Positions 1-64,000 of a stretch of DNA of 64,000 bases are shown one piece after another (the stretch's first letter is position 1; the number at the start of each line of letters is the position of its first letter). The position numbers and the translations under genes were made by a program. Origin of the DNA: Trypanosoma brucei (lineage: Eukaryota). The stretch spans positions 1,024,001 through 1,088,000 of the forward strand of contig CP000070.1 in assembly GCA_000002445.1 (NCBI GenBank), read 5' to 3'. The notes under the pieces were generated by a model, which had not been told where the DNA came from, did not search any database, and was given only the letters and a program-made list of their open reading frames with translations.

Positions 1-200
1 CACGCTTTTCTTTCTCTTCCCCTTCCACGTGGCGCACGTTATTGTCTTCACCCCCTAGTCAAGTAGGGCTCAAAACGGGGGGATTTCTGTAGTATATATA
101 TTTCATCTTGACCACCGGCGAAGACTTGCCTCAACAGCACTGTGGATTAAAAAGAAATTTCTAGAGAAGGAACGCCGTCACATTTTTGCTGTGATAAACG

Positions 201-1163
201 ATGACCGAGGGGCGTTTTGAAACTATTCATAATCTCAGACCCAAAAATTGGGACGGCCGCCGTCACTGGACGAATTGGCATCACCTTTATGACTGTGAGA
301 AGGATCACTTAGCGCGGGAGAGCTGTCCGTTCCACGATCTTCGTTCTGGTGGCCAGTTTCAGTATGAAAATTGGGGAGGGGGTGAATTCAAACCGTTAAT
401 ACCGCCTAATCACCTAAACAATCGGCCATGTGGCGACCGAATGGACTTCTCGAAGGGACACGGGACACAAATCGGTGGACTTGGGGATATCCCACTTGAT
501 GTTGAAGGAGGCAAACCGACGCAACACAACAAGCATCCAGGAAAAACTGTAATGTTTACGAGGAAGGACCCTCTTAAACGTGGCTTGTTTAGTAGTTACC
601 CTTACATACCGGAAGCATCCACGGGGGCAGCGTCTGCTGGTGGACCAGCCGGTCCAAACATCAAGACGGGAAAGGTTAACGTCTTTGGTCAGGCACCGGA
701 GTGGATAGCAGATCCATATGACGGGAAGACTGACCGTGGTCGCATTTTCCACTTCAAGGCAGGGCCGCTAAATTACAGACCTGACGACAGATTGGCGTGG
801 ATGCCTGAAGGGGAGCCGGAGAGGCGGAAAAAGCGAATCCACGGCGTTTTCCGTGCTGGAAAACCTTGTGGTATTATCAACGATGTAGAGTGGGTACCGG
901 ACCCACTGCAAGAGGCGAAAGTGAAGAAGCAAGTGCGACCCTTCCGGACGTGGCACACACGAACGAAATGGTCTATGCCAACACATGCACCGTGGTCAAC
1001 AGGCAAAATAACAGCTGAACCGTTTCGTGGTCCTAACTTGAATATCACACAGTCTGGTTTGCCATGTTTGGATACTTTCAAAAGAGTTAACATGACACAA
1101 ACCATCGGCAAAGAGGCGGCGCTCGCGCCCGTGGAGTTGCCGGGGCCCGCAAGGCTCAAATAA
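201..1163 (+). CDS. hypothetical protein (320 aa), no recognisable domain
   Basis: Uninterrupted 963-nt ORF on the coding strand shared by all other genes. Not low-complexity. Upstream region 60-200 is typical UTR-like sequence. No motif I can assign. Confidence 0.5.
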   Translation: MTEGRFETIHNLRPKNWDGRRHWTNWHHLYDCEKDHLARESCPFHDLRSGGQFQYENWGGGEFKPLIPPNHLNNRPCGDRMDFSKGHGTQIGGLGDIPLDVEGGKPTQHNKHPGKTVMFTRKDPLKRGLFSSYPYIPEASTGAASAGGPAGPNIKTGKVNVFGQAPEWIADPYDGKTDRGRIFHFKAGPLNYRPDDRLAWMPEGEPERRKKRIHGVFRAGKPCGIINDVEWVPDPLQEAKVKKQVRPFRTWHTRTKWSMPTHAPWSTGKITAEPFRGPNLNITQSGLPCLDTFKRVNMTQTIGKEAALAPVELPGPARLK

Positions 1164-1766
1164 GTTGTAGAGATGTATTAGATTCTTCACTGGCAGCGGT
1201 CACTGACGAAGATTTGTGTCTACTGGCACTCACAAGCATGTAAGTTTGTGCTATCAATAGGCGCTTTGGAAGCTTTGGGCGATTTTAACACCTAGCATGA
1301 TTGTTTTGCCGGGATGCTGAGTTTGCTCATCTGCTCTTCCATGTTGTTTCGTAGCTTTCTGTAATGCAGTGCCAGCTTTATTAACGAGGAAACGCGCGGC
1401 AGGTTATATTGCGGTGTCGAGAAAATTTCTTTAAAATCCTATTGCGCTTTCCTGTTAATATTTCTTCGGCCTCATTTGAGAGTACGTACCGGGGGAAAAA
1501 TACAACATTTGGCTCTTGGTACTTGCTCCGGATGATGCTGTGGACTTCACTCTTTTTCTGGGTTGGTATTTGATGTACAGGCATGCAGCCGCTGCGTTAC
1601 TATCACTTCGAGAAGGTCTGCGTTTTTTTCTGTCATGCCGTTAGTTTGTTGGATCCCATCGTGTACACGAGCAAGCATATGTATCCTTGAGCATAAGTAT
1701 ATACTGATGGTCGTCATCATTTTTGTGTTTTTGCATCCACACGTTTTTTTTAAATAATGACTTCAC

Positions 1767-4700
1767 ATGCCACTGTGGTTTATATGCGGTTTGTTCAGTG
1801 TTGACCTTGTTTTGGAGATGACTTCTCCCCGTCATTTGTTGTTCTGTGCCAAGCAAGGAAACATAAGAAGAACGTGGACCTTTCCCTCACTTTGCGCTCC
1901 CAGGTATGGGTACTCAAGGCCAGTGATGATGTTTTTTTCTCTGTGCCGTAGATGTGCCGGTGTCCTGGGGTTTATGGGAAATGAAAAACCCGTGGAGGGA
2001 CGGAGTGTGGGGGTGGTGGGCTCTGCTATCCCGAACTACGTTGGTGTGGAGCCGCCACCGTTCAAAAGGGGTGTAAGGGCATTATCAGCCGGTCCACTGA
2101 CCATTCACATGCAGAGGCGACCCTATCGGGTGACACCGACACCTGAAGAGCCTTATTCCTTACCTGCTCGGGTGCGCGAACTGACCCGGTCAAATCAATG
2201 GCAGGACGCAATTCATTTAATTTATACCTTAACACACCTGTCATCTTCTGAGCATTGTTCGGAAGCACAGGAGTGTAGTGGAAAAAAGACTGGTGTGTCT
2301 GACGTTTTTGAAATGTTTCTCTTCGAGTTTCTGCGCAGCGGCCACGTAGAGAGCGCGTTTGCCGTTTGGAGGAAATGCTCGACGAATCTTAAATTCGACC
2401 CTGGATCGGAACTTTTGATGAAGTTCGCAACTTTTTCCCTTGTCGTGGATGGAAAAACTCAGGAGTCGTTGGATCTTGCATTGATGGCGCGACAGTCGCA
2501 GAGAGAGGGGGATGCTCCCGGTGAGGACTTCGTGGAATACGGTATGTCATGGATATTGCTTTGCACCAAACTCTCGGGTACAACAAAAATTGGTGCAAGT
2601 GATGTCGCTGAAGTGCAAAATCTAGCGGAGAAGTTGTTCGTGCGCTGTTGGTTCCAACCACAACAATCATCGGGCGAGGGAGTCAATCAATTCAAGACAA
2701 GAAAACTTCGATTTATGTTGCACGGTATGGTGGCACTTGTGTCGCTGGAAGGTGGGTTAGAAGTGCTGCGGAGGCTAAGCACTAGGTACCATGGTGGCGC
2801 CAGTGATTCTGTCTTCCAGGAATTTGTTAGTCTGGCGGAAATTTTTGAGTCAGACAACCACAAGAACAAAGCTGCCCATACGTTAACGGCAGCTCCCCTG
2901 CCTTCCATGTTGATTCACCTGTTCCCTCTGCCGCTGCCGCCATCCGGGTTGGTGGTATTTCGTTATCTCTTCTGCGACGACGACGACGCACCTTCGCGAC
3001 GTGAACCGCCTCAGCCTCGTTTGCTCTCCCACAGAACTGTAGGAACCACCTTTCTGGAACGTTTGGTTGAAAACGGTTCAGTGGATTCATTTCTGCGTTC
3101 TGCAGTGGAGCACGATATTAGTGAGTCATGCCCTTCACTCCTGACGCGTGTAATGCAGTCCCAGCTCGGGGCTAATGCTCGTGTGCTACCTACAGTGTTT
3201 GGACGCCAACTCCTTCCCTCGGTGCAGAGGGCTCTTCGGAGTCGTCCAGCGGCTGGGACACTGCATTTATTGCTGCTACGTTTTCTGTCGCGTGTGCTAG
3301 GGCCTTTTCTAGGAACAAGGGCTGGCAAAGGTTCCCACATGGAATTCCCAGCTGGAGGTGGTAGTATCGCATCTAGCGCAGTTTTTTATATTGAACTTCT
3401 TGGTTGTGTCGCAGCCCTTGTCCCAACCTCCGGAATAAGAGCCTGGCATCGCTTTGTTCAACGCGTAACACGTGCTATTATTAGAGAATGTGGCAGCGTT
3501 TCTGGAGCTGCTATCCCCTCTCTATTGCAAGTGCAACTTCATACGCAATGGTTTTTGCCGGAGTTACTTACGTATGTGGACACGACCCGCGAACGTGATA
3601 TGTACTTCGCCTGTCAGCATCCGTTAATGCAGAGCCGTGAAAGAAACTGGGACCGCATTCTCTGCGCACTTATCTGGGAGTGCCATGGGAAACCGGTTTC
3701 TGCTTATGAAGGCACTGGTTCTGTCAGCTGGCACCGCCACGCTGGTGGTTTGGTGCGGTATGCAGGTGAGGAAGACCGAATACGTGCTTTTGAGGGCGCA
3801 CCTCCATTCTTCGACGTGAAGCGCTCGTTTGTACAGCGGGTTGTACGTTGGCAGTGGTTGCTAGAAAGTCTCTGGCAACTCGTTGGGTATAAAAATGGAG
3901 ACAGAAACCATTGCAGTTGGGAAGAGTTGTTGTGTGCGTGTTCCAGAATTCTGTCGAACTGTCGCAAGTATCACCGTGGTGATATTGTGAGAGATTTCGT
4001 AGACGTGCTTTTTTTACCTGCCGCTTCCTTTGTGTCTCCGCGCGGATCAGAGTGCTGTCGCAGGACCAACGTGCTCACACTGCTTTCAACATGTGCGGAC
4101 AGCGGGTGTGGGACAGCTGAGTCTGTGACCCTTGCACGGTGGTATTTTTTAAATGAGCTTTCGTTGTGGTTCACAACTCTCCATGTATCGGGAAGATTTC
4201 GTGCACTGGGTGACGTTTTGCAACCGGGGCCGGACCGCACGGCGCAGCGCTTTGCGCTGCTGCGCAATTACGTGTCTAGTGTTTCAGCAAACATAAGCAG
4301 ATCCGGCGAGGTTTGTAAGAATAAGCGGCAGCAGCTGCAGGACTTGCTGACCTACTACAACGAAGTATGCAAGAGTGATAATTCGCTTCGGACGCCGCAG
4401 CTGCTCTCTCCACTCGCTTCCGCTCTGAGGCGGGCAGACTTACTGGATTCTCTTGAGGAACTTATTAAAGTCAGCCTGTCGGAGCTGTCCGGTGGCCTTC
4501 GTGGGCGTAGCGGCACCCGAGCGGCACTAAAGAAGCTTCTTTTTTTCCACGATTTTCACCGCGGTTCTGCGGTTTGTGCTGAGTCTGGGTGTACCTCGCA
4601 TGTCACCGATGAGAACTATCATGGCGCTGCAGTGGCAGTTGCAAACATCGCGGAGGTGTACATTCTTATGCTCTTGGAACACGGCCATCTGGAAACAGTT

Positions 4701-6125
4701 GAGAAAATCTTGTTACGACCACCTGCGTCTCACTCCCTGCAGGACCCTGCGACAGAGGTAGCGTCGCCAACGCACGGGGGAGCGGACGGTTTCTTGTCAC
4801 CCCTCCAGTTTGACATAACCCTTCTCATGCCATCGACAAACCGTGAAGCAATGCAGTTGCTTTTTTTCCTGTATCTAGCGCAGGAGAAAAATGTTTCGTG
4901 TTGGCGTGTGCTTGACAAACTACCCAAGTACGGAGCGAGCGCTGCTGGCGTCGTTGCCGTAGTTGGCCGTCTGGTATCGCAGGAGAAACATCTTTTTGGT
5001 CAGTTTAGCCGTACAGCAATTCGGTTGGCGGACGGTTCTTTACACCCTAAAACTGCCGGTACCATTATCTACGGTTCGAACAGAGGGTGCATCCAAAATA
5101 AGCCTCAGATGGTGGCTACCGTTATTGGGGGGGAGAAGCGGGCCTCTAATCTAAAAGACTTAAACCACCTGATCAACAACGGTGATTGGGTACTAGCGCT
5201 GCGCAGCATACCATTTGTTCTTACAGATCCTCTGCACATCACGCGAAAGGCGTTATTGGTTTGTGAGGCAGTACCGCATGGAGCGGCTTGGGAAGGTGCT
5301 GTTAGGGTATTTGTCAGGGCGAACCATATTTGTACTGACATTTCTCACGGTGTGCATTGTATGAAGGAACACACATGTTTGTTCCCAGTTATGGGGATAC
5401 AGGAGATTGGTCGCTTGTTGACTTTACTTGCTAGCGCGAGGCGTTGGCAGGAGTCACTGCAAGTTTTTGAATCTGTTGGTTCCCATGCTGTTGATGGGTA
5501 CATGTTCGCAGAGACCTGTTTTACCCTTCGGTCAAGTGGCCACCCCGGGTTGGCCGTTGATCTCTGGGCCATGTGGCGAGCTGCGGTTGGGGATGCCGTG
5601 GCCCCTACACCACGAATGTGTGGACAGTTTTTAGCCTGCGGTGTTGTGGGTGATGTGGATGTAGCGGATGCAGCTTGTGTGATGGTGAGGGAAGCCACCA
5701 TCCCGAAGTACGGAACCTGGTCGTCAGCAAAACCGGAGCTGCCTGCCTCAGATGAGAAGTGTTCGTCTTCACCATGTGTAGTTACTATCCCAGGGACTGA
5801 ATTAGCTCTGTCTTTCGAAAGGGAGGAAGATACCGTCGCCACTTTGTTACGTGATCGATGGAACGGGAGCTGGCAGGACGCCCTCCAAATGGCCCTCGCC
5901 AGCGGGAGGTCGCGGATTATTCAAGAAGTAGCCAGAAAGTCCCCTCGTAATCACTCTATTTACAAAGCCGTGGTTGGGTGGGCTGCGAAGGAGCAGCGTC
6001 AACTTTCCGTAGCGGAGCGTTGTGCGATTGCGGGGCACTTGATTACCAATCCGGTTTCGGATGGAGGAGAGTACGACCGAGTGGGTCGTGTCCTTGAGGA
6101 GCTACTCGGTAGTGAAGACGATTAG
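1767..6125 (+). CDS. large hypothetical protein (up to 1452 aa; true start may be an internal Met near 1924, 1975 or 2110)
   Basis: 4.36-kb ORF with non-repetitive, GC-balanced coding composition. The N-terminal ~50 codons read like 5' leader, so the start is uncertain. No catalytic motif recognised. Confidence 0.6.
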   Translation: MPLWFICGLFSVDLVLEMTSPRHLLFCAKQGNIRRTWTFPSLCAPRYGYSRPVMMFFSLCRRCAGVLGFMGNEKPVEGRSVGVVGSAIPNYVGVEPPPFKRGVRALSAGPLTIHMQRRPYRVTPTPEEPYSLPARVRELTRSNQWQDAIHLIYTLTHLSSSEHCSEAQECSGKKTGVSDVFEMFLFEFLRSGHVESAFAVWRKCSTNLKFDPGSELLMKFATFSLVVDGKTQESLDLALMARQSQREGDAPGEDFVEYGMSWILLCTKLSGTTKIGASDVAEVQNLAEKLFVRCWFQPQQSSGEGVNQFKTRKLRFMLHGMVALVSLEGGLEVLRRLSTRYHGGASDSVFQEFVSLAEIFESDNHKNKAAHTLTAAPLPSMLIHLFPLPLPPSGLVVFRYLFCDDDDAPSRREPPQPRLLSHRTVGTTFLERLVENGSVDSFLRSAVEHDISESCPSLLTRVMQSQLGANARVLPTVFGRQLLPSVQRALRSRPAAGTLHLLLLRFLSRVLGPFLGTRAGKGSHMEFPAGGGSIASSAVFYIELLGCVAALVPTSGIRAWHRFVQRVTRAIIRECGSVSGAAIPSLLQVQLHTQWFLPELLTYVDTTRERDMYFACQHPLMQSRERNWDRILCALIWECHGKPVSAYEGTGSVSWHRHAGGLVRYAGEEDRIRAFEGAPPFFDVKRSFVQRVVRWQWLLESLWQLVGYKNGDRNHCSWEELLCACSRILSNCRKYHRGDIVRDFVDVLFLPAASFVSPRGSECCRRTNVLTLLSTCADSGCGTAESVTLARWYFLNELSLWFTTLHVSGRFRALGDVLQPGPDRTAQRFALLRNYVSSVSANISRSGEVCKNKRQQLQDLLTYYNEVCKSDNSLRTPQLLSPLASALRRADLLDSLEELIKVSLSELSGGLRGRSGTRAALKKLLFFHDFHRGSAVCAESGCTSHVTDENYHGAAVAVANIAEVYILMLLEHGHLETVEKILLRPPASHSLQDPATEVASPTHGGADGFLSPLQFDITLLMPSTNREAMQLLFFLYLAQEKNVSCWRVLDKLPKYGASAAGVVAVVGRLVSQEKHLFGQFSRTAIRLADGSLHPKTAGTIIYGSNRGCIQNKPQMVATVIGGEKRASNLKDLNHLINNGDWVLALRSIPFVLTDPLHITRKALLVCEAVPHGAAWEGAVRVFVRANHICTDISHGVHCMKEHTCLFPVMGIQEIGRLLTLLASARRWQESLQVFESVGSHAVDGYMFAETCFTLRSSGHPGLAVDLWAMWRAAVGDAVAPTPRMCGQFLACGVVGDVDVADAACVMVREATIPKYGTWSSAKPELPASDEKCSSSPCVVTIPGTELALSFEREEDTVATLLRDRWNGSWQDALQMALASGRSRIIQEVARKSPRNHSIYKAVVGWAAKEQRQLSVAERCAIAGHLITNPVSDGGEYDRVGRVLEELLGSEDD

Positions 6126-7277
6126 AACCTGTGGTGTTTGAGGCATGATGGTCTACCCCCCGCCGTGCTCCTCACCAGCCATTTCTCATTGTTCCATGTG
6201 GCGAGCCCGCTACCTTTTTGCCCCTTTCTAAGTTGTGGCTGGTTTCAATTTCCAATTATTGTAATGCGAGCCTGCTGATAACTGCTCAGGGGAGACAATA
6301 AACGCATCGGGTCATTATGCACTTCACGGATACAAACACACACACGCACACACACCTCGTTTGACTTCTTTTTTTTTCCTTTGTGCTTCAAAGTGGCGCC
6401 GTTGGTTACAACATTTTAATTCAATGTAGAGCAAGGTGTGGTGCACCAGTTGTTGAAAGAAGGACCATATCTTGTCTGTGGTGGTGCGAAGAACCGTGCT
6501 TGCAACCCTGTGATACTGGTCAATTCGCCGTGGCGCCATGGGCTGGCACCTTGCGCAAGTAAAATAACAAAACCGGACGTAATCAGCCAACCTCATCAGA
6601 ATCAGGATGCGGCGGAAGAGTTGCGCCGTCACTCCCACAATGCGGCGTTCAGCAGACTCGTTACAGAGTAGCCAATAGCCCTTATAAGGGTCCCCGTGTG
6701 CGTGCAGTTGCGCTATCGACGGCCACTCGTGCAGCAATGCGATTTTTTAATTATTCCTGCGACGAACTGTAAAGCCTCTCACCACCACGATTACTCTCAC
6801 TTTTTATCTCAACTGACCCACGACCATCTACCAATTGACCTATCACAGTGCGCGAAAAGGGTGCCTGTCCGCGGCGGGCGGAGGGTATCCAATGGAGGTG
6901 TTTTTCTTTTTGCATGCAGCACACCACACAGAGGGGTGTATTGGGTTCATACACAGACCATTTGGAGGGTATACTTCTCGTTCTGTTTGTTGCTCTCGCG
7001 CAAATAATCACAATAGCGGTTGCAACAGTCGTTATGTGTTTTTAACACCCATTATCCTTTAGGGCCCGTTAGTATTGGACGCTTTGGCACCTTGTTTGTC
7101 GCTTCTGATTGCTCTAACTTTGATGGACATTCGAGACAGCAAATCTTTTACTTATACTTCAGAGTATCGGCACAAAGGAACGGTGAGGAGCGACTGCGGC
7201 CGTACGTAGGGGAAACTTACCTTCCCGCCTCTGCATGGCGTGCCGTTTGTGTTGTTTCGAGAGCTTCGGGGTCGTGG

Positions 7278-7300
7278 ATATATATATATATATATATATT
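7278..7300. repeat. (TA)11 microsatellite
   Basis: Seen directly in the spacer between the 1452-aa gene and the carrier gene. A (GT)11 follows at 7531-7553. Confidence 0.9.
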
Positions 7301-8470
7301 TTCGTTGGGTTGGACATAAGCCTCCTTATGGTGCCTTTGAGGCTCATCATCACGCATTTTGTGGGAGTGGTCATTATGCCTCATTTTAATGACGCTCCTC
7401 GAGTCTGAAGTATGTTTTGGAGGAAAGTCCCCGTTACCATGGCCATAAGCACTACTTTTTATATGTTATTGATCACTGCAGCAGCGGGCTCCAATGTTGT
7501 GGGCTCACACAAAGCAAAACTGCCCTCCTCGTGTGTGTGTGTGTGTGTGTGTGGACGTAACTACAGCGAGATGTTCATTGTTACCGGAAAGGACATCAAT
7601 TATTGTGCGTGGTGGAGGGTTTACGGGACCTTGAACGGGTTAGTATGTGTGGCTGCTGAGTGAAATCGGTTCCCAAAGCACTTCATTTTTCCTGATTTCA
7701 TAATGTCAATAAAGTTGTGGCAGGGATGGCGTGCGTGCACGTATGGCTTGAAGCAACGGGTGGGTAGCGTTACCAACATGGGAATGGGCGAGGCTTTTTT
7801 ATTCTCGCCACTAGTGCTCATTGCATTATTGGATCCACATACATTCACTATGGCTTTTTTTTTGGAAAATATCTCACCTTCCTTCGTGGACTTTTTGGTC
7901 TCGGGGGTAGTGTTTCCGGTTGCTGTCTCCATAGCCAATAAATGATGTTCCATCTATTTTTTGTTTAAGTTTTGTTACGCTTGGCTGCTTGCACCTGCAG
8001 AAGCCCACGGGGCCTGTCTCTTAACTCACCTTTTTTTTCGGTGCGTGTGCCTGCGTGTAGAATTACTCAATTGCCACCCCATTCATTCGTTCATCAAACA
8101 TATGTGTTTGAATACATATGCGTGTGTGCTTGAAGAATCAGGTTTCTCAACCTTGTTGAGCCCGGAACGAGCACCTATCTTTGCTTCCTCTTCCTTGTTT
8201 TGGGTGGAACTCCCCCACCCTTTGGATGCTCGTTCGTCCGTTCGGTTCCACTATTTTTTTTCTTTGCATGTTTGTGCTACCGAGGGTCGAAGGGGTAAGA
8301 TAGGAAAATCTACCTGTTAGGACGGTGCCTGCGGAATATACGTGTGACAGAGAAAAGTAGCGTTGGGTGCGAACACCGAGAGAGTATCTGTCATCAATTC
8401 AGATCTCGGCGAGTAACATTTATCGAATAAGACCTGTCGTACTCGTCACTCACTCTGTGGCAGAATACAA

Positions 8471-9466
8471 ATGGATCACGATCAACTATACGACTCTCCC
8501 CAGTCTGCTAAAGACTCCCTTCTCGACATGACAGCGCTTTTGATCGTAACGTTTGCGCAGCGTGCAGTTATGGCTCCGTCGTATCGTGTAACGTTACTGG
8601 CCACCGTAGAAGGTGAGTTGGTGCGGGAAGGCCGGCTACCACCAAAGGGGTTTGGCGGAGTGTTTGGTTGCATAAAGCGTTTGTATGTCAAGGAAGGCGT
8701 AAGGTCATTTTTCCGTGGTCTTTTAACTGACGCTGTGCTCTCTCTCCCTGCGACCGTTGTTGAGAACATAAGCTCTACGTTGGTGTCTTTCGCGTTGCAG
8801 GTGGCCATCCCTGTCAGGCTCGTCGAGTCGATGAACCCGTGGACTTACTTGACTCTTTCACTCAGCTCCACATCCGCTGCAGTTTTACTCGCAACCCCTG
8901 CCACGGGCCTACACAGCACAATAGTGACGAACTACGTGGCTGACATTGTTGCACCTGTTCCCTCGGAGAAGTCCAAAAATCCTGACAAGGATGACGGTGA
9001 AAACAACAAGGAGATTAAGGAAGGCGAGAAGGGGGGTGAGGAATCGTACCGATATGCTACAGCTACGGAGGCGGTGGCGAGCATATTCCGACGGTGGGGA
9101 TTCAGCGGTTTCTATCGTTGCATCGGTGCCGATGCTATTGCAGTCTTTCTGTACAGGGGAACCTATTATTACGGGTTGCAGCTGTTACCCAGCACCCTGC
9201 ATAATCGCTTCCCTTATGGCATAAGCCGATGCCTCGCCGTCGTTGCTGGTTTCTTAACTCAACCATTTGAAGTTGTTAGTCGCCGCATGCAACTCACTGC
9301 TTCCTCCACAACGGGTCGCCGCTACAAGGGGATGCTCCACTGTGCCCGCACAATTGTTGCGGAGGAGGGATATACGGCTTTGTGGGCGGGGATGCAAGCA
9401 CGGCTACTGGTGACCTGTGTGGGTGTGGCGGTGCTGGAACTGCATCGCCATTTCTGGGCCGTTTAG
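8471..9466 (+). CDS. divergent mitochondrial carrier family (SLC25-like) protein
   Basis: 331 aa, the size of a tripartite carrier. The third repeat has the carrier signature PFEVVSRRMQ (P-x-[DE]-x-x-[KR]-x-R) at about nt 9263-9292. GFYRCIGADAIAVFLYRGTYYYGLQL and YKGMLHCARTIVAEEGYTALWAGMQARLL resemble the conserved carrier helix/loop motifs. Repeats 1-2 are degenerate. An acidic/Lys-rich insert lies at about aa 165-195. Polypyrimidine tract at 8200-8290. Confidence 0.55.
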   Translation: MDHDQLYDSPQSAKDSLLDMTALLIVTFAQRAVMAPSYRVTLLATVEGELVREGRLPPKGFGGVFGCIKRLYVKEGVRSFFRGLLTDAVLSLPATVVENISSTLVSFALQVAIPVRLVESMNPWTYLTLSLSSTSAAVLLATPATGLHSTIVTNYVADIVAPVPSEKSKNPDKDDGENNKEIKEGEKGGEESYRYATATEAVASIFRRWGFSGFYRCIGADAIAVFLYRGTYYYGLQLLPSTLHNRFPYGISRCLAVVAGFLTQPFEVVSRRMQLTASSTTGRRYKGMLHCARTIVAEEGYTALWAGMQARLLVTCVGVAVLELHRHFWAV

Positions 9467-10507
9467 AGGATGTGGTGACGAAGCGTGAAGGTGCGTGGTC
9501 AGTCTCATGGTGTGAATAAGGGGAAGAAAATGTCTTACATAACAATGGAAAGGGTAAATGGTAGGGGGGAGGGAAAGGTGAAGAGAAGGGGGGGGGTGAG
9601 GGCATGAGTTCAAGGGGCGCAACAGCAGGGGTTGAGGGTGAAACTAAGTTTTTTTGAGTGCTTGTGTGTGTGTGTGTGTGCAGCGGGTTGACAGCCGCTC
9701 TGGGCTTGGTCGATTAGTGCGTACAAGTCTTGATGCATCCGGGGGGCACTTACCGTTGTCTTACGCGCCGAAGTGGACCACCATGCATTGTATCGTCTTT
9801 ACCCCTACCCTTCTACTGTTCTGTCTGGAGCCAGGGGTAGTGGCAACACCCTTATTTGACGGAAAGTTAGGGTTGAGAGAAAATGAGTGTTTGGGAGCAA
9901 GGAAAGTGTGGGGTGCGTGCCATGTTGCAGTTGACACTCCACCCGTTGCACCTGCGCAGATCGTTATCTATCTTGGGCTCTTGCCGTTTGTTTGCCTCCT
10001 TTTGCCACTCTTCATACTGAAACAGACATGTTACTCTGCAGTTGACCCCCTCCTTCACCCGAACATAACGGTCCAGCGTGGAGGAAGTCGTGGATTAGGT
10101 TACGTTATGCCCGAGTTCATTTATTCCTTCGTTTTTTTTTCAAATTGTAGTGGCCCACTGTAGCTTCGCGCTGCACATACATCTCTTCCTCCACGGTTCA
10201 TTTCATGCTAAATTACCGACGAACTCTTTTCTTTTCTTCCGTGCCTGAACATCTTGGTCATAGTTTATGTTTGCAAACTTGTGGTCGCGTTCGTGCCTAC
10301 TGTTTTTTCTTTGGAAGTACACGACGCAGCAGAAACGAGTTAACAGACACTGGTAGCAGCAGCAGAAGTGAAGCAGATTGACTGCGGTTAATTAAGTTAA
10401 GGCAGAAACGTACGCACCTGCGGCTGGAACGCCGGAGAGCGTGCTTTTTTTGCGCATTCACAGGGCGGAGAAAGGCACAGAGCAAGGACTGTGTGTAACT
10501 GTGTTGC

Positions 10508-13462
10508 GTGTTTGTGTTTTGTATTCACACAAATATGGTAAGTAAGTACCACCGCTTGCTTCAGCAGGGGCTACGTGAGGAAGAAGGAGTCACTGAACGA
10601 CATATGGTGGCAGGCGGTGAACAGCGGCACGGGCACGTGGATGACGACAATGCGGAAGGGGATGCTGATTTTTATGACCAGAAAGATGAGCGGCGAGCGA
10701 AAATGTCGAATCCTAAACATGAGTCTGCGAATGTTTCCGCGGGCGGGAAGCAAAATAGGTCGGTGAGGGATTGCCTCCCCGGTTCCCTTCCTCCCGTAGC
10801 CAATACGAGCACTGACGCGGCGGTCAGGTTTGATAGGGAACGAAAAAATGCGGGTCACGGGATTGATATTTCGTGTGTCGAAGGCGACGGTGCGCAAATG
10901 GGTACGTACGTCTCCACCGGCCGTAGTGACGCAAAAGCAGGGGGAGGAAGTAGCGCTATAGGCGTCACTGCCGATGATGAGAGTGATGGGAATTTGGACA
11001 CGGACGGTAGCGACGCTTCTGAGGGCGATGAGGTTGAGTCGACAACCGACGCTGATGTGTATGGGGAGGACGATACCACTGAAGGGCCTCGTGGTGGTGT
11101 GCGGTTGTATTCTTGCGATGCCTGTCCGCATGCTGTGTTCACAACTCATGCAGCGTTGCTTGCCCACGCTGAGGAGCACCATGCGGATCTATTACCAGAT
11201 CATGCCCGTTTGCGTCGTATCGCACAAAAACTTAATCCAGTGTGGAACCGCGCTCTAAATGCCCGTCGTAACACCATTACATCGTGGGGGAAGAAAATAT
11301 TCCACGTGGCCGCGCAACGTGATGCGGGGGAGTCGAAGATGCAGGAGGCTCATCGTGCCCGGGCACAACTGGAATGTGTTGTGCGCCGCTGGCATGATAA
11401 AGCACGTGTCTTTATATTTGGAAGCTCTGTGGCGATGGGCGTGTGGGACGGCACAGCGGATATTGATTTTGCCGTCGTTGATGTTGATGCAATGGAGCGT
11501 GGAAGTTGGCCACCGTTGGAGAAGAACGCTGTGCGTTCCATCACAGAGCTACTACGCCGGGTGGGGTTTTCATTTGTAAATTTGGAGCCAATTAGCCACG
11601 CTAGAGTGCCAATTATTAAACATCATGCTTCGTCACCAATCCTTACCGTCGCAAGAAGAGACGCAGAAGACGTTGTAGCTCGAAGCATTCGCTTTATTTT
11701 GAATGGCCCTGCCACGCGCGAGGATCGGTTGCTACTGGAAGGAAGCGTACGCGACGCTGTGGGCCCCACTGGGGTGCAACAGGTGTGGTGGAACCGCACC
11801 TCCGACATGATGTCAGCCACACTCGAAAGTACTACCGCTGCCGTTAGGGCAGCAATGTGCAGCCCGGCACTTGCCTCGGCATCACTGCGCACAAAGGTAC
11901 AGCCGGCGCATGATGAATGCAGGCCAGAGTTGTATAATATTGACTTCGATCTCAGCTTCCGCGCATTTGGCATACGCAATTCAACTCTTCTACGGAAATA
12001 CTTACTTAGTCACCCGTGCGCTCGACCAGGAGCCATTGTACTTAAAGATTGGAGCAAGACAAGTGGTGTGAATAACTCCGTTAACGGTTACTTTACTAGT
12101 TATGCAATCAACATAATGTGGATATATTACCTTGTTCAGAAGGGTTATGTGCCGTACGTGGATCCTCTTGAAATTCCTGAATCACTCGTAAATTATACCG
12201 ATTTTGACCCCAGGTACACCCCGATGATAGACCCAGAGATTACGAACACAGAGCGGGAGGAGCTGTACAAAGCAGCCGGCGACATGCTTGTGGGGTTCTT
12301 CTATTTTTACTCATTTGAATTCGACTGGGGGCATAACGTAATTTCCCTTAACCGGCCGGGAATAACAACGAAGAGGATGCTAGGGTGGCACGTTGAGGAC
12401 GTTGTACCGGTTGCTTCCACCTCAGTGAGCAGTGGTGGTGGAGGTAGCAATGTGAAGCGACACCCTACAAGGTACGAGCTTTGTATCGAGGATCCCTATG
12501 AAGAAAACTTAAATTTGGGCCGACACATCGGAGTAACGAAGTCGTTGCGTGTGCGGACGGAACTCTACCGCGGTCTCTTATCCTTATTGAAAGAGGGGGA
12601 GACAAGGTCGTGCGTCTTCGCCGCAGCGGATTCATCAGGCACGCCGGCGGCTGGGGGTAAGCAGTCGGCCGCTCTACCAGCTCGAGCACTGTTCAAACTG
12701 ATGGCCTTAACAACTCAGGCTATATCAGAATCAAGGCGTCTCCCACAAAGTAATAGTGACAATAGCGGTCGCATTGGTAACGGTGATAATGAATCCCTTA
12801 CGGAGGTCGGCGGTGGCCACAGGGTTGAAGGCGCTGGTGTCGATCCAGCTTCCTGCGCAGGGGCGTCGCTTTCCTCCTTCGGTGAGCCACCGATTGGAGT
12901 TCATGAGAAAACGCTTGAAAGCATATTTGTTGAGAAGGCCCCTATGGAGTTTCAGTTGGTACGAAAGGTATGGAACTGGCACCAACTGATCCATCGGCTC
13001 GGGTACAAAATACACCGAGGTCACGTGATGCCACGGCGTGAAGTTGGGGTACGTTGCACCGCCCGGCGCGATGCGGAAGAAACAACAACAGAACTGGCTT
13101 CGGACGTTGACACAACTAAGAGCCTGAGACCTGGGCGAGGTCTTACAGACACCATGCTGCGAGACCTGAGCCGCGGCTACATGACGCTCACACCGGAATG
13201 GGTTGCTTGGTCAGCGCCATGGGTAAGCCAACACTTGCGCGGATACAGCCGCTTAACGACAGTGCGTTCCGCAGTGGCCGATGAAACCCCACCCGCCCTG
13301 GCGACGGTTCCGTCTGTCGTGAAACCACCGACTGGAGAGGCGGTTATGGGTGCGATGAGGACCACCCGCCGAAATGCTGCACCTGCTCGTAGGGTGGAGC
13401 TGCTGAAGTTATGGCTCTGGCGCGGCATCAGCAAGGTTACTCCATTCAAGAGCCCTCGTTGA
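10508..13462 (+). CDS. RET1: terminal uridylyltransferase / non-canonical poly(A)-polymerase-fold nucleotidyltransferase, RET1-like (C2H2 zinc finger + Pol-beta NTase + PAP-associated domain)
   Basis: C2H2 finger YSCDACPHAVFTTHAALLAHAEEHH (nt ~11107-11183). NTase signature FIFGSSVAMGVWDGTADIDFAVVDVD followed by ARVPIIKH (nt ~11410-11600). A long insertion precedes the third Asp region YNIDFDLSF, the middle-domain arrangement typical of trypanosome TUTases. PAP-associated-like segment KDWSKTSGVNNSVNGYFTSYAINIMWIYYLVQKGYVPYVDP. An Arg/His-rich N-terminus is compatible with a mitochondrial presequence. The likely true start is the Met at 10535 (MVSKYHRL). The size (~975-984 aa) matches RET1 as I recall it. 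Confidence 0.75.
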   Translation: MFVFCIHTNMVSKYHRLLQQGLREEEGVTERHMVAGGEQRHGHVDDDNAEGDADFYDQKDERRAKMSNPKHESANVSAGGKQNRSVRDCLPGSLPPVANTSTDAAVRFDRERKNAGHGIDISCVEGDGAQMGTYVSTGRSDAKAGGGSSAIGVTADDESDGNLDTDGSDASEGDEVESTTDADVYGEDDTTEGPRGGVRLYSCDACPHAVFTTHAALLAHAEEHHADLLPDHARLRRIAQKLNPVWNRALNARRNTITSWGKKIFHVAAQRDAGESKMQEAHRARAQLECVVRRWHDKARVFIFGSSVAMGVWDGTADIDFAVVDVDAMERGSWPPLEKNAVRSITELLRRVGFSFVNLEPISHARVPIIKHHASSPILTVARRDAEDVVARSIRFILNGPATREDRLLLEGSVRDAVGPTGVQQVWWNRTSDMMSATLESTTAAVRAAMCSPALASASLRTKVQPAHDECRPELYNIDFDLSFRAFGIRNSTLLRKYLLSHPCARPGAIVLKDWSKTSGVNNSVNGYFTSYAINIMWIYYLVQKGYVPYVDPLEIPESLVNYTDFDPRYTPMIDPEITNTEREELYKAAGDMLVGFFYFYSFEFDWGHNVISLNRPGITTKRMLGWHVEDVVPVASTSVSSGGGGSNVKRHPTRYELCIEDPYEENLNLGRHIGVTKSLRVRTELYRGLLSLLKEGETRSCVFAAADSSGTPAAGGKQSAALPARALFKLMALTTQAISESRRLPQSNSDNSGRIGNGDNESLTEVGGGHRVEGAGVDPASCAGASLSSFGEPPIGVHEKTLESIFVEKAPMEFQLVRKVWNWHQLIHRLGYKIHRGHVMPRREVGVRCTARRDAEETTTELASDVDTTKSLRPGRGLTDTMLRDLSRGYMTLTPEWVAWSAPWVSQHLRGYSRLTTVRSAVADETPPALATVPSVVKPPTGEAVMGAMRTTRRNAAPARRVELLKLWLWRGISKVTPFKSPR

Positions 13463-13882
13463 TGCTTTCCGTTACCCAGAGCTCCAGACGTGTTTATTTT
13501 ATTACTTAAACGCCATTTCTGCGCATACGGTTGTATGATCATTGACTTGGTTCCACTCATTGTTTGGCTTTGGTTTGTCTTACACCTACCATGTCTTTCT
13601 TTTGACACCGGTATGCCCTTTTGTGTTTTCTTCACGATAAAGTTGTCATATCTCTTTTTTTCACCCTTGTCTCATTACTGGTGATGCGACCACCTCGGTT
13701 GCCGCCTTTCGTCATCACGTATTTGTGTACCTTTGCTCAGGCTTGTAAGTTGTGTGTTAGAAGCTCTGAGAAGGCACTGAGCGTTGAGCGTGTCAGGATA
13801 AGGCTTGGGGGAGGTGAACCGTACGTTCCGCATCTGTTGCTTTACCCAAGTGACTTTATGTAGGTAGGTAGGATAGGAGGAA

Positions 13883-14386
13883 ATGCCGTCACCCTTTCAA
13901 CAAACTTTGTTGGCCCGCGCCTACCACTACGTGCATCCGAAGACTGGTCGACCCATTAGACAGTTTCGTCGCTATGGCGATCCGCGTTATATCAATAACG
14001 AAGCGGCACTGATTCGCGGGCAATGGGGCCTCATAACTGCGGATTTCGGTATGGTCACGCAGTCGCAGATGGAGAATGCACGTCTTGCAATCCTCCGTCG
14101 TCTACCCCGCGGGAGCTTCACACTCACAATGCACACCGATTACGAGGAGTTTCCGGTTGTGAAAAAGAGCCCAGAAAGTCGTATGGGTGCTGGTAAGGCG
14201 AACATTCATCATTTCGCGTTCAAGTTCACGACAGGGGTGCCGCTATTTGAGATCATGCCGATATCCGCCCGCCGTCTCAATCAGGCGGAAGCGGAGGGCA
14301 TATTTTTGGCAGGGAGACCGTTCATACCGCTTCAGACGGTTGTGGTGCCACAAGGTCGCGTTGATGAGTATCATGTCTTCAAGTAA
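13883..14386 (+). CDS. mitochondrial ribosomal protein uL16 (bacterial L16 / L10e family)
   Basis: 167 aa. SRMGAGKAN (nt ~14177-14203) matches the uL16 RMGKGKG loop. FEIMPISARRLNQAEAEGIFLAGRPFIPLQTVVV parallels the bacterial L16 C-terminus (YEMDGV...AREAF..AA.KLP). The basic N-terminus is consistent with an organellar protein. Confidence 0.75.
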   Translation: MPSPFQQTLLARAYHYVHPKTGRPIRQFRRYGDPRYINNEAALIRGQWGLITADFGMVTQSQMENARLAILRRLPRGSFTLTMHTDYEEFPVVKKSPESRMGAGKANIHHFAFKFTTGVPLFEIMPISARRLNQAEAEGIFLAGRPFIPLQTVVVPQGRVDEYHVFK

Positions 14387-14810
14387 GTGACAATGGAAGG
14401 TGGAGCCTGCCGGAGTGGATGAGTGCAGGGGCATTAACTTTGTATTTTGCCTCATCCGGTTGAGGAACGAAAATAAATAAAGGAAGGGTTACTCACCTCA
14501 TCTGGCGTAAATGAATTGTGTACAGTTGTTTCTTACAGTTTGAGTCTGCGGGAGATGGTTATGGTTATCGCTGCTGCCATCACCACGCTATTTCCCCCCT
14601 CCCCCCACACACACCCAGCGTACCGCCGTTGTTCTTCACTTACTTTTATCAAGTGTTGTAAGTGCTGCCTTTTATCTGTCGTGAGGTTGGCTGTGGGAAA
14701 CGCAGTTCCACTCGTTGATTATCCAGTCATTCATATAGCACCCGTCGATACTCCGCGTTCATTTGTTTAGACTTTTTGAGCGTAGTGGTTGCTACTTTTT
14801 GACTGGTCTG

Positions 14811-14925
14811 CTTTTTCAAGGCGCTCATTCCTCTTCCTGTATTGTCATCCTTCCTAATGAAATTCCCTATACTTTTATTGTTATTGTGCCTCTCCTACGC
14901 CTCCTCTTTTTCTGTGCGCCACGCC
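14811..14925 (+). promoter_or_regulatory. polypyrimidine tract likely serving polyadenylation of the uL16m mRNA and SL addition for the 15338 gene
   Basis: ~115 nt with more than 80 percent pyrimidine (ctttttcaaggcgctcattcctcttcctgtattgtcatccttcc...cctcctctttttctgtgcgcc). The downstream leader (15060-15330) is conspicuously purine-rich. Confidence 0.4.
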
Positions 14926-15337
14926 ACGGGGTAGAGTCGGCTCGGGATTAAGTTGCTTTGCTCTCCACAGAAAGTTGATTTAGAGTGCAACCTTGAGCTA
15001 GACGGCGGTGTGCAAATCGGGCGAAAGCGAATCCTCGCTAGAAGCTATTTGCACAGACCTCAAGGAACCGAGAAAAAAAACGAATAAGAGGAGAAAACAC
15101 ATTTAACGAATAAAAAGGATCGAGATAATCGAAGGAAATAGAGAAAAGTAACCCTTAGCTTCGTTATTCCCGGAGGAGCCAGAAAGGAAGCCAGTGAAGA
15201 CACTAAGTGGGGAGGAAGCAGCGCAGGGGCGAAGGAAAGGGAAAAGGAGCAAAAAGACGGGGGGGCAGGGAAACACAGCAACAAGGAAAAGACACGGAAG
15301 GCGGAGAGAAGGAAAAGCTGAAAAATAAGAAATTACG

Positions 15338-16300
15338 ATGACGTTGTCGTCCGGGAGCCTCCCCAATTTCTTTCCGAGCCTCGATGGCAGCAACATAAAC
15401 AACTTCCCGGATGAAGCCCCCACACCAATGCTCTCTATGCGCTATGACGACGGTTTCATGAATCTCGAGAACGGATCGCGACATCCTTCTTCGAACTGCA
15501 ATACCCCGAGCGTCCGTTTTCACAATGGCCTCGCCTGGGTGGAGAACTGGCAGCTGTCATCCTCTAACTTGGTACCGCAAACACCTCCGTCAGCGGCCAT
15601 TGGGCCCTCACGTTCCCCATCTTCATTCTCATTGATGAAATACAGCCATGATCCCTACGGTGTGCGTGGTAACAGTCAACCACAAATGCAGCAACGGGCG
15701 GCAGGTTGCATGATGGTGGGCCGTGGGCCTTCTCCGAACGGTTGCTCAAGTCCCGTGATGCGTCTCAGTTGTGTGGAGGATGGGTCATCGCGATTCGCAC
15801 CTGGTCATTCAGCAGTGGTGCCTTCGGCTATTGAACGTCCGCTCTCTCAAACAGGGCAGCGGGAATTCCCTGACGGGCGGCCACGCCGGAAGGGGCGCGC
15901 ACGTGATCGAACTCGTGGCGGGCGTTCTCTAGCTGACGTCCCACCTCCCACGAGTATGCGTTACTTCCCACCGCCACCACCGTGTTTAGAGAGCATGATT
16001 TCTTGTGGCATTTCGCAAGCAACCCTCGTAAAAATCGCGACGAGGTGGTATGAGCGTACCATCGCTTGCGAGCAGTCATATGTTGGCCGCCTGCATGGTG
16101 GTTGCGCTGTTCTCCACGGTGCGGCAGCGTTCCGACGGCAACCCATTCTCGGTAGTTTACAGCCGGTGTTGTGCCCCCGCATGGAACTCACGCTGCAGTT
16201 TACCTTTGATCAGTGGCTAAAAGCAGCGAGCCGATGGTGGGAGACTGTAATCCGCCCAATGACAATGGAATACCGACTGCCACCGCCCTATGTTTTTTAA
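15338..16300 (+). CDS. hypothetical Ser/Pro-rich protein (320 aa)
   Basis: ORF on the coding strand, preceded by a polypyrimidine tract at 14811-14925 and a purine-rich leader. No domain recognised. Moderately low-complexity N-terminal half. Confidence 0.45.
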   Translation: MTLSSGSLPNFFPSLDGSNINNFPDEAPTPMLSMRYDDGFMNLENGSRHPSSNCNTPSVRFHNGLAWVENWQLSSSNLVPQTPPSAAIGPSRSPSSFSLMKYSHDPYGVRGNSQPQMQQRAAGCMMVGRGPSPNGCSSPVMRLSCVEDGSSRFAPGHSAVVPSAIERPLSQTGQREFPDGRPRRKGRARDRTRGGRSLADVPPPTSMRYFPPPPPCLESMISCGISQATLVKIATRWYERTIACEQSYVGRLHGGCAVLHGAAAFRRQPILGSLQPVLCPRMELTLQFTFDQWLKAASRWWETVIRPMTMEYRLPPPYVF

Positions 16301-17978
16301 CCTTTAGAGACACAGAGGGGAAAAGGGAAAAGATTCATTTACATATTTGTTTATTCGTGGGCGTACGAACATTTTCTTTCCGTCTCAGTTGTCAGCAGGT
16401 TTGGTCCACTTTCATTTTTCCTCCGTTCATTCCTGCTTACATCCGCATGGATTAAAACATTCGTAATTTTTTTTATTTGGTTTGTTTCTTCCACAGTCGT
16501 TGTTGTTTCCCCTATACTTACGGCTATCGTGTTTCGCACAGGTAGCTGCAGGCTGTTTGCTACGGGCACCGACATTAGTTTTTTGTTTTCTTTTTCGTTT
16601 GGACGACTTTTTTTTTTTTCCACCTCCCCCTCATTAAGAGTGAGAAATGTTTAACTGTATTGGGAGGTGAACAAATGGGTGTGAATTTAGTGGGGGAATG
16701 AGCGGTAATTTAGGAGAGAGAAGAAAAAAAAAAGGGAGAGAAGGTAAGGTAAAGTAAAGGAAAAGGGAAAAAGAAAAAAAACATTATCGTCAAATGGAGG
16801 TCGTGCACGTATTGGAACGTATACAAATACATTTACTTTTATGATTCATTTGTGTTTAGCACCTCATCTGAGTTACCCGACTACCCTCTTTTTCTCTTTA
16901 GCCACCTTTATTGAAAAAAAAAGGAAAAAAAAAGAAGAAACCCCCAGCGACAAATGTGGTGAAGAAAAGAGGTAAAACGAAAACAAAGCAAAATAACCTC
17001 AAAATAATAGTTATTTAATTATGAAACAGGGGCATAATGTTATACGAAAGGAGGAAAAGAGGTGATGGCGGGGGAACAGGACACACAAGCATACGCACGC
17101 ACACAAGCACACACACGAAAAATGAGAGAGAGAGAGAGAGAAAAAAAAATAAAAGTGAAAGAAATTAATTAAAATAGCCAAATAGAGATGAGGGAAACAA
17201 AGGGAAAGAGAAAAAAATAAAAAAAAAAGAACGAGGAAAGACAAAAATGATAGGAAACTAGCTGAAGTTAGAAACCAACAAGAAGTGAAGGAAACAAACA
17301 TGAATATATATATATATATATTGCAAGTCCAAAAGGGTTTTTTTAAAAAAAGGTTTGTGGGTTGGTGAAGCACCAAGGAAGAGGGGGAAAATGAGACTAG
17401 TTGAGCTGCTAGAAAAGAAAAAAAAATAAAGAAAGCGATTCTTTTCCCCCAAGTTAAATGTACACATACACATACACGCGCATGTAAATTATTACTATTA
17501 TTATTATTATTTTAGTGTGTATAACTTCCACAGTGAAGAAACAAAATTTCCCTGCCGTCATTGCCTGTACCAACTGTTTTTTTTTTTAAAAGAAGAGAAA
17601 TAAATGGGCAAATGAATGAGTAAATGTTTGTTTCGCTAAAGATTGAGAATAGGACGAATGAAAGGAATTTTGTGAAGTGTGTGCGGCTGCGCGCATCCTC
17701 TTCTTTTCTTACTTTAAAAAAAAAACAACACTTTTTTAACTCCTATTTCCCGTCTTCTTTTCCGTTTTTCCGTTTGTTCTCTGTGCTGATGTGCGTGAGG
17801 GGTTATTTTTGTTTTATTTTGTTGCGCATTTTTTGTTTCCTTATTGCTACATGCGCTTGACCCTTTCCTCCCTGTACCCCTTTTTACCAAAAGAAAAAAA
17901 AGAAAAAAAGAAGAAAAATAACAAGTAATGAGAAGGAATGAAAGTGACATGAATAAAATATTGGTTAAATATTTATTT

Positions 17979-18014
17979 GTGTGCGTGCGTGCGTGCGTGT
18001 GTGTGTGTGTGTGT
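17979..18014. repeat. (TGCG)5(TG)9 compound microsatellite
   Basis: Seen directly: gtgtgcgtgcgtgcgtgcgtgtgtgtgtgtgtgtgtgt. Confidence 0.9.
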
Positions 18015-21000
18015 TTTGACCTAATGAAACTGAAGCGGAGTCGAAAGAAAGAAAAAACAAAAAGAGGAGAAACATGTATTTATTGATATGTTACTAATTG
18101 AAGTTGAAAAGTTTCCCCACTGCTTAAGAAGAAGAAGAAACCTACATTTGTACACTTGTACAATCTCTTTTCCTTGTTTTGTTCTGTTTTATTTTACTTT
18201 AAATTTTTTTTGTTTTCTTGCGGCAATGGATTGGATGTGCGCGCGCATTCGGGAGTCTCCCCCTTCTTTTGTTTATTTATTTTTTTTTTTAGATAAGAAA
18301 AAAGAAATCAAGTCACTGAAACCAGACCAACAAATGAACATTGCCATCATTTTTGTTTTGATGCGAACTGGAAGCAATGAATGGGAATTCAATAAACAAG
18401 ACAAAACACACGTGAGTGTTGTGTGTGCAATAAAAAAAATAATAATAATAAAAGGAGGGGAAAGAAGGGGGAGAGGGAACAGGAGAGGAATTCGGGAGAT
18501 GGGGGGAATTCCCCTTTCTTTTATTTTATTTCCATAAGGAACAGAGTTAAACGGAAATAAAAATAAAAAAAATAAAAAAAATAAAATAGTAATAATAATA
18601 TATGTATCCCTCCAATTCCCTCTCTAACTCTCCTCTGAATGACTCCGTGAATGCGCGCGTTATTTTCCTTATTTCTCCGTGCCATTTATAAATTGCTGCT
18701 TTCTGATTCCCTCCTTTCCCCACTTCTAAAAAAAAGAACAAGAAAACAAAAAGAAGGAAAAAAAAAAGAAGAAACTCCACCGGTGTTTTTGAAAACTAAA
18801 GAAATTCAGCGAACCCATTTTGATTTGTTTAGTGGTGTTCGTTTTCTTTTTTTTTTCAATTATTATTTGCGCAGTTTTTCGTTGTTTCATTCCATTAATA
18901 TTCCCCCCCCTCTTTTCTCCCAGTGGAGGTGGGTGGCATTAGGACATGTTAGTGGTGATAATATTGCCGCTGTTTTTTTTTTCTCTTTTTCTTTTTAGCT
19001 GGCTGCACTTTACTTAATTATGTTATGAGTTTCTTTTTTTCTTCTTTTTTTCTTTTTTTTTTTGTATGTGTGTGGACGTGCGGTGATGAGTGTGACGACG
19101 ATGACGGTATGAGAGGACGGTACGGGAAGCACTTTAGTTCTTTTTTCTTTTTACATTAATAATAGTAATAATATAAATAGTAATTAAATGTAATAATAAT
19201 ATTAGTACAATATCAACGGGATGGGGAATCAAAATAATTAAAATGAAATTACTTGCGGCAGCGGCACCACCGCCGTCAGAACCGGAGGCGCGGCAATAAA
19301 AATAAAATTAAAGTGAAAAAAAGAGGAGGAGGAGGAAATGTGCACGGATGTTCCTTTCGTTGTTGTTGTTGTTTTTTTTTTTTTGCTAATTTCCTTATTT
19401 TAATCGCTTATATTATTATTATTATTATTATATTATATTATATTATTACAGCTTTTATTATTATTATTATTGTTATTATCTTTTTATCTTTTTGCTTTTG
19501 GGACCCGCACATCCCCTCTTTTTTTTCTTTATTTTTATTTTTCTTTGCTATATTTTATTGTTGTTTTAGCGTTAGTGAAAGTGGCTGCGGTGTGGAAGAC
19601 CTTTCTTCTTTTTTTTTGAAAATGAAAAAAACGAATTGCACCTGCAAATTCACGAAAGGAAACGAGAGAGTTAAAAAAAAAAAAGAAAGGAGAGAGAGAG
19701 AAAAAAAAAAAATTATTTTTAATAATTTTTTTTTTAAAAAATCACAATAATAGAAGGCAGAGACTCCGAGGCGTTGAACCATTGATGAGTTCAAGTACGA
19801 AAAGTGTCAACGATGTGTAGGATATTTGAGATGCCATAATAACACCACCAACAACAACATTTGTCTTTTTTTTTTTTTAAAACTTCATTCACGTTTGTTT
19901 CTTCATTTTTTTTTTCACTGATTACTCCGTGTGAGTAATTAGCGGGAATAAAAGAAGAGGATAAACAAAAAAAAAGCATAAAGAAGGAAATGTGAGAAAT
20001 GGATGGCTTCATGCACACACACACATATATATATATATATGTTGGAGCACTAGCTAGCCGTTACATTTCATTTTTGTTTGGTTGGCTTTGTTTTATTCCG
20101 TTTTTCTTGTTCAAACGTCCTCTTTTTTTTTTAATTATTTTATTTTATTGCTTTTGTTTGGTTTTGTCTAAAAGTTTCTTTTTTTTTTTTTTGCTTCCGC
20201 TACGGTGTGGAGTTCCACTTGTGACATGAGAGAACAAAAAGACATTTACACATATATTTCTTCAAGACCCCACATAACAGGACTTGATGAAAAAGGAACG
20301 AAACTCAACGCAACAGGAACTAGTGATTAAGCGAATACACGCAAAAAATTATATTAAATATATCTATATATTTATATATCTATATTAGATATATAATAAA
20401 TATATAAAAGATAATATATATATATATATATATATATAAATGTAATGTAATACACAAATATATGCACACGGATGTGATACAGAAACTGACGGTGTCAAGT
20501 GATGGCGGAGACAAGCGAATATGAAAAAAAAATAAACGAGAAAACCGAAACGGCTCGAGAGAAGGTGAAGAAGAAGAAGAGAGAGCAAGAGGGATAATTT
20601 AAGGAAAATAAAATAAAGAAAAAAAAGGGGGGGAAAAATCACGAAACGTGCGGAAGGAGGAAAAAAAAAACGGAACAAAAAGTGAATGAAAAATATTTAG
20701 GGATGTATTCTTTCTTTCTTCCTTTTTTTCTTTTTAGAAATCTTTTGCTTTACCGGGGCCAAAGGTCAGTAAGTAGGCGTCTTCTTTTTTTTTTTTTGTT
20801 TTTTTTTAAAAAAGGGAAAGAGAGAGAGTAATCTTTACTTCGGTGGCTGACGATTCTGTTGTTTTGTTTTTCCCTCTACTGTTGGTTTCGATCGACACCC
20901 CATTTTTTATTTCAGTCGCTCTCACCTTTTTCTTTGTTGTTTTTTTTTTCGTTTTGTTCTATTCATTTCGTCAACTTTACTTTCTTGAACAGACAAAAAT

Positions 21001-21223
21001 CTTTATGTGTCTGTGGAGGAACTGATGTTGTGCCTAGTCAGTTAATTTTTTTTGTTGTCGTTGCAATTCGCACTATTGTGTCCTTATGTTTTTTTCCTCA
21101 TTTTCCCTTTTTTGTAAAACAAAAAGAAGAAAAATTGTGTTTTACAATTTGATTGATTTAATTACTTGTTTTATTCCACCTTCCACTTGTTTCTTTTCTT
21201 TTTCTTTTTGCCCACCTTTTGAG

Positions 21224-21276
21224 ATATAAATATAAATATAAATATAAATATAAATATAAATATATATATATATATT
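21224..21276. repeat. (ATAAAT)6 hexanucleotide repeat running into (TA)7
   Basis: Seen directly: gagatataaatataaatataaatataaatataaatatatatatatatatt. Confidence 0.9.
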
Positions 21277-22999
21277 TATTTGTATATCATGTTTTGCTTT
21301 CAGATGTTTTGTTACTGTTGCTGCCACTTGTGAAAGCGCACATGTTGCCAAAATTCAGGCCTCCCCCCTTTTCCCCTCTTTTTTTTTCTCGTCTGTTTCG
21401 GTTTTTATGTCGTTTTTTTTTTTTAGTCTGTGTTATTTGTGCGTCTTCCTTTTTTTTCTTTTGAAGAAAAAATTTCTCTTCCGTTTTGTTTTTATTTTCA
21501 TTGCGTTGGCTGCAATTATCTTTTTTTTTTGTTTTTTTATTCCCGATATTGATTGTTTTTGTTATTGCCGCTGAGGCCGCCATATCCGCCAACGCACAAA
21601 CAAAAGGACAAAAGGAAGAAGAAGAAAAAGAAAAAAAGATAAACAATAAATAAATGAAGAATTAATTATATTTATATACACTAAATGTAATGATTATTGC
21701 GTACGAAGAAGTAAACGAGAAAATGCATGTTTTTTTTTTAAAGGAAAGAGGAAGAAGAAGAAAATGAAAATGAAAAGGGAAAGAGGAAGAGGAGGAGGAG
21801 GAGGAAGAGGAAGGAGAGGGATAAAAAAGAATTTAACATATGCAAGTGCACGGGAAAACGCACATAATTTGCTACAGTGTTTCACAACTATGCACGTTTT
21901 TTTTTCTTTTTTACACGTCGACTAATTTCCCTTTAAAATTCTTCTTCTTTTCAGAGTTTCTCAATTGCTTCTGCTTATGTTTGCCCACGAGTTATTTCGT
22001 ATGAACCCGTTGGTAATATTTCGATTTGTTATATTTATATTTCACTTTTACACCGCTGCAGTTTTTCATATCTTTGCGATTACTCCTTCTTTTCTTTTCT
22101 ATTTCCATTTCTGCTTTCGTTCTTTTCTTTTTCTCTTTTTTTTTAAAATGCTCTTAGTTAAAGCTACCTTCTACCATCTTTTTAGTGCGTGATTTACTCA
22201 TATAAATAATATATACATATCTGCTTAATCTCATTATTTGAAGGGAATAAAAGGGTCCCTCAGATGAGGAAGGGAATTTACAAGTAAAATAAGTTAAATT
22301 AAAAAAAATGAAGGGGAAATAAATTAAGGCATTATGACATTTAGGTGGTTGCAACACCGCCCCATAATTTAAAAAAAATTCATTGGTGCGATTGCTGGCC
22401 CTTTTGTTTTTCTTTTTGAGTTATTGCTGCTGCTGTTTTTGCTTGTTTAAATAATGCATGGACTCCCTGGTATATTCCTCCACATTGACCTTGGGAAGAA
22501 AATGTAATTACACTAATTATTGTGGTGATAATGCAGAGGCGGAATGAACGAATTACACGTGGTCACCCATTTTTAAAAAAAATCTCCCATCTCCTTTTTT
22601 TTTTGAAAAATGAGTTTTTACTCCTTTGATCGTCCTTTGTTCTCTCTTTGTTCTTCATTTATTTATTTATTTTTGTGTGCTCACATTGCTTCCCTAATGG
22701 AGGGGTTGGATTACAAGAAGAGGAAAGTCGTGAGAAGAAAGGTTTTAAATCTTAATTTAGTAAAGTGGCGATTGTTTATTTACGCTAGTGAGTATAGGCA
22801 CCGTTGCGCAAAGCGGCTTTCAAAGCAAAAATAGCAGCCGTGACAAGGAGGTGCGAGGAGGGAAAAAGAATATATATATATATATATATATATTTATTTA
22901 CAAAGAAAGGAAAGAAAAACTGGGGGAGGGGGTTTGCATACCCAACGACACACTGGATTCGTTGACGTTGGTTGTTGCGCTTCATAGGGTTCCACTTAA

Positions 23000-25714
23000 A
23001 TGACCATCACTGTGGATCTATTTGGTGAGGCGGATTGCAATGATGGCGAGGGGCACATGTGGTCCGCCGATGTTGCGAAATTCACTGAAGTGCCTGAAGT
23101 GCCGCGTGTGTTTGCCGATTCTCAGCATTACATTACTTACACCACAAAAAAGGGCAACTCTCTGAGGGTGGTAAAGCGCTTGAACCTTGCCAGAGGCACT
23201 GTGCGTGGCCACACAACACCAATTCATTCCGTTCGCTTTGTAAATTATCGAAGCAACGTCGCAGCGTCTGCCAGCAAGGGGGAGTTTTTCGTTTGGGTTG
23301 TGACAGACAGCGGGGAGGGAGGAACCGGGCGCCCTTCAGCTGATGCAGAGCTTACAATTAACATGTACTTTAGGCTCTCCGACCCCGTCACCATTTCGTG
23401 CTTTTCATTCTTTATTAATGCAGAAAATAAGCGGCCTGACGTATTGGTTCTGCACGACCAGCAGGCGAGCATCCTTGATTCCTCCGCCCTCATTGCGCTA
23501 TACCGTGACACCCCTCTCACTGCGACGCTTAAGCAGAACAGCACGGCTCTGCGGAAGTTGGCTAGTAATGTTACTGCAAATACTCTCTGCTCTGTGGGGT
23601 CAGGTGGCTGGTTTGCCTTCACTACGGATTCAAATATGGTCGCTGCTTGCACTTTGCAGAACCGCAACACACCACCATGGTCCTGCTGTGAGGGAGCTCC
23701 TGTTCACTCACTCCACCTGCTGGATACACCCCACGCTGAGAAGACAACTCTCGTTGCTTCCTGTTCGCGGGTAGTATATCAGTGGTCGCTGAGTGGGGCG
23801 TCAGAGCCGACATTGCTACGAAAGTTTGCTGTTGACGGTACCATCGTGTCGCTGGAGGGCTCGCGCGATTCATTTGCAGTGTTCAATGACAAACGGAAGT
23901 TAGCGGTGGTTCGGATCCAGTCTCCGAAGGAATTTACGTGCACACGGTATACTCTACCGTGGCAGGTGCGCCGGCGTGGGACTTGCTTCAACTGCGTAGG
24001 CGGAGAGTCTTATATAATGGCTGACAATGACGATCGTTTGACAGTCATGCAGCTTAAGGCCAATGCTTCCAGTGGCGCTGGCAAGCGGGAAAGTCCCTTG
24101 AACACACGTAGGAGTCCTGCTGGAGCAGCGAAGCCGGCAAGTAATGTGTTGGCCCCCACCACTGGCACAAAGATAAAGTCGAACTCGTCCACTCAACCGA
24201 CTGGTAGTATTATCGCTAACCTGGTTAATCGCCTTGGGATATGCAGTGTTGGAATGGCACCCCCAGCATCGTCTAACACATCCTCACCAGCAACCGCAAC
24301 GGCAACAGGAAGTGCACCCGATGTAACTTCTGCTTCAGCGAATGCTACGCAGCGTGGAGCTTTGCATGGTTACAGCAACCAACCCGTAACGGCGGGTCTT
24401 GGTAGCGGCAGTAGTGCGGGCGCATCCAAAGTATTCACACCGGCCTTGTCGAAATCGTTAGCGGCTTCTGCCGGCCGCGGTCACGGTAGTTCTTCCATCA
24501 GTCCCGCAAGCGCCCAGCTGTCGGCCGCTGTCAATGCCAATAACCTCACGCACTCTTCACGGCCAGCGCTTCACAACGCCTCTTTGCCACAGGCTCCAAC
24601 TGATGGCGTGCTCGCAACTGTTTTGCAGCAAACTGAAGATGAGGTGCACCAGGAATTGGAGCGACTTGATTCCGTCATGAAAAACACACTGCAAGTACTT
24701 CAGTTGACTCCCGACACCATCCACCGGGCACATGAACAGTTGTTAAGCTTAAGCCTTGAAGCGCAGATGACAGAGCTACAGCAACAGCAAGAACGGCAGA
24801 AAAATGCATCCTTGTCCAACTCTGCAGGGTTTACTCCCTTCGAGACTTGTGTGCTTTTATCTATTCTTGATCCACTTTCACAAAGCATCGCGAACGGATT
24901 AACCCGTGGTGTTGAGGATGCTATGATGGCCAATCTTGAACATGGAGTGCGGCACGCTTTGGTAAACCGTGCGCGGACTACACAGAAGAGTGCAATGAAG
25001 GCACGCCTTGATGAAGTACTGAAGGAGAGTTCCTCACAGTTTCTTGCGCAGGTAGAACAGACTGTGCGTAACGTTGTGGAAAATGAGCTTGCGGAAGTGT
25101 TTGGAGATATTAATGGTTTACTGACGGCGCTAGAGAATGATAACGTTCGACTTCAGCGGGAATTGGAGGCGATTATGGCCTCGGATGTTATCACCGAAAT
25201 GAAGAAAACTCGAGAAGAACTTGAGTCGTTGCGCGAGGCAGTGACGAACCAACAGTTGGCCATTGGAACGGGGTCACAGCTAGTGAGTCGTCCCTCTCCC
25301 GAGACCGTGTTATCAACAACAACTGAATTAATACAACAGCAACAATATCGCCAAGGATTGGAGTACATTATTATGGCGGAACAACCTCAACTGGTTCTTC
25401 AGCTCTTCGTTGCCCTGAAAAAGAAAACTGAGAATGTATATTCGGCACTGATTGAGGATCCCGCAACCCCTAATGACGTATGGCTTCGTGTTATTGTGCA
25501 AATTACCGGCGCGGCGACGTCTGAGAAGGATATTGATGCGGTTGTGGGTGTTCTCATCGACATCCTTTCGGAGAGGGAACAGCTGCTGCAAAAGACGGGC
25601 CCGACCGCAAAACTAACTGAAAGTTTGCATTCGTTCGTAACTGTGGGGAAATCTGGGAGAAAGTGCTCCGCGGGGCTGCGAAACTTCAAGAACTTGGAGA
25701 AGTTACTGCCATAG
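23000..25714 (+). CDS. hypothetical protein (904 aa): structured N-terminal region, Ser/Ala/Thr-rich linker, C-terminal coiled coil
   Basis: Long ORF immediately after the low-complexity tract. The N-terminal ~330 aa are non-repetitive (possibly beta-rich/propeller-like: GEFFVWVVTD, VASCSRVVYQWSL). Low-complexity residues 360-520. The heptad-like, E/Q/L-rich C-terminal ~350 aa (ELERLDSVMKNTLQVLQL..., REELESLREAVTNQQLA) indicate coiled coil. Confidence 0.55.
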   Translation: MTITVDLFGEADCNDGEGHMWSADVAKFTEVPEVPRVFADSQHYITYTTKKGNSLRVVKRLNLARGTVRGHTTPIHSVRFVNYRSNVAASASKGEFFVWVVTDSGEGGTGRPSADAELTINMYFRLSDPVTISCFSFFINAENKRPDVLVLHDQQASILDSSALIALYRDTPLTATLKQNSTALRKLASNVTANTLCSVGSGGWFAFTTDSNMVAACTLQNRNTPPWSCCEGAPVHSLHLLDTPHAEKTTLVASCSRVVYQWSLSGASEPTLLRKFAVDGTIVSLEGSRDSFAVFNDKRKLAVVRIQSPKEFTCTRYTLPWQVRRRGTCFNCVGGESYIMADNDDRLTVMQLKANASSGAGKRESPLNTRRSPAGAAKPASNVLAPTTGTKIKSNSSTQPTGSIIANLVNRLGICSVGMAPPASSNTSSPATATATGSAPDVTSASANATQRGALHGYSNQPVTAGLGSGSSAGASKVFTPALSKSLAASAGRGHGSSSISPASAQLSAAVNANNLTHSSRPALHNASLPQAPTDGVLATVLQQTEDEVHQELERLDSVMKNTLQVLQLTPDTIHRAHEQLLSLSLEAQMTELQQQQERQKNASLSNSAGFTPFETCVLLSILDPLSQSIANGLTRGVEDAMMANLEHGVRHALVNRARTTQKSAMKARLDEVLKESSSQFLAQVEQTVRNVVENELAEVFGDINGLLTALENDNVRLQRELEAIMASDVITEMKKTREELESLREAVTNQQLAIGTGSQLVSRPSPETVLSTTTELIQQQQYRQGLEYIIMAEQPQLVLQLFVALKKKTENVYSALIEDPATPNDVWLRVIVQITGAATSEKDIDAVVGVLIDILSEREQLLQKTGPTAKLTESLHSFVTVGKSGRKCSAGLRNFKNLEKLLP

Positions 25715-27208
25715 CGTCGGGTGCTGTTCACATGAAGGAGGGAAAAGAAGGATCAAAACAATATATCCGCGATAACAAATGTGTCTAAAAATGAAAACCA
25801 TAATAAGACAAAAAGAGGGAAATAAATAAACAAAAATAGGTAGTGGTGGTTTGGAAGGTGCAACATGTAGGTGTCGGTGGTTGTGACGATACCGGGATGT
25901 TTGGAAGAGATCAGTGTAATATTTAATCCATGATTGTCTGTTATCAATTTCCGGGATGACGCATAGGCGTGTGAGAGAGCGCATGTGGGCGTTGCTACCC
26001 CCAATATCCTGATTTGAGTGAGGGGACCACACACGATTTTGTTATCTTCATTTTTTTTAAAAACTTTTAATTGAGGGAAGGAAAGGGAGACAGGGAGAAG
26101 AAGCGACGGAAGACGTGGAAGGAAGAGGGGTCGAGCTGGAGGAAAGAAGCAAATGTGGATGTAGTCAACACGGCCGCCAAACACCGGATGTGGAGCCGTT
26201 CTGAGGAGGCCCCGTTTGTTGCGTTGGTGTGGCCTTCAGCTTCTTTTCGTTATTGAAGTGCATGAGGTTTATTATAATAGTTCTTGGGACCAACGAAGGG
26301 AGCGCCAAGAAGGTGGATAAAAGCAAAATAAGGAGGAGGAGGGGGGGGGGACCGGAAAAAGGAAAAAAAAATGAAAGAGGGAGCGCGTGAGGCAGTGGCG
26401 GTGGTGGGGAATTGAGAACTCTCAGGGTTGAAACTCCTCAATACTCTCCGCATTACTGTGCTTCTTTAAACGCGGAGAAGTATGGGCTGCGGTAGGCTAT
26501 CGATGCGTGCGTCCGCATGTACGTGAAACCTGTTCTTCGCTGTATCACTGGTACAGCGTTTTCATTGGAAGAACAAAGCTGTTGCTTTGCACACGTTTTG
26601 TTATTTGTTTTTGCCCTTCTTCGCCGTTGTAATTCCCTGCGTGGTGTCTGCAAAGATATTCTTACCTTCCAGTGCACATATATATATATATATATATGTT
26701 CAACTACCCTCATTTTCATTTCAAACTTTCGTCTAAGTAAAAATAAAAGGGGAACGGTAATATTTGGAGGTCGCACAGGAGGAGACGGCGGCTAGAGTAA
26801 GGTAGGGGGGCAAGAAAGTCCCACTGGGCGCGCAAATATCCGTTCAAGGAAAAAATAATAAGGCAAAGAAGAAGTAGGGAGAGGGGGTGCAAAAAAAAAA
26901 AAGACAGGCGGAGGCATTTAACGAAGTCAGCATACACACATTACAAACACACACGCGAATAAACGTACAAGCGAGCATAGACACAATCCCACAAAGCCCA
27001 ACAACTGTTGGTTGCAACCGCACTGCTGACACTTGAGGCGGGCGAGGGGATAGAGAAAATAACGTTGACCAGTGACTCTGGTTGGTTTTTACACTCACAC
27101 ACACATACACAACCACGATCCATAAATTATCCAATAGACTTATTTTTGCTCTTACCGTTGTTTTAGCAGTTTACGCACCCTGTGCTGCTCAGTTGCCCGT
27201 ATTTTTGA

Positions 27209-30200
27209 ATGCGACGTACTTTCAGTCGCTACGCACGGTTCGCGGTGTGTCAGCAGTCTACTGGTGCAGGGACCATAGAGGGCCCTCTCCGTTTGCGCTC
27301 GGCAGATCAGACAGTAGTGTGGTGTTGCGCCGCAGCTGGGCGGAGGTCCTGGTTTTGCCTGCTTCCCAACTCGGTACGCGCGGGGTTGCATGAGCCACGC
27401 CGGTTCGCGTCAACGAGGGCCACGAATTCGCGCAAACCAGCGAGGGTTGCGCGATCGGGCGCCTCTTCACGAGCGCCACGCAAGGGCCCCAGACATTCAC
27501 AGGGGTTGAAGTCATCGCAGGAAAGTGAGGGAGAGTTTATGGCTACTACTTCAGATGATGACTTTGGACCAATGGCAGAGGGAGCAGCGGAAGAGGAGAG
27601 TGCAGGAGATTGTGATGCTGGTGTTGGCAGTAGTTTGACAGGTGGGCGAGAGACAACCGAATCATCCAACGTAGCGGCGGCGCCAGAGGAAGAAGGGGAA
27701 GGAGTTGGCACTACCGAAGGTGTTGAGACGGAGGGAGGTAAGCCTGGTAGGAGTGAGGAGGATCCACTGAATCTCCGAGTAGCCACGCTTATGCAGCAAC
27801 CAGGAAAGGCGTTCCGTGTAATTGCCGTGTCATATTCAGCTAAGCGGGAGTTAAATTTTCCCATTACTTTTGAGGACATTGCCTCTGGTACAACTCTAAA
27901 CTGTCGGTTGGAGGACGTACACACAACTTACATGAATTGGGTTCGTCAGTTTTGTGCGTCATGGGTTATGCTCTTTGTCCCAACCCTCTCAGCAGCCAGC
28001 GCCGTCCTACTGGAGAATGCCGTAGTGTACAGTAGGGTGGAACGTACTGTCTCTAACTCTCACCGTGGCTCTCCTGCACCCAAACAGTGGGAGGAACCGG
28101 ATCATGTGCTGGTTTCGTACAGCAAAATGCGTGAGGTGCTATGCAAAGTAAAGCGGGATGAGCAGGTAGACAAGGAGCTTGTTAGTAACACTGTACTCAG
28201 TGCATTTGCGGAGGACTGGAAGAGCTTTATTCACTCAACAGCATCTTGCTCACCGGCATCAATTGTGACCGCATCGTTTGATTTCCGCCCCAACGGCGGG
28301 CATCTCCAGTTGAACAAGAAATTTTTGCACGCACAGTTGACAACAGCGGCGATGACACTGTTGAGGCATGTTGCACGTAAGGGATCGTCTGCCAGCGGCA
28401 CTCCATGTAGTTCTTCCACTAAGGAGGTTACATCTGGCGCGAACAACTCTGTAGCTGATGATATTCGCAGGAAGGAATCTTGGTTGTTAATTTTTGTTTC
28501 CGCACCTGCGGGGAGCGCAACGAGTTTTCTAGGGCCCAGAGCAGTCAACTTGGGCGTACCACCTATGCAAGATCTTCTTACTGGTGAGTTTGTGGATCCC
28601 CTTCTCCTTGGGGGGAGGAACGTCATTTACATTATCGGTTCCGGAACGGCGGCAGAAGCCTTTTCAAAAATACCATCTGTGCGTAAGGGCAAACGTCAGA
28701 TATCGATACTATTGAAGGATATAGAGAATCAACTGGGGCCGTTTCGGGCGAGTCGCCCGACGTTAACCACCACGCTTATACAGGCGTTAGATACGTTTTC
28801 GCGGCACACGTGGATTGGGTTAATGAAGGAGGAGGATGGCACAGTTCGAGTGCCCCGGGCTCCTCAGAGCTTTGTTCATCTGCACCGGCGAAGCGTTACG
28901 CGTGAGGTGTTGCCTAAGTTTCTTGAGTCGACGTTAGGACATATTTCTCACCACAACTCCGCCTATGGAGTCGCAGAGGTGGGAATGGGCGGTGCGGCTG
29001 GCGCTGCGGGTGCAAACGCGCTCCTGCAGCTGGGAAAGTTAAACCGCAAGGTAGATGAGCATATAAAGGCGATTTTCAACAATGCTGAACGACTCGAGAA
29101 GGAGAAGGCACTCCGCGAGAGTTTGCGTCGTAGCAACTGTTTCTTTGTAGATGTCAAGTCGGCGAACATCTCGGCGGCACGTCGAGCTGACAATCCCTTT
29201 TCTACACGAAATGGTATATTGGAGTTTCACGGCCAACTTTGGGCGACCCTTGGCATGGGGGAGACGGCACGAGCGGGAAAGACAACAGGTTGTCCACCAG
29301 TGAAGACGCTCACAGCGCAGCTCGCTCCCAATGGCGACGTGCAGGCTTTCGTTAGACCCGAGGAATGCATTCCGATGGAATTACCTACTGGCTCTAGTGA
29401 TACAAGCACCATAAGGCATAAGGGGATATCATTAGCTGCATCAGCATCTAGTGCCTCTAGTGGGATAATCATTGCATGGGACGTGAAGCGTGCGCTGCTT
29501 TTTCTTCGCGGCAGCAACAGACTTCGAGAATTTCTCCTTAACGGTGGTAGGATTTGGTGTGCACAGTACGCACAGTACCTACTTAAAGGGTTCAACAACC
29601 ACAACCTCACCACAATGGAGCGGACACTCCTTCAGTACCACACGGTGCAGACCAAGTTGCATCCTCTGGAGAAGCTGAAGATAATTTTTGAGAAACAACT
29701 TGATATTGCGGTGAATACTCGGCAGCTTATATCGATCGTGCATCGTATGGATGGTCTTCTTGCTTGTACTGAAATGGAGTTACGTGGGCTTCAGATAGCT
29801 CCACAAGAAGACATTACAGCCTTTGCCCGTAACCTGAAAAGGACCCGGGAGGAACTGGAGAAGGCAGTTAATGATAAAATCATGGTGTTCACGGAAGGAA
29901 TGGATAATGAAGTGAGACGTAAGATTAACGTTCGCTCTACGCAGGATATCAGCACAATCATCTACGGTGGCGCGTTGTGTCGGCATCTGGGTACGCGATA
30001 CGTGTCACCTCACATTCCCCGCATTCCTGTGACGGCAATCTTTCCACATGCAGTATGCCGCCTAACAACAACCCCTGTCCCTGAGCTGTACACAAACGCC
30101 GAGAACCTCCTTGGGGTCAAAGGAACAGGCAACAGCGGTAACAACAATAATGCTAACAAGATTGCTGAAGCAGCGACCATTACGGCCAACGCAGTGAATA

Positions 30201-32158
30201 CAACCCTTAAGATTATTGACAAGTATCTGAAGGACAATACATTGGATAATTTGCTCAACAATACGGCTATTGTGGTAGTGACATGTAAGGTACGGACCAG
30301 TAGCTTTCTGGAGGTGATCACCATCCATTGCCCTTCTAGTGATCCTAATGATGAACTGCGGCACACTGTTGCGATCGATGACGTCTTACCAGTAATGAGC
30401 TCACCCGAGCTGGTTACCATAACTCAACTCAAGGAGAAAATTGCCGCCTACAGGCCTTTACGAGCGCTCCAACCACTCAAGAAGTACGGCAGACGCAGTT
30501 ATGACCTTCGAAATCTCGTCATTCTCACTCATTGTTCCTTCGACAAGACGGCTGTGTTGGTAGACACGGGCATTATACAGACGATCGCCGAAACTGTTCT
30601 TGGTAAAGAAAATGAAGAACGGTCCCTCCTCGAACGTGTCTGTTTCTGTGACATCAATCGCGCCTTTCCACCTCCCCCAGAGGGAGGTGATTCGTTTGAG
30701 AATGATTTCTTAGGACTTGTGAATGGTGCTGAACAGGCCGGCGTGTCCTCCCGCAGCAACTGGGAGGCTTTCACGCGGAACTTTGCTGCGGTTGGAGGGT
30801 TTGAGGACACACGCAGGGCGTTGGTGCTGCATTGTGCCTCGTTAGTTGGTACGGCAAGAGACCCATTCCGTACGGCCCATCCCTTGCCCTTTGCGTTAGT
30901 GGGGTTTAATGGTCAACAGGCGCTTGGGTTACATGGGCAAGAGCGGGCCTCGACGCGTGGGATGCTGTGGATGGTTACTCCCGAACGGCTACACCCGTTG
31001 CTTCATCGCTCACTGCGTGGCCGCAGTGCGTCATCCGGCGCGGACGCCATTGAGCGGATCAATGTGTTGCTTTCGAATGAAAAACAGGTGGATCTCTCCT
31101 TTTTCAAGGCCCTTCAGCAATTGCGTTTCATGGAAAAGCAAATGCAGCTCTTCGAAGAAGGTGCTCTGTTTCGGGCAGTTTTACCGGAGTGCAAAAATCG
31201 TGTTCACGGTGAGTTCTGCCATGTCGTTACTGCGACGGGTCGACTTTCTTCACAGTCGCCTAACCTGCAGAACATTCCCAAGGAAGATTTGAGGTGCCTA
31301 ATCGTCTCTCGCTTCGGTCGGCGTGCTGGTCGTATGATTGAGGCGGACTATAGTCAGTTGGAAGTTGTGGTGCTCGCTGCTCTCAGTCGGGACGCCCGCA
31401 TGTTGCAGGAACTTAACGACAATGTGGATTTCCATTGCCTACGTGTTTCTCTCATGACAAAAGAGCCCTACGAGGATGTAATACACAAAGTGAAGCAGGT
31501 GAAGGATCCCCACTATATTCAGCTACGGCAGCAGGCGAAAACATTTTCGTTTCAACGTCAATATGGTGCAGGGACATCAACCATAGCCACAACGACGGGG
31601 CTTAGTGAGACGGAGGTTGTGCGGCTGATTGCCGCCGAGGAACAGCATTACAAGGACTTGGGACGCTACTATAGGCTTGTAACGGACTGTGTAGAGGCGG
31701 GTGCCGATCGCTTGTTGCAGTTGCGTACATTAGATGCAACATCTTGGCCCCCCACGATGCGTCGAATGGTGCTTTTGACTGAACCGATGCATTATTTTGT
31801 GGTACCAACGGGAAGCAAATTTGACTTCACGAAGGATAAGAAGGCTGTGCCACGACTGAAAAATTACCCCGTTCAGGGACTGGCTGGGGAAATTGTTCAA
31901 ATTATGTGTGGAAAGATTATTCGTCGCTTCTATGCAAAACGTAACTACAACGATAAGGCGTTTCTTGTTAATACCGTTCACGATTGCGTTTGGATTGATG
32001 CCCACGAATCCGTTGCAGACGAGGTAATGGACGACGTATCCGCCATAATGTCCTCCACCTCCGAAGTCATTAGTAGTTTATGGCCAGGCGTAAAGTTGGA
32101 TGTCCCATTCAAAGCAGAGATTCATATAGGACCATCACTAGGGGAGTTGTCCAGGTAG
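27209..32158 (+). CDS. POLIC: family A (Pol I-like) DNA polymerase, POLIC-like, with ~1000-aa N-terminal extension
   Basis: C-terminal polymerase domain carries all Pol A motifs. TATGRLSSQSPNLQNIPK is at nt ~31229-31280. Motif A EADYSQLEVVVLAALSRD is at ~31341-31390. Motif B (O-helix) RQQAKTFSFQRQYGAG has R, K, F and Y at Klenow-equivalent spacing. NYPVQGLAGEI and motif C VHDCVWID are at 31976-31999. The length of 1649 aa matches what I recall for T. brucei POLIC (unverified). The N-terminus MRRTFSRYARFAV looks like a mitochondrial presequence. Confidence 0.85.
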   Translation: MRRTFSRYARFAVCQQSTGAGTIEGPLRLRSADQTVVWCCAAAGRRSWFCLLPNSVRAGLHEPRRFASTRATNSRKPARVARSGASSRAPRKGPRHSQGLKSSQESEGEFMATTSDDDFGPMAEGAAEEESAGDCDAGVGSSLTGGRETTESSNVAAAPEEEGEGVGTTEGVETEGGKPGRSEEDPLNLRVATLMQQPGKAFRVIAVSYSAKRELNFPITFEDIASGTTLNCRLEDVHTTYMNWVRQFCASWVMLFVPTLSAASAVLLENAVVYSRVERTVSNSHRGSPAPKQWEEPDHVLVSYSKMREVLCKVKRDEQVDKELVSNTVLSAFAEDWKSFIHSTASCSPASIVTASFDFRPNGGHLQLNKKFLHAQLTTAAMTLLRHVARKGSSASGTPCSSSTKEVTSGANNSVADDIRRKESWLLIFVSAPAGSATSFLGPRAVNLGVPPMQDLLTGEFVDPLLLGGRNVIYIIGSGTAAEAFSKIPSVRKGKRQISILLKDIENQLGPFRASRPTLTTTLIQALDTFSRHTWIGLMKEEDGTVRVPRAPQSFVHLHRRSVTREVLPKFLESTLGHISHHNSAYGVAEVGMGGAAGAAGANALLQLGKLNRKVDEHIKAIFNNAERLEKEKALRESLRRSNCFFVDVKSANISAARRADNPFSTRNGILEFHGQLWATLGMGETARAGKTTGCPPVKTLTAQLAPNGDVQAFVRPEECIPMELPTGSSDTSTIRHKGISLAASASSASSGIIIAWDVKRALLFLRGSNRLREFLLNGGRIWCAQYAQYLLKGFNNHNLTTMERTLLQYHTVQTKLHPLEKLKIIFEKQLDIAVNTRQLISIVHRMDGLLACTEMELRGLQIAPQEDITAFARNLKRTREELEKAVNDKIMVFTEGMDNEVRRKINVRSTQDISTIIYGGALCRHLGTRYVSPHIPRIPVTAIFPHAVCRLTTTPVPELYTNAENLLGVKGTGNSGNNNNANKIAEAATITANAVNTTLKIIDKYLKDNTLDNLLNNTAIVVVTCKVRTSSFLEVITIHCPSSDPNDELRHTVAIDDVLPVMSSPELVTITQLKEKIAAYRPLRALQPLKKYGRRSYDLRNLVILTHCSFDKTAVLVDTGIIQTIAETVLGKENEERSLLERVCFCDINRAFPPPPEGGDSFENDFLGLVNGAEQAGVSSRSNWEAFTRNFAAVGGFEDTRRALVLHCASLVGTARDPFRTAHPLPFALVGFNGQQALGLHGQERASTRGMLWMVTPERLHPLLHRSLRGRSASSGADAIERINVLLSNEKQVDLSFFKALQQLRFMEKQMQLFEEGALFRAVLPECKNRVHGEFCHVVTATGRLSSQSPNLQNIPKEDLRCLIVSRFGRRAGRMIEADYSQLEVVVLAALSRDARMLQELNDNVDFHCLRVSLMTKEPYEDVIHKVKQVKDPHYIQLRQQAKTFSFQRQYGAGTSTIATTTGLSETEVVRLIAAEEQHYKDLGRYYRLVTDCVEAGADRLLQLRTLDATSWPPTMRRMVLLTEPMHYFVVPTGSKFDFTKDKKAVPRLKNYPVQGLAGEIVQIMCGKIIRRFYAKRNYNDKAFLVNTVHDCVWIDAHESVADEVMDDVSAIMSSTSEVISSLWPGVKLDVPFKAEIHIGPSLGELSR

Positions 32159-33298
32159 TATGCAGAGGCGTATTGCTATTGTTCATTTGAGTTGATTTAC
32201 CTGCTTGTCTGAAAGATTAAAGGAAAAAAAAAATATATATATATATATATATCTTCGCTGCCTCTGCCTCTCTCTCTCTATCTGTCCCACTTTCTTCTTC
32301 ATTTTTTTTCCTTCGGTTGTGCCTCATTTTCCGTGTGTTTGCACCAAAGTTTGACAGTTTTTGGTGATTAGTTGACAGCAGCGGAGGTGAGGAGTAGCGT
32401 CGATGGAAAAGGCGATACAAATTTGTTTTTGTTCTCTCCACAATGTTTTTTTTTTAATTTTCAAGTTCCATAGAGTAACGTGTGGACATCTTGTTTTTTT
32501 TCTTTTCCTGCGCATGTATGTTTAAGTGTGTGTTTGCGTGTGCGTACAGCGATGCGTGGCGCGCGAAAAGAAATGTTGAGATTATAGTGCGGCTGGTGGT
32601 GAGGAAGATACCGTTTGTGTGTGAGCACGTGAGTGCAAGGGGAGGTGTGGAAAAAAAATAATAATAATAAGCAAGTGAAGCTCTTTTGGACCGAATGCAA
32701 GCCTGAGGTGGAGAGTGGTGGAGGGAACGGGAAGCGGGTGAGTAAATAAATGATGACGCAAGACGGTGGCGGACCGAATGTTAGTGGAAAAGTTTTCAAT
32801 TAACTTTGCTTGTGTTCCCCGTTATTTTCCTCCATCCTCTTTTTTTTTTTTCGCTCCGAGAAGTTGCCCGTAACACACGTCGCCCTGATTACTACACTGA
32901 TTTTTTTTGTTGTGTTCCCAGTCGAGGTCTTACACCGTTAAATAAATATATTTCATATACAAGGCAATTCAAGCATCCATACACATCTGCATAAATATAT
33001 GTTTACGCATGTGGTTCTGTACCTTTCGTGTTTATCAGCCAACTCTTCAATTTTTTTTTCTCTTTGTGAGGGAACTCACCTCGCACATTACCAGTCCTTT
33101 GAAACCTCTAAATCATTTGAAAATGCAAGAAAAAAGTTGCTTTATCACCTGCTAAGCTATTGATTTATACCGTTCTTCTATACCCGTCCCTTTTCTTGTT
33201 GAATTATGCGTTGAATCACCCCTCTCTCCCGTGATTGTGATTCACCTTATAGTGTACACAAGTGTGGACTTCATTGTTCATTAACTTTCTGTTCCCAC

Positions 33299-34966
33299 AT
33301 GGTGTTAAAATTGTTGCTGGAGCTTGGAGCCGAGAGGTATGCGGAACAATTCGCCGCCAAATGCCATGAACTGGGGATGGTGATGAAGGAATCTGCAGGA
33401 CCCGGCAGAGTACCCGTTCCGGTGACGCTTCAGCCATCTATGATTTCTCGCGGTGAGTTTGGAACTCTCTGTTGTATGCAGCCGCTATGGAATGAGGCCG
33501 TCGACAATACAGCTAGAAACTTTACTTTCCTTCGTGATGCTTTGCAAGAGACGGCAGCCAGCGATGTCAACTTCACTGGGAAGCTCCTGAACATGCTCCA
33601 AGAGGTGTACCTCAGCGGAGGGCCGTTCCAACAGCTCATGCTCGGTATATTCCGCACAGATTACATGCGTGAAGGGGTTTATGATAAGATGCTGTCGACG
33701 ACGGCGTCTCGTTGGAAGAATGTTGAAATCAATACCATCAGCTGCTCTTTCGCCGGTCTATCGCCTCTCATCACTGAGTTTCATCAACACATCGCTGCGT
33801 ATCTTCAAGTGCTGCAGAAAGCAAGAGGAAAGGAGGATGATGACGGAGTTGAGAACATGAGTTGGATATGGGGTAAGGGCAACTGCAGATTGGAGAGAAG
33901 TGTCTCGGGTGATGTTGTACCAAAAGCAATAGCGGACGCAGTGCGTGCGTGGGTGGAGCAGCAGAAGTTTGCCTCACTTCGTGCGTCGTGGGAGCAGTTT
34001 CAACAGAATGAAGTAGGAAGCGGTGAAATACACCAACTTGGGGTGCTTGACACCGCGCCCGTTGTGCTCGTTGTTGTTCAGGAGAATGAACGTAACACTG
34101 CCGATCAGTATGCTCTGCTAATGAGAGTACTTGAGGAGCACCGCATTCGCTTCATATTTCGAACACTTCAGGAGCTCCACTTGTCACTGAAACTTCACAG
34201 CATCAGCCCCGAGCAACCACCTCTTGCTGTTGTTGACGGGCATTATCCGATAGCAGTTGCTTACTTCCGCAGCACCTACGTGCCGGAGGACTTCCCAACA
34301 GACGCCACATGGGCCGCTCGCCTTTCCTTGGAGCGCAGCAGCGCCATTAAGTGTCCAAGCATACCTTACCATTTGTTAACATTCAAGAAACTGCAACAAC
34401 TTCTGTGTGACGTGGATCGTGTGCTTGTACCAGTCGCTTTCTGTGGTGATTCGGATAAAGCAGGCTTGCTCCAGCGGCACTTCGTACCTCAATATTCTCT
34501 GAACCCGAAGGAAGTGGGTGAGGAAGCCGTGGAGAAAGTTATTCATGATGTACTTCAGCGGCCAGACCAATTTGTGTTAAAACCTCAGTTGGAGGGCGGT
34601 GGTAATCTTCTCTCTGGCGAGACGATGGTGAAGGCACTGAAGGCAACCAAGGAGGGGGATCCGGTTACGTACAGCAAGGTGCGTTGTGAGTACGTCGTCA
34701 TGTCGCGTATACAATTTCATGTCAGCACGGGGAGTTTGCTGGCGCGTGGTGACGTGGTTCAACTAGAGCGCAACATGTGTTCTGAAGTTGGCATTTTTGG
34801 CGTTATTCTCAGTGCTGCCAAGGGGTCAAGCGTAGGCACCAATGGTTCTTCAGTGCTTTTCAACACCTTTGCTGGATATACTGTTCGATCGAAACCTGCG
34901 GATGCGGATGATGGTGGCGTCATGGCAGGTGTTGCGGCTCTTGATTCCTTAGCGGTTGTACCGTAA
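33299..34966 (+). CDS. GS: eukaryotic glutathione synthetase (ATP-grasp)
   Basis: 555 aa. Gly-rich ATP-binding loop VLKPQLEGGGNLLSGETMVKALK (nt ~34573-34640) parallels VLKPQREGGGNN..GEEM in eukaryotic GSS. Overall length and the substrate-binding region (..AVVDGHYPIAVAYFRSTY..) fit the eukaryotic GSH synthetase family. Confidence 0.8.
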   Translation: MVLKLLLELGAERYAEQFAAKCHELGMVMKESAGPGRVPVPVTLQPSMISRGEFGTLCCMQPLWNEAVDNTARNFTFLRDALQETAASDVNFTGKLLNMLQEVYLSGGPFQQLMLGIFRTDYMREGVYDKMLSTTASRWKNVEINTISCSFAGLSPLITEFHQHIAAYLQVLQKARGKEDDDGVENMSWIWGKGNCRLERSVSGDVVPKAIADAVRAWVEQQKFASLRASWEQFQQNEVGSGEIHQLGVLDTAPVVLVVVQENERNTADQYALLMRVLEEHRIRFIFRTLQELHLSLKLHSISPEQPPLAVVDGHYPIAVAYFRSTYVPEDFPTDATWAARLSLERSSAIKCPSIPYHLLTFKKLQQLLCDVDRVLVPVAFCGDSDKAGLLQRHFVPQYSLNPKEVGEEAVEKVIHDVLQRPDQFVLKPQLEGGGNLLSGETMVKALKATKEGDPVTYSKVRCEYVVMSRIQFHVSTGSLLARGDVVQLERNMCSEVGIFGVILSAAKGSSVGTNGSSVLFNTFAGYTVRSKPADADDGGVMAGVAALDSLAVVP

Positions 34967-36573
34967 GTGAGTTGCAATGCCCCGGGTGGATGGTTTCGCT
35001 CTGCTCTGTTTCCGACAGTTGTCTGTGCTTTTTCTTTTTTTTCCTCTCGTGTTGCGGTGGGCCCCTCCACTTATCCCTGGTATGTTGTGTAATCGTTGCT
35101 ACGCTCAAAGGGGTGCTCATCTGCACCGCGTGGTTGCTAGCCACTTGCACGACATGTATTCTTCATTTTTTCTTCTTTCGGACATATGGTGCCATGTAAC
35201 GTTTTCAAACCCGACAACGCATCGACGTCTGTAAGTTGCTCCATTTGAATTTCCCTTTACTGCCGTTTGACTTCATTATTGTTATACTCCTTTATGTGCA
35301 CGGGGGCGAGGCACTTACCAGCCGAGTGGTCTGAAGATAGTTTGACAGTGGCTGATGGCAGCGGGAAAGGAGGAGTAGTTGAATGTGTATTTTTTTACTT
35401 TTGGAAGTGTAAAAGTATAAACTATTGTCGCATGGATAAACTGTTTTTTTTTGAAAACGACTCGATCTTATGAGAAAAACTTTAGCGGCGGAAGATTGCA
35501 CGTGAACTTTTACCGTGCCGTGAACAGTGCGTCTTTTTGGGTGTGATTGTACGTCTGTTTAACCTCTCTCCTGTTTGCTCTATTTTTCTTTTTTTCTTTT
35601 GTTTTGAGTGGTGAGGTGGAGTGAAACAGTTTCAGCAAAACCTGCGTGACTTTTCGTTGTTAGAAGTAAAAGAACGGGGACTCTAGGTACAGTTTTCATT
35701 GTCGCCACTTCATGCTCATTCTCAGAAAGGTCTGAATGATGCCCCCATATGGATCATTGCTGCCGCCACCGTCAGTGACGTAAGTGAATGCTCATTCCGC
35801 TAAAGGGTTTCCAACTCCCTTTTCGGTTCACCCTTCCCGTTGTCATTGTCATAAATTGTCATAGTTATTATAATTATTGTCATTACCTCCACTCTCTTTT
35901 TGTGTTGTCTTACGGGGGCACGTCACGAATGGGTAGTCAGCTGCAGTCCGGCTTCACAAGTCATAGGCCACCGTGGCGTTACCCCATTCGAAGAGCCGGA
36001 GTGGTCTAAAAAAAACAACAACAACATAACAACCGCCGTTTCGTGTGCACCGCCCTTCACCCCAGTCTGCCTACGGTGATGAAAATACATGTATATGCTA
36101 ACTTTTCTGTACTCCATGGAGTGAGCATGAAGTGAATTATCCGCAGAGAAGTCTGAAACGTTTTTAAATCCCCCCCCTGTACTCCTCTTCTTCTTGTGGT
36201 TTCCATCTCAGTACTTCGATGCTTGGTATGACACACGAATACTGCGTGTTACTCAGACGTGGTGACGAAGTAACGGATACTTTCCTTCATCACAGCGCTT
36301 GTTTGTTGTTTCTTTTTTTTTATTTCTACTACTTTTCCAATACGTCTCCTATATCTGTTGTTGTTGTTGTTGTGATGGTGGTGGTGATTGGCTCCGGAGG
36401 GTAGGTTATATAAATATAAATAAATATATATATATATATTGTTTGCGTGTTTTCCACCTTGATAAACGAAATTGAGGTGGTACCCGTTACATAACGAAGC
36501 GTGAAGAACTGGGGCACAGAGAGGGACAGGGGGAAAAAAAAAGAGAAGAAAAAGAAGGTCAACGGAGCGGATA

Positions 36574-36840
36574 GTGGAAAAACGTAGGCAACTTGCGGTA
36601 GCGATGAGTAACACACGCCAGCGCGTGGGCGGGGGTAAAGCATCCTTCACGCAGCGTACGATGAATTTTTTCCGCACGTACAAACGCGACTTGTTCTTTA
36701 CTTGCGTTGCTTTCATGGCTATAGGCACTGTGGCTAGACGTGAGTTGATGGTACGTGGTGTAGTGTCGCCGCCACAGAAAATTGAAGCGGTTCCGAGGGT
36801 GGAGCGGGAGTTTGGCTCGAAGCGTCAACGGAGTGAATGA
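36574..36840 (+). CDS. possible small single-pass membrane protein (78-88 aa; likely start at Met 36604, MSNTRQRVGGG...)
   Basis: Short ORF on the coding strand in the 3.4-kb spacer between GS and PP2C. It has a basic N-terminus and one hydrophobic helix (LFFTCVAFMAIGTVA), and it is not low-complexity. Pyrimidine-rich tract at 36290-36370 upstream. Could equally be chance. Confidence 0.3.
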   Translation: MEKRRQLAVAMSNTRQRVGGGKASFTQRTMNFFRTYKRDLFFTCVAFMAIGTVARRELMVRGVVSPPQKIEAVPRVEREFGSKRQRSE

Positions 36841-37418
36841 TGAGTATATCGCGTATATGTATACACACACACAAATATATATATATCTTGTATTTACGTC
36901 CGTATTTGTTTGTGAATGTGTAAGTATTTTAACCGGCGCTAAGGGAAATGTGACAGCGTCTTGTTCCCGAGTCGTGCACTTTTCCTACTACGGAGAGACT
37001 TTGCTACGAGGTGACGTTCTGATCGCAGCCGTACGGAAGAGTTCTACTTGGTGCTTTCATAGAAATAAGGCAACTGAGCCACAGCGGGTACCCCAACCAT
37101 TTAAATATCGAGCAGGTGTCGGTTACTTACTCATTCCTACATTTTTATCTCACCCTTTGTTAAACGCTATTTTTTAATTTTTTCTGTTTAACGTCATCGA
37201 ACGGTAAGTGCGTGTATGTGTGTGTGATTTTGCCGTATCATTGCTTACCAATGTATACAAAGAACTAAGCCTTTGCCGATGACTTTGTTTAAATGTATTC
37301 CCATTCTTTCTTTATCCTTTTTCCTTTTTCTTTTACTGCTGTCATATTATTATTTTTTTTTTGATTTTCACCATTTCTTTTTCGTGTCTGTGTTGTCTTT
37401 ACCAAACAACTAATACAT

Positions 37419-37421
<3 letters not shown>

Positions 37422-37453
<32 letters not shown>
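37422..37453. repeat. (TA)16 microsatellite
   Basis: Longest perfect TA repeat in the window. It lies in the GS-PP2C spacer. Confidence 0.9.
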
Positions 37454-37455
<2 letters not shown>

Positions 37456-38388
37456 CAAACGCGTATAGTAGGTTTAGAGGTACTGGCACACTTACAAAGC
37501 GTGTTGGCTTTCAGCAGCAGCGGCAAGCGGCAAGCGGGTAGTCGGGTGCGAGTTGGAGTAGTTCACGACGACACGGTGACTACTCTCTGATCCATCATTC
37601 AATACATAAAAATCTCGAAGGTTGCCCTTTCGTGTGTGTGTGTGTGCTTGTGTGATAATCACTTAGTCATATAAGCGAATAATAAGAGAAGGGGAAATAG
37701 TTAGATAAGGACTTGTTTATTGTCATCGTCATTTTAGTTGGTATAGGGACGGAAATAGTGAGGAAACTGGGAGGTGAAGGAACAGGCAGAGGCGCCCACG
37801 GGGGGGGGGTGAAAAAAAAAAAAGCATCGTGAGAGGAAGCAACGGAATTTAAAAACGAAGTTAAGCAGAGAGTTGCAGAGGCAAAAGAGAAAGGAAAAAA
37901 AAGAGGGAAAAGTAAAGGCAGAAAAGGGAACGTTGGTAGTTCTTCCTCTTCCACCATTAGGGCATCAAACTTTTTTCTTCCTACTCCCATACGCACTGTC
38001 AATCAGAGTGAAAAGTTTTCAATTTTTTTTTCATCACAAGGGGGAGAAAAGGAAAAGAGGAAGGGAACGGAGAAGGGCAAAGGAAAACCAGTAAGTTTTC
38101 CCCCCACCAATTGTATTGGCGTGGTTAGAAGGGTGAAGAAAGAGGGAGAAGCCTTCCGCGAAAAAAAAAAGTTCTTCCGTTTCCTTTCTTTTTGAACATT
38201 CTGAAGTCGTGTTGAGGGAAGCTTCGACTTACCGTTGAACGGGCACAGGCAGACAGCGGTGAAAACTGAAGGAGGGAACATAGACTCTCTTCCGAGAGAG
38301 GAAGGACAAAGGGGAAAAGAGTACCGGGCAGGCAAAGAGGTGGGTTTGAGTTCGAGGCGGCACATCAAGTGCAAAATCAGTTGCAAGA

Positions 38389-40629
38389 ATGTATACCAGT
38401 GTTAGAAAGCCTCCGCTTTCCACAGCGAAGCTTTCAGAGAAGACGGATGCTGCAGGCAAGGGTAACCTCAATGGAGTAGCTGAGTCACCGACATCGCGTG
38501 ACGGAGGGATTGGCAGCAGCATGCCGTACGTCGCCAGGAAACCCAACTCTGGTGATGGTCAGGGACGTCCAGGTGAGGTCCAGAGAGCAGGACAAGTAAC
38601 ATATCAAACAACTAACGCCCTTTTCACGGGAAGCACAGTTCCAGGAAAAACTAAGGACGTCAGCACCGCCAAAAGTAGTGGTGGAGGTGATCACCTTAAC
38701 AATGGAGACAGGCCTCCCCTTGTCGGCGACAACAATGAAGTAAGCTCGCCACGAACTATAAAAATGAACAGCTCTCCCCCTCGACGCTATTTTCACCGAG
38801 GGGCTATAAACTGCAACTCAAGCGAAAACGTGGCGGCGGTTCTCGGCGGTTCCACATTGATTAGCGGTGAGAGAGTAGGCAGTGGCTCTGGGTATCCACG
38901 CCGTGTTTTTTCAGGTCCACCTTCCACGCGGATGTTAAATCAAGGAGGTGAGGAGCCTGCACAGAAACCACAACCACCCGGAAGCAGCAGATCAAAGTCT
39001 GGCATAAGACAACTACAGTTCGCACTGAACGGCAACAGTAGCCAGCGTTTGCTACCCGTCCCCCCACGCCAACTGTGTCCCTCCAATCCAGCGCGACGTG
39101 GTGGTGGTGCCGCCACAGTGACCCCACGATGCTCTGACGCACGGCGGCAAAAGCAAGATTCGACGGATCCGTTTGACATGACTCAAGTTCTCAATGGTGT
39201 TGGCACTCAGTTGGGTCTCCCTTCTTACTGCCCGGGCGCCGAAAGCTCTCAAGGAAGCAACCGATTGAGGGGCTCGAAACCACCATCACCATCTTTATTG
39301 CCACTGGCGTCTCTGAGGTCGCAGCAAATGCCATCAACGGCGGGTGTACCCGCCCCACGGTCCCTCTCAGAGTCGCAGCAGCTGTCGATCAATCCTAGCG
39401 GGGTGTTTGGCTGCGCCACTGATTGCAAGAACGGGCTTGGTTACGACTTCCGTGTAGTGGCGAGCACAGGGAAATCTTTCAATTTACCAATCAAACTTAC
39501 CGCAGGCGTTGGTTGCGTGCAAGGCCTTCGACCAACAATGGAGGATGAACACTTCATCCGTCTGCAGGCAACTACAGCTGTGGGGCAGCCCGTGTCGCTG
39601 TTGGGTATTCTTGACGGCCACTGTGGCCGCCGTGTCGCGGAGTTGGCCGCAAAGCATGTACCAGACAACTTCATTGCCCACCCCGCACTCGGGGAAAATA
39701 ACGCACTAGCCTTTGTGGAGTCCATTATACAAGCAGACCGGGCGATTTTTCATTCAATAGGAAAAGGTAGCGGAGGTGTGGGACTTTCAGCTGGTTTTGG
39801 TGGCTCTGGAGGATCGACACTTATTGCCGCGGCAGTTCATGGACGAATGCTGTATGTTGCTTGTCTGGGGGATGCACGCGCTGTGCTTTATGATGGCAAT
39901 ACGACCATACCAATGAGTGAAGACCATAAACCCCTGAATAAAAAGGAACACACACGCATCCTTCAGTGTGGTGGCTTTGTACAGCTTGGTAGGGTTTGTG
40001 GTGTTCTTGCGGTGAGCCGCGCATTAGGCGATTACGAATTCAAGTTTAATGGGAATCGGTTTATATCTAATCGCGAACTGATGGTTTCTAATGTTGCCGA
40101 TGTGCGGCAGATTAACCTGACAGACTCTAGCAAGTTCCTTCTCCTGGCTTGCGACGGCCTGTGGGATGCGGTGCAGAACGAGGAGGCGACACAGTTCGTT
40201 CGTGACTTCCTAAGCTATACCCCTGACGTAGGTTCATCGCCGGAGGCCACTAAGCGGGCGATAAATAACTGTTGTCAAAAACTTGCTGAGTTTGCTGTCA
40301 GCCGCGGGAGTACGGATAACGTTTCGGTGATGCTATTGTTCTTTCACAACGTGGCCGATGTTGTCGCAAGTTTTGATCGTGCAAGCGACGCAACAACGTC
40401 GAGGGCGACGGTAACAAGCCCCGTTTCTCCACGGTTATTCAGTGCAAGCAGAGGTGTGAATGCCGGGTTCACAGGTATGGAATCGAGACTAGCCGGAATC
40501 TCTGGGGGTAGTAGTAGCGGTGCATTCGGCGGCAGTAGTGGAGCTGAGGGTTCTTCTGTCAGGGGAGCTGGTCGTACAAAAGTGGACAGAGGCGCCTCGT
40601 GGTTAACCCGGAGTCGCTCTCTGTGGTAA
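38389..40629 (+). CDS. protein phosphatase 2C (PPM family) with ~370-aa disordered N-terminal extension and ~90-aa Ser/Gly-rich C-terminal tail
   Basis: PP2C motifs in order: GLRPTMEDEHF (nt ~39521), LGILDGHCG, ACLGDARAVLY, SEDHKP, LAVSRALGDYEFK, LLLACDGLWDAV, GSTDNVSVMLLFF. The first ~370 aa are Ser/Pro/Gly/Asn-rich low complexity. Confidence 0.85.
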   Translation: MYTSVRKPPLSTAKLSEKTDAAGKGNLNGVAESPTSRDGGIGSSMPYVARKPNSGDGQGRPGEVQRAGQVTYQTTNALFTGSTVPGKTKDVSTAKSSGGGDHLNNGDRPPLVGDNNEVSSPRTIKMNSSPPRRYFHRGAINCNSSENVAAVLGGSTLISGERVGSGSGYPRRVFSGPPSTRMLNQGGEEPAQKPQPPGSSRSKSGIRQLQFALNGNSSQRLLPVPPRQLCPSNPARRGGGAATVTPRCSDARRQKQDSTDPFDMTQVLNGVGTQLGLPSYCPGAESSQGSNRLRGSKPPSPSLLPLASLRSQQMPSTAGVPAPRSLSESQQLSINPSGVFGCATDCKNGLGYDFRVVASTGKSFNLPIKLTAGVGCVQGLRPTMEDEHFIRLQATTAVGQPVSLLGILDGHCGRRVAELAAKHVPDNFIAHPALGENNALAFVESIIQADRAIFHSIGKGSGGVGLSAGFGGSGGSTLIAAAVHGRMLYVACLGDARAVLYDGNTTIPMSEDHKPLNKKEHTRILQCGGFVQLGRVCGVLAVSRALGDYEFKFNGNRFISNRELMVSNVADVRQINLTDSSKFLLLACDGLWDAVQNEEATQFVRDFLSYTPDVGSSPEATKRAINNCCQKLAEFAVSRGSTDNVSVMLLFFHNVADVVASFDRASDATTSRATVTSPVSPRLFSASRGVNAGFTGMESRLAGISGGSSSGAFGGSSGAEGSSVRGAGRTKVDRGASWLTRSRSLW

Positions 40630-42059
40630 GGGATGCTGTGGCAAGTATTCGGTGATGTTATGAGGAGACAGGTTGCGGCCCTGTTTGGGTGTATTACGTA
40701 TGCCTCTGCTTCAGAGGAAAGTGATTGGGGGAGGGGGGAGGGAGGGAAACGGAATGAAAGTGGGGTGAAGATTAGTACTGATGCTATTGTAAGGGAAGGG
40801 GGATGTAACGGATGGATGCCCGTGGTTTTCTTCCTGAAGCCTTTATTTACCGCTGCCCAGCCTCTCCCTGCACCCGTTCCCCCAATACGTGAAACTCACC
40901 AGAACACTGGGACGCTAGCGCATGTACAGGCACTAATTTCTTTTTTTTTTTTGTAGTCCCCCTTTGTTTTCCCCTTCACTCATCTTTTACTTCTATGTTT
41001 TCCTGCTTTTTTTGTATCTTGTTATTGCCTGAGCGAACTCTCCGCACACATCCCTTTCTGTGTGCACCCCTTACACATACATATCTGTATACCAATTATT
41101 ATCATTATTGTTTGGCGAGCCATTCCCGTGCTCATACGCACATACAGTGGAAATGATCAGTGACTGAAGGGGAAAGGAAAGGGAGGTTTCTTTTTTTATT
41201 TTCATTTTATTTTCATGTTTCCCCACTTATCTTTCTTTCTGATTTTTATAACCCGCCGCTGCCTTCATTGTTGATGGGACAGCAATGGCAGGCCGTTTGA
41301 CGGTGTAAACCTTAGAACGTCGCCTCCACGCCTCTTCCTCCTCGTCGTGAAAGCTTAGCATTTCGGTGGGAAGCAACTACTGATTATGGAAATGCCTAGA
41401 AAAAACAAAGAAAGGAAGTAAATAAAAAGCCAAAGGGGGTCGAAGGAGGTGTAGATGGAAGTTAGGAATGGGATGGAAGTTGATGGGTGGTATGTGTGGG
41501 TGAAACAGCTCTGAAGGCAAAGCTAAACGATGCTTTATTTCTAAATGATTCTGTAGTAAAAACTTAGAGATTGGTTGAAGAGGGACCGCTTTTGCAGGTT
41601 GTTTATTTCGCCGCACAGGAGCCTCCGGTTGGGTTGCAGCGGGGCGAAGTGAATGCGTTGGGGTATGGTGGTGTAATGAAGCATGGTTGAGGAAAAGCGA
41701 AACGTTGGAGTATGAAAAGAAGGAATATTAAAGCGGGATTGTCGTGTAATGGCGGTAACATTGGACTTATTCGTGTGCGACTCGCCTCCTTTTCCACCTT
41801 TCTCTTTCGGTCCTTTTTCTTTTAAATAGTGTTTTCCCGTCCACCATCACTCTCTCAACGTACTGCACATTTTAATTCAACCTTCTAACAGTAACGCAGG
41901 TTATATGTAAGGTGAAAAAGATGTTGCCACCATTACTATTGGTTAGCAGCACATGCACATGCGGAAGAAGTGGCGGAGCTTTTTTGTTGTTTTTTATGGT
42001 TTTTGCTTTTATTTGTCTGAACCGTGGCTGAGACCTCCTCCTTCACGTTTTGCGTGCCC

Positions 42060-42480
42060 AAGTGTCTCGTTATCATGTTCTTTTTTTTTTTTTTACCCTC
42101 ATTAAGACGGTAATAACAGTTATCTGTCTGATAATTGATGTGCTGCTTCCCTCCTTCTTCGCTTTGATCGCCTGTACAATTCACCCCAGACGCTGTGGCG
42201 GAGGTTGGTTTACCTTCTGTTTGTTCCTTTTTTTTTTTTGCTGTCTTCTTGTTTTCTTTTCGCCTTGTTTTTTTGTTCCGCTTCATTATTGTTGTTTATT
42301 TGTTTTTTTTTTTGCGGGGGGGGGGGGAGGGGTCTTCCCTCTTTAAACCTTTCTTTCCTCTTTCTATCACGGCCTCGAACCCCGCCGGATATCTTTCCTC
42401 CCTTATTTCTGCTTTTGCCTCCTCTCTACCTTCTTTTTCTCCACATTGTCGTCACCACGGCACAATTTCCCCCTTTGTCC
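42060..42480 (+). promoter_or_regulatory. extended (~400 nt) pyrimidine-rich block with T17, T12 and G12 runs between PP2C and the 43403 gene
   Basis: Almost uninterrupted C/T on the + strand (tctttttttttttttttaccctc ... ttttttttttgcggggggggggggaggggtcttccctc ...). It is far longer than a normal splice-acceptor tract. Confidence 0.35.
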
Positions 42481-43402
42481 ACGCGCTGTGTGTCGTTTAT
42501 AAATATAAATATTAGCACAGGTGGGAGGAGGCTTATGGCGGAAGCGGCTGCGTTTTCCCTATTTGATGGATGGATTGTAAAGGGAAGGAGAAAACGAAGA
42601 TGGTAGGGAAGACAGAGGGGAAAATCACCTATTTTGTTCTTTTTTTGTGTGTGGTTGTTTGTTTGTTTTAATCGTTTTTGTAGAGAGTAGTAATGATGGA
42701 AGTTCTTCTCTCTCCCTATCTTCGCTTTCACACCCCCTCTCTCTGTTTTATTTTTCTTGTGGTGGTTTCAACCAACGGTTCGGAGGGAGGGAGGAGGGGG
42801 GAGAGAGATAAAGCGAAGTAACGGCCGTTAGCTGGAGTCTTGCGTATGTACACAAGAACACGGGTTGCCTTTGGCTGCCCCCTTTTTTATACGGCGTTGT
42901 ACCTTTACGGTGGATATGAAGGGCGTATATTATATATATATATATATTATATATGCATATGTTTGCGGTACTCGTAGCAACGCATGACCACATGTATGTG
43001 TTGCATGCGTACTTCTCCGTATTTCCCCCTCTCTTTGTGTGCACTATAACCTATTTTAGAGGAAGCTACGGTTTGCAATAGTTCTATTGTTATGGCACAA
43101 TGTTTCAACTCAGCATCACACTAACATACCATGTAGGGCCTGACGCGTTAAGCGAGATTTTCCCATCCCGTCATTGCTGTCTCTCTTCCCGCAGCCCTCT
43201 GTTCAAATGTATCTCCTAACTGTCTTCCTGCTTTTTTCCATTATATATATATATATATATACGTTGTTTAAAATGCAGCAGTTTGTCTCTTCGGGGAGGT
43301 GGCTGAACTACAAGAGGAATAAGTGATCCCTAACAGTTCGGAGAGAGGTATAGTTGTTATATTTGTAAGGTGAAGGTGATCAAAGGGACTGCCATTGGTT
43401 GA

Positions 43403-45028
43403 GTGGACGCGATGATAATCTCTAAGGAGGAGCTGAGTGCCATCACACTCAAATCGTCGTTCATCTACGAGTATGGAGATTTGCCACATTTTATGAGTTG
43501 TATAAATAGTTTTCCCCTGCACTTCTTTGTGCGGTACCGTAGCAGTAAGGAGGATCCCTCTCAGCACCGCTGGTCTCGCTTGTTGAAAGTGGTGCGGCGG
43601 GAGGTACCCGCAGTTGGCGGAAGTATCAACTCGAATGTTAATGATAGTAACGGGGATGTGAGCGGCGCTGGCGGTGGAACCTCTTCCACTAATATTGTCC
43701 CCCTTCAATGGCGAGAGAAGAAGTTCCTCATAACACTTTCTGTTGAAGGTGAGGAAAAGTACGTTGATTTACCACGAATATCTTTACAACTGCCATCAGA
43801 AAATGAGGTCATGTCTTATTGCGCACGCCACGTGGAGCTGGAGGCCAATGACACGGGCGATGTTGAGGTTGAACGTTCCTCAACAGCAAGAGACCAACTA
43901 CCTAGCGCACACGAAATTCAAAAACTTCGTGAGTTCCGGCGAAATGTGATTGAAAATCACCGATGGACGCCGGAAGAGGTTGCGCAGGCGCGTGAACAGA
44001 ACGAGCTAATGGGACGCGTGGGAGCCAGTTGCGCCCCCGTGCGGTTGACGGTGGCTTCGATGAATAACATGCTTTTCGAGTCGAAACTGTCTATTGCGTC
44101 TAGCCGTCGAGCTGTAGGCCACCTGGCCGCAGCTATGGAGCGCCGCAATGCTGTTCGTCTACCCCATTCTTCCTCATATGTATCAGCGACACCACCACAA
44201 ACGGTGGCTGGGACGGGGAGTCAGTTGACTAACGTCTCTCAGTGTGATATGGGAGGCATTGAGAGTCAGGGCACCACCCAGTTTGACGAAGAACGGGTTC
44301 CTGAGGTGGATCCTCAAGTCCTTCAAGAGATGGTGAAAGCGTGGGGCGAAAGCGTTCGTCACGGGGAAGAGTTTTACAAGTATGTTAGCAACAAGGATCG
44401 AAGCGCATACCTCACGAAGATTGCCACTATAACCCAAAACAATTATGAAAAGAACAGGCAAGACCGTGTACGTGGAATTGCGAACGAGAAACGACTAGAT
44501 CGGAAGGCGAACCTCGTGGAGTCGGGAGGTTTGTGGATTGTCGACGATAAGCTGCGCGCAAAACTTGCACAGAATTATCGGCAGGAACAAGACGGTGAAG
44601 CAGGAGTTGGACACGTGGAGGCATCTGTGGATGGAAAGAAGGGTAATGACTCAAGGAAGTTACCCGGCGGTTTAAATGCGCTTGATGACACTAAAGGTCA
44701 AACTGTGGGTAAGGAAGAAACAATGCTGCAGCGCTTTATGAGATACCACAGGGAACAAGAACTCTCCTTTGCGTCGGTGCCTGACAGTTTTGTTGACGAA
44801 GTAACTGGGGACAACCTTTCTCTGTCCACTTCCCGTGGTAAAGATGCTCAACACGACACTGACGGTTTAAACACAGCGTTAGGGAAGGCGGTCATTGGCC
44901 ACTCACCGGAGTTGCTCTCGTTGAGTTCAAACCCCCAAGTTGTCACTTCGCAACTGCTTCATAGGGTGACTTGCATGAGTGGGAGGATGTCGCTTAAGCG
45001 AGGGCACTCTGTTTCCAATAAGTCTTAA
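43403..45028 (+). CDS. hypothetical protein (541 aa)
   Basis: ORF on the coding strand, non-repetitive. A large pyrimidine-rich tract at 42060-42480 lies upstream. No domain recognised. Confidence 0.5.
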   Translation: MDAMIISKEELSAITLKSSFIYEYGDLPHFMSCINSFPLHFFVRYRSSKEDPSQHRWSRLLKVVRREVPAVGGSINSNVNDSNGDVSGAGGGTSSTNIVPLQWREKKFLITLSVEGEEKYVDLPRISLQLPSENEVMSYCARHVELEANDTGDVEVERSSTARDQLPSAHEIQKLREFRRNVIENHRWTPEEVAQAREQNELMGRVGASCAPVRLTVASMNNMLFESKLSIASSRRAVGHLAAAMERRNAVRLPHSSSYVSATPPQTVAGTGSQLTNVSQCDMGGIESQGTTQFDEERVPEVDPQVLQEMVKAWGESVRHGEEFYKYVSNKDRSAYLTKIATITQNNYEKNRQDRVRGIANEKRLDRKANLVESGGLWIVDDKLRAKLAQNYRQEQDGEAGVGHVEASVDGKKGNDSRKLPGGLNALDDTKGQTVGKEETMLQRFMRYHREQELSFASVPDSFVDEVTGDNLSLSTSRGKDAQHDTDGLNTALGKAVIGHSPELLSLSSNPQVVTSQLLHRVTCMSGRMSLKRGHSVSNKS

Positions 45029-45609
45029 CCCGCTGTAATTGAGCTGAAGTAAGACAACCAAGTCCGCTTTGGGCAGCTTAGACTTCCAAAGACGAGACGG
45101 GTTCCACAAAAACAAACTCATTTAAATGTGGTGCATGAAGAGCGCTTCCCCGCTTGTGAGTGCGGCATCTGATTGTTAGTGGAGAAGAGATTTCATTACT
45201 TTATGAATTGTTTTACTTTTGCTCCTCTTCGTTGCCTTACGAGATGTGTAGGGATTGACTTACGCAAACGCGACGAACGGCGTAGGAAGGGGTTAGAAAA
45301 TTTTGAAAGGTTGTGCCACTATTTGTCACCTGTGGTTGTACGGTGAGGTAGGAGGTCAGGATTTCTGTGGGTATTTCCAGCTAAATTTCAGGGTTCTTCT
45401 GCCACAAAGTGGGGTTGATTCTTCTAATAAATGTCGACCCTTTTTTTAAAAAAAAATCTATAGTGAAAGGTAAAAAAAGAGTCTATGTGTGTTCGTTGGT
45501 ATTTACATACATTTTTTATACTTGTGCGTGTGCGCGTATGAATGTGTAAGTAGGTTGCGCTGGTGGTGATGGGAGGGAATAACTATATCTGTTTTGTTTC
45601 TTTCTTTTT

Positions 45610-48201
45610 TTGTGTTTATGCCCCTTGGATTCAGTAGGATGGATGATGGAAAAGCAGTGGATAGTTTCTTCCCTCTTGCGCTCTTCAGAGCAGGGGAACG
45701 CGGAAGGCGTTAATGCCTTTAGTACTACTACTCTCGGATTAAAGCGGCAGCGAGATAGCCAATTTTATGACGGTGATGGGAAGCCGTTGAGAGGTTTGAG
45801 GCGTGAAGCTGCGAGCCTTATGTATAACAACCGCTATCTCAGTGAGGAGGAACTGCACCGGCTTGAGCAGTCGCTTTCTGCTGGCCAGGGTAACACTTCT
45901 GTGACTTCCACTGCTGATGGGAAGGGCGGTGGCAGTGCTAGGAGGATCCTGAACGGACTACCTGCGCTACCAGACATGTTTGGTGTTGTGCCGTCGACAA
46001 CTTCTGGAGGAAAGGCTGCAAAATCAGCGGGTGGTGAGAATGGCGACTCAAGGTGGGCCGTACCAGCGATGAATCGGTGGTTCCTCGTGCAGCGAAACCA
46101 CGTGGTTCAGAATCGGCTGACTGAGGGTGGAAACAATAGCAACGACGAATCCGCGCAACAGTTAGGCCATCAGTCTGCACATATGGGAGGCTGTGGTTAC
46201 CGTTGGGTCCGGGCTGATGCACTTCAGGTGGAAAGCGCACTTACTGGCTCTTTGGTCGTTGCTGCTATGCCGGTTGCGGACACGGGAGCCTCCACGGGAA
46301 GGACCGAAATGGGAAGTGGAGGTGCAAAGCACAAGCGCGTACAGGAAGAACTTCAAGAATCGTGGATTTCGCAGGCATGTTTGCTAGCTCCCCCCGAGAC
46401 CGAATTTTCCGTCGCTGACGCTTATAAAGGGTCGGACCCCTTTTCATTCTTTACGGTAAGTGAAGATGAGTATCGGATATTAAACCTGGAGAGCCCACAA
46501 TTCCAGCCATCATTTCTATCACGGCATAACGACGTTGAAGAAGCAACGCCACATCATTTTAACTTTGATGCCACTATGAAGCTTCTCACAATGTACGAAA
46601 GATTCGGTAATTTCGTGGTGGTGGCTGATCGTTGGACATATGCCAACGCTTCTGGCACAGGTCCTGCGGACGTTAACGGCGCGGATGAAACACTTTTGCC
46701 TCCACCCGTTGAGGCATTAATGGAGCGATACAAGTTGGTCTCGGAGGCGGTTCTTCAGTATCGTTTGCATATGCTGAGGACAGTCTTACGCGATGGAAAA
46801 AGCGGCAGGTGCGATGAAGCAGTTGCGGCAGCTGTTGGATGCCGCAAACCCGAGTCGAGGGCTTCTCGTGAGGCTGTAGTGGCGAAATCTCAAAAAGACA
46901 CGGATGATCGTCTAATAGCATCGTCACATCCCTTAGTTTCGTTGATGTTAAAGCACCCCATTCTCGAGACGCAACGACAGAGGCAGGAGTGGCTCACTCA
47001 GAAGTTTCGAGAGATTAAGGATGACGATGGTAAGAGTTGTAACAACAACGACAACGGGAACCCGAACAAGGAGGACACGAATGATGAGGTCTCCGCGACG
47101 GCCAATGCCGCGAGTGAGATCGCCATGATTAACGGTCACCGCCGCAGTTACCTGAAGGATTTGGCAGTGATGGGTACCAGTTCTTTATCCAATCACTTGG
47201 ATTCATCACAAATGCAGAACAGCAGGGATCATGGTGATGGCGGAACTTCCTTCGCTGTTGGTGGCAACGCGAGATCTGGCAGTGCTTCTCCTCTTGAGTC
47301 CCAACTATCGGTTCCACTCAACATTTGTCCAATACCCACCGCTTCACCCTTCTGGTATGATGGGCTACTGGAGCGTGTGAGGCGGGAGCGTTTACGTGAG
47401 GATATGATCCTTGAATCGCGAGAGAATGTGCCTTACCACGTGGCATTGATGTCTCTCCAAAAAGTGGGCAAGCAGGCGAAGGTTCTGTTCGACAGATTGC
47501 GGACCCTCACGCAAGAGACGGTGGCAGCATCGGTAGAGGAGCCGGAGGAGTCAGACGTTAGCACTAGGGCAAGCGGTACGTCAGCCGTTGTAGACACCGG
47601 TGTTGGAGGCAAGGAAGGAAGGGGGGCGAGACCTGGGAAGTTAGCGACAGCTAAGCAGTGCAAGAAGAGACAACAGCAGCAACTTACCGATCCCAGTTCG
47701 GAGGACAGTTACCAGGCTGTGCAGGAGGAGGTTCGTCGTGTGCCTGCGATCTGCGAACGGCTGAAGCTATGCGTTCAGGCCGGTTGGTTCCTACCACCCT
47801 CGTATTTGGGAAAGGGATGTGGATCCGATCTTAAAGGTAGCAACGGTAACACAAACAATGAAAACTCTGGGGGTAACCGTGGCGCGCCCGTCGGTGGCAG
47901 CAGCGGCGGCACCAACATCATAGCCAATCGCGTTTTAAGTAATTCCTCTGAGGCGCTTTTGCTGTCGTTGCCTCCAAACACACCGCGTATTCATCGCAGC
48001 GTGGAGCACGAGTTGGAGAAGCATCTCTGGGAAGATCACCGGGCGTTGTGTGATGACAGTGCGGAGGTGCAGCAGTTACTGGGTGAGGTACGTGTGTTAT
48101 ACACACAGAATGTTATATTGCGCAGGTTTGCTGGGAGGTGTGGTACTCTCAAGGCCTCACTTAAAAAACTTGCGAGTGACGCTTCTTCAATGAAAATATG
48201 A
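45610..48201 (+). CDS. hypothetical protein (863 aa; start possibly Met at 45643)
   Basis: Long ORF, mostly non-repetitive with Gly/Asn/Ser-rich patches. No catalytic motif recognised. Confidence 0.55.
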   Translation: MCLCPLDSVGWMMEKQWIVSSLLRSSEQGNAEGVNAFSTTTLGLKRQRDSQFYDGDGKPLRGLRREAASLMYNNRYLSEEELHRLEQSLSAGQGNTSVTSTADGKGGGSARRILNGLPALPDMFGVVPSTTSGGKAAKSAGGENGDSRWAVPAMNRWFLVQRNHVVQNRLTEGGNNSNDESAQQLGHQSAHMGGCGYRWVRADALQVESALTGSLVVAAMPVADTGASTGRTEMGSGGAKHKRVQEELQESWISQACLLAPPETEFSVADAYKGSDPFSFFTVSEDEYRILNLESPQFQPSFLSRHNDVEEATPHHFNFDATMKLLTMYERFGNFVVVADRWTYANASGTGPADVNGADETLLPPPVEALMERYKLVSEAVLQYRLHMLRTVLRDGKSGRCDEAVAAAVGCRKPESRASREAVVAKSQKDTDDRLIASSHPLVSLMLKHPILETQRQRQEWLTQKFREIKDDDGKSCNNNDNGNPNKEDTNDEVSATANAASEIAMINGHRRSYLKDLAVMGTSSLSNHLDSSQMQNSRDHGDGGTSFAVGGNARSGSASPLESQLSVPLNICPIPTASPFWYDGLLERVRRERLREDMILESRENVPYHVALMSLQKVGKQAKVLFDRLRTLTQETVAASVEEPEESDVSTRASGTSAVVDTGVGGKEGRGARPGKLATAKQCKKRQQQQLTDPSSEDSYQAVQEEVRRVPAICERLKLCVQAGWFLPPSYLGKGCGSDLKGSNGNTNNENSGGNRGAPVGGSSGGTNIIANRVLSNSSEALLLSLPPNTPRIHRSVEHELEKHLWEDHRALCDDSAEVQQLLGEVRVLYTQNVILRRFAGRCGTLKASLKKLASDASSMKI

Positions 48202-48746
48202 GGATTGCTGCTCAACCACTCCTATTTACCCATTTGTTGGCCAGCATCTCTCAAGTCTGGCACATATTGTCACTATCGTCGTTGCCAGAGCTATTGTTTG
48301 CAGTGTGATGATTGTTGTTGACAATCTGCTTTGGATGGTGATTGTGTTTGTGGTGAATAAGCTTATTTTGCGTAACCTTATAAGTGATGCCATTTTTTCT
48401 GAAACTTTAATGCGGCGTTAGCCCCTGTCTTATAGGTTTTGAATTCTTGGTAAACGACATGTTGGGCAATTTGAGTTTTTTTTTCTTGTGCCGTGTTGGC
48501 TCCACTCTATTCGGTTCTCTACTTTTTTTTGTTTTGTTTTCTTCGACAAGGCGGATGAGGATAGACCTGGTGGCACCATTTCCGCTGTCATTTGTGGTTT
48601 CATGGGGAGAGGGACTGGAAACCCTACAAGCTTTTACAACGCAGAAGTGAAGATCAAACCAAAGTATAGCGTGATTGAGGAGTTTGAAAGTGTCAAGTGA
48701 GGCGTGCGGCTAGCCAACTTGCCCGTATTTTATCTAAACGGGTAGA

Positions 48747-51014
48747 ATGATCCACAGCACCGCGATGCATCACTTCATCAGGACCTTCTCGTTGTGTCTG
48801 AACGTTAACTGCATTCCGCGGCTGCGATTTGGAGGGCTCACACCCGAGATTACTAATAATGTGCTGCAAGGCCCGTTGCTTACCCCGCATCGCACCTTTC
48901 TCAGAGCAGGTGCGACAACTATTCGCAAGAGTGGGAGTCGGTGTTTTTCCCACCAGCAAACATCGGCTAACTGCTCCGCGGTATCTTCGACAGAATCTGC
49001 GCAGCACTCCAGCCATGGGTTTCTTTCACCAAGCGAGTTGCTTTTCCAACTCGTTTCCCCCCACATAGCCAGTGCACCGTGTGTGTCGAGAGTTGCGCAC
49101 GTTTACAGTACCATACCCAAGTCGTTTGATGAGGTAGTGAGTAACCGCCACCTGCCACCGTCCGTAGTTGAGCATGACACGCGTCGATGGCTTCGAAATC
49201 AGTTTGGTACCCTCAGCAGTGCGCTGAGGCAGTTGCATGTTACAAACTCCACGGAACACTGGGGTATTTACATCTCGCAGGACCACGTTTACGTTGTGAA
49301 GGCCTACAGCGAGGAGGAGGCTGAGGAAGCGTTTGCAACCTTCAATGCTGTTACTCACACTTGTGATGAAAAATTCGGTGAACCATCGATTGACTGTACG
49401 TCGCGGCAGCGCACGTCGTTGTGCGAGAGGGAGAGTCTTTTGGAGGTGTTTCAGCCCGTTTTTCCGAACTTCACTCCCCCTCCGCTTCCCCCACCGTCAC
49501 AGCGGCAGCGTAGTTTTGCTGGGAAACGGAAGAAGCATGTGCCAGACGGTGTGTTCACCCCTCAAATGCTCGTTCCGTACGTTCCTACTTTCTTCGTGCC
49601 AATGTCAGAACTCCTTCAGGAGCTGCCAGAGGGATACACTGCGGAGCATATTGAAGGTCTCTTCGCAGCGACGGGGACTTTGGAAATCGTGGAGCTTGAG
49701 GGTGAGAAGTTTGTGCGGTTGCATGGTGGCAATCGGTTTTTGGATTTCACACTCGATGGAGCGGGTATTGCTGCACATGAGCGGTGGAGGGCTTACCAGC
49801 CTGACCCTTTTTTGTGCCAGTCTTTCTGCCGAATAATGTCAACCTCTGCTCATTGGGTTTCCCTTCGTGTGCTCATTATGAGGTCCCCAACCGCACTCGT
49901 CGAGGCCCTTCTGCCGTTAAGGGGCTACAAGACTTTGCTTTTCTTCGCGCAAATGCAACATGTCTTCTGTTTTACACCGAGGGGTGAGGGGGAGGTGTGC
50001 CGTGCTGCGTCTGTCACCTGTCTCTCCTACCGCGACAGTCCAACACCGGCGGTTGTGTCAGAACTTGTCGGCTTGCTCTCGGGCCAGCGAGCGTACATTA
50101 CCGATTTGCAGCGCTGTGATAAATATAACAATTCCGGATGCATTTGCATATCGGATCACGCCAAAACGCAGATAATCATGTACTATGGCACACTTATTAA
50201 TTTTTTCCGTGTCCATGGTGAGATATTTTATGTTGAGGAAGATTCCCTCGTAGGGCTCATCTCTGACAGGAAAATTACAACCAATACAACGAAAACCTTG
50301 GAGGATAAGCTGGAGGATGCACTAATGAAGAAGGATCGCCGTACAGCCCAAAAAGTACGACGCCGCATGTCACTGGAGCGAAATCCAGACAGTCCGTACA
50401 CTGACCGAGAGGTCCTATTGGACGCCATCTTGCGTTACTTGCCGAGGAACCGTTCCATTTCCCTCAATTTTCTCTTGAGGTCCTTGCCGCTCTCCTTGTC
50501 TGACTTCCTTCCTAACAAACCCCTTGCACTCTTTCAGCAAGCTCCGGAAAAGGTGCGTATTTTTGAGTACCGATACCGTCATCGATTGCATCTTATTCGT
50601 CCAGGCGTACCGCTGCCGCCTGGCGTCCTTCGAGATACGTATACAGAGCAGGAGTTGCTCTTCCTTTGCGCGGCTGAGCTCCAGCAGCAACCTCGTTTCG
50701 CCGTGGACGTTTATGGGCGCCTTCCCTACGGAGCCAAGGAGGTCATTCGCCTCCAATATAAGGGGCTTCTGGAGCTGCTGAAGCCGCATCCTCAGTACTT
50801 TACCGTGGTGTTTAAGGACTCCCTCCGTATGGATTCACGACAGGCACTCGTGACGCTCATACAAATGCCCCCATCGGTGGGCCTTACGGAGGATGACTAT
50901 GGCGCCCATGTTCCAGACGATGCTGTCCTGCAGCAACTTGAGGCAGAAGATAGGGATGCACTGGAGGCACTACCAGATGAAGTGCGAAAGACCATTCGCC
51001 AGGGTAATACTTGA
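48747..51014 (+). CDS. hypothetical protein (755 aa)
   Basis: Long ORF on the coding strand. Polypyrimidine tract at 48447-48545 upstream. The N-terminus is basic/hydroxylated (possible organellar targeting). No domain recognised. Confidence 0.55.
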   Translation: MIHSTAMHHFIRTFSLCLNVNCIPRLRFGGLTPEITNNVLQGPLLTPHRTFLRAGATTIRKSGSRCFSHQQTSANCSAVSSTESAQHSSHGFLSPSELLFQLVSPHIASAPCVSRVAHVYSTIPKSFDEVVSNRHLPPSVVEHDTRRWLRNQFGTLSSALRQLHVTNSTEHWGIYISQDHVYVVKAYSEEEAEEAFATFNAVTHTCDEKFGEPSIDCTSRQRTSLCERESLLEVFQPVFPNFTPPPLPPPSQRQRSFAGKRKKHVPDGVFTPQMLVPYVPTFFVPMSELLQELPEGYTAEHIEGLFAATGTLEIVELEGEKFVRLHGGNRFLDFTLDGAGIAAHERWRAYQPDPFLCQSFCRIMSTSAHWVSLRVLIMRSPTALVEALLPLRGYKTLLFFAQMQHVFCFTPRGEGEVCRAASVTCLSYRDSPTPAVVSELVGLLSGQRAYITDLQRCDKYNNSGCICISDHAKTQIIMYYGTLINFFRVHGEIFYVEEDSLVGLISDRKITTNTTKTLEDKLEDALMKKDRRTAQKVRRRMSLERNPDSPYTDREVLLDAILRYLPRNRSISLNFLLRSLPLSLSDFLPNKPLALFQQAPEKVRIFEYRYRHRLHLIRPGVPLPPGVLRDTYTEQELLFLCAAELQQQPRFAVDVYGRLPYGAKEVIRLQYKGLLELLKPHPQYFTVVFKDSLRMDSRQALVTLIQMPPSVGLTEDDYGAHVPDDAVLQQLEAEDRDALEALPDEVRKTIRQGNT

Positions 51015-51297
51015 CAACGATGATGGTGAGGAGGCGAAAGTGATGGTGCAGGTCGACGCGGTTACTTCATAACCGAACGCAACACATTTGTAATTTTTTT
51101 TTTTATCTCTGCTTAGTGGGTTGCAGGGTGTTTGTCGTCGATGTCCGTTCTGGCGAACTGCCATTGCATTCTCGATTCCTTGTATCATCTCATCCCTTTT
51201 CCTCCCTTTTCGTGCTTCCACTATTTATGTACAAGATAATCTTCGTTATTTCACAAGCAACATACCAAATTTAAGGAAAAATAAAAGACATTCAAAC

Positions 51298-51645
51298 ATG
51301 TCCGATATCACGTACGAGAACGGTTCACCGACATACACCGGTAACACCGTCCTTAAGTGCTTCAGAGAGAATGGCAACGGCCTCCTCTTTCGCATCGTCA
51401 ATGATGAGGAGAAGAAATGGGCATTCTACAATGATACCAAGGGCTACAACATGGTGGTGAAAGTTGCTTTCGGTAAGGACAGCACTGTTCAACCCCTTGG
51501 CAACACCAAGATGGAAAAGGACACTGCTACTGGCGAATTCAAGTGCGAACTCGAAATTGCGCCGCTGGCGACTGAAATGTTCATTGAGGGAGTGCCCAAC
51601 GGATACAAAATAAACTTTGAAGCCAATCCTATTCCTCAGTCATGA
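51298..51645 (+). CDS. small kinetoplastid calpain-related / SMP-1-like protein, tandem copy 1 (115 aa)
   Basis: Starts MSDITYENGSPTYTGNTVLKCFRENGNGLLFRIVNDEEKKWAFYNDTKGYNMVVKVAFGKD... This matches my memory of the Leishmania SMP-1 / kinetoplastid calpain domain-I family pattern (YENG...LLKCFR...LLFR...WAFYNDT...). The ORF-track entry 51121-51645 extends upstream through the 5' leader, but the Met at 51298 is the conserved start shared with copy 2. Confidence 0.6.
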   Translation: MSDITYENGSPTYTGNTVLKCFRENGNGLLFRIVNDEEKKWAFYNDTKGYNMVVKVAFGKDSTVQPLGNTKMEKDTATGEFKCELEIAPLATEMFIEGVPNGYKINFEANPIPQS

Positions 51646-52025
51646 GCAAGATGCGGTTATACATGCGAGTCCAGCAGATGATCGACAGTAGGAATGTAGT
51701 TAGCAGAAGAATTGATTCGCCCCATTTTTTTCCTTTTTCTCTCCTGGTTCTTTTGTTCTTGGGGGTTGCCGAAAAAATGCGCGACCCAAAGCACTTTATA
51801 CTGTTATATCAGAAGAGTTCCCCTCTGTATGCGGCGTTGGCGCTTCCATACGTTGCTGTCCGGCGCGTCGTGCATTTCTTTCTGGTGCCCAGTGTATTTT
51901 CGAGTTTTTGTATCATCTCATCCCTTCTCCTCCCTTTTCGTGCTTCCACTATTTATGTACAAGATAATCTTCGTTATTTCACAAGCAGCATACCAAATTT
52001 AAGGAAAAATAAAAGACATTCAAAC

Positions 52026-52388
52026 ATGTCCGATATCACGTACGAGAACGGTTCACCGACATACACCGGTAACACCGTCCTTAAGTGCTTCAGAGAGAAT
52101 GGCAACGGCCTCCTCTTTCGCATCGTCAATGATGAGGAGAAGAAATGGGCATTCTACAATGATACCAAGGACTACAACATGGTGGTGAAAGTTGCTTTCG
52201 GTAAGGACAGCACTGTTCAACCCCTTGGCAACACCAAGATGGAAAAGGACACTGCTACTGGCGAATTCAAGTGTGAGGTGAAAATCGCCCCCCTGGCGAC
52301 TGAAATGTTCATTGAGGGAGTGCCCAACGGATACAAAATAAGTTATGAAGCCGATCCTATTCCCCAGTGGAAATCCGTTCCCACCTAA
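52026..52388 (+). CDS. small kinetoplastid calpain-related / SMP-1-like protein, tandem copy 2 (120 aa)
   Basis: About 95 percent identical to copy 1 over the first ~95 codons (G->D at codon 47). It diverges at the 3' end (VKIAPL..ISYEADPIPQWKSVPT versus LEIAPL..INFEANPIPQS). The same 5' flank, about 130 nt, precedes both copies. Confidence 0.6.
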   Translation: MSDITYENGSPTYTGNTVLKCFRENGNGLLFRIVNDEEKKWAFYNDTKDYNMVVKVAFGKDSTVQPLGNTKMEKDTATGEFKCEVKIAPLATEMFIEGVPNGYKISYEADPIPQWKSVPT

Positions 52389-53239
52389 GTAAAGATATCG
52401 GGCAGTCGTGAGGAGGAAGGGAAGGGGGAAAAGAAAAGTAGTGAACACCTGTTGGTTAACTCAAGGTGAGGGGACCACATACAAAGGGAAAAGGAAATTA
52501 AGAAAGATTGTATGTTACCTTTTTTTTTTTCAAATTGTTACTCCAAATAATATGTTTATAGCCTTTTCCCTGTCATTATTTTTTTTTTGACAATTCTCTA
52601 CTTCCTTTCCTTTTCCCTTCCCCCTTGTTCTTTTTCCTCTTTTTTTTTTCCTAAATACTCGCGTGAGCGCATCACTCTCAACTAATTCGGCGAATGTTTT
52701 CTTTTTTACTTCCGGTTGATATCATTATCATTACTTATTTTAGTCTTTGTCCTTGTCCCTTTTACTTTTTGTGTGCGCATCGAACTGTAACTCAACGTTG
52801 AGCGCGAATCGAAAAAATAAAAAAAGGGGGAAGAGGAGACCACCACCACCCCCTAAAAAAAAAAAATAAACGTTAAGAAACTGGGCAAAGAGAGAGAGAG
52901 AGAAACAAACAAATATGAAGTGGAGGATAAGGGCAGCAGAATCTCACTTCTGAAGCCAATGTATGCAACGCAGTTCGGTCGTACCCTGCATTAAAAATTT
53001 TACCCATGTATTAGAGTTACATGCGCATATCTCAGAATCATGTCTTTCCACTTGTTTTGGTACTGGCCACGATTTTACGGGCGTATGTCTTTTCCTTCAC
53101 TATTTTTTTTGTTCACGTCCACACGTGTGTTCGTTTTTTCTTTACTCACGATACCGACCGGTAAGTTTTGTTGTGCCTGTGCGAGCGTTCCTACGTAGAT
53201 TTGCACATTTATCGGGTAGTGTTAGCTCTGGCGATAGCG

Positions 53240-53345
53240 GTTGCGTCGCCATGTCGAACTTAAACTATTATTATTATTATTTATTATTTTGCGCTAGTCC
53301 AAGTTTGCTTCCGCTTTTTTGTCCTTTTATTTACTTATTTGTTTA
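53240..53345 (+). promoter_or_regulatory. polypyrimidine tract / probable trans-splice acceptor region upstream of the CSB-like gene
   Basis: T/C-rich run (ttattattattatttattattttgcgctagtccaagtttgcttccgcttttttgtccttttatttacttatttgtttag) ends in AG dinucleotides 20-30 nt before the likely start Met. This is the canonical kinetoplastid SL-addition context. Confidence 0.45.
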
Positions 53346-56300
53346 GCGTCATTATCGTAGTTAAAGTGATGGCAGATGAACTCTCCCAGTTGGGTGTGAA
53401 TTGGGTAGAGGAATCTTTGCTCCGTCAAGATGTAGAGGCGAATGTGGAGGCACGAGCTGATGCCGCCGCAGCTGCGGATGAGGCTGAGCTGCAAAGGCGA
53501 TGGGCAGCACTGGAGGAGGTGGAGCGCACAGTGGCTAATATTCAAGAGCAACTTTCCAAAGTCGTTGCTCCTGTGGGCACGGCAGCTCACAAAATAGTCG
53601 AGGAGAAGGAAAGCGCTTCCGTGCTACAGTTCTCCCTGCTGAAGGCACAAAGAGAGTTGGAAAGTCGTGCGAAAGCGCTCCGCAGTTGGCAGATCGAATG
53701 CGAGGCACGCCAACGGCGGCGTGTGGAAGAGGCGAAACAGCGTAAGCAAGTGACTGAGCAGGAGGCAGTTATGGCCAGAATGCGGAATCGTTTGAGTCGT
53801 ACCCTCCAGCCGGTAGCGGACGTTCAAGGACTACAAGAGGGCGTAGGGAGTGCGGAGAGGGTTCCCGCGTCGACTAACCATCACGATTACCACGATCGCC
53901 TCACCACGGGCATGGGCTCGACACCTCAGGTGTGGTGGAATGGGAGAATAGGCACACCTAATGGAGCTGCAAGTGTGACTCACTCGAACATTTCAACGCC
54001 TTCGCGACGTCAACGCCTGTCATCGTCAACTTCTGCCGATGTGCCATTAACTCCTGCACAGTATTCCTGCGGCCCCGTTCTTCCATCAGCTTATCGAGTG
54101 ACGCTGACGCCAAGCGATGTCCGCTCCAAGTTGCAGAAATACGCAGATGACAGCGACTTAAGCATTTACAGCGCGCGGTGCCGCAAGCGGAAGCGGCTAG
54201 AAGGAGCTTTAGCGGGTCTAGCAGCGTTAGAAGCTGGAGTGGCCACTGCCAACGGCGAGATCAAGGAGGAGGATACCGATGAAGACTCGGGGGTTGTGGT
54301 GAAGTGTGAGGGTATTGGCATGAGTAGTTTCCCCAAAGTGAAGACAGAGGGTAGCGCACATGAGAAAAGTGGAACCTCATTGCTGGATGCCATAGATGTC
54401 GATGCGCTCATGGAGGAGTCTGATGATGTGGCTGTTGAAGTGCTCCAAAAAGTTAAGAAGGAAAAAAGGGCATCAGCAGGCGGTAGAAAGCACCGGGAGA
54501 GGGAAAATACCACGCAAAACTTTACGGACAGGCATGATTCCATTGAAGTCTTGCGTGGTATTTCTTTGGCATCATCCATTTATCAAAAATTGTTCGACCA
54601 CCAACGGGACGGATTGAGGTGGCTGCTGAATCTTCACCGACAGCGTGTCGGTGGGATTCTGGGAGATGACATGGGACTCGGGAAAACTATTCAAATAGCA
54701 GCCATGTTAAATGCCCTAAATCATTCCAACCAACTTCGTGGACCCTCTCTAATTGTTACACCGGTCACAGTGCTCCGTCAGTGGGTGGCAGAGATGCACC
54801 GATGGGCTCCATACGTGCGTACCTGTGTTATGCATGCCAGTAGTGCTTCCACTATTTCTCGCGAAAAGCTCATTGATTCGGTTCGAGGCACTCCAGCAGT
54901 GCTCTTAACAACCTATGCGGCCGTTCGTGAGCACTGCCGGTTGCTTCACAACGCATGTTTTCAGTATGTTATTCTTGACGAGGGGCACAAGATTAGCAAC
55001 CCGGAGGCTACTGTCACAATTGCTGCCAAGTCGTTTCCCACACCCCACCGGCTCATCCTCTCTGGAACCCCTGTGCAAAATACACTCAAGGAACTGTGGT
55101 GCCTGTTTGACTTCGTTAAACCAGGCCTACTGGGTACGTTGCGGAGGTTCGAGGAAGAGTTTGAGGTGCCAATCAACGCCAGTAAGAATATTCGGGCGTC
55201 ACCTCTCGCTTTGGCCACAGCCGCCGAGACTGCGCGGGTGCTGCACGAGAGCATCTCCCCGTTTTTACTACGTCGACTGAAGAAGCAAGTGATGAGCGAT
55301 TCTTTACCGGAGAAATACGAACGTGTTATTCGGTGCCCACTCAGTGATTCCCAATTAGAGGCGTATGTTGACCTCTTAAGTTCATCACGCGTGCAGAGGT
55401 TGATGAGTAACACCCTGTCATACACCCAGTTAATGGGTGGGTTGGACCGTGACGGGCGGGATGCAAGTGGTTGTCTGCACATCGCTGGCAAGCGGTTCCA
55501 GTTGATGCGTGATAAAGAAAACAAAGGCGTTGTTCGGCATGAGCTGTTTTGCGTGATGCACGAGTTGCGACAAATATGCAATCACGTGGATATCTTTCAC
55601 ATGCGACAAGCAAAGGACTTCAACTACACCGACGATATGGAAAACAACTTCTTTCTCGATGTTGTGAATGCCCCTACCGCCACTGCAAGGAAAGCGGGTG
55701 GAAAAGGCACGACACATTTTTCGATGCGCAGTAACAGGCCGGTAAATTATGAAGGTAGCAGTAAACTTCAAACTCTTAGACAGCTGCTGAAGTTGTGGCA
55801 ACGGGGTGGACAGCGTGCGCTGGTCTTCTCCCAGACGCGTGCCATGCTAGATATTATTGAAAATATGTGTGAACAAGAGAGCCTTACATATATCCGCATG
55901 GATGGTACCACCAATAGCTTACGACGGCAGGAACTCATGGATCGTTTCAACGAGGATGACAGAATCGTGGTGGCGCTGCTTACCACACGTGTGGGTGGCG
56001 TTGGGGTGAACTTAATTGGTGCTGACCGAGTTGTGATATTTGACCCTGACTGGAATCCGGTGACGGATGAGCAGGCGCGTGAGCGGGCGTGGCGAATTGG
56101 GCAAACACGCGATGTGGGTGTTTATCGTCTCATTTCTAGCGGAACAGTGGAGGAGGCGGTGTTGCGACGGCAACTTGCCAAGACGTATGTGACCGAGAAA
56201 GTTCTGCACGATCCAAAACTTCAACGTTTCTTCTACGAGCAAGGTAGTCTATCAGAGTCGTTCTACCTTGGCGTCGAGTATGACAGCCGGGTGCCACTAG

Positions 56301-56749
56301 GGAAGAAGCACATCGTCGCTGCACAAGAACTGTTTCCACTTTTAAAGGAAGAACACAATAATGAGGAGGTATTTGCGCTAACAGCGGTTGGGCATGAGCG
56401 GAGAATCCGAGGGACTGAGGAAGAATCAGGTGGGGCTTCTGTGAGGGCGAAGTCAGAAACAGAAAAAACTGCTGCTGCTTCCGTGTATCGGGTATGTGCT
56501 CCACGGGAGCTTTTTCCTTCTGCCACCACAACGTCACGAACATCTTCTTCCAACATATCTGAGACGTCATTGCTTCAGGATCTCGTTGACGGCAATCATG
56601 TGCGGATCTCTGGTGTTGACAGCACAGCACAGCGACTCGCGTGTACGTCAGCGTCCCATGCAATGTTGCGTGTGTCGAATGTCATCCGCACGTTCGAACA
56701 TCAGACACAAGAGGCATTTGCGAGGCTTCCCAGGGTGGAGGGATCGTAA
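53339..56749 (+). CDS. CSB: SNF2-family DNA-dependent ATPase of the ERCC6/CSB (Rad26) type
   Basis: LFDHQRDGLRWLLNLHRQRVGGILGDDMGLGKTIQ (Walker A at ~54662-54688) is near-identical in pattern to ERCC6 (LFKYQQTGVRWLWELH...GGILGDEMGLGKTIQ). Also present: DEGHKISN (DEGH box), LSGTPVQN, LLTTRVGGVGVNLIGADRVVIFDPDWNP and QARERAWRIGQTRDVGVYRLIS (motifs V and VI). An N-terminal coiled-coil/acidic region precedes the ATPase. The likely start is the Met at 53369 (MADELSQ). Confidence 0.85.
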   Translation: MFSVIIVVKVMADELSQLGVNWVEESLLRQDVEANVEARADAAAAADEAELQRRWAALEEVERTVANIQEQLSKVVAPVGTAAHKIVEEKESASVLQFSLLKAQRELESRAKALRSWQIECEARQRRRVEEAKQRKQVTEQEAVMARMRNRLSRTLQPVADVQGLQEGVGSAERVPASTNHHDYHDRLTTGMGSTPQVWWNGRIGTPNGAASVTHSNISTPSRRQRLSSSTSADVPLTPAQYSCGPVLPSAYRVTLTPSDVRSKLQKYADDSDLSIYSARCRKRKRLEGALAGLAALEAGVATANGEIKEEDTDEDSGVVVKCEGIGMSSFPKVKTEGSAHEKSGTSLLDAIDVDALMEESDDVAVEVLQKVKKEKRASAGGRKHRERENTTQNFTDRHDSIEVLRGISLASSIYQKLFDHQRDGLRWLLNLHRQRVGGILGDDMGLGKTIQIAAMLNALNHSNQLRGPSLIVTPVTVLRQWVAEMHRWAPYVRTCVMHASSASTISREKLIDSVRGTPAVLLTTYAAVREHCRLLHNACFQYVILDEGHKISNPEATVTIAAKSFPTPHRLILSGTPVQNTLKELWCLFDFVKPGLLGTLRRFEEEFEVPINASKNIRASPLALATAAETARVLHESISPFLLRRLKKQVMSDSLPEKYERVIRCPLSDSQLEAYVDLLSSSRVQRLMSNTLSYTQLMGGLDRDGRDASGCLHIAGKRFQLMRDKENKGVVRHELFCVMHELRQICNHVDIFHMRQAKDFNYTDDMENNFFLDVVNAPTATARKAGGKGTTHFSMRSNRPVNYEGSSKLQTLRQLLKLWQRGGQRALVFSQTRAMLDIIENMCEQESLTYIRMDGTTNSLRRQELMDRFNEDDRIVVALLTTRVGGVGVNLIGADRVVIFDPDWNPVTDEQARERAWRIGQTRDVGVYRLISSGTVEEAVLRRQLAKTYVTEKVLHDPKLQRFFYEQGSLSESFYLGVEYDSRVPLGKKHIVAAQELFPLLKEEHNNEEVFALTAVGHERRIRGTEEESGGASVRAKSETEKTAAASVYRVCAPRELFPSATTTSRTSSSNISETSLLQDLVDGNHVRISGVDSTAQRLACTSASHAMLRVSNVIRTFEHQTQEAFARLPRVEGS

Positions 56750-57317
56750 AGTGACCTTTTCCCCTTTTTTTAAAGAGGAAGTTTGCCCTGCTCGCATCCG
56801 TGCGTGCGTTTCGAAGCTTCATTGCACGGTGCTGTGGCGGATGACCATTGTTGACGGCCGCGTGGCGGTTGATTGTTTGAGAGAGGTGGCTTCCGCTATG
56901 ATCGGGGACGGGGAAAAAGTTGAGTGATGAACATATATATATATATATATGAAGTTATACCCGACCCCTTACAAGCTGAAGTGTGTACCGACGAGCGTCA
57001 GGACGTTTCCTTTGTAAACAGTTTTGTTTTCCCTTTCTTACTTCCAGTTTTTGTTACTATCATAACATTTCGTTGGAGCACTTACTCACAAACGCTTGCG
57101 AGCGGTAGATGCCCATGACCTTCATAAAGCGCATATGCTTACTTCTGTATGTACGTTTGGAGGTAACTTGTAGTAACTGTTTTGCTGTATTGTCATTGTG
57201 TGGTGTGTAGCGCAACGGATACTTTTGCTTTGCTTCCTTCTTTTTCTTTCTTTACTGCTGTTAGCTATAGAATTGCAACCCCCCCTTTCTCTTATTGGTT
57301 GCCTGTTTGGGGCGTCG

Positions 57318-57345
<28 letters not shown>
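57318..57345. repeat. (TA)14 microsatellite
   Basis: Seen directly in the CSB-kinase spacer. A second (TA)9 is at 56933-56951. Confidence 0.9.
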
Positions 57346-57350
<5 letters not shown>

Positions 57351-58424
57351 TGACCACTTCTGACAGGGGTGGTCGTCCGCACGTGAAAGGGGAGGGGCGG
57401 AACGCCTGCGTTACAACGGGTGTGAGATAGAAGAAAAGGCGAATAGGAGAAAAAAGGGCCGGGCGCCTCTTATGTATTGCCCACACAGGAACATTTAGAT
57501 CTGCCCGTTGTTTCACTAAGGAGAGAAAGCGTGGGGAGCCAAAAAGAAAAAAAATATTAAGAGAAGAGCCGCGCACCGAAATCAGCAGTACTAGAAGCGA
57601 AGAAGAAGGAGGTATCAAAAAAAAAAAACAAGAAATAAGAGAAAGGTAAATAAGGATAAAGGTGACGGAATACATAGAGGAGAGCGACGAGCAGTGTGAG
57701 GGACACACACGCGGTTGAACAGGAGAAGGAACGCAACGGATATCCGACGGGCCTCCACAAAAGAAATAATAAAAGAGGGGCTGAAGGGACCCACCGGTTC
57801 TCACAGCTTTCAATAGTTGTTTTTCTTCATTCTGGTTTGGAAGTGTCCGGTGGTTCACTGCTGTGTTTTGTCGAGTGTTGTTGTTATTTATATTCCCACT
57901 GTTACCGTCTATATATATATTCGCTTACTGTCTTTGTGCGGTGACTTAGTGGTGAGAAGATTGCATCATCATTATTATCACCATTATTGAGACTATTACG
58001 AGTATTGCGAATATTTATATTTTGGCACATCCCTTTTGAGTCCAAGAAAGGAGGAGGAAAAAAATAGAAAAAAACAGAAAAAATCGCATCAACTGATTTC
58101 TTCCATTGCTGCGATAGTAATAACCATATTTGGTGGCACCGTTGACGTGTTCTTTTCAGTTTTTTCATTCACCCTTTTGGGCTTCTGGGTGGCGTCTATC
58201 CAAGGTATTTAAATATTTTTTTCCCTCTTTGTTTCTTGTTTCTTTCCACCTTTTTTTGGTTTTTTTTGCGCGGGGTCTCTGTCCCACACCGACGCATACA
58301 CGCACTAAAAAAAACAAAAAGATCCCCATTTCACCGTTGAAGGAGGTGAAGGCACACAAAAAATAAAAATAAAAGGGAGAGAGAAGGGTTATTGCTTCAA
58401 TAATCGGAAGGGTTGATTGCACTC

Positions 58425-58500
58425 CGCCCACCAACCAATCTCATTTTTTTTTATTTGTGTTTTGTACTTGACTACTATTTTTTTTTGTGTGTGTGTGCGT
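58425..58500 (+). promoter_or_regulatory. polypyrimidine tract upstream of the DYRK-like kinase gene
   Basis: ctcattttttttttatttgtgttttgtacttgactactatttttttttgtgtgtgtgtgcg, followed by AG acceptors before 58592/58655. Confidence 0.4.
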
Positions 58501-58591
58501 GTATTTGTGAGGAACTGTGTGCCACTTAACTTGGAACGGAGGTGAGCGGGAGAGCGAGAGAGAGAGAGAGAGAGTCTCTCTGTGACTGTCT

Positions 58592-60727
58592 GTGTGTCTG
58601 AAAGAGGAATTTGCTTTAGTGGGTTTGAGCGCTGAGGAATCCATTTCCCCCAAAATGCAACAACAACAGCAGCAGCCATCACAAACCGCAGAGGCCAGTC
58701 GTAGCCGCCAGTGTAGCAGTTCGTTTGGGAGGCCATGTGTTGCTCTTTCATGGAATATCATGCAATTATACAAACGCATCAATAGCAAACTTTGTGAGGA
58801 GATGCGACGGCGCCCCACACGGTCCAGATGTAACGATGGCTACGATGACAAACATGGTCACTATTTTATGTACACAGGTGAGGAAATATGGGGACGGTAC
58901 ACCGTATTAGGTGCATTGGGACGTGGCAGCTTTGGAACTGTGCTGAGATGCTTTGACGAGAAGCATCAGGAACAGGTGGCGGTGAAGGTGGTTCGGAATG
59001 GGGATTACTTTCGTGCGCAAGGTCTGATAGAGGTGGACATCGTTTCGCGGTTAAATAACATTCCTGCATTAGACAATTTGGTTGTGCGGTTGAGAAAGGT
59101 GTTCATGTGGAAGAATCATTTGGTACTGGTGTTTGAGATGTTAAGCATGAATCTCTTCCAGTTAATCCAACGAACGAACTATAATGGTGTCAGTCTTGAC
59201 CTAACCAGAAAGTTTGCCTACCAGCTGGTGCTTGTGCTGAAGCAGTTAGAGGAGCATGATCCACCGATAATTCACAGTGACGTAAAGCCTGAGAATGTCG
59301 TTCTTCGGGACGCAAGTCGCAGTAGCATTCGCCTTATTGATTTTGGAAGCGCCTGCTTCATGAGGCAAGGAGCAACACTATACAAGTACGTGCAGTCTCG
59401 TTTCTACCGTAGTGTTGAAGTTATATTAGAACTTAACTACGACACAGCCATCGATAGATGGTCCCTTGGTTGCATGCTCGTTGAGCTTCACACCGGTGTG
59501 CCACTGTTTCCGGGCAAAACAGAAGTTGATCAAATTGCACGCTTTACCGGCGTCCTCGGGCCGATACCCGACGATATGATCGAGCGCAGTGGGAAGAAGG
59601 ATATATTTTTTCACGACAGTAGACAATCGCAACAACAACATCCACTGGGAACGGGTTGCCCTCCAGAAGATACCCCTGAGGAAGAGACATTACCCGCGGT
59701 TGGGCAGCGTCAGGAGGTTGTAGCATCACCATCACCAGTTATAGCTGCCGATGTGCTTCACAGTCTCTCAGCCGCATCGTCCGTATCTGCTGTGACAGCG
59801 ACGTCGGGTCCGCAAGGGGCTTGCAGTAGTGGTGTTCCTGCAACTTCCGGGCCTTCCCCCACATGCACGACGGCTGCTTCTTTGAGTGGTCGAATTGTTA
59901 CAAGAAACGCTACATGTGTGCCATGCAGTAGCACCTTAGGGATGTCTTGCCAAGGTGGTAGTGGCGCTAGCAATAACAACATTGCGAGTACCAAGGGGAC
60001 CTCAGCATCGGCCACTTCTGCAGCGCGTCGCCCAATGACTGCTGTTAACATGACTTCCTCGGGTAAGAAAGGTGGTGCCGCACCGTCAACTGCAATGACG
60101 GGTGCAAGTCGGGGTTTGTCATCGACCCCTTCAGCGTATAAGATGCGTTTCCCCTCCTCGAATAGTTTAAAACCTCAGTCGAAGTCCCCATCTACCAGCA
60201 ACGTAGGCGTCGCAAATGCCAACACAGCTGTGGACAGTGGTGGAGGAAACAGCAATGCAACTGAAAATGCAGGCCATTCCACAGCTGTGGTTTCTTCCCG
60301 TGCCCCCGCGTGGTCCCGCCCATCCAATTCAACTCCAAAGCTACGGCCGGCAGCGGGCGTGCCGGGAAGTGGAACGGGACCTCTTTTTGGTACTTCCACT
60401 TTGCCACAGGGTCGAGTTACCGCTCCGCAGCAGATGGAGGCAACAACGGCGAAGAGCCCGTTTACACTTCGGGTTCCTCCGACTCCCGAACAATGTCAGA
60501 GTCTCGCTGATATTATTGGTGTTTACACGGGAGGGCCACGAGGTTGTCGTCGTGGTCAAGCAGGACATGATGTTAGTGACTACCTGGTGTTTTTAGACTT
60601 TATCCAGCGGCTACTCTGCTATGACCCAAAGGAGCGTTTGAGCTGCGCTGATGCATTAAGACATCCTTTCTTATCAGCTTTAGAGGTGCAAAGGCAGTGG
60701 AAGTATTTGGGCGTTGGTTCCTCTTAG
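58592..60727 (+). CDS. CMGC protein kinase, DYRK-like, with poly-Gln N-terminus and a large low-complexity insert inside the kinase domain
   Basis: Gly loop LGRGSFGTV and VAIK-like AVKVV. Catalytic loop HSDVKPENVVL; DFGSAC. Activation segment YKYVQSRFYRSVEVIL with the DYRK-type Y-x-Y and SRFYRSPE-like signature. WSLGCMLVELHTGVPLFPG. The likely start is the Met at 58655 (MQQQQQQPSQ). Confidence 0.8.
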   Translation: MCLKEEFALVGLSAEESISPKMQQQQQQPSQTAEASRSRQCSSSFGRPCVALSWNIMQLYKRINSKLCEEMRRRPTRSRCNDGYDDKHGHYFMYTGEEIWGRYTVLGALGRGSFGTVLRCFDEKHQEQVAVKVVRNGDYFRAQGLIEVDIVSRLNNIPALDNLVVRLRKVFMWKNHLVLVFEMLSMNLFQLIQRTNYNGVSLDLTRKFAYQLVLVLKQLEEHDPPIIHSDVKPENVVLRDASRSSIRLIDFGSACFMRQGATLYKYVQSRFYRSVEVILELNYDTAIDRWSLGCMLVELHTGVPLFPGKTEVDQIARFTGVLGPIPDDMIERSGKKDIFFHDSRQSQQQHPLGTGCPPEDTPEEETLPAVGQRQEVVASPSPVIAADVLHSLSAASSVSAVTATSGPQGACSSGVPATSGPSPTCTTAASLSGRIVTRNATCVPCSSTLGMSCQGGSGASNNNIASTKGTSASATSAARRPMTAVNMTSSGKKGGAAPSTAMTGASRGLSSTPSAYKMRFPSSNSLKPQSKSPSTSNVGVANANTAVDSGGGNSNATENAGHSTAVVSSRAPAWSRPSNSTPKLRPAAGVPGSGTGPLFGTSTLPQGRVTAPQQMEATTAKSPFTLRVPPTPEQCQSLADIIGVYTGGPRGCRRGQAGHDVSDYLVFLDFIQRLLCYDPKERLSCADALRHPFLSALEVQRQWKYLGVGSS

Positions 60728-62033
60728 TGGTGGAACACGGTTGTAGGTTCTAATACGCACATATATAGACATATATATATATATATATATATTGTACACA
60801 CCATTTTGTGGTCGGTTTTTTCCATTTTTTTTTTTAAAATGCGTGTGTTACCGGTGTGACTTTGGTGGAAGGAACTCACTAAAGGCAGTATCAGCTGGTA
60901 TATCGATAGATGAACGTGTGTGTGCGTGTGGGAAACAAGCGTTATATCGTCATGAATGAATGCATGTCCGCGGTTGCGCGTGTAATTGTGTCTGTGGGTC
61001 TGTTGGCTCACTTAATGAAGCACGGGGAGAGTCTTAGCGAAGCGGAATGGAGGAGGATGAGGAGGGTAAGGTTGGTAATTCTCATTTCTTTGTTGTTTTT
61101 GCCTTACTTCAAAAAGAAAAAAAAACTCCTTGCCTCTAAATTGGCGTTGGAAATACTGGTACTCGTTATATTGAGGGCGATGGCATGCCGTGGGAATGGT
61201 TTCGACGTGACTTGGTGGTCCAATTGCGGTTTTTGTTATTTATCACGGTGGTGAGGCTTTGTTCCTGCTTTGTCCCTGAAATTTTCCCCAAATTCTTTTT
61301 GTTTGTTTAGTGTTTCTGCGATTATTTGTCCCCGAATGTGCGCGCTTCTTTTGTTCCCCCTTTGTTTTTGAAAATAATTTCCCTCTTTTTTTTGTTTTTA
61401 CCTCGCGTGCGTGACCTCGTTCTTTGTTTGTACCGCTTGAATTATTAGTTACCTTCGTCACGCGATGCTCGCGTATGAGGGAAGGAGGGAAAGGGGAAGC
61501 AGAGGATTTCACTCCTTGTGTTATTGCTGTTATCAAGGAAAGCGCCTTCACCTACGTTTAGGAACGCATATTTTGTGGGGTCAAATAGTCCCTACCGCAA
61601 GGACTTTACAATTCATCCTTTTTGTTTTCTTTCCACTTATTTGCCTTCCATCTCTTTTTTTTTTTTACCTTCTTATTTCCATCTATATTTGTTGAATTGT
61701 GTTAGGTTTTACCTTTCCTCCATATGCCTTCCCGTCTACTTCATGTTCCATTTACGTACCCACTTTCAGTGTGCAACTGAGTTGCGACGTCGTGTAGAGC
61801 TACTTTGTTTGTGGCTTCAATGATTTTGCGCTTTCTTCAAAAAAAATAAATAAATAAAGAACTTGAAAAAAAAGGAAAGAAAAGAGTTGTTTTCATTGGT
61901 ACATTCGTTTCTTCCTTTTTTATCTTTTTCCCTTCTCATCCTTGACTCAAGGTAAACACCGTCCGTTACTGTGCTGAGAAGCGTTTTCTGCTAACTCGTT
62001 GTGTCAACGACACCCTAAACCCGCAGGAATTTC

Positions 62034-63536
62034 ATGGCAACTGAGGTGAAGCCAGCAGGTTCCACCTTGGAGTTCCTCGTTGGAGAAAACAATGAACAAC
62101 AGTTATGGGCGGAAGTGTATACGCGGCAATTTCCCACTGATGATGAGTTTGAGTGCCTCACAGCAGAGGAGCAGGGGGAACTTTTGGCGGAGCTGCGTGA
62201 GGAAGTGGAACTGTTGGATGTAGAGGCGGGTATGATGCAGAGGCATGCGGAGTCATTGCGCCTCACTCGGAGTACTGCGCCCACTACAAACGTGAGCAGC
62301 GCTCGGCGGTCGCTGATGGCATTTGTGTCGGGTGGTACCGGCAACCTCAGCGAAGAAGCGACTCCCGGTGACTCTGCCGCAGTTAACCAGTCAGACGACT
62401 GGTCGGAACAGCAAGTGGCGGCAGCAGCAACGGGCAGTGGTGTACTTAATACAACATCCACAGGTTCAACACGCCGCGGGCAGCCTTACAGCCGTAAGTT
62501 GGCAGATGCAAAGGATGCGTACGTAGTGCTTGAGGATCGAGTTGCCATGCTCACCAAGGAAAGAGAGCGGATGAAGCAACAGAAGGACAAGGAGGAGCGT
62601 GACAATGATCATTTGCGTGACTTGTTCCGTGCCACCGTGGAAGAGGCGGTGAATCGTATGAAGGAGCTACGTTTAGAGGAGCTGCAGTTTAATCGTGAGG
62701 TTATCTGCGAGGCAACTGGTACGGCGTCGGCTGATGACTTGTTGCGGTATATGAACAATCGCCACGGTGCCCAGGGAAAATATTTAGATAAGCTTAATGC
62801 GCAGTGTGCCGCTGCTGAAAGGAGCATCCTACAGCACCAGCGGAATTTGAAGCAGCGGCGTGCTGCCGGTGAGGCGTTTCATGCTATTGACTTTGAGCAG
62901 TTGCGTATTGAAAATCAGAAGTTTGTGGAAAGAATTGAACGGAAAAATTTAGAGTTAGTTGAGCTCAAAGGGACTTCCACCCGGACGGTACAGACCTTGA
63001 ATAACCTTATGGACACTCTTAATGGGCTCACTTCGGAGCAGAGTCGTCTGCGGAAGGATTACAAAAACCGATGTGAATATTTGGCTAGACTGAAAAGAGA
63101 GATGGTGTCTGTTGCCCAAGAAGCAAAAGTGGCTGAGCAGAAGAACACGGCGATTAAACTCCGTCATGAAGCGGTGCGTGTTCCAAAAATTGAAAACTAC
63201 ATGGCTCAAAAGGCAGAAGAGTATGAATTGCGGAAGGCTCAGCGTAACTGGCAGCGAAAGGTGGAGATTGCAGAGGGGCAGTTGGGACTGATGAAGCAGC
63301 AGATACGTGTGCTGGTTAATGCAACGGATGCCCAACGAAGACGTAAGAGACTTTTGGCACATCAACGCTCAACAGCGTCAACCAAGCATTCGGTCCATGG
63401 CAGGAGGACTAGCGTAAGTGGAGAGACGCGGACTGCCAACTTTGCCTGCCCTGACGGCACCATTGACGTTCAAGTGCAACAGGAGCCAGTCGTGGGAGGA
63501 AGCAAAGGTCTTTTGGACATGAAGAGAAGGCAATAG
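62034..63536 (+). CDS. hypothetical coiled-coil protein (500 aa)
   Basis: ORF on the coding strand. Residues ~150-430 are heptad-like and rich in E/K/R/Q/L (KERERMKQQKDKEERDNDHLRDL..., IENQKFVERIERKNLELVELK..). No enzymatic motif. Confidence 0.55.
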   Translation: MATEVKPAGSTLEFLVGENNEQQLWAEVYTRQFPTDDEFECLTAEEQGELLAELREEVELLDVEAGMMQRHAESLRLTRSTAPTTNVSSARRSLMAFVSGGTGNLSEEATPGDSAAVNQSDDWSEQQVAAAATGSGVLNTTSTGSTRRGQPYSRKLADAKDAYVVLEDRVAMLTKERERMKQQKDKEERDNDHLRDLFRATVEEAVNRMKELRLEELQFNREVICEATGTASADDLLRYMNNRHGAQGKYLDKLNAQCAAAERSILQHQRNLKQRRAAGEAFHAIDFEQLRIENQKFVERIERKNLELVELKGTSTRTVQTLNNLMDTLNGLTSEQSRLRKDYKNRCEYLARLKREMVSVAQEAKVAEQKNTAIKLRHEAVRVPKIENYMAQKAEEYELRKAQRNWQRKVEIAEGQLGLMKQQIRVLVNATDAQRRRKRLLAHQRSTASTKHSVHGRRTSVSGETRTANFACPDGTIDVQVQQEPVVGGSKGLLDMKRRQ

Positions 63537-64000
63537 CTTCCTCTCGTTTTTGTTTTTCCCCCATGGGAAGTTGTGCGTGCTGGGTCATACTTTTGTGTTT
63601 GTATGTTTCTATTTTCTGCGTGTGAGCTGTTTGTCTATGTGGATAGCACTGATCTCGTTTGCACGTGCGGGTTTCAATTCCACTCCCTTCCCCTCCTTTT
63701 TATTTTATTTTCCTTCTTTCATTGACTTGCTCTCCCTTCGTCGCAGCTGAGCATTGCCTGCTTATATGTGCAGAAGGAAGCGGTACGTTCCTCGCTTGTT
63801 TGTTTGTGCCTACGCGTCACGTGACTCAATTTGTTTCTACTCACTCTCTCCCACCTGCGCGTGAACGTGTGAATATGTATATTAATGTGGCTTTATTCTG
63901 CGGTTGCTCCGCAGGCGTCTTACGTTCTGTTGTGTGGGGAAACTCGTGTCATGAACAAAGGGGGATGGGAAGGGGGGGAGGAGGAAAGGAAGTGTCGAAG

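What the first reader, a model, noticed from the sequence alone, without database searches (positions are those of the whole stretch)
16300..22990. Anomalous 6.7-kb gene-free AT-rich low-complexity tract inside a unidirectional gene cluster
Typical spacers in this window are 0.4-3.4 kb. This one is 6.7 kb and compositionally distinct. It has alternating purine-rich and pyrimidine-rich blocks rather than consistent coding-strand pyrimidine bias. Dozens of A or T runs of 9 or more are present, with several different microsatellite classes. There is no conserved-looking ORF. Candidate explanations are four. (a) An unusually long 3' UTR or long non-coding transcript. (b) An internal transcription termination / re-initiation boundary of a head-to-tail PTU junction (base J / H3.V / H2A.Z marked). 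(c) A replication origin or fragile/recombinogenic site. (d) An assembly-collapsed repeat region.
Basis: seen in the sequence. Interest (0 to 1): 0.55.

Follow-up and report, generated by a model that had tools for sequence, protein, structure and literature searches.

The report
Very long low-complexity trypanosome 3' UTR
The 6.7-kb AT-rich "empty" tract is real, but it is mostly the unusually long, low-complexity 3' untranslated region of the upstream Trypanosoma brucei gene Tb927.7.3970, a known kind of feature in this parasite whose only mildly new aspect is that its great length is kept across the genus.

Summary
The window is T. brucei TREU927 chromosome 7, about 1,024,001-1,088,000. Positions 16301-22999 are 6,699 bp without a credible ORF, at 33% GC against 39-50% for the other 15 spacers. 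There are 36 A/T runs of 9 or more (5.9 expected), many microsatellites, and alternating purine and pyrimidine blocks.

It is not an assembly artefact: the T. b. gambiense assembly is collinear at 6,680 bp. It holds no tandem array, tRNA, Rfam RNA, conserved ORF or dispersed repeat.

Published transcript mapping assigns it to the upstream gene Tb927.7.3970:
- Read-weighted mean 3' UTR is 3,966 nt, against a genome median of 388 nt.
- The most-used poly(A) site lies 2,254 nt after the stop, with poly(A)-site dispersion of 2,157 nt.
- The transcript length tabulated in a 2022 paper is 5,589 nt for an 873-nt CDS.

The last ~2 kb is unresolved: a longer isoform or a separate non-coding RNA.

A 5.2-6.7 kb tract follows the orthologous gene in T. 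vivax, T. cruzi and T. melophagium, with no sequence conservation.

Verdict: a member of the known class of long low-complexity 3' UTRs in T. brucei. A transcription boundary or replication origin has no support but cannot be excluded without chromatin data. Interest is low to moderate.

The parts
14827..14975 (+). Predicted polypyrimidine tract (14827-14912) and first AG acceptors (~14935-14972) for spliced-leader addition to Tb927.7.3970 mRNA
   Evidence: Read directly from the sequence. This is an inference from the trypanosome PPT-AG rule (Kolev 2010), not mapped data.
15338..16300 (+). CDS of Tb927.7.3970: conserved hypothetical protein, 320 aa here, annotated as 290 aa in TREU927. It has no Pfam domain and orthologues were found only in Trypanosoma.
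   Evidence: The N-terminus MxLSSGSxxNFFP is conserved in T. congolense and T. vivax.
16301..18554 (+). Proximal 3' UTR, up to the most-used mapped poly(A) site (3' UTR 2,254 nt; chr7 position 1,042,554)
   Evidence: Kolev 2010 Table S13 row. The coordinate offset of 1,024,000 is verified by the rows for Tb927.7.3940 and Tb927.7.4000, which match ORF ends at 9466 and 34966. The site abuts a genomic A-rich run at 18555-18590, so internal oligo(dT) priming is possible. A pyrimidine-rich stretch at 18600-18727 lies at the right distance for a real coupled site.
18555..20560 (+). Middle 3' UTR, up to the inferred end of the tabulated 5,589-nt transcript (~20.52-20.56 kb)
   Evidence: TranscriptLength 5589 counted from the predicted acceptor at ~14936-14972. 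The end point is inferred. It lies 150-250 nt upstream of strong polypyrimidine tracts at 20704-20735 and 20778-20807.
20704..21572 (+). Cluster of sense-strand polypyrimidine tracts: candidate internal trans-splice signals, and drivers of upstream polyadenylation
   Evidence: T fraction rises from 0.295 in the first third to 0.386 in the last third.
20820..22560 (+). Distal segment of unresolved status: either the end of a ~6.3-kb 3' UTR isoform or a separate trans-spliced non-coding RNA
   Evidence: The PAS dispersion arithmetic requires a large share of tags far downstream of 18554. No data available here separate the two readings.
22583..22702 (+). Predicted polypyrimidine tracts (22583-22604 and 22630-22695) and AG acceptor (~22702) of Tb927.7.3980
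   Evidence: Sequence and tract list. A 5' UTR of ~300 nt fits the tabulated 3,910-nt transcript for a 2,715-nt CDS.
23000..25714 (+). CDS of Tb927.7.3980 (Tc40-antigen-like, 904 aa)

Best explanation
The tract is transcribed with the rest of this unidirectional RNA polymerase II gene cluster. At least its first ~4.2 kb, and possibly ~6.3 kb, is the 3' untranslated region of Tb927.7.3970.

Trypanosome poly(A) sites are set by the next usable polypyrimidine tract and AG splice acceptor downstream. The tract contains several internal pyrimidine tracts, so the mRNA ends at several widely spaced sites: ~18.55 kb, ~20.5 kb and probably ~22.5 kb. Use of an internal acceptor would also release the distal part as a non-coding, spliced and polyadenylated RNA.

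The AT-rich, homopolymer-, poly(AU)- and polypurine-rich composition is that of the known class of long low-complexity 3' UTRs in T. brucei. Those UTRs carry many redundant binding sites for RNA-binding proteins that set mRNA stability, export, translation and poly(A)-site choice.

Shown: the anatomy, mapped poly(A) sites assigned to this gene across kilobases, the tabulated transcript length, and cross-species retention of length. Inferred: the exact isoform ends, the regulatory role, and the reason for length retention.
For: 1. Identity. The flanking proteins match T. brucei TREU927 chr7 genes exactly. The gene numbers Tb927.7.3960-3990 follow from consecutive GenBank accessions plus the coordinate match to Kolev Table S13.

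2. Kolev 2010 Table S13 (column meaning). For Tb927.7.3970 the weighted mean 3' UTR is 3,965.7 nt, the most-used PAS is at 2,254 nt and the dispersion is 2,157.5 nt. The genome median 3' UTR is 388 nt with a range to ~6,000 nt, and neighbouring genes have dispersions of 2-400 nt.

3. The transcript length in PMC9639853 Table S6 is 5,589 nt for an 873-nt CDS. The same table lists RBP10 as 2,303 nt although its real 3' UTR is 7.3 kb, so these values can underestimate long UTRs.

4. The mRNA is real and fairly abundant: 15 copies per cell against a median of 3. It is detected in RNA-seq and enriched with EIF4E3, alongside GPEET, UBP1/2, ZFP1 and ALPH1 mRNAs.

5. Composition matches the known class. 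ZC3H28-bound long 3' UTRs are enriched in poly(AU) and polypurine tracts. DRBD18-bound long 3' UTRs contain internal polypyrimidine tracts. This tract has 15-16 strict polypurine tracts, 8-11 strict polypyrimidine tracts and several (AT)n arrays.

6. Synteny. A 5.2-kb (T. vivax), 5.4-5.7-kb (three T. cruzi assemblies), 5.7-kb (T. melophagium) or 6.68-kb (T. b. gambiense) spacer directly follows the orthologue. Neighbouring spacers there are 0.4-1.5 kb. In T. melophagium the tract stays attached to the 3970 orthologue even though an extra gene sits between it and the Tc40-like gene.

7. GC skew stays positive through the tract, as in the flanks. There is no tRNA, Rfam RNA, tandem array, ORF or dispersed repeat.
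Against: - The most-used PAS abuts a genome-encoded A-rich run (18555-18590) and could be an oligo(dT) internal-priming artefact. The same applies to other A-runs in the tract, so the PAS dispersion may be partly artefactual.
- No Northern blot, long-read or coverage data for this locus could be read, so a single continuous 6-7 kb mRNA is not shown.
- PAS tags in the distal 2 kb would have been assigned to this gene even if they belong to a separate non-coding RNA.
- There is no sequence conservation beyond T. brucei subspecies. Divergence from T. b. gambiense is high: 19.9 substitutions per kb and 221 indel columns, against 2-8 per kb in CDS. Specific conserved regulatory elements are therefore not demonstrated.
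- No known regulatory motif shows sense-strand enrichment.
- Chromatin state was not examined.
Confidence: 0.8

Rival explanations
1. The distal third (~20.8-22.6 kb), or more, is a separate trans-spliced, polyadenylated long non-coding RNA rather than part of the 3970 mRNA. It would be produced by use of the internal polypyrimidine tracts at 20.7-21.5 kb. This can coexist with the best explanation.
For: The tabulated transcript (5,589 nt) appears to end near 20.5 kb, just upstream of strong PPTs. T. brucei has over 1,000 annotated novel or long non-coding transcripts, many overlapping UTRs, and non-coding RNAs arising from within 3' UTRs have been observed.
Against: No lncRNA annotation for this locus could be retrieved; the supplements were not held. 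Annotated transcript lengths underestimate known long UTRs such as RBP10. lncRNA abundance tracks the upstream gene genome-wide, which suggests many such lncRNAs are UTR extensions.
Confidence: 0.35
2. The tract is, or contains, an internal head-to-tail boundary of polycistronic transcription: termination marked by base J/H3.V followed by re-initiation marked by H2A.Z/H4K10ac.
For: It is the longest and most AT-rich spacer in the window, and dense poly(dA:dT) runs disfavour nucleosomes (established knowledge). Its position is conserved across Trypanosoma. This would also fit a conserved boundary.
Against: Mapped poly(A) sites and the tabulated mRNA of the upstream gene run at least ~4.2 kb into it. 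No tRNA or snRNA gene is present, though these often accompany internal start sites. None of Tb927.7.3960-3990 occurs in any held supplementary file of Kolev 2010 other than the abundance and PAS-dispersion tables. This is weak evidence: I did not confirm that Table S14 was among the files held, and it may list coordinates rather than IDs. Both flanking genes are expressed at similar, ordinary levels of 15 and 8 RNAs per cell.
Confidence: 0.08
3. The tract functions at the DNA level as a replication origin, fragile site or recombination hot spot.
For: It is AT-rich, microsatellite-dense DNA with a very high indel rate between subspecies (221 indel columns in 6.7 kb). Short-read assemblies break inside it in several species.
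Against: From my own knowledge (Tiengwe et al. 2012), mapped T. brucei origins coincide with boundaries of transcription units; this locus lies inside a unidirectional cluster with no boundary evidence. Gene order around it is stable across the genus, which argues against a rearrangement hot spot. Microsatellite instability alone explains the indels. A centromere is excluded: those are ~147-bp arrays of 20 to over 100 kb, and none is present.
Confidence: 0.04
4. The tract is an assembly artefact: a collapsed or mis-assembled repeat.
For: Low-complexity sequence. The T. equiperdum OVI assembly breaks at a T-run (~19381) and an A-run (~20524). One T. cruzi assembly has 3.7 kb of N in the equivalent spacer.
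Against: The T. b. gambiense DAL972 chromosome is collinear along the whole tract, with only small microsatellite indels and nearly identical length (6,680 against 6,699 bp). The two T. equiperdum contig ends match it at 96-100% identity. No array is longer than ~90 bp and there is no internal duplication. Comparable lengths appear in three other species, in five further assemblies.
Confidence: 0.02

Closest known systems
Long 3' UTRs of T. brucei regulator mRNAs, e.g. RBP10 (7.3-kb 3' UTR) and DRBD12 (~8.4-kb mRNA)
   Same: - Multi-kilobase, AT-rich, low-complexity 3' UTR inside a polycistronic unit.
- Internal polypyrimidine tracts and several alternative poly(A) sites.
- mRNA of a small protein.
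   Different: No reporter, Northern blot or RNA-binding-protein data exist for this UTR. The encoded protein has no recognisable RNA-binding or kinase domain. Developmental regulation is not documented.
ZC3H28-bound and DRBD18-bound mRNA classes (long 3' UTRs with poly(AU), polypurine and polypyrimidine tracts)
   Same: The composition matches the enriched features: (AT)n arrays, 15-16 strict polypurine tracts and internal polypyrimidine tracts.
   Different: Binding of these proteins to Tb927.7.3970 mRNA could not be checked, because the supplementary tables were not held.
Intergenic or UTR-overlapping lncRNAs of T. brucei (Kolev 2010 novel transcripts; Guegan 2022 set, e.g. grumpy)
   Same: The distal ~2 kb lies downstream of strong internal splice signals and has no coding potential.
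   Different: No annotated lncRNA was found for this locus with the sources available, and no snoRNA or structured element was detected.
Head-to-tail boundaries of polycistronic transcription units in T. brucei
   Same: An unusually long non-coding gap between two same-strand genes.
   Different: The upstream gene's mapped transcript runs through most of the gap. There is no tRNA gene, and chromatin marks were not tested.

Membership tests
Long low-complexity 3' UTR of a T. brucei mRNA | Lies directly downstream of a stop codon, on the transcribed strand of a unidirectional gene cluster, with no intervening gene | tested here: met
   All credible ORFs in the 64-kb window are on the + strand. 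There is no credible ORF, tRNA or Rfam RNA in 16301-22999.
Long low-complexity 3' UTR of a T. brucei mRNA | Poly(A) sites of the upstream gene mapped kilobases downstream of its stop codon | tested here: met
   Kolev 2010 Table S13: mean 3' UTR 3,966 nt, most-used site at 2,254 nt, dispersion 2,157 nt. Tabulated transcript length 5,589 nt. Caveat: internal priming at genomic A-runs is possible.
Long low-complexity 3' UTR of a T. brucei mRNA | Poly(AU), polypurine, poly(U) and internal polypyrimidine tracts | tested here: met
   class description.
Long low-complexity 3' UTR of a T. brucei mRNA | A full-length mRNA containing both the CDS and the distal UTR, seen on a Northern blot or in long reads | not testable with these tools
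   No read-level or blot data were available.
Long low-complexity 3' UTR of a T. brucei mRNA | Regulatory activity of UTR fragments in reporter assays, or binding by ZC3H28, DRBD18 or RBP10 | tested here: inconclusive
   The ZC3H28 and DRBD18 tables were not held. In an RBP10-paper supplementary table whose header I did not read, the row's last two ratio-like values are 2.4 and 2.2; if they are pull-down ratios this would be about 2.2-2.4-fold enrichment. Only one UA(U)6 motif lies on the sense strand.
Internal (head-to-tail) PTU boundary | H2A.Z, H2B.V, H4K10ac or BDF3 at the start; H3.V, H4.V or base J at the end | not testable with these tools
   No chromatin data were accessible.
Internal (head-to-tail) PTU boundary | Bidirectional 5'-triphosphate RNA tags, or listing as a transcription-unit boundary | tested here: inconclusive
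   None of the four flanking gene IDs occurs in any held supplementary file of Kolev 2010 other than the abundance and PAS-dispersion tables. I did not confirm that Table S14 was among the files held, and its format is unknown.
Internal (head-to-tail) PTU boundary | Frequent association with a tRNA or snRNA gene | tested here: not met
   No tRNA in the whole window. No Rfam hit above threshold.
T. brucei centromere | Array of ~147-bp AT-rich tandem repeats (20 to over 100 kb), between gene clusters, with degenerate retroelements | tested here: not met
   The longest tandem array is ~90 bp and no period near 147 was found. Genes on both sides are on the same strand. Family definition from PMC3292466.
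Replication origin | ORC1/CDC6 binding and an MFA-seq peak | not testable with these tools
   No such data were accessible.
Assembly-collapsed repeat | Length or order not reproduced in independent assemblies; internal long repeats | tested here: not met
   T. b. gambiense is collinear, 6,680 against 6,699 bp. There are no long repeats.

The most novel reading that the evidence does not exclude
Retention of a tract over 5 kb directly behind the 3970 orthologue is striking. It has persisted across the divergence of T. brucei, T. vivax, T. cruzi and T. melophagium despite complete sequence turnover and a very high indel rate. This could mean that length or low-complexity character itself is selected. 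Two forms are possible. One is a DNA- or chromatin-level element conserved across the genus, such as a nucleosome-depleted zone, an intra-unit polymerase slow-down or termination and re-initiation zone, or a replication or 3D-domain boundary. The other is an RNA scaffold that sequesters RNA-binding proteins or delays processing, independent of the protein it follows.
Probability: 0.12. Interest if true: 0.6.

Novelty: new member of a known kind. Interest (0 to 1): 0.25.

Why it matters
This adds one more example to the small set of extremely long 3' UTRs in T. brucei. It is about 10-16 times the median length, with poly(A)-site dispersion far greater than its neighbours, and it belongs to an uncharacterised protein found only in Trypanosoma in these searches.

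Such UTRs are where trypanosomes concentrate post-transcriptional control. The gene is therefore a reasonable candidate regulator or tightly regulated factor, and a useful test substrate for factors that govern poly(A)-site choice, such as DRBD18 and RBSR1.

The modest new point is evolutionary: UTR length is kept across the genus while the sequence is not. This bears on whether long trypanosome UTRs are selected for redundant short motifs or for length as such. It also explains why short-read assemblies break at this locus, and why four spurious ORFs were annotated there in T. b. gambiense.

Tried and rejected
- Known RNA families and tRNAs: only three sub-threshold Rfam hits (E 0.26-0.89) and no tRNA.
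- Hidden protein genes: 20 ATG ORFs of 50 aa or more are all low complexity. tblastn of 123 stop-to-stop ORFs against the T. vivax, T. cruzi and T. melophagium spacers gave nothing below E = 0.01. The four T. b. gambiense ORFs are disrupted in TREU927.
- Decayed remnant of the mannitol-dehydrogenase gene found at this position in T. grayi and T. melophagium: no tblastn signal in T. brucei, T. vivax or T. cruzi.
- Conserved nucleotide blocks across species: with low-complexity filtering, only hits of 38 nt or less survive, except one gapped 63-column AT-rich match; the best E-values are 0.001-0.004. Without filtering, only microsatellite matches appear.
- Dispersed repeat or retroelement shared with the rest of the window: no hits.
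- Sense-strand enrichment of known regulatory motifs (RBP10 UA(U)6, AUUUA, PUF UGUA and others): none convincing.
- Excess RNA secondary structure from pairing of purine and pyrimidine blocks: z = -1.87 and 0.00, against -0.06 for a control spacer, which is not significant. My own larger folding script timed out.
- Orthologues of Tb927.7.3970 outside Trypanosoma, to test Leishmania synteny: none found with a profile search. The Leptomonas contig starts 1.36 kb upstream of the Tc40-like gene.
- Supplementary tables for ZC3H28, DRBD18, the lncRNA catalogue and the ARE/GRE study: either not held or lacking the gene.
- The permissive polypyrimidine-tract definition (one purine allowed between pyrimidines) proved uninformative in AT-repeat DNA.

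Full report
**Identity of the window.** Exact-sequence look-ups place the window in Trypanosoma brucei, subgenus Trypanozoon.
- ORF 13883-14386 is the mitochondrial L16 protein.
- ORF 15338-16300 is a conserved hypothetical protein, annotated as 290 aa in TREU927 and 320 aa in T. b. gambiense and T. equiperdum.
- ORF 23000-25714 is the Tc40-antigen-like 'immunodominant antigen'.
- ORF 27209-32158 is mitochondrial DNA polymerase I protein C, an exact match to TREU927.
- Consecutive GenBank accessions and the coordinate match below make these Tb927.7.3960, .3970, .3980 and .3990.
- Rows of Kolev 2010 Table S13 fix the coordinates. The most-used poly(A) positions minus the 3' UTR lengths for Tb927.7.3940.3970 and .4000 give stop codons at 1,033,466, 1,040,300 and 1,058,966. 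These equal window positions 9466, 16300 and 34966, which are the ends of three window ORFs.
- The window is therefore chr7 (v4) 1,024,001-1,088,000.

- The spacer 16301-22999 is 6,699 bp. The other 15 spacers are 420-3,422 bp.
- GC is 33.2%, against 38.7-49.8% in other spacers and 45-56% in the ORFs taken as CDS, all but one 50-56%.
- It holds 36 A or T runs of 9 or more. A first-order Markov model gives 5.9 +/- 2.6 and a third-order model gives 17.5 +/- 4.3.
- It holds dozens of short microsatellites of many classes, none longer than ~90 bp.
- Purine-rich and pyrimidine-rich blocks alternate. The variance of purine fraction in 100-nt bins is 0.030 against 0.0036 expected (also visible).
- Other long spacers in the window show the same trait more weakly (0.015-0.019).
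- A falls from 0.35 to 0.29 and T rises from 0.30 to 0.39 along the tract.

**What it is not.**
- No tRNA and no Rfam family reach threshold.
- No ORF has coding character. The four short 'genes' annotated in this spacer in T. b. gambiense are interrupted in TREU927.
- No repeat is shared with the rest of the window.
- It is not a collapsed repeat. The T. b. gambiense chromosome aligns collinearly over the whole tract, 6,680 against 6,699 bp, differing by 131 substitutions and many small microsatellite indels.
- It is not a centromere. Those are ~147-bp arrays of 20 to over 100 kb, and none is present.

**Transcript evidence from the literature.**
- Kolev et al. 2010 mapped poly(A) sites genome-wide. 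The median 3' UTR is 388 nt, the range reaches ~6,000 nt, and the median distance from a poly(A) site to the downstream splice site is 142 nt.
- For Tb927.7.3970, their Table S13 gives a read-weighted mean 3' UTR of 3,965.7 nt. The most-used site is at 2,254 nt (window 18554) and the dispersion is 2,157.5 nt. Genes in neighbouring rows have dispersions of 2-400 nt.
- The mean lies 1,712 nt downstream of the most-used site while the dispersion is 2,157 nt. Since no site can lie more than 4,445 nt beyond it, at least ~44% of tags must lie downstream of 18.55 kb.
- Unless nearly all tags sit at ~20.5 kb, some must lie beyond that point. This is my arithmetic on the published numbers.
- A 2022 paper from the Clayton laboratory tabulates a transcript length of 5,589 nt for this gene (873-nt CDS) and 3,910 nt for Tb927.7.3980. 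I take these to be database (TriTrypDB) transcript lengths; the table does not state its source.
- The sequence upstream of the ATG has a polypyrimidine tract at 14827-14912 and AG dinucleotides at ~14935-14972. Counting 5,589 nt from there puts the tabulated 3' end at ~20.52-20.56 kb.
- That end point is an A-rich stretch 150-250 nt upstream of strong polypyrimidine tracts at 20704-20735 and 20778-20807. This is the geometry expected for coupled polyadenylation and trans-splicing. The step is inferred, not read from data.
- The same table lists RBP10 at 2,303 nt although its 3' UTR is experimentally 7.3 kb. Such values can underestimate long UTRs.
- The mRNA is present at about 15 copies per procyclic cell, against a median of 3.
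- It is enriched in EIF4E3 pull-downs.
- After RBSR1 depletion it rises in rRNA-depleted RNA but not in poly(A)+ RNA, as RBP10, ZFP1 and PUF9 mRNAs do; those three show a small or significant fall in poly(A)+ RNA rather than no change.

**The downstream gene.** Pyrimidine tracts at 22583-22604 and 22630-22695 are followed by AG at ~22702. This predicts a ~300-nt 5' UTR for Tb927.7.3980, which fits its 3,910-nt tabulated transcript. A distal poly(A) site for the upstream transcript would be expected near 22.56 kb, giving a 3' UTR of ~6.3 kb. Whether 20.8-22.56 kb belongs to a long 3970 isoform or to a separate spliced non-coding RNA cannot be decided here.

**Comparison with the known class.**
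- T. brucei has a recognised set of very long 3' UTRs: RBP10 at 7.3 kb, with at least six independently acting regulatory regions, and DRBD12 with an ~8.4-kb mRNA.
- Those UTRs contain internal polypyrimidine tracts. DRBD18 is thought to mask these tracts, and its loss yields shortened mRNAs and non-coding fragments.
- ZC3H28 preferentially binds long mRNAs whose 3' UTRs carry poly(AU) and polypurine low-complexity tracts.
- This tract has exactly that composition.
- I could not check binding of these proteins, because the tables were not held.

**Evolution.**
- The same gene order (TUTase, L16, 3970 orthologue, long spacer, Tc40-like, POLIC, glutathione synthetase) is found in T. vivax with a 5,233-bp spacer.
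- T. cruzi has spacers of 5,380, 5,399 and 5,654 bp in three assemblies. A fourth has 3.7 kb of N.
- T. b. gambiense has 6,680 bp.
- Neighbouring spacers in these loci are 0.4-1.5 kb, and in T. vivax and T. cruzi they too keep similar lengths to their T. brucei counterparts.
- In T. melophagium a 5.7-kb, 30%-GC tract follows the 3970 orthologue. A mannitol-dehydrogenase-family gene comes next, and only then the Tc40-like gene. T. grayi has the same extra gene.
- The tract therefore travels with the 3' side of the 3970 orthologue. No remnant of the extra gene exists in T. brucei.
- No nucleotide or peptide conservation is detectable between species in the tract.
- Between T. brucei subspecies it diverges faster (19.9 substitutions per kb, 221 indel columns) than CDS (2-8 per kb) or other spacers (2-15 per kb).
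- Length is retained while sequence turns over. Only in T. brucei and T. melophagium is the tract clearly more AT-rich than neighbouring spacers.
- Orthologues of the protein were found only in Trypanosoma, so Leishmania synteny could not be tested.

**Rivals.**
- A head-to-tail transcription boundary or a replication origin cannot be excluded for the distal part without chromatin or replication data.
- Nothing found here supports them, however. The upstream gene's mapped transcript covers most of the tract.
- No tRNA gene is present.
- The flanking gene IDs occur in no held supplementary file of Kolev 2010 other than the abundance and PAS-dispersion tables.
- RNA folding shows no significant excess structure.

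**Verdict.** This is a member of a known kind, the long low-complexity trypanosome 3' UTR with dispersed poly(A) sites. It is already implicit in public transcript annotation. The genus-wide retention of length is a modest new observation. Interest is about 0.25.

Noticed in passing
window 15338-15427: TREU927 annotates Tb927.7.3970 as 290 aa, starting at the ATG at 15428. The upstream ATG at 15338 gives 320 aa, as annotated in T. b. gambiense and T. equiperdum. The extra N-terminus (MTLSSGSLPNFFPSLDGSN...) is conserved in T. congolense and T. vivax, so the longer model is probably correct.
   Followed up: partly
L006 5069-5428, 6396-6827, 7045-7374, 8676-8993 (about window 18.0-18.4, 19.4-19.8, 20.0-20.35, 21.65-22.0 kb): Four short 'genes' (105-143 aa) are annotated inside the tract in T. 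b. gambiense DAL972. They are low-complexity translations and carry stops or frameshifts in TREU927, so they are almost certainly spurious.
   Followed up: yes
L009 1691-3199 (T. grayi); L004 6942-8460 (T. melophagium): A mannitol-dehydrogenase-family gene (Pfam PF01232/PF08125) sits immediately upstream of the Tc40-like gene in T. grayi and T. melophagium. It is absent, with no detectable remnant, in T. brucei, T. vivax and T. cruzi. The T. melophagium copy has an in-frame stop and a frame change near its 5' end, so it may be decaying. I did not establish whether this is lineage-specific gain or loss, or horizontal transfer.
   Followed up: partly
window ~19381 and ~20524; L005, L007, L008, L010, L013, L014: Short-read assemblies break inside or at the edge of this tract in several species. 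T. equiperdum OVI contigs end at a T-run and start at an A-run, with ~1.1 kb missing. T. conorhini and Leptomonas seymouri contigs end within 0.7-1.4 kb of the flanking genes. One T. cruzi assembly has 3,724 N here.
   Followed up: yes
window 34967-38388 and 40630-43402: Two other long spacers (3.4 and 2.8 kb) show the same purine and pyrimidine block alternation at about half the strength. They are likely further long UTRs. I did not examine them.
   Followed up: no
window 15338-16300 (Tb927.7.3970 mRNA): In published RBSR1 RNAi data this mRNA rises in rRNA-depleted RNA (log2 1.36, padj 4e-12) but not in poly(A)+ RNA (0.18, not significant). It groups with RBP10, ZFP1, PUF9 and ZC3H32, which I know as long-UTR regulator mRNAs. 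This may reflect accumulation of unprocessed or non-adenylated forms.
   Followed up: no
window 18555-18590: The most-used published poly(A) site of Tb927.7.3970 (chr7 1,042,554 = window 18554) lies exactly at the start of a genome-encoded A-rich run (AAATAAAAATAAAAAAAATAAAAAAAATAAAA). It may be an oligo(dT) internal-priming artefact rather than a true cleavage site.
   Followed up: partly

What the first reader, a model, noticed from the sequence alone, without database searches (positions are those of the whole stretch)
31976..31999. Family-A polymerase motif C reads HDC instead of the canonical HDE
Motifs A (DYSQLE), B (RxxxKxxxFxxxYG) and the TGRLSSxxPNLQNIP segment are intact in the POLIC-like polymerase. 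In motif C the sequence is VHDCVWID: the His and the catalytic Asp are present, but the following acidic residue (Glu883 in Klenow numbering) is Cys. That Glu contacts the primer 3' end / metal B in Pol I enzymes and is nearly invariant in Pol I, Taq, T7, Pol gamma and Pol theta. A natural Cys here would be a lineage-specific active-site variant of a kinetoplast replication enzyme; alternatively it is a sequencing or strain polymorphism.
Basis: partly seen in the sequence, partly recalled or inferred. Interest (0 to 1): 0.55.

Follow-up and report, generated by a model that had tools for sequence, protein, structure and literature searches.

The report
POLIC polymerase has natural HDC motif
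The cysteine that replaces the "invariant" glutamate in the active-site motif C of this trypanosome mitochondrial DNA polymerase (POLIC) is real. It is not special to POLIC: the enzyme inherited it from a large group of phage polymerases that almost never carry that glutamate and still work.

Summary
Observation confirmed. Window 31976-31999 encodes VHDCVWID, and TGC at 31985-31987 is Cys1593 of a 1649-aa ORF. That ORF matches Trypanosoma brucei POLIC in length and in the catalytic residues D1380 and D1592. The motif C alignment is correct: it is the only HD dipeptide in the protein, and it sits at a predicted beta-hairpin turn.

The Cys is not a sequencing error, because POLIC orthologues from T. 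congolense, Angomonas and Phytomonas all read HDC. It is also not specific to POLIC or to kinetoplastids. Among the 257 nearest homologues with a recognisable motif C, the residue after the catalytic Asp is Cys 173, Ser 69, Ala 12, Asn 2 and Glu 1. Named phages of the clade from which POLIB/C/D derive read:
- HDC: Atuphduovirus, Friunavirus, Tawavirus
- HDA: phiKMV, KP34
- HDS: ICP2
- HDE, outside the clade: T7, SP6, E. coli Pol I

Published work shows that wild-type POLIC extends primers and that D1380A/D1592A abolishes this. The Glu is described there as an accessory residue (Klenow E883A lowers kcat 26-fold) that does not contact primer or dNTP in T7 or Klentaq structures.

Verdict: a genuine and ordinary hallmark of this clade. 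The accessible literature does not describe it; one paper calls HDE invariant outside POLIB. Modest interest.

The parts
27209..32158 (+). POLIC gene (mitochondrial DNA polymerase I-like protein C), 1649 aa plus a TAG stop
   Evidence: ORF list and translation. The length of 1649 aa and the catalytic residues D1380/D1592 match T. brucei POLIC as described in bioRxiv 10.1101/730523. The best named homologue is T. congolense 'mitochondrial DNA polymerase I protein C', 90% identical over the domain.
31097..32143 (+). Family A polymerase domain (aa 1297-1645)
   Evidence: Pfam PF00476, 133.4 bits, E 1.3e-38. The AlphaFold2 model matches Bst, Taq and Klenow structures at Foldseek E about 1e-17 and probability 1.0.
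31235..31279 (+). TGR motif, TGRLSSQSPNLQNIP (aa 1343-1357)
   Evidence: Read from the sequence. Aligned with the same segment in phage polymerases and E. coli Pol I.
31346..31363 (+). Motif A, DYSQLE (aa 1380-1385), with catalytic Asp1380
   Evidence: Read from the sequence. D150 of the query is an invariant column in the 60-sequence alignment. D1380A is one of the two inactivating mutations in the literature.
31427..31438 (+). DFHC (aa 1407-1410): a second clade-typical Cys (C1410) next to the conserved D-x-H of the fingers
   Evidence: D177 and H179 are invariant and C180 is at least 90% conserved in alignment A1. The Cys is present in 146 of 159 HDC homologues that include the motif A region. 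E. coli Pol I has DIHR and T7 has DIHT at this place.
31526..31567 (+). Motif B, RQQAKTFSFQRQYG (aa 1440-1453)
   Evidence: Read from the sequence. R210, K214 and F218 are invariant and Y222 is at least 90% conserved in A1.
31862..31879 (+). Motif 6, NYPVQG (aa 1552-1557)
   Evidence: Read from the sequence. N322, Q326 and G327 are invariant in A1. Aligned with nYPVQG of the apicoplast polymerase.
31976..31999 (+). Motif C, VHDCVWID (aa 1590-1597), with catalytic Asp1592
   Evidence: V360, H361, D362 and D367 are invariant; C363 and W365 are at least 90% conserved. The model shows a hairpin, with strands at query positions 354-360 and 363-369.
31985..31987 (+). TGC codon for Cys1593, at the position of Glu883 of E. 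coli Pol I
   Evidence: Homologues use both Cys codons at this site (TGT 77, TGC 43 in 120 IMG/VR matches), so the conservation is at the amino-acid level.
32129..32155 (+). C-terminal tail GPSLGELSR, lacking the terminal His found in T7 (H704), SP6 and E. coli Pol I (H928)
   Evidence: Alignment. PMC3241644 describes the T7 E655-H704 pairing.

Best explanation
Cys1593 is the genuine, inherited residue at the third position of motif C in T. brucei POLIC. Kinetoplastid POLIB, POLIC and POLID descend from a phage family A polymerase of the phiKMV-like / 'AGV+ins' autographivirus clade. In that whole clade, and in its basal relative ICP2, the Glu of the canonical HDE has been replaced by a small uncharged residue. 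Cys is the commonest replacement; Ser and Ala occur in sister lineages.

Shown in the literature: catalysis depends on the two Asp residues, D1380 in motif A and D1592 in motif C.

Inferred: the Glu is an accessory residue that this clade does without. The Cys is kept mainly as a small side chain at the start of the strand after the catalytic hairpin, not for thiol chemistry, because functional relatives tolerate Ser and Ala there.
For: 1. Identity and alignment.
2. Orthologues with HDC: T. congolense, Angomonas and Phytomonas POLIC.
3. Clade census: of 120 best hits, 119 have a motif C, reading HDC 116 and HDS 3. Among 257 nearest homologues the counts are C 173, S 69, A 12, N 2, E 1.
4. Named phages: HDC in Atu_ph03, NMeng1, SWH-Ab-1 and JSF7; HDA in phiKMV and KP34; HDS in ICP2; HDE in T7, SP6 and E. 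coli Pol I.
NTVHDExW gave only 8 matches, 5 by chance and 3 from another subclade.
6. Both Cys codons are used, TGT 77 and TGC 43.
7. The phage origin of PolIBCD is published (PMC7883662), and the closest phage hits are Autographiviridae.
8. Function: immunoprecipitated wild-type POLIC extends primers, and D1380A/D1592A abolishes this.
9. The Glu is accessory: Klenow E883A lowers kcat 26-fold, and T7 E655 and Klentaq E786 contact neither primer nor dNTP. Thermus phage Tt72 polymerase naturally has Ser at this position, and S616A keeps 76% of activity.
Against: - Within the HDC subclade the Cys is at least 90% conserved despite deep divergence (about 35% identity). That is stronger than 'any small residue will do' predicts, so the thiol may have a specific role.
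- POLIB, which has HDS, is a weak polymerase, so changes at this position may not be neutral.
- No enzyme of this clade has had this residue mutated, and none has a solved structure.
- POLID could not be identified by name, so its motif was not confirmed directly.
- Raw reads of this strain could not be checked.
Confidence: 0.85

Rival explanations
1. The TGC codon is a sequencing or assembly error, or a strain polymorphism, and the true residue is Glu.
For: None found. The exact 1649-aa protein is not on record in the assembly index, so independent T. brucei assemblies could not be compared.
Against: - POLIC orthologues of T. congolense, Angomonas and Phytomonas all have Cys.
- 173 of 257 nearest homologues have Cys and only 1 has Glu.
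- TGC to GAA or GAG needs three base changes.
Confidence: 0.01
2. Motif C was misaligned, and the real HDE lies elsewhere in the protein.
For: None.
Against: - The only HD dipeptide in all 1649 residues is at 1591-1592.
- phmmer and MAFFT put it under the HDE of apicoplast Pol, E. coli Pol I, T7 and SP6.
- It follows NYPVQG at the usual spacing and lies at the predicted hairpin turn.
- D1592 is the residue mutated to kill activity.
Confidence: 0.01
3. The Cys is a functional innovation. The thiol next to the catalytic Asp does specific chemistry, possibly together with the second clade-typical Cys in DFHC or with a C-terminal His. Candidate roles are a softer metal ligand that changes Mg/Mn preference, a Cys-His pair replacing the T7 Glu655-His704 pair, or a redox switch on polymerase activity.
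For: - Cys is at least 90% conserved in the subclade, with both codons in use.
- A second conserved Cys (C1410) lies next to the conserved His of D-x-H.
- HDC members keep a C-terminal His-type tail far more often than HDS members (96/173 against 3/69).
Against: - Sister lineages with Ser or Ala are the polymerases of phages that have been isolated and propagated (phiKMV, KP34, ICP2), which are presumably functional replicases.
- POLIC itself lacks the C-terminal His.
- The His-tail association is not corrected for shared ancestry, and many of the sequences are fragments.
- There is no experimental hint of thiol dependence in the papers read.
Confidence: 0.12
4. Loss of the Glu marks POLIC as a degenerate polymerase whose essential role is non-catalytic.
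For: - POLIC has a non-catalytic role in kDNA distribution through its N-terminal region.
- The isolated POLA domain was inactive in immunoprecipitates.
Against: - Full-length wild-type POLIC extends primers to the end of the template.
- The catalytic-dead mutant is dominant negative and cannot rescue RNAi.
- The same HDC motif is present in the polymerases of many phages.
Confidence: 0.02

Closest known systems
Trypanosoma brucei POLIC (mitochondrial DNA polymerase I-like protein C)
   Same: - Length of 1649 aa.
- C-terminal family A domain only, behind a long N-terminal region with no Pfam domain.
- Catalytic D1380 and D1592 at exactly the published positions.
- 90% identity to T. congolense POLIC in the domain.
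   Different: Nothing detectable. This appears to be that gene. The exact sequence could not be matched to a database record.
phiKMV-like / 'AGV+ins' autographivirus family A polymerases (Harada & Inagaki 2021; cluster 13 of Czernecki et al. 2023)
   Same: - Closest non-eukaryotic relatives, 34-40% identical.
- Share the NxVHD[C/A]xxxD motif C without Glu, DFHC, Phe at the variable motif B position, and NYPVQG.
   Different: - The phage enzymes are about 700-800 aa with their own N-terminal region, whereas POLIC has a 1200-aa eukaryotic N-terminal extension.
- Many phage members end in a His that POLIC lacks.
- phiKMV and KP34 themselves read HDA, not HDC.
T. brucei POLIB (HDS in motif C; Delzell et al. 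2022, PMC9731263)
   Same: - A paralogue from the same phage-derived clade that also lacks the motif C Glu.
- The deviation is conserved in all kinetoplastid orthologues.
- Proteins with POLIB architecture in my set read HDS.
   Different: - Ser instead of Cys.
- POLIB carries an RNase_T exonuclease inserted in the thumb and is a weak polymerase.
- The paper calls HDS unique and HDE invariant in all other family A enzymes, which POLIC and the phage clade contradict.
Canonical family A polymerases (E. coli Pol I/Klenow, Taq, Bst, T7 gp5, Pol gamma, apicoplast Pol)
   Same: Same fold and the same motifs A, B, 6 and C, with two catalytic Asp residues.
   Different: - They have HDE (E883, E786, E831, E655, E1136).
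- Only about 20% identical to POLIC.
- In T7 the Glu pairs with the C-terminal His704.
Thermus phage Tt72 DNA polymerase (PMC9324360)
   Same: A natural family A polymerase with a non-acidic residue (S616) after the motif C Asp. It is active, and S616A keeps 76% of activity.
   Different: An unrelated subfamily, less than 30% identical to other type A enzymes. It has Ser rather than Cys.

Membership tests
Family A DNA polymerase (Pfam PF00476) | Pfam DNA_pol_A match above the gathering score | tested here: met
   133.4 bits against a cut-off of 34.3, aa 1297-1645.
Family A DNA polymerase (Pfam PF00476) | Motif A with a catalytic Asp (DYSQ[IL]E) | tested here: met
   DYSQLE at 1380-1385. The Asp column is invariant.
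Family A DNA polymerase (Pfam PF00476) | Motif B, RxxxKxxxFxxxYG (O helix) | tested here: met
   RQQAKTFSFQRQYG at 1440-1453.
Family A DNA polymerase (Pfam PF00476) | Motif C His-Asp at a beta-hairpin turn | tested here: met
   H1591-D1592 lie between predicted strands and align to the HD of Pol I, T7 and apicoplast Pol.
Family A DNA polymerase (Pfam PF00476) | Glu after the motif C Asp (the 'HDE' often called invariant) | tested here: not met
   Cys1593. The same feature is missing in 256 of 257 nearest homologues, so it defines the canonical subfamilies rather than family A as a whole.
Family A DNA polymerase (Pfam PF00476) | Right-hand Klenow-type fold | tested here: met
   AlphaFold2 model with pLDDT 81.6. 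Foldseek top hits are Bst, Taq and Klenow at E about 1e-17 and probability 1.0.
Family A DNA polymerase (Pfam PF00476) | Template-directed DNA synthesis | not testable with these tools
   Literature only: immunoprecipitated wild-type POLIC extends primers, and D1380A/D1592A does not.
T. brucei POLIC | 1649 aa with catalytic D1380 and D1592 | tested here: met
   Searches compared with bioRxiv 10.1101/730523.
T. brucei POLIC | Only a C-terminal POLA domain, with the rest an uncharacterised N-terminal region | tested here: met
   Pfam finds a single domain.
T. brucei POLIC | Named POLIC orthologues are the best hits | tested here: met
   T. congolense (90%) and Angomonas deanei (73%) 'mitochondrial DNA polymerase I protein C'.
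PolIBCD+ / AGV+ins phage-derived clade (Harada & Inagaki 2021) | Closest non-eukaryotic relatives are autographivirus family A polymerases | tested here: met
   tblastn best hits are Atuphduovirus, Tawavirus, Friunavirus and rhizobiophages at 34-40% identity.
PolIBCD+ / AGV+ins phage-derived clade (Harada & Inagaki 2021) | [quoted passage not shown] | not tested
   The paper's text does not give a position I could map. My alignment shows several indels shared by POLIC and these phages relative to T7, SP6 and Pol I, but I did not identify which one is the published insertion.
PolIBCD+ / AGV+ins phage-derived clade (Harada & Inagaki 2021) | Motif C without Glu (HD[C/S/A]); a signature proposed here, not a published criterion | tested here: met

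The most novel reading that the evidence does not exclude
The Cys next to the catalytic Asp is a functional thiol. It is conserved across the HDC polymerases together with a second Cys (DFHC) beside the conserved His of the D-x-H motif. It would give these enzymes a distinct metal preference or redox sensitivity. It would also offer a nucleophile for covalent inhibitors selective for essential kinetoplastid POLIC, since human Pol gamma has Glu at this position (E1136), as other canonical family A enzymes do.
Probability: 0.12. Interest if true: 0.6.

Novelty: already known. Interest (0 to 1): 0.27.

Why it matters
It corrects a textbook-style assumption. The Glu of motif C 'HDE' is not invariant in family A polymerases. 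A large, environmentally abundant phage clade and its eukaryotic descendants (kinetoplastid POLIB and POLIC, and probably POLID) lack it.

This bears on the published claim that the HDS of POLIB is unique. It also means the weak polymerase activity of POLIB cannot be attributed simply to loss of the Glu.

HD[C/S/A] could serve as an easy signature for this clade in viromes, alongside the published 8-aa insertion.

In practical terms, a Cys beside the catalytic Asp of an essential parasite enzyme is a conceivable handle for covalent inhibitors, because human Pol gamma has Glu there (E1136). That idea is untested.

Tried and rejected
- Exact-protein lookup of POLIC in public assemblies, to get independent T. 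brucei copies of the codon: not on record.
- Naming POLID. Two cluster look-ups and a homologue search with a 1618-aa HDC candidate (P0133) gave no names, so the POLID motif remains unconfirmed. Long proteins of about 1500-1660 aa with only a polymerase domain do read HDC.
- Supplement of the POLIB paper (its Fig. S4 alignment): not held. Klingbeil 2002: not held.
- The hypothesis that Glu and its C-terminal His partner were lost together is rejected as a general rule. Many HDC phage enzymes keep a terminal His (GPNMxDLH), while POLIC, phiKMV, KP34 and Friunavirus lack it.
- The hypothesis that the Asp five residues after the catalytic Asp compensates for the lost Glu is rejected. Canonical enzymes have an acidic residue at the same place (VHDELVFE).
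- NTVHDExW matches in IMG/VR: 5 of 8 are out-of-frame chance matches and 3 belong to a different polymerase subclade.
- Distances in the model, such as Cys1593 to Cys1410 or to D1380, could not be measured because model coordinates are not returned.
Full report
**What is at the coordinates**

Window 31976-31999 reads gtt cac gat tgc gtt tgg att gat, which translates to VHDCVWID. TGC at 31985-31987 encodes Cys1593 of a 1649-aa ORF on the + strand, 27209..32158. Pfam finds one domain, DNA_pol_A, at aa 1297-1645 (133 bits against a cut-off of 34.3).

**Is this really motif C?**

Yes, on four grounds.
- phmmer against PDB sequences aligns vhdCvwid with vhdEiiie of the apicoplast polymerase, preceded by the shared NYPVQG.
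- A MAFFT alignment puts it under QVHDELVFE of E. coli Pol I. I checked D882/E883 on the K-12 polA gene. It also aligns with WVHDEIQV of T7 gp5 and NVHDEIQM of SP6.
- His1591-Asp1592 is the only HD dipeptide in the whole protein, so no other HDE exists.
- An AlphaFold2 model built on a 60-sequence alignment has mean pLDDT 81.6, and above 90 around the motif. It places H-D at the turn between two strands (query 354-360 and 363-369), with the Cys as the first residue of the second strand. PMC3241644 describes Klenow E883 in the same position.

The model matches Bst, Taq and Klenow structures at Foldseek E of about 1e-17.

**Which gene is it?**

The length of 1649 aa, the architecture (a C-terminal POLA domain behind a long uncharacterised region) and the catalytic residues D1380 and D1592 match T. 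brucei POLIC as described by the Klingbeil laboratory. That group inactivated the enzyme with D1380A/D1592A. The best named homologue is T. congolense 'mitochondrial DNA polymerase I protein C', 90% identical over the domain.

All ORFs of 200 aa or more that are not nested inside a longer + strand ORF lie on the + strand. The neighbours include a mitochondrial carrier, a Cid1-type nucleotidyltransferase, glutathione synthetase directly downstream, and a PP2C phosphatase. This fits a trypanosomatid polycistronic unit.

**Sequencing error or polymorphism?**

No. POLIC of T. congolense, Angomonas deanei and Phytomonas sp. Hart1 all read NTVHDCVW. I could not compare other T. brucei assemblies, because the exact protein is not on record. 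Changing TGC to a Glu codon would need three substitutions.

**Specific to POLIC or to kinetoplastids?**

- Of the 120 best hits in the 5.8-billion-protein search, 119 have a recognisable motif C: 116 read HDC and 3 read HDS. Most are polymerases of about 700 aa on contigs of about 45 kb.
- In a 60-sequence alignment with mean identity of about 37% to POLIC, N, V, H, D and the Asp five residues on are invariant. The Cys and the Trp two residues later are at least 90% conserved.
- An exhaustive HMMER search of 1.84 billion cluster representatives added 130 more distant relatives.
- Over all 257 homologues with a recognisable motif C, the residue after the Asp is Cys 173, Ser 69, Ala 12, Asn 2 and Glu 1.
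Of these, 110 passed an automated polymerase-context check and a few of the rest look genuine too. Both Cys codons are used (TGT 77, TGC 43).
- The same pattern with Glu hit 8 contigs. Five are out-of-frame chance matches and three belong to a different polymerase subclade.

**Named phages**

tblastn against GenBank phages gives Autographiviridae as the nearest relatives, at 34-40% identity. Reading their genes gives:

| Motif C | Phage or enzyme |
|---|---|
| HDC | Agrobacterium phage Atu_ph03 and Nostoc phage NMeng1 (Atuphduovirus) |
| HDC | Acinetobacter phage SWH-Ab-1 (Friunavirus) |
| HDC | Vibrio phage JSF7 (Tawavirus) |
| HDA | phiKMV gp19 |
| HDA | Klebsiella phage KP34 (Drulisvirus) |
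| HDS | Vibrio phage ICP2 |
| HDE | T7, SP6, E. coli Pol I |

These HDC and HDA genera are those that Harada and Inagaki (PMC7883662) place in the 'AGV+ins' clade. That clade shares an 8-aa insertion with kinetoplastid and diplonemid PolIB/C/D, and they derive PolIB/C/D from it. ICP2 is basal in their tree. Loss of the Glu is therefore older than the transfer into the kinetoplastid-diplonemid ancestor, and POLIC simply kept the commonest phage state.

For the paralogues, POLIB is reported to have HDS in all kinetoplastids (PMC9731263). Proteins in my set with POLIB architecture (RNase_T exonuclease plus PolA, about 1410-1435 aa) read HDS. POLID could not be identified by name. Long proteins with only a polymerase domain, about 1500-1660 aa, read HDC.

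**How it most likely works**

Shown in the literature:
- Immunoprecipitated wild-type POLIC extends primers.
- The D1380A/D1592A protein does not. It is dominant negative and cannot rescue POLIC RNAi.

The HDC enzyme is therefore an active polymerase that depends on the two canonical Asp residues.

According to PMC3241644:
- Klenow E883A lowers kcat 26-fold.
- T7 E655 and Klentaq E786 contact neither primer nor dNTP.
- T7 E655 pairs with the C-terminal His704, which lies near the phosphate of the primer 3' nucleotide.

A precedent exists for doing without the carboxylate: the Thermus phage Tt72 polymerase has Ser at this position, and S616A retains 76% of activity.

Inferred: in this clade the accessory role of the Glu is dispensable or is met in another way, and the position is held by a small uncharged residue. 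Cys, Ser and Ala all occur in the polymerases of phages that have been isolated and propagated, which are presumably functional. I therefore rate a structural or packing role for the Cys as more likely than thiol chemistry. The strength of Cys conservation within its subclade keeps a specific role open, at about 0.12.

**Compensation hypotheses tested**

- The Asp at +5 (HDCVWID) is not clade-specific, because canonical enzymes have Glu at the same place.
- The C-terminal His partner is kept in many HDC phage enzymes (…GPNMKDLH) but is absent from POLIC (…GPSLGELSR), Phytomonas, phiKMV, KP34 and Friunavirus.
- His-type tails are much commoner among HDC members than HDS members (96/173 against 3/69). 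That count is not corrected for shared ancestry and includes fragments.
- A second clade-typical Cys sits in DFHC (C1410), beside the conserved His of D-x-H. It is present in 146 of 159 HDC members with that region. I could not measure its distance to Cys1593.

**Comparison with what is known, and novelty**

The gene, the protein and its activity are known, and the phage ancestry of the clade is published. What I did not find in the papers I could search is any statement that POLIC and the phiKMV-like/AGV+ins clade lack the motif C Glu.
- Harada and Inagaki do not discuss motifs.
- Czernecki et al. show motif logos but comment only on motif B.
- The POLIB paper states that HDS is unique and that HDE is invariant in all other family A polymerases. 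The present data contradict that statement.

No member of the clade has a solved structure. The best PDB matches are about 20% identical.

I therefore file the feature as already known in substance, being a residue of a characterised enzyme that is typical of its clade. The clade-level generalisation is small, useful and apparently unremarked.

**Verdict**

The Cys is natural, ancestral and ordinary for this clade, and it is not a POLIC-specific innovation. Interest is 0.27.

Noticed in passing
window 31427-31438 (aa 1407-1410, DFHC): There is a second clade-typical cysteine, C1410, directly after the conserved His of the D-x-H motif. It is at least 90% conserved in the 60-sequence alignment and present in 146 of 159 HDC homologues. 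E. coli Pol I has DIHR and T7 has DIHT here. It is unknown whether it lies near Cys1593.
   Followed up: partly
window 32129-32155 (aa 1641-1649, GPSLGELSR): POLIC lacks the C-terminal His that ends T7 gp5 (H704), SP6 gp14 and E. coli Pol I (H928), and that many HDC phage polymerases keep (…GPNMKDLH). In T7 that His pairs with the motif C Glu. Among homologues, His-type tails accompany HDC far more often than HDS (96/173 against 3/69). This count is not corrected for phylogeny.
   Followed up: partly
literature: PMC9731263 compared with window 31976-31999: The POLIB paper states that HDS is a unique substitution and that HDE is invariant in all other family A polymerases. POLIC (HDC), phiKMV and KP34 (HDA), ICP2 (HDS) and hundreds of metagenomic polymerases contradict this.
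   Followed up: yes
window 1-64000, whole window: All ORFs of 200 aa or more that are not nested inside a longer + strand ORF lie on the + strand, as in a trypanosomatid polycistronic unit. Pfam hits are a mitochondrial carrier (8471-9466), a Cid1-type poly(A) polymerase/TUTase-like protein (10508-13462), glutathione synthetase (33299-34966, directly downstream of POLIC) and PP2C (38389-40629). Several large ORFs have no Pfam match.
   Followed up: partly
window 201-1163 and 15338-16300: Two + strand ORFs have the identical length of 320 aa and neither has a Pfam match. They may be duplicated genes. I did not compare them.
   Followed up: no
window 27307-27924 (- strand): A 205-aa GTG-initiated ORF lies antisense inside the POLIC N-terminal region. 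It is almost certainly spurious, being a mechanical ORF within a conserved coding region.
   Followed up: no
L132, L133, L134 (IMG/VR contigs, about 45-50 kb): Three viral contigs encode a different, shorter-tailed family A polymerase subclade with LNTVHDE[VIL]W and a C-terminus …NG[AV]RYLK*. It has the same local motif context as POLIC but keeps the Glu.
   Followed up: no
P0133 / P0259 (about 1620-aa metagenomic proteins, HDC): Their precomputed Pfam annotation lists PF27040 and PF27042 N-terminal to the polymerase domain. The Pfam copy I could scan did not report these families. They may mark a POLID-like or diplonemid-type N-terminal region.
   Followed up: no
P0123 (EukProt, 3255 aa): A POLIC-like polymerase domain, 70% identical and reading HDC, sits at the C-terminus of a 3255-aa predicted protein. 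This is probably a gene-model fusion in a protist transcriptome or genome.
   Followed up: no
L138 40112-42680 (Vibrio phage ICP2): The ICP2 DNA polymerase gene is annotated as joined from two pieces, with an HNH endonuclease gene (41371-41820) between them. This looks like an intron or intein-like interruption of the polymerase.
   Followed up: no

What the first reader, a model, noticed from the sequence alone, without database searches (positions are those of the whole stretch)
51150..52390. Tandem pair of SMP-1/SKCRP-like genes with homogenised 5' halves and divergent 3' ends; neither copy has an N-myristoylation Gly2
The two ~115-120-aa genes and about 130 nt of 5' flank are near-identical (concerted evolution or gene conversion). 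The last ~25 codons and the stop context differ: copy 2 gains a WKSVPT tail, and three clustered substitutions give LEIAPL/VKIAPL and INFEAN/ISYEAD. This suggests a conversion tract boundary inside the CDS, or diversifying selection on the C-terminus. In Leishmania the founding member SMP-1 is dual-acylated via MGC and targeted to the flagellar membrane. Here both copies begin MSDITYENG, so they should be non-acylated cytosolic versions.
Basis: partly seen in the sequence, partly recalled or inferred. Interest (0 to 1): 0.5.

Follow-up and report, generated by a model that had tools for sequence, protein, structure and literature searches.

The report
Known trypanosome SMP-3/SKCRP7 gene pair
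These are two already annotated and experimentally localised Trypanosoma brucei genes (Tb927.7.4060 and Tb927.7.4070) for small, non-enzymatic "calpain-related" proteins that never carry a lipid anchor, and their front halves are kept identical by gene conversion, which is common in trypanosome tandem genes.

Summary
Two DUF1935-only genes (51298..51645, 115 aa; 52026..52388, 120 aa) lie 728 nt apart. They share a near-identical block of 367 nt: 118-119 nt of 5' flank plus codons 1-82. After position 51545 the copies diverge sharply, and homology ends at codon 115.

The window is T. brucei TREU927 chromosome 7. The proteins match AAZ12470.1 and AAZ12471.1 exactly, and the literature lists these genes as Tb927.7.4060/4070 (SKCRP7.x). 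Their Leishmania orthologues are SMP-3/SKCRP14.1, a conserved subfamily in which every member starts MS[DE]I.YENG, so the missing Gly2 is ancestral.

Gene conversion is well supported:
- dS is 0 in codons 1-82 and 0.54 in codons 83-114.
- The breakpoint has a permutation p of 2e-4.
- T. congolense has the same 114 + 120 aa pair with a similar W-tail. Thirteen sites group the paralogues by species; only sites 49 and 107 and the tail group them by orthology.
- The tract is polymorphic among T. brucei subspecies.

Diversifying selection is not supported (dN/dS 0.13). "Cytosolic" is only partly right, because published tagging and proximity proteomics place both proteins in the cytoplasm and at the flagellum tip.

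This is an ordinary, already known locus. The conversion-tract map and the age of copy 2's tail are minor new details.

The parts
51180..51297 (+). 5' flank of copy 1 inside the homogenised block. It holds a polypyrimidine tract (about 51180-51229), the first downstream AG at 51234 (predicted spliced-leader acceptor) and a predicted 5' UTR of about 62 nt.
   Evidence: Identity to 51908..52025 is shown. The splice-site assignment is inferred from the general trypanosome rule (first AG after the polypyrimidine tract) and was not measured.
51298..51645 (+). Copy 1 CDS, 115 aa, DUF1935 only. Exact match to AAZ12470.1/XP_846029.1; the literature lists the gene as Tb927.7.4060 (presumably SKCRP7.1). 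It keeps the ancestral-type C-terminus ...KINFEANPIPQS.
   Evidence: T. congolense copy 1 and the single T. vivax gene end the same way. Assigning the accession to Tb927.7.4060 rests on gene order and annotation, not on a direct look-up.
51646..51907 (+). Unique spacer: copy 1's 3' UTR plus intergenic sequence. It has no homology to the region downstream of copy 2. Together with 51908..52025 it is open in copy 2's reading frame.
   Evidence: Searches show no homology. One search finds 0 stops in phase over 380 nt, with a shuffle probability of about 0.0013.
51908..52025 (+). 5' flank of copy 2 inside the homogenised block: polypyrimidine tract, AG at 51962 and predicted 5' UTR.
52026..52388 (+). 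Copy 2 CDS, 120 aa, DUF1935 only. Exact match to AAZ12471.1; the literature lists the gene as Tb927.7.4070 (presumably SKCRP7.2).
51180..51545 (+). Gene-conversion (homogenised) tract, copy 1 side. The copy 2 side is 51908..52273. It covers the 5' flank plus codons 1-82.
   Evidence: There are 3 mismatches in 366 nt in TREU927. Each of DAL972 and T. equiperdum has a single private SNP. dS is 0 over 50 synonymous sites.
51546..51640 (+). Segment that escaped conversion, copy 1 side (codons 83-114). The copy 2 side is 52274..52368.
   Evidence: There are 13 mismatches in 95 nt; dS 0.54, dN 0.069. The same paralogue-specific differences are fixed in TREU927, DAL972 and T. equiperdum.
52368..52385 (+). 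Copy 2-specific C-terminal tail WKSVPT (codons 115-120). It is encoded where homology with copy 1 has ended and is predicted to be disordered.
   Evidence: T. congolense copy 2 ends in WRPGPL. Mean pLDDT of the last residue block is 64.
52389..53368 (+). Unique region downstream of copy 2: its 3' UTR plus intergenic sequence, up to the ATG of the SNF2/ERCC6-like helicase gene (53369..56749). It is much longer than copy 1's spacer and unrelated to it.
   Evidence: The 1126-aa gene models in other strains place the helicase start at 53369.

Best explanation
The locus holds the T. brucei genes Tb927.7.4060 and Tb927.7.4070 (SKCRP7.x). They are the tandem orthologues of Leishmania SMP-3/SKCRP14.1.

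Each gene encodes a single DUF1935 (kinetoplastid calpain domain I-K) beta-sandwich of 115-120 aa. There is no protease domain and no N-terminal acylation site. The protein is therefore a soluble binding or scaffold module, not a peptidase. Published experiments find it in the cytoplasm and enriched at the flagellum tip.

The duplication is older than the T. brucei / T. congolense split. Since then, repeated gene conversion has kept the splice-acceptor region, the 5' UTR and codons 1-82 of the two copies identical within each species. The tract stops inside the CDS, after 51545. As a result, the last third of the CDS has diverged under purifying selection, together with copy 2's 6-residue tail and the two unrelated 3' UTRs.

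Inferred, not shown here: because trypanosome genes are regulated mainly through their 3' UTRs, the unrelated 3' UTRs probably let the two nearly identical proteins be expressed differently through the life cycle. SKCRP7.2 mRNA is reported to be higher in procyclic forms.
For: Identity:
- Both proteins are exact matches to T. brucei TREU927 entries on the 2.2-Mb chromosome.
- The gene IDs and their localisation are listed in PMC8141408.

Family:
- PF09149 is the only domain, at E 1e-42.

Orthology to SMP-3/SKCRP14.1:
- Identity to proteins that sources name SMP-3 is 73-77%.
- The SMP-3 epitope peptides in PMC5796078 occur in P0014.
- The gene sits upstream of the same SNF2 helicase in L. major chromosome 14, T. 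cruzi and T. vivax.
- SKCRP14.1 is LmjF14.0850 (PMC6759280).

No Gly2:
- All about 27 orthogroup members start M-[SAETF]-[DE]-I, whereas SMP-1-type hits start MGC.
- No upstream initiator gives a Gly2.

Gene conversion:
- The breakpoint test and the dS contrast of 0 versus 0.54.
- The quartet with T. congolense: 13 species-grouping sites against 2 orthology-grouping sites plus the shared tail.
- Four variants private to TREU927 copy 1, spanning -119 to +145, carry the copy 2 state in DAL972 and T. equiperdum copy 1.
- L. major and T. cruzi pairs are 100% identical only from about -100/-176 to +420, and their spacers are unrelated.
- Concerted evolution with divergent terminal copies and UTRs is documented genome-wide for T. 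brucei arrays (PMC1855330).

Expression:
- SKCRP7.2 is higher in procyclic forms and absent from the lipid-raft proteome (PMC4181241; PMC5617996).
Against: - The T. congolense comparison uses proteins only, because its DNA could not be retrieved.
- T. vivax has a single copy. The duplication is therefore either younger than that split, lost there, or collapsed in the assembly.
- G49/D49 persists as a paralogue-specific difference in the middle of an otherwise fully homogenised tract in both TREU927 and T. congolense. Simple long-tract conversion does not predict this. It needs separate tracts, selection or recurrent mutation.
- The 3' UTR-based differential regulation, the splice and poly(A) sites, and the mapping of 7.1/7.2 onto 4060/4070 are inferred, not measured here.
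- No biochemical function of DUF1935 is known.
Confidence: 0.88

Rival explanations
1. A recent T. brucei-specific duplication followed by rapid, positively selected divergence of the C-terminus (diversifying selection), with no gene conversion.
For: Five amino-acid replacements and a new tail are concentrated in the last 33 codons. Against T. vivax, copy 2 has a slightly higher dN than copy 1 in codons 83-114 (0.157 vs 0.109).
Against: - Eight of the 13 nucleotide differences in codons 83-114 are synonymous (dS 0.54, dN/dS 0.13), while dS is 0 in codons 1-82. Positive selection does not create synonymous divergence.
- T. congolense has the same 114 + 120 aa pair with D49, Y107 and a W-tail in copy 2, so the duplication is not recent.
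Confidence: 0.04
2. Independent duplications in T. brucei and T. congolense, and also in T. cruzi and Leishmania. The resemblance between the copy 2 tails is convergent. Identity within each species then reflects young age rather than conversion.
For: - T. vivax has one copy.
- T. cruzi and L. major pairs are 100% identical in the CDS, which could also mean recent duplication.
- Only 2 sites plus the tail support orthology of the copy 2 genes.
Against: - It would need convergent G49D, F107Y, loss of the stop codon, and a tail of the same length with W115, a basic residue at 116 and Pro at 119.
- A young duplicate cannot have dS 0.54 in one third of the gene and 0 in the rest.
- In L. major and T. 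cruzi the sequence just outside the identical block is unrelated, which points to old duplicates with a homogenised core.
Confidence: 0.06
3. The pair is an assembly or annotation artefact, for example a collapsed or mis-joined repeat or a single gene split in two, as the 361-aa 'LOW QUALITY PROTEIN' model in T. b. gambiense suggests.
For: - DAL972 carries one merged 361-aa gene model.
- The T. equiperdum OVI contig breaks just upstream of copy 2.
- The spacer is open in copy 2's frame.
Against: - Three independent assemblies (TREU927, DAL972, T. equiperdum IVM-t1) show the same two complete ORFs, 724-728 nt apart, each with its own stop codon and the same fixed paralogue-specific sites.
- The DAL972 DNA contains copy 1's TGA and needs a frameshift to be merged.
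- Both proteins were detected separately in proteomics.
Confidence: 0.02

Closest known systems
Leishmania SMP-3 / SKCRP14.1 (LmjF14.0850 and its tandem twin; LinJ.14.0920; LbrM.14.0820/0830)
   Same: - 73-77% identity over the full length, with a 115-aa DUF1935-only architecture.
- The MS[DE]I.YENG start without Gly2.
- A tandem pair with a homogenised CDS.
- The same position upstream of the SNF2/ERCC6-like helicase.
   Different: - In Leishmania the two copies are identical through the stop codon and about 70 nt beyond. In T. brucei and T. congolense the tract ends inside the CDS, and copy 2 has its own C-terminus and tail.
- The reported Leishmania phenotypes (modulation of drug-induced cell death, a vaccine antigen) have not been tested in T. 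brucei.
Leishmania major SMP-1 (PDB 2FE0), the founding small myristoylated protein
   Different: - SMP-1 starts MGC and is dually acylated and flagellar-membrane bound, according to the papers cited. The window proteins have no Gly2 and no N-terminal Cys.
- They are paralogues in a different orthogroup, not orthologues of SMP-1.
Other T. brucei SKCRPs and CALPs (e.g. SKCRP1.x on chromosome 1, CALP1.3, CAP5.5)
   Same: They share the kinetoplastid-specific domain I-K (DUF1935). Several localise to the flagellum or its tip.
   Different: - CALP1.3 and CAP5.5 carry acylation motifs and CysPc/CBSW domains, according to the reviews read.
- SKCRP7.x has DUF1935 only and is non-acylated.
Concerted evolution in T. 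brucei tandem arrays with divergent terminal copies and UTRs (Jackson 2007, PMC1855330; e.g. array Tb105a, phosphoglycerate kinase and hexose transporter arrays)
   Same: Gene conversion homogenises part of the repeat unit. One copy has a distinct C-terminus and unrelated UTRs and retains orthology across species.
   Different: This two-gene array is not named in the main text of that paper (one search found no mention). The tract map given here is specific to this locus.

Membership tests
SKCRP (group 3 kinetoplastid calpain-related proteins) / Pfam DUF1935 | Full-length match to the domain I-K / DUF1935 profile above the curated threshold | tested here: met
   PF09149 scores 142 and 144 bits against a cut-off of 27, covering profile positions 1-108.
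SKCRP (group 3 kinetoplastid calpain-related proteins) / Pfam DUF1935 | The protein consists only of that domain, with no CysPc or CBSW | tested here: met
   The proteins are 115 and 120 aa, and DUF1935 is the only Pfam hit at E <= 1.
SKCRP (group 3 kinetoplastid calpain-related proteins) / Pfam DUF1935 | The beta-sandwich fold of the solved members (2FE0, 1R75) | tested here: met
SMP-3 / SKCRP14.1 orthogroup | Closest relatives are SMP-3 proteins, found at the conserved locus upstream of the SNF2 helicase | tested here: met
   (source names). (synteny in T. vivax, T. cruzi and L. major chromosome 14). (SKCRP14.1 = LmjF14.0850).
SMP-3 / SKCRP14.1 orthogroup | N-terminus M-[SAT]-[DE]-I-x-[YF]-E-N-G without Gly2 or Cys3 | tested here: met
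   Alignment A2.
Dually acylated SMPs (SMP-1 type) | An N-terminal MGC... motif (Gly2 for myristate, Cys3 for palmitate) | tested here: not met
   Both copies start MSDITY, and no in-frame upstream ATG is followed by Gly. SMP-1-type hits P0035-P0038 start MGC.
Dually acylated SMPs (SMP-1 type) | Flagellar membrane or lipid-raft association | not testable with these tools
   Literature only: cytoplasm plus flagellum tip (PMC8141408), and CALP7.2 not detected in the raft proteome (PMC5617996).
Calpain (peptidase family C2), as the GenBank product name implies | A CysPc catalytic domain with the Cys-His-Asn triad | tested here: not met
   There is no CysPc hit and the protein is a single 108-residue non-catalytic domain. 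'Calpain-like cysteine peptidase' is a naming legacy.
Concerted evolution by gene conversion | Paralogues are more alike within a species than orthologues are between species | tested here: met
   Thirteen species-grouping sites (positions 2-99) against 2 orthology-grouping sites. This test used proteins only for T. congolense.
Concerted evolution by gene conversion | An abrupt, statistically supported change in divergence along the alignment, including at synonymous sites | tested here: met
   Max chi-square 37.3, reached by 4 of 20000 permutations; dS 0 versus 0.54.
Concerted evolution by gene conversion | Tract content varies among strains, showing ongoing conversion | tested here: met
   Four variants private to TREU927 copy 1 carry the copy 2 state in DAL972 and T. 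equiperdum copy 1. One of them, G49, matches T. congolense copy 1 and T. vivax.

The most novel reading that the evidence does not exclude
Copy 2 may be a functionally specialised isoform that selection protects from homogenisation. Its 6-residue W-basic-x-x-P-x tail, Y107 and D49 are shared by T. brucei and T. congolense, even though conversion has erased 13 other differences around them. The tail, or this residue set, could set partner binding or the degree of flagellum-tip targeting. The conversion boundary at codon 82/83 would then be held in place by selection rather than by chance.
Probability: 0.2. Interest if true: 0.35.

Novelty: already known. Interest (0 to 1): 0.12.

Why it matters
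It matters little beyond housekeeping. The genes are annotated, named, expression-profiled and localised, and their Leishmania orthologue SMP-3/SKCRP14.1 has been studied as a modulator of drug-induced cell death and as a vaccine antigen.

The useful results of this check are:
- The missing Gly2 is the conserved hallmark of the SMP-3 orthogroup, not a T. brucei peculiarity.
- The C-terminal differences reflect old divergence that escaped gene conversion, not positive selection.
- The identical 367-nt block means that short-read mapping, RNAi, qPCR and peptide evidence cannot separate the two genes, except through the last 33 codons and the 3' UTRs.
- The product name "calpain-like cysteine peptidase" and the merged 361-aa DAL972 gene model are both misleading.

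Tried and rejected
- T. congolense DNA. Exact-protein look-ups for P0002 and P0042 found no contig, so the quartet test is at protein level only.
- T. vivax as a nucleotide outgroup. Synonymous sites are saturated (pS 0.87-0.99), so it cannot date the duplication.
- Bacterial-type promoter and terminator scan. Counts are at shuffle expectation and the scan does not apply to a trypanosome polycistron.
- tRNA scan and Tandem Repeats Finder. Both found nothing.
- Tull et al. 2004 (PMC524726) could not be read, and Tull et al. 2012 is not held. My statements about SMP-3 in those papers are limited to what citing papers and reference lists show. My recollection that SMP-3 shows acylation-independent membrane association is therefore unverified.
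- Upstream initiator giving Gly2: rejected.
- A second possible duplicate in the window (two 320-aa ORFs at 201 and 15338): the two are unrelated.

Full report
**What is there**

The window carries two short ORFs on the + strand, 728 nt apart. Copy 1 is 51298..51645 (115 aa) and copy 2 is 52026..52388 (120 aa). A repeat search finds the same pair.

In an ungapped comparison, 51180..51545 differs from its partner at only 3 of 366 positions. The next 95 nt carry 13 differences, and homology ends at codon 115. After that point copy 1 reads S-stop and copy 2 reads WKSVPT-stop. The breakpoint after 51545 is significant: max chi-square is 37.3, reached by 4 of 20000 permutations, and Fisher p is 2e-7. 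The shared flank is 118-119 nt, the divergent part is 33 codons, and there is one replacement, G49/D49, inside the 'identical' half.

**Where it comes from**

Both proteins are exact matches to T. brucei brucei TREU927 entries on the 2.2-Mb chromosome: AAZ12470.1/XP_846029.1 and AAZ12471.1. The literature lists the genes as Tb927.7.4060 and Tb927.7.4070. All large ORFs in the window are on one strand, as expected for a trypanosome polycistron. The neighbours are a 755-aa protein with no Pfam domain and an SNF2/ERCC6-like helicase.

**Family**

There is no CysPc domain, so the product name 'calpain-like cysteine peptidase' is a legacy of the SKCRP classification. The proteins are not peptidases.

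**Which subfamily, and the Gly2 question**

The nearest relatives (65-88% identity) come from every trypanosomatid genus sampled. Several sources name them small myristoylated protein-3. All of them start M-[SAETF]-[DE]-I-x-[YF]-E-N-G. Only the more distant SMP-1-type hits start MGC.

The L. major SMP-3 pair lies on chromosome 14, upstream of the same SNF2 helicase. That locus is SKCRP14.1, LmjF14.0850. The same synteny holds in T. cruzi and T. vivax. The missing Gly2 is therefore the ancestral state of a conserved orthogroup.

No alternative in-frame initiator supplies a Gly2. Copy 1 has no upstream ATG back to the stop at 51091. Copy 2 has five, followed by S, R, R, I and R. N-myristoylation requires Gly2 (established knowledge), so neither protein can be N-myristoylated.

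**Localisation is already known**

[quoted passage not shown] 2010) and Tb927.7.4070 as 'tip plus cytoplasm'. Both were recovered in the AC1 flagellum-tip proximity proteome. SKCRP7.2 mRNA is higher in procyclic forms, and the protein was not found in the lipid-raft proteome. This fits a non-acylated protein. 'Cytosolic' is therefore only part of the picture.

**Gene conversion versus selection**

Codons 1-82 have no synonymous difference in 50 synonymous sites. Codons 83-114 have 8 synonymous and 5 non-synonymous differences (dS 0.54, dN 0.069, dN/dS 0.13). The C-terminal divergence is thus old and under purifying selection, not diversifying selection.

T. congolense has the same arrangement: adjacent accessions of 114 and 120 aa. 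Its copy 2 carries D49, Y107 and a 6-residue tail, WRPGPL. In the four-protein comparison, 13 sites (positions 2-99) group the paralogues by species. Only sites 49 and 107 plus the tail group them by orthology. This is the signature of an old duplication with partial concerted evolution.

Conversion is ongoing. TREU927 copy 1 has four private variants between -119 and +145, including the ancestral-type G49. All four carry the copy 2 state in copy 1 of T. b. gambiense DAL972 and of T. equiperdum. The differences from +248 onward are fixed in all three strains.

In L. major and T. cruzi, the tandem copies are 100% identical only from about -100/-176 to +420, and their spacers are unrelated. A homogenised core with free flanks is thus the general state of this locus. 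Jackson (2007) documents the same behaviour across T. brucei tandem arrays, including terminal copies with their own C-terminus and UTRs.

**How it most likely works**

Shown:
- Two nearly identical, non-acylated DUF1935 proteins.
- A shared splice-acceptor region and 5' UTR.
- Unrelated 3' flanks, of about 260 nt (to the next polypyrimidine tract) and about 980 nt (to the helicase ATG).

Inferred:
- The first AG after each polypyrimidine tract (51234 and 51962) is the spliced-leader acceptor.
- The different 3' UTRs give stage-specific expression.
- The domain acts as a protein- or membrane-binding module at the flagellum tip and in the cytoplasm.

The role of copy 2's disordered tail (pLDDT 64) is unknown.

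**Open points**

- G49/D49 persists inside the homogenised tract in two species.
- The 380-nt spacer is open in copy 2's frame (0 stops; shuffle probability about 0.0013). This explains the merged 361-aa 'LOW QUALITY PROTEIN' model in DAL972, although both ORFs and copy 1's stop codon are intact there.
- T. vivax has a single copy.

**Verdict**

This is a correct observation of an already known locus. The gene-conversion reading is right and the selection alternative is wrong. The acylation inference is right but not new, and the localisation inference is incomplete. Interest is low.

Noticed in passing
window 51646-52025 (with upstream limit 51618): The whole spacer between the two genes is an open reading frame in phase with copy 2, giving a 248-aa ORF at 51642..52388 with five in-frame ATGs. 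The other two frames have 5 and 3 stops. Only about 0.13% of mononucleotide shuffles are open in that phase. DAL972 differs by indels totalling 3 nt, which keep the frame. The translation looks like polypyrimidine-tract read-through (hydrophobic, F/L/S-rich). No evidence for an extended isoform was found.
   Followed up: partly
L005 3001-4088 (T. b. gambiense DAL972, FN554970.1): The RefSeq/GenBank model CBH12536.1 / XP_011774816.1 (361 aa, 'LOW QUALITY PROTEIN') merges the two SKCRP7 genes into one. The DNA holds both intact ORFs, and copy 1's TGA is present, so this is an annotation artefact.
   Followed up: yes
window 51443 (codon 49) and T. congolense P0002/P0042: G49 (copy 1) versus D49 (copy 2) is the only coding difference inside the homogenised tract of TREU927. 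The same paralogue-specific difference exists in T. congolense, yet it is erased (D in both copies) in DAL972 and T. equiperdum. This could be selection against conversion at this site, short separate tracts, or recurrent mutation.
   Followed up: partly
L002 1-383 (T. equiperdum OVI, CZPT02001500.1): The contig starts 20 nt upstream of copy 2's ATG, inside the duplicated block. The short-read assembly broke at the repeat.
   Followed up: no
(T. melophagium cluster P0007/P0047): In T. melophagium one SMP-3-type sequence carries at least four accession numbers and there is a second variant. This suggests a larger array of this gene in that species.
   Followed up: no
window 51227-51274 and 51955-52002: An out-of-frame ATG sits in each duplicated 5' flank (51227 and 51955). 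It lies just upstream of the predicted splice-acceptor AG, so it would probably be removed from the mature mRNA. If a more upstream acceptor were used, it would form a short upstream ORF.
   Followed up: no
window 52490-52870: The region downstream of copy 2 contains several long T runs and polypyrimidine tracts, a poly(A) run and a (GA)n stretch near 52890. These are typical trypanosome intergenic and 3' UTR low-complexity sequence.
   Followed up: no

What the first reader, a model, noticed from the sequence alone, without database searches (positions are those of the whole stretch)
59630..60575. ~300-residue low-complexity insert inside the catalytic domain of the DYRK-like kinase
Kinase subdomains I-X run contiguously up to ...FPGKTEVDQIARFTGVLGPIPDDMIERSGKKDIFF. 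They are then interrupted by ~310 residues rich in Ser/Thr/Ala/Gly/Pro (TSGPSPTCTTAASLSG..., SKSPSTSNVGVANANTAVDSGGGNSNA...). Subdomain XI (DYLVFLDFIQRLLCYDPKERLSCADALRHPFL) resumes just before the stop. An insert between the CMGC insert/subdomain X and XI of this size is unusual. It is likely a regulatory or phospho-acceptor platform, or a localisation module. An N-terminal Q7 tract is also present.
Basis: seen in the sequence. Interest (0 to 1): 0.5.

Follow-up and report, generated by a model that had tools for sequence, protein, structure and literature searches.

The report
Disordered loop insert in trypanosome DYRK kinase
A Trypanosoma brucei DYRK1-type protein kinase (Tb927.7.4090) carries a real, roughly 290-residue floppy loop inside its catalytic domain; the loop is mostly fast-evolving filler but holds a few short motifs conserved across the genus, and it is an undescribed example of a familiar kind of feature in parasite kinases.

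Summary
The gene (window 58655..60727, +, 690 aa) is Tb927.7.4090, a class-1 DYRK paralogue. Against human DYRK1A, 290 residues (aa 321-610, nt 59615-60484) replace about 20.

The site is the tip of the beta-hairpin inside the CMGC insert.

AlphaFold closes the kinase fold across the insert (pLDDT at least 90 on both sides, below 50 for aa 347-588). The model matches DYRK1A crystal structures at TM 0.88-0.92. The insert is no artefact: several Trypanozoon records and every Trypanosoma orthologue found keep the frame.

The expansion belongs to one orthogroup. It measures 305-376 aa in Trypanosoma, 98-132 in named Leishmaniinae, and 37-39 in Bodo and the DYRK1 paralogue. About 22% lies in genus-conserved islands, including a Ser-rich 28-mer and an RRPxT[A/T] site that fits the DYRK1A substrate consensus. 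The rest drifts.

My best reading is a disordered tether that displays regulatory short motifs. A largely neutral expansion is the main rival. Function is untested and I found no phosphosite in the insert. This is a new member of a known kind, of modest interest.

The parts
58655..60727 (+). Coding sequence of Tb927.7.4090, a class-1 DYRK paralogue (690 aa plus stop)
   Evidence: ORF. Identical to XP_067081384. Gene ID from neighbours GSH2 Tb927.7.4000, CSB Tb927.7.4080 and Tb927.7.4100, and from published RNAi primers.
58658..58675 (+). N-terminal Q6 tract, polymorphic (Q9 in T. b. gambiense and in a Logan assembly)
58730..58864 (+). Conserved N-terminal helix (RPxVALSxxIMxLY) and DH box (NDGYDDKHGHY, aa 60-70)
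   Evidence: Alignment A1. Aligned to DYRK1A from the DH box onwards. AlphaFold helices 27-32 and 35-52.
58898..59614 (+). Kinase domain from subdomain I to alpha-G and the first hairpin strand (aa 82-320). Includes K111, E126, HSD 207-209, DFG 229-231 and YKY 243-245.
   Evidence: Pfam PF00069, E 2.8e-46. DYRK1A alignment. pLDDT 93-98.
59615..60484 (+). The insert: aa 321-610, 290 aa in place of about 20 aa of DYRK1A hairpin loop
59693..60418 (+). Segment predicted disordered (aa 347-588, pLDDT below 50)
59714..59809 (+). Conserved island 1 (aa 354-385): EVVASPSPVIAADVLHSLSAASSVSAVTATSG. Found only in Trypanosoma orthologues. A weak helix is predicted at aa 365-373.
60026..60070 (+). Conserved RRPxT[A/T] site (R458-A463; T462 as putative acceptor) followed by KK at 471-472. 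It fits the DYRK1A consensus: R at P-3, P at P-2, small residue at P+1.
60332..60349 (+). Weaker conserved proline-basic motif TPKLRP (consensus P[KR]x[KR][LP])
60452..60505 (+). Junction motif KSPFTLRVPPTPEQCQSL. It forms the second hairpin strand (aa 603-605) and is conserved in the whole orthogroup, including Leishmaniinae (SPFFLR).
60485..60676 (+). Distal CMGC insert (GGPRGCRRGQAGH) plus alpha-H and alpha-I, i.e. subdomain XI with invariant R661 (aa 611-674)
59871..60386 (+). Amplicon of the published Tb927.7.4090 RNAi construct (Jones et al. 2014, primers TLO171/172). It lies wholly inside the insert.

Best explanation
The feature is a genuine, translated expansion of one surface loop. 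That loop is the tip of the beta-hairpin in the CMGC insert of Tb927.7.4090. This kinase is the second class-1 DYRK paralogue of trypanosomatids and the positional orthologue of the L. major chromosome 14 gene, probably LmjF/LmxM.14.0830.

Shown here:
- The two halves of the kinase fold pack normally around the insert.
- The insert itself is predicted to be disordered.
- The loop was already enlarged in the trypanosomatid members of this orthogroup and is largest in the genus Trypanosoma.
- About four fifths of it evolves fast, through substitutions and homopolymer runs.
- About one fifth consists of short motifs that are invariant or nearly so across the genus.

Inferred:
- The loop acts as a flexible tether that displays short linear motifs.
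- The RRPxT[A/T] element matches the substrate preference of DYRK1A, and three of the four residues that form the DYRK1A P-3 arginine pocket are identical in this kinase.
- It is therefore most likely phosphorylated by the kinase itself (in cis or in trans) or by a related kinase. Phosphorylation would switch partner binding, localisation or activity.
- The Ser-rich amphipathic island is most likely a docking element.
- Catalysis itself should not need the variable spacer.
For: Real and in frame:
- The same ORF is present in several Trypanozoon records and five Logan read-set assemblies.
- Orthologues in nine further Trypanosoma taxa all return in frame to the conserved C-lobe despite different insert lengths.
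- There are no stops in 870 nt, against 3-12 in the other frames.

Position and fold:
- DYRK1A aligns on both sides.
- AlphaFold gives pLDDT of at least 90 for about aa 40-330 and 600-680, with strands 319-321 and 603-605.
- Foldseek matches DYRK1A at TM 0.88-0.92, normalised to the target, with alignments spanning about 620 columns.

Disorder: pLDDT is below 50 for aa 347-588, and Pfam finds no domain there.

Lineage pattern:
- The distance between anchors is 305-376 aa in Trypanosoma and 98-132 in named Leishmaniinae. It reaches 244 in unnamed relatives that also carry the activation-loop insert. It is 37-39 in Bodo and in the DYRK1 paralogue.
- The tree and synteny define the orthogroup.

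Constraint:
- Mean identity is 0.40 in the insert against 0.79 in the core, with islands at aa 321-329, 354-385, 455-465 and 599-610.
- Between two T. brucei-group alleles the insert has 10 nonsynonymous and 7 synonymous changes, and the core has 0 and 5 (Fisher p = 0.04). Only one change touches an island.

Consensus fit:
- DYRK1A prefers Arg at P-3 and small aliphatic residues at P+1, and its consensus peptide is RARPGTPALRE.
- DYRK1A autophosphorylates its own hairpin (LPDGpTWNLK) in vitro.

Precedent: all three kinase-core inserts of TbDYRK are needed for activity.
Against: - No phosphosite in the insert was found. Jones et al. list the protein as not known to be phosphorylated. The Benz and Urbaniak tables held here show only pS232, although those files were truncated.
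- AlphaFold gives no confident contact between any island and the core.
- Leishmaniinae orthologues lack island 1 and the RRPxT site, so these motifs are not needed for the ancestral function.
- Most of the insert looks close to neutral.
- P+1 is Ala or Thr, not the preferred Pro.
- RNAi in culture gave little or no growth defect, so any role may be subtle or stage-specific.
Confidence: 0.55

Rival explanations
1. The insert is essentially neutral filler. A permissive surface loop accumulated low-complexity sequence by slippage and drift. The conserved islands only reflect structural needs near the hairpin base, or slow decay, and have no regulatory role.
For: - 78% of the insert is unconserved, with mean identity 0.40.
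- Loop length varies from 305 to 376 aa within the genus and from 98 to 244 outside it.
- Orthologues carry homopolymer runs of N, Q, G, T and H at differing positions.
- Nonsynonymous changes accumulate only in the insert between close alleles.
- No structure is predicted.
- Parsons et al. removed insertions larger than 25 aa from the kinase-domain alignments before building trees.
Against: - Island 1 and RRPxT lie 30-140 residues from either hairpin strand, so fold requirements cannot explain them.
- They contain residues that are invariant across all the aligned species while the flanks are scrambled.
- The nonsynonymous-to-synonymous count in the insert (10:7) is below the roughly 3:1 expected under neutrality. 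This is only a rough reading of small numbers.
Confidence: 0.3
2. The insert is a localisation device. The conserved RR-X11-KK pattern around aa 458-472, or island 1, targets the kinase to a compartment, for example the nucleus or the basal body.
For: - The L. mexicana gene LmxM.14.0830 localises to the basal body and could not be deleted. I infer that it is the orthologue. That inference rests on the synteny of the L. major gene and on the gene number.
- The two basic clusters are conserved with fixed spacing in the eight aligned species.
- From my own knowledge, not checked here: DYRK1A is reported to carry a second nuclear localisation signal between subdomains X and XI, which is the same hairpin (Alvarez et al. 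2003).
Against: - The Leishmania orthologue, whose localisation is the one that is known, lacks both motifs.
- The second basic cluster has only 2-3 basic residues.
- I had no localisation data for the T. brucei protein.
Confidence: 0.1
3. The insert is an artefact or is not part of the protein. It could be an assembly or frameshift error, an unrecognised intron, or a fusion of two genes.
For: None found. The only annotation discrepancy concerns the start codon (655 against 690 aa), not the insert.
Against: - The ORF is identical or nearly so in independent records and read-set assemblies.
- The frame is kept in all orthologues despite differing lengths.
- Peptide motifs are conserved inside the insert.
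- The C-terminal third of the kinase fold would be missing without read-through.
- From general knowledge: cis-splicing is almost absent in trypanosomes.
Confidence: 0.02

Closest known systems
Human DYRK1A (CMGC insert with beta-hairpin)
   Same: It is the best structural and sequence match (305 bits; TM 0.88-0.92). Shared features are the DH box, the YxY activation loop, most of the P-3 Arg pocket (E213, Y251, E277) and the distal CMGC insert GGPxGxR. DYRK1A autophosphorylates in the same hairpin and at the DFG+1 Ser, and the T. brucei protein is phosphorylated at the equivalent S232.
   Different: The hairpin loop is about 20 aa in DYRK1A and 290 aa here. The trypanosome protein has HSD instead of HCD and SVE instead of SPE. 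It has Phe in place of pocket residue Tyr246. It has short N- and C-terminal tails and lacks the PEST and His-rich C-terminus.
TbDYRK (Tb927.10.15020) kinase-core inserts
   Same: It is a T. brucei DYRK-family kinase whose catalytic core is interrupted by lineage-specific inserts of 36, 22 and 119 aa. [quoted passage not shown] All three are required for activity.
   Different: It belongs to a different DYRK subfamily (a divergent DYRK2-like group). It has three shorter inserts, and I could not determine their positions relative to the CMGC hairpin. It also has a DFS motif and HxY. No experiments exist for Tb927.7.4090.
Leishmaniinae orthologues (L. major chr 14 gene P0051; probably LmjF/LmxM.14.0830)
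   Same: They are positional orthologues with the gene order SNF2 - kinase - CCDC113-like. They form one clade with the window gene. They are enlarged at the same loop and share the SPFxLR junction motif.
   Different: The loop is only 98-132 aa and lacks island 1 and RRPxT. They carry an extra insert in the activation segment between DFG and the activation-loop Tyr, 104-140 aa in the named species and 78-204 in all relatives. They also have very long N-termini.
SRPK spacer insert and Plasmodium kinase low-complexity inserts (from general knowledge, not tested here)
   Same: These are CMGC or parasite kinases whose catalytic core is split by a long disordered spacer. The spacer does not prevent folding and, in SRPK1, governs localisation.
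   Different: The SRPK spacer sits between the lobes (subdomains VIb/VII), not in the CMGC-insert hairpin. There is no sequence relationship.

Membership tests
DYRK family, class 1 (DYRK1) | Complete protein kinase catalytic residues (VAIK Lys, alpha-C Glu, HxD, Asn, DFG, subdomain XI Arg) | tested here: met
   K111, E126, H207/D209, N214, D229-G231, E255 and R661 are present and invariant or nearly invariant in 83 homologues. Pfam Pkinase E 2.8e-46.
DYRK family, class 1 (DYRK1) | DH box (DDxxxxY-type motif) just upstream of the kinase domain | tested here: met
   NDGYDDKHGHY (aa 60-70) aligns to NDGYDDDNYDY of DYRK1A.
DYRK family, class 1 (DYRK1) | YxY motif in the activation loop, with the second Tyr as autophosphorylation site | tested here: met
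   Y243-K244-Y245 is followed by VQSRFYRS, and Y245 is invariant. Phosphorylation itself cannot be tested here.
DYRK family, class 1 (DYRK1) | Closer to DYRK1A/1B than to DYRK2-4, HIPK, PRP4 or CLK | tested here: met
   phmmer scores: DYRK1A 305 bits, DYRK1B 288, DYRK3 234, DYRK2 231, HIPK2 182, PRP4 174, CLK 162 or less.
DYRK family, class 1 (DYRK1) | CMGC insert between alpha-G and alpha-H, with the canonical short beta-hairpin | tested here: inconclusive
   Both hairpin strands and the distal half of the insert are present. However, the hairpin loop is 290 aa instead of about 20, so the architecture is kept but strongly modified.
DYRK family, class 1 (DYRK1) | Co-translational tyrosine autophosphorylation followed by Ser/Thr kinase activity | not testable with these tools
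   Needs biochemistry.
Folded accessory domain inserted in a kinase | Confidently predicted tertiary structure, or homology to a known domain | tested here: not met
   pLDDT is below 50 for aa 347-588. Pfam finds no family other than the kinase. The island profile finds only the same orthogroup among 1.84 billion representatives.
SRPK-type spacer insert | Spacer located between subdomains VIb and VII, separating the two lobes | tested here: not met
   Here the core is contiguous from subdomain I to alpha-G. The insert lies in the C-lobe CMGC insert.
Phospho-regulated short linear motif (DYRK consensus RPx[S/T][P/A/V]) | Sequence match that is conserved among orthologues within a disordered region | tested here: met
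   RRPxT[A/T] is invariant at R, R, P and T in eight aligned species, within disordered sequence. Consensus taken.
Phospho-regulated short linear motif (DYRK consensus RPx[S/T][P/A/V]) | Observed phosphorylation of the site | tested here: inconclusive
   No insert phosphosite appears in the supplementary tables held here. Those tables were truncated.

The most novel reading that the evidence does not exclude
The genus-conserved RRPxT[A/T] element is a tethered pseudo-substrate or autophosphorylation switch built into the CMGC-insert hairpin. When unphosphorylated it would occupy the kinase's own substrate groove. Phosphorylation of T462 would release it and expose the neighbouring Ser-rich island or basic clusters for partner binding or relocalisation. 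That would be a Trypanosoma-specific autoregulatory mode for a DYRK1-type kinase. I know of no equivalent in other DYRKs.
Probability: 0.12. Interest if true: 0.5.

Novelty: new member of a known kind. Interest (0 to 1): 0.27.

Why it matters
The Leishmania gene that is probably the orthologue (LmxM.14.0830) could not be deleted and localises to the basal body. A parasite-specific regulatory loop would offer a handle for dissecting the kinase, or for targeting it selectively, that human DYRK1A lacks.

There are also practical points:
- The published kinome-wide RNAi construct for this gene targets only the insert.
- The GenBank TREU927 gene model is probably truncated at the N-terminus.
- Kinase-domain alignments or HMM hits for this protein will report a partial domain unless the insert is spliced out. 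Pfam stops at position 205 of its 263-position model.

Beyond that, this is one more instance of the known tendency of trypanosomatid kinases to carry long disordered inserts.

Tried and rejected
1. Gene identity. I first considered Tb927.7.3880. I rejected it because its reported mass (87 kDa) and phosphosite (Ser13) do not fit this protein. Neighbouring genes and RNAi primers identify Tb927.7.4090.

2. Word-indexed search of the 5.8-billion-protein set with the island profile. It returned nothing, not even the proteins the profile was built from. Local hmmsearch finds those at E of 3.5e-13 or better. I therefore treat the negative as uninformative.

3. Exhaustive HMMER search with the island profile. 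It found only the same orthogroup plus one chance match to an animal protocadherin. The island is not a shared module.

4. Phosphoproteome look-ups. The Cayla 2020 supplements do not list the gene. The Benz and Urbaniak 2019 tables list only pS232. Urbaniak 2013 is not held.

5. Tandem repeats. None lie in the insert, so it is not a repeat array.

6. Role of the hairpin in DYRK1A. The structure paper says little beyond naming the CMGC-specific insert.

7. Intein or folded domain. No supporting features were found.
Full report
**What is at the coordinates**

A single open reading frame spans 58592-60727 on the + strand. Its first ATG is at 58655, giving a 690-aa protein that begins MQQQQQQPSQ. 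The protein is identical to T. equiperdum XP_067081384. It also contains the 655-aa T. brucei TREU927 protein XP_846032 exactly; that model simply starts at Met36. The longest contig carrying the TREU927 protein is 2.2 Mb, consistent with chromosome 7.

The neighbours are:
- glutathione synthetase, window 33299-34966 (GSH2 = Tb927.7.4000);
- an SNF2 helicase, window 53339-56749 (TbCSB = Tb927.7.4080);
- a 500-aa CCDC113/CCDC96 (DUF4201) protein, window 62034-63536 (Tb927.7.4100).

The gene-specific parts of the Tb927.7.4090 RNAi primers published by Jones et al. 2014 match uniquely at 59871-59890 (+) and 60367-60386 (-). The gene is therefore Tb927.7.4090, annotated CMGC/DYRK. I first suspected Tb927.7.3880, but its reported mass (87 kDa) and phosphosite (Ser13) do not fit.

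**Checking the observation**

- Pfam reports only the kinase domain, and the match stops at position 205 of the 263-position model.
- phmmer against all PDB chains puts human DYRK1A first (E 8.8e-90). The alignment comes in two blocks. In 690-aa numbering, aa 53-320 match DYRK1A chain residues 8-274 and aa 611-674 match residues 295-358.
- 290 residues (aa 321-610, nt 59615-60484) therefore stand where DYRK1A has 20.
At the 3' end it runs about 30 residues into sequence that aligns well with DYRK1A (PEQCQSLADIIGVYTGGPRGCRRGQAGH against [27 protein letters not shown]).
- The insert is 62% S+T+A+G+P, against 25% in the core. Its entropy is somewhat lower (3.73 against 4.15 bits) and it has a net positive charge (21 K+R against 11 D+E).
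- It is not a tandem repeat.
- The coding frame has no stop in 870 nt, while the other five frames have 3-12.
- The glutamine tract is Q6, not Q7.

**Artefact or real?**

The same ORF, with only point differences and a Q6/Q9 polymorphism, occurs in T. b. brucei TREU927, T. b. gambiense DAL972, two T. equiperdum records and five Logan read-set assemblies. Orthologues were found in nine further taxa: T. vivax, T. cruzi, T. c. marinkellei, T. conorhini, T. rangeli, T. grayi, T. melophagium and T. theileri among the named ones. All have an insert at the same place. Its length differs between species, and each returns in frame to the conserved C-lobe. A frameshift, a misassembly, a gene fusion or an intron is therefore excluded for practical purposes.

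**Where exactly the insert sits**

The conserved sequence stops at ...SGKKDIFFH and resumes at KSPFTLRVPPTPEQCQSLADIIGVYTGGPRGCRRGQAGHDVSDY. The second segment is the distal half of the CMGC insert. Helices alpha-H and alpha-I (subdomain XI) follow it, including Arg661, which is invariant in 83 homologues.

AlphaFold2 was run with an 83-sequence alignment. It gives pLDDT of at least 90 for about aa 40-330 and 600-680. It predicts short strands at 319-321 and 603-605, and pLDDT below 50 for aa 347-575 and 577-588. Foldseek against the PDB returns DYRK1A structures only at the top. TM-scores are 0.88-0.92 when normalised to the target, and the alignments span about 620 columns, that is, across the insert.

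The fold therefore closes. The insert is an expansion of the tip of the beta-hairpin inside the CMGC insert. It is not an insertion between the CMGC insert and subdomain XI. Only a nine-residue helix (aa 365-373) is predicted within it, at low confidence.

**Evolutionary pattern**

Kinetoplastids have two class-1 DYRK paralogues.
- Family B is the gene called DYRK1 in the literature (Tb927.5.1650; LinJ.15.0180-like). It has a long N-terminus and a normal hairpin.
- Family A contains the window gene.

The L. major member of family A (P0051, 990 aa) lies on chromosome 14 between an SNF2 helicase and a CCDC113-like gene. This is the same order as in the window, so it is the positional orthologue. 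It is very probably LmjF.14.0830. The review literature calls LmxM.14.0830 the closest homologue of DYRK1, refractory to deletion and localised at the basal body. I inferred this gene-number assignment and did not check it.

Distance between two fixed anchors (LGPxPxxM and GGPRG):

| Group | Distance (aa) |
|---|---|
| Bodo saltans and family B | 37-39 |
| Non-expanded homologues in the hit list | 36-48 |
| Named family A Leishmaniinae | 98-132 |
| Unnamed relatives that also have the activation-loop insert | up to 244 |
| Trypanosoma | 305-376 |

The non-Trypanosoma members of family A carry a second insert of 78-204 aa. It lies between DFG and the activation-loop tyrosine, and Trypanosoma lacks it.

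**Is the insert constrained?**

Across eight Trypanosoma species, mean identity to the T. brucei residue is 0.40 in the insert and 0.79 in the core. Conservation is concentrated in four islands that make up 22% of the insert:
1. aa 321-329, next to the first strand.
2. aa 354-385, EVVASPSPVIAADVLHSLSAASSVSAVTATSG, with 15 invariant positions.
3. aa 455-465, containing RRPxT[A/T]. A KK pair follows 8-9 residues later.
4. aa 599-610, KSPFTLRVPP, the second strand. This one is shared with Leishmaniinae as SPFFLR.

A weaker P[KR]x[KR][LP] motif lies near aa 561-565.

In an exhaustive HMMER scan of 1.84 billion representatives it finds only that orthogroup, plus a chance hit to a protocadherin.

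Between the window allele and a gambiense-like allele (Logan ERR7929164), the insert has 10 nonsynonymous and 7 synonymous differences. The 332-codon core has 0 and 5 (Fisher p = 0.04). Only one of the ten replacements touches an island. With roughly three nonsynonymous sites per synonymous site, this suggests relaxed but not absent constraint. The counts are small and I offer this only as a rough reading.

In other species the variable parts contain runs of N, Q, G, T, H or A at differing positions. This points to slippage-driven turnover.

**How it most likely works**

Shown: the insert is a disordered surface loop that does not disturb the fold and carries a few strongly conserved short motifs. 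Everything below is inferred.

- RRPxT[A/T] has Arg at P-3 and Pro at P-2. It has a small residue at P+1.
- DYRK1A prefers Arg at P-3 (bound by Glu291, Tyr327, Tyr246 and Glu353) and small aliphatic residues, not only Pro, at P+1. Its consensus peptide is RARPGTPALRE.
- Three of the four pocket residues are identical here (E213, Y251, E277). The fourth, Tyr246, is Phe168 (alignment; A1).
- DYRK1A autophosphorylates in vitro at LPDGpTWNLK, in the very hairpin that is expanded here. It also autophosphorylates at the DFG+1 serine (IVDFGpSSCQLGQR).
- The T. brucei protein is phosphorylated in vivo at the equivalent S232, and that site changes about four-fold over the cell cycle.

I therefore consider it most likely that the loop is a tether carrying a self- or DYRK-type phosphorylation site together with a docking element (island 2). 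These would modulate partner binding, localisation or activity.

The closest experimental precedent is TbDYRK (Tb927.10.15020). All three of its kinase-core inserts are required for activity.

Evidence against:
- I found no phosphosite in the insert (the tables were truncated).
- AlphaFold shows no docking of any island onto the core.
- The Leishmaniinae orthologues lack both genus-specific motifs.
- RNAi gave no growth defect in the kinome screen (Alamar blue ratios 0.99 and 0.98). The genome-wide RIT-seq screen recorded loss of fitness only at day 6 in bloodstream forms.

**Rivals**

The main rival is that the loop is mostly neutral filler at a permissive site. This is surely true of about four fifths of it. 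It does not explain invariant motifs far from the hairpin base.

A localisation-signal reading (the RR-X11-KK pattern) is compatible with the data. It would echo a second nuclear localisation signal reported for DYRK1A between subdomains X and XI. That is my recollection of Alvarez et al. 2003, which I could not verify.

The evidence contradicts both the artefact reading and the folded-domain reading.

**Comparison with what is known, and novelty**

By every sequence criterion I could test, the protein is a class-1 DYRK: catalytic residues, DH box, YxY, and best match to DYRK1A and DYRK1B. The one modification is a greatly enlarged hairpin loop.

Long inserts in trypanosomatid kinase domains are a recognised phenomenon. 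Parsons et al. removed insertions larger than 25 aa before building trees. Cayla et al. analysed three inserts in TbDYRK. I found no paper that describes this particular insert or its motifs.

I rate it as a new member of a known kind, of modest interest. The most novel reading still open is a tethered pseudo-substrate or autophosphorylation switch in the CMGC hairpin. I give that about 12%.

Noticed in passing
window 58655-58762: The GenBank TREU927 model (XP_846032, 655 aa) starts at Met36. The upstream 35 codons include RPCVALSWNIM, which matches the RPxVALSxxIM motif conserved in the T. cruzi-clade, T. theileri-group, Leishmaniinae, Bodo and DYRK1-paralogue sequences, and AlphaFold places them in a helix. 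The phosphosite numbering S232 in Benz and Urbaniak 2019 fits the 690-aa model. Polypyrimidine tracts followed by AG lie upstream, at about 58443-58515. The 655-aa model is probably truncated at the N-terminus.
   Followed up: partly
window 58658-58675: The glutamine tract is Q6 here, not Q7. It is Q9 in T. b. gambiense, a T. b. equiperdum record and the Logan assemblies, so it is a polymorphic CAA/CAG microsatellite inside the coding sequence.
   Followed up: yes
window 59276-59278 (Ser208): The catalytic loop reads HSD instead of the DYRK-typical HCD in T. brucei and T. vivax. The other Trypanosoma species, Leishmaniinae, Bodo and the DYRK1 paralogue keep HCD.
   Followed up: no
window 59414-59416 (Val254): The P+1/APE-equivalent motif is SVE in T. 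brucei and T. cruzi, SLE in T. vivax and SAE in T. grayi. Leishmaniinae, Bodo, the paralogue and human DYRK1A all have SPE.
   Followed up: no
window 59348-59350 (Ser232, DFG+1): Published phosphoproteomics lists pS232 (LIDFGpSACFMR), which changes about four-fold across the cell cycle. It is the positional equivalent of the DYRK1A in vitro autophosphorylation site in IVDFGpSSCQLGQR.
   Followed up: partly
L002:11843-12217 (L. major P0051 aa 615-739): Leishmaniinae orthologues carry a 104-140 aa low-complexity insert in the activation segment, between DFG and the activation-loop tyrosine (78-204 aa when unnamed relatives are included). The first Tyr of YxY is replaced (PKY). This is arguably stranger than the CMGC-loop insert, because it separates DFG from the activation loop. 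Trypanosoma lacks it.
   Followed up: partly
window 59871-60386: The RNAi fragment used for Tb927.7.4090 in the kinome-wide screen of Jones et al. 2014 lies entirely within the insert.
   Followed up: yes
window 53339-63536 and L002:4225-16160: The gene order SNF2/CSB helicase - DYRK paralogue - CCDC113/CCDC96-like coiled-coil protein is conserved between T. brucei chromosome 7 and L. major chromosome 14.
   Followed up: yes
window 58550-58574 and 60761-60792: Dinucleotide microsatellites flank the gene: (GA)12.5 about 80 nt upstream of the ATG, and (AT)16 about 35 nt after the stop codon.
   Followed up: no
window 38389-40629: A 746-aa ORF with a C-terminal PP2C phosphatase domain (aa 373-645) and a long N-terminal region with no Pfam match lies upstream in the same transcription direction.
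   Followed up: no
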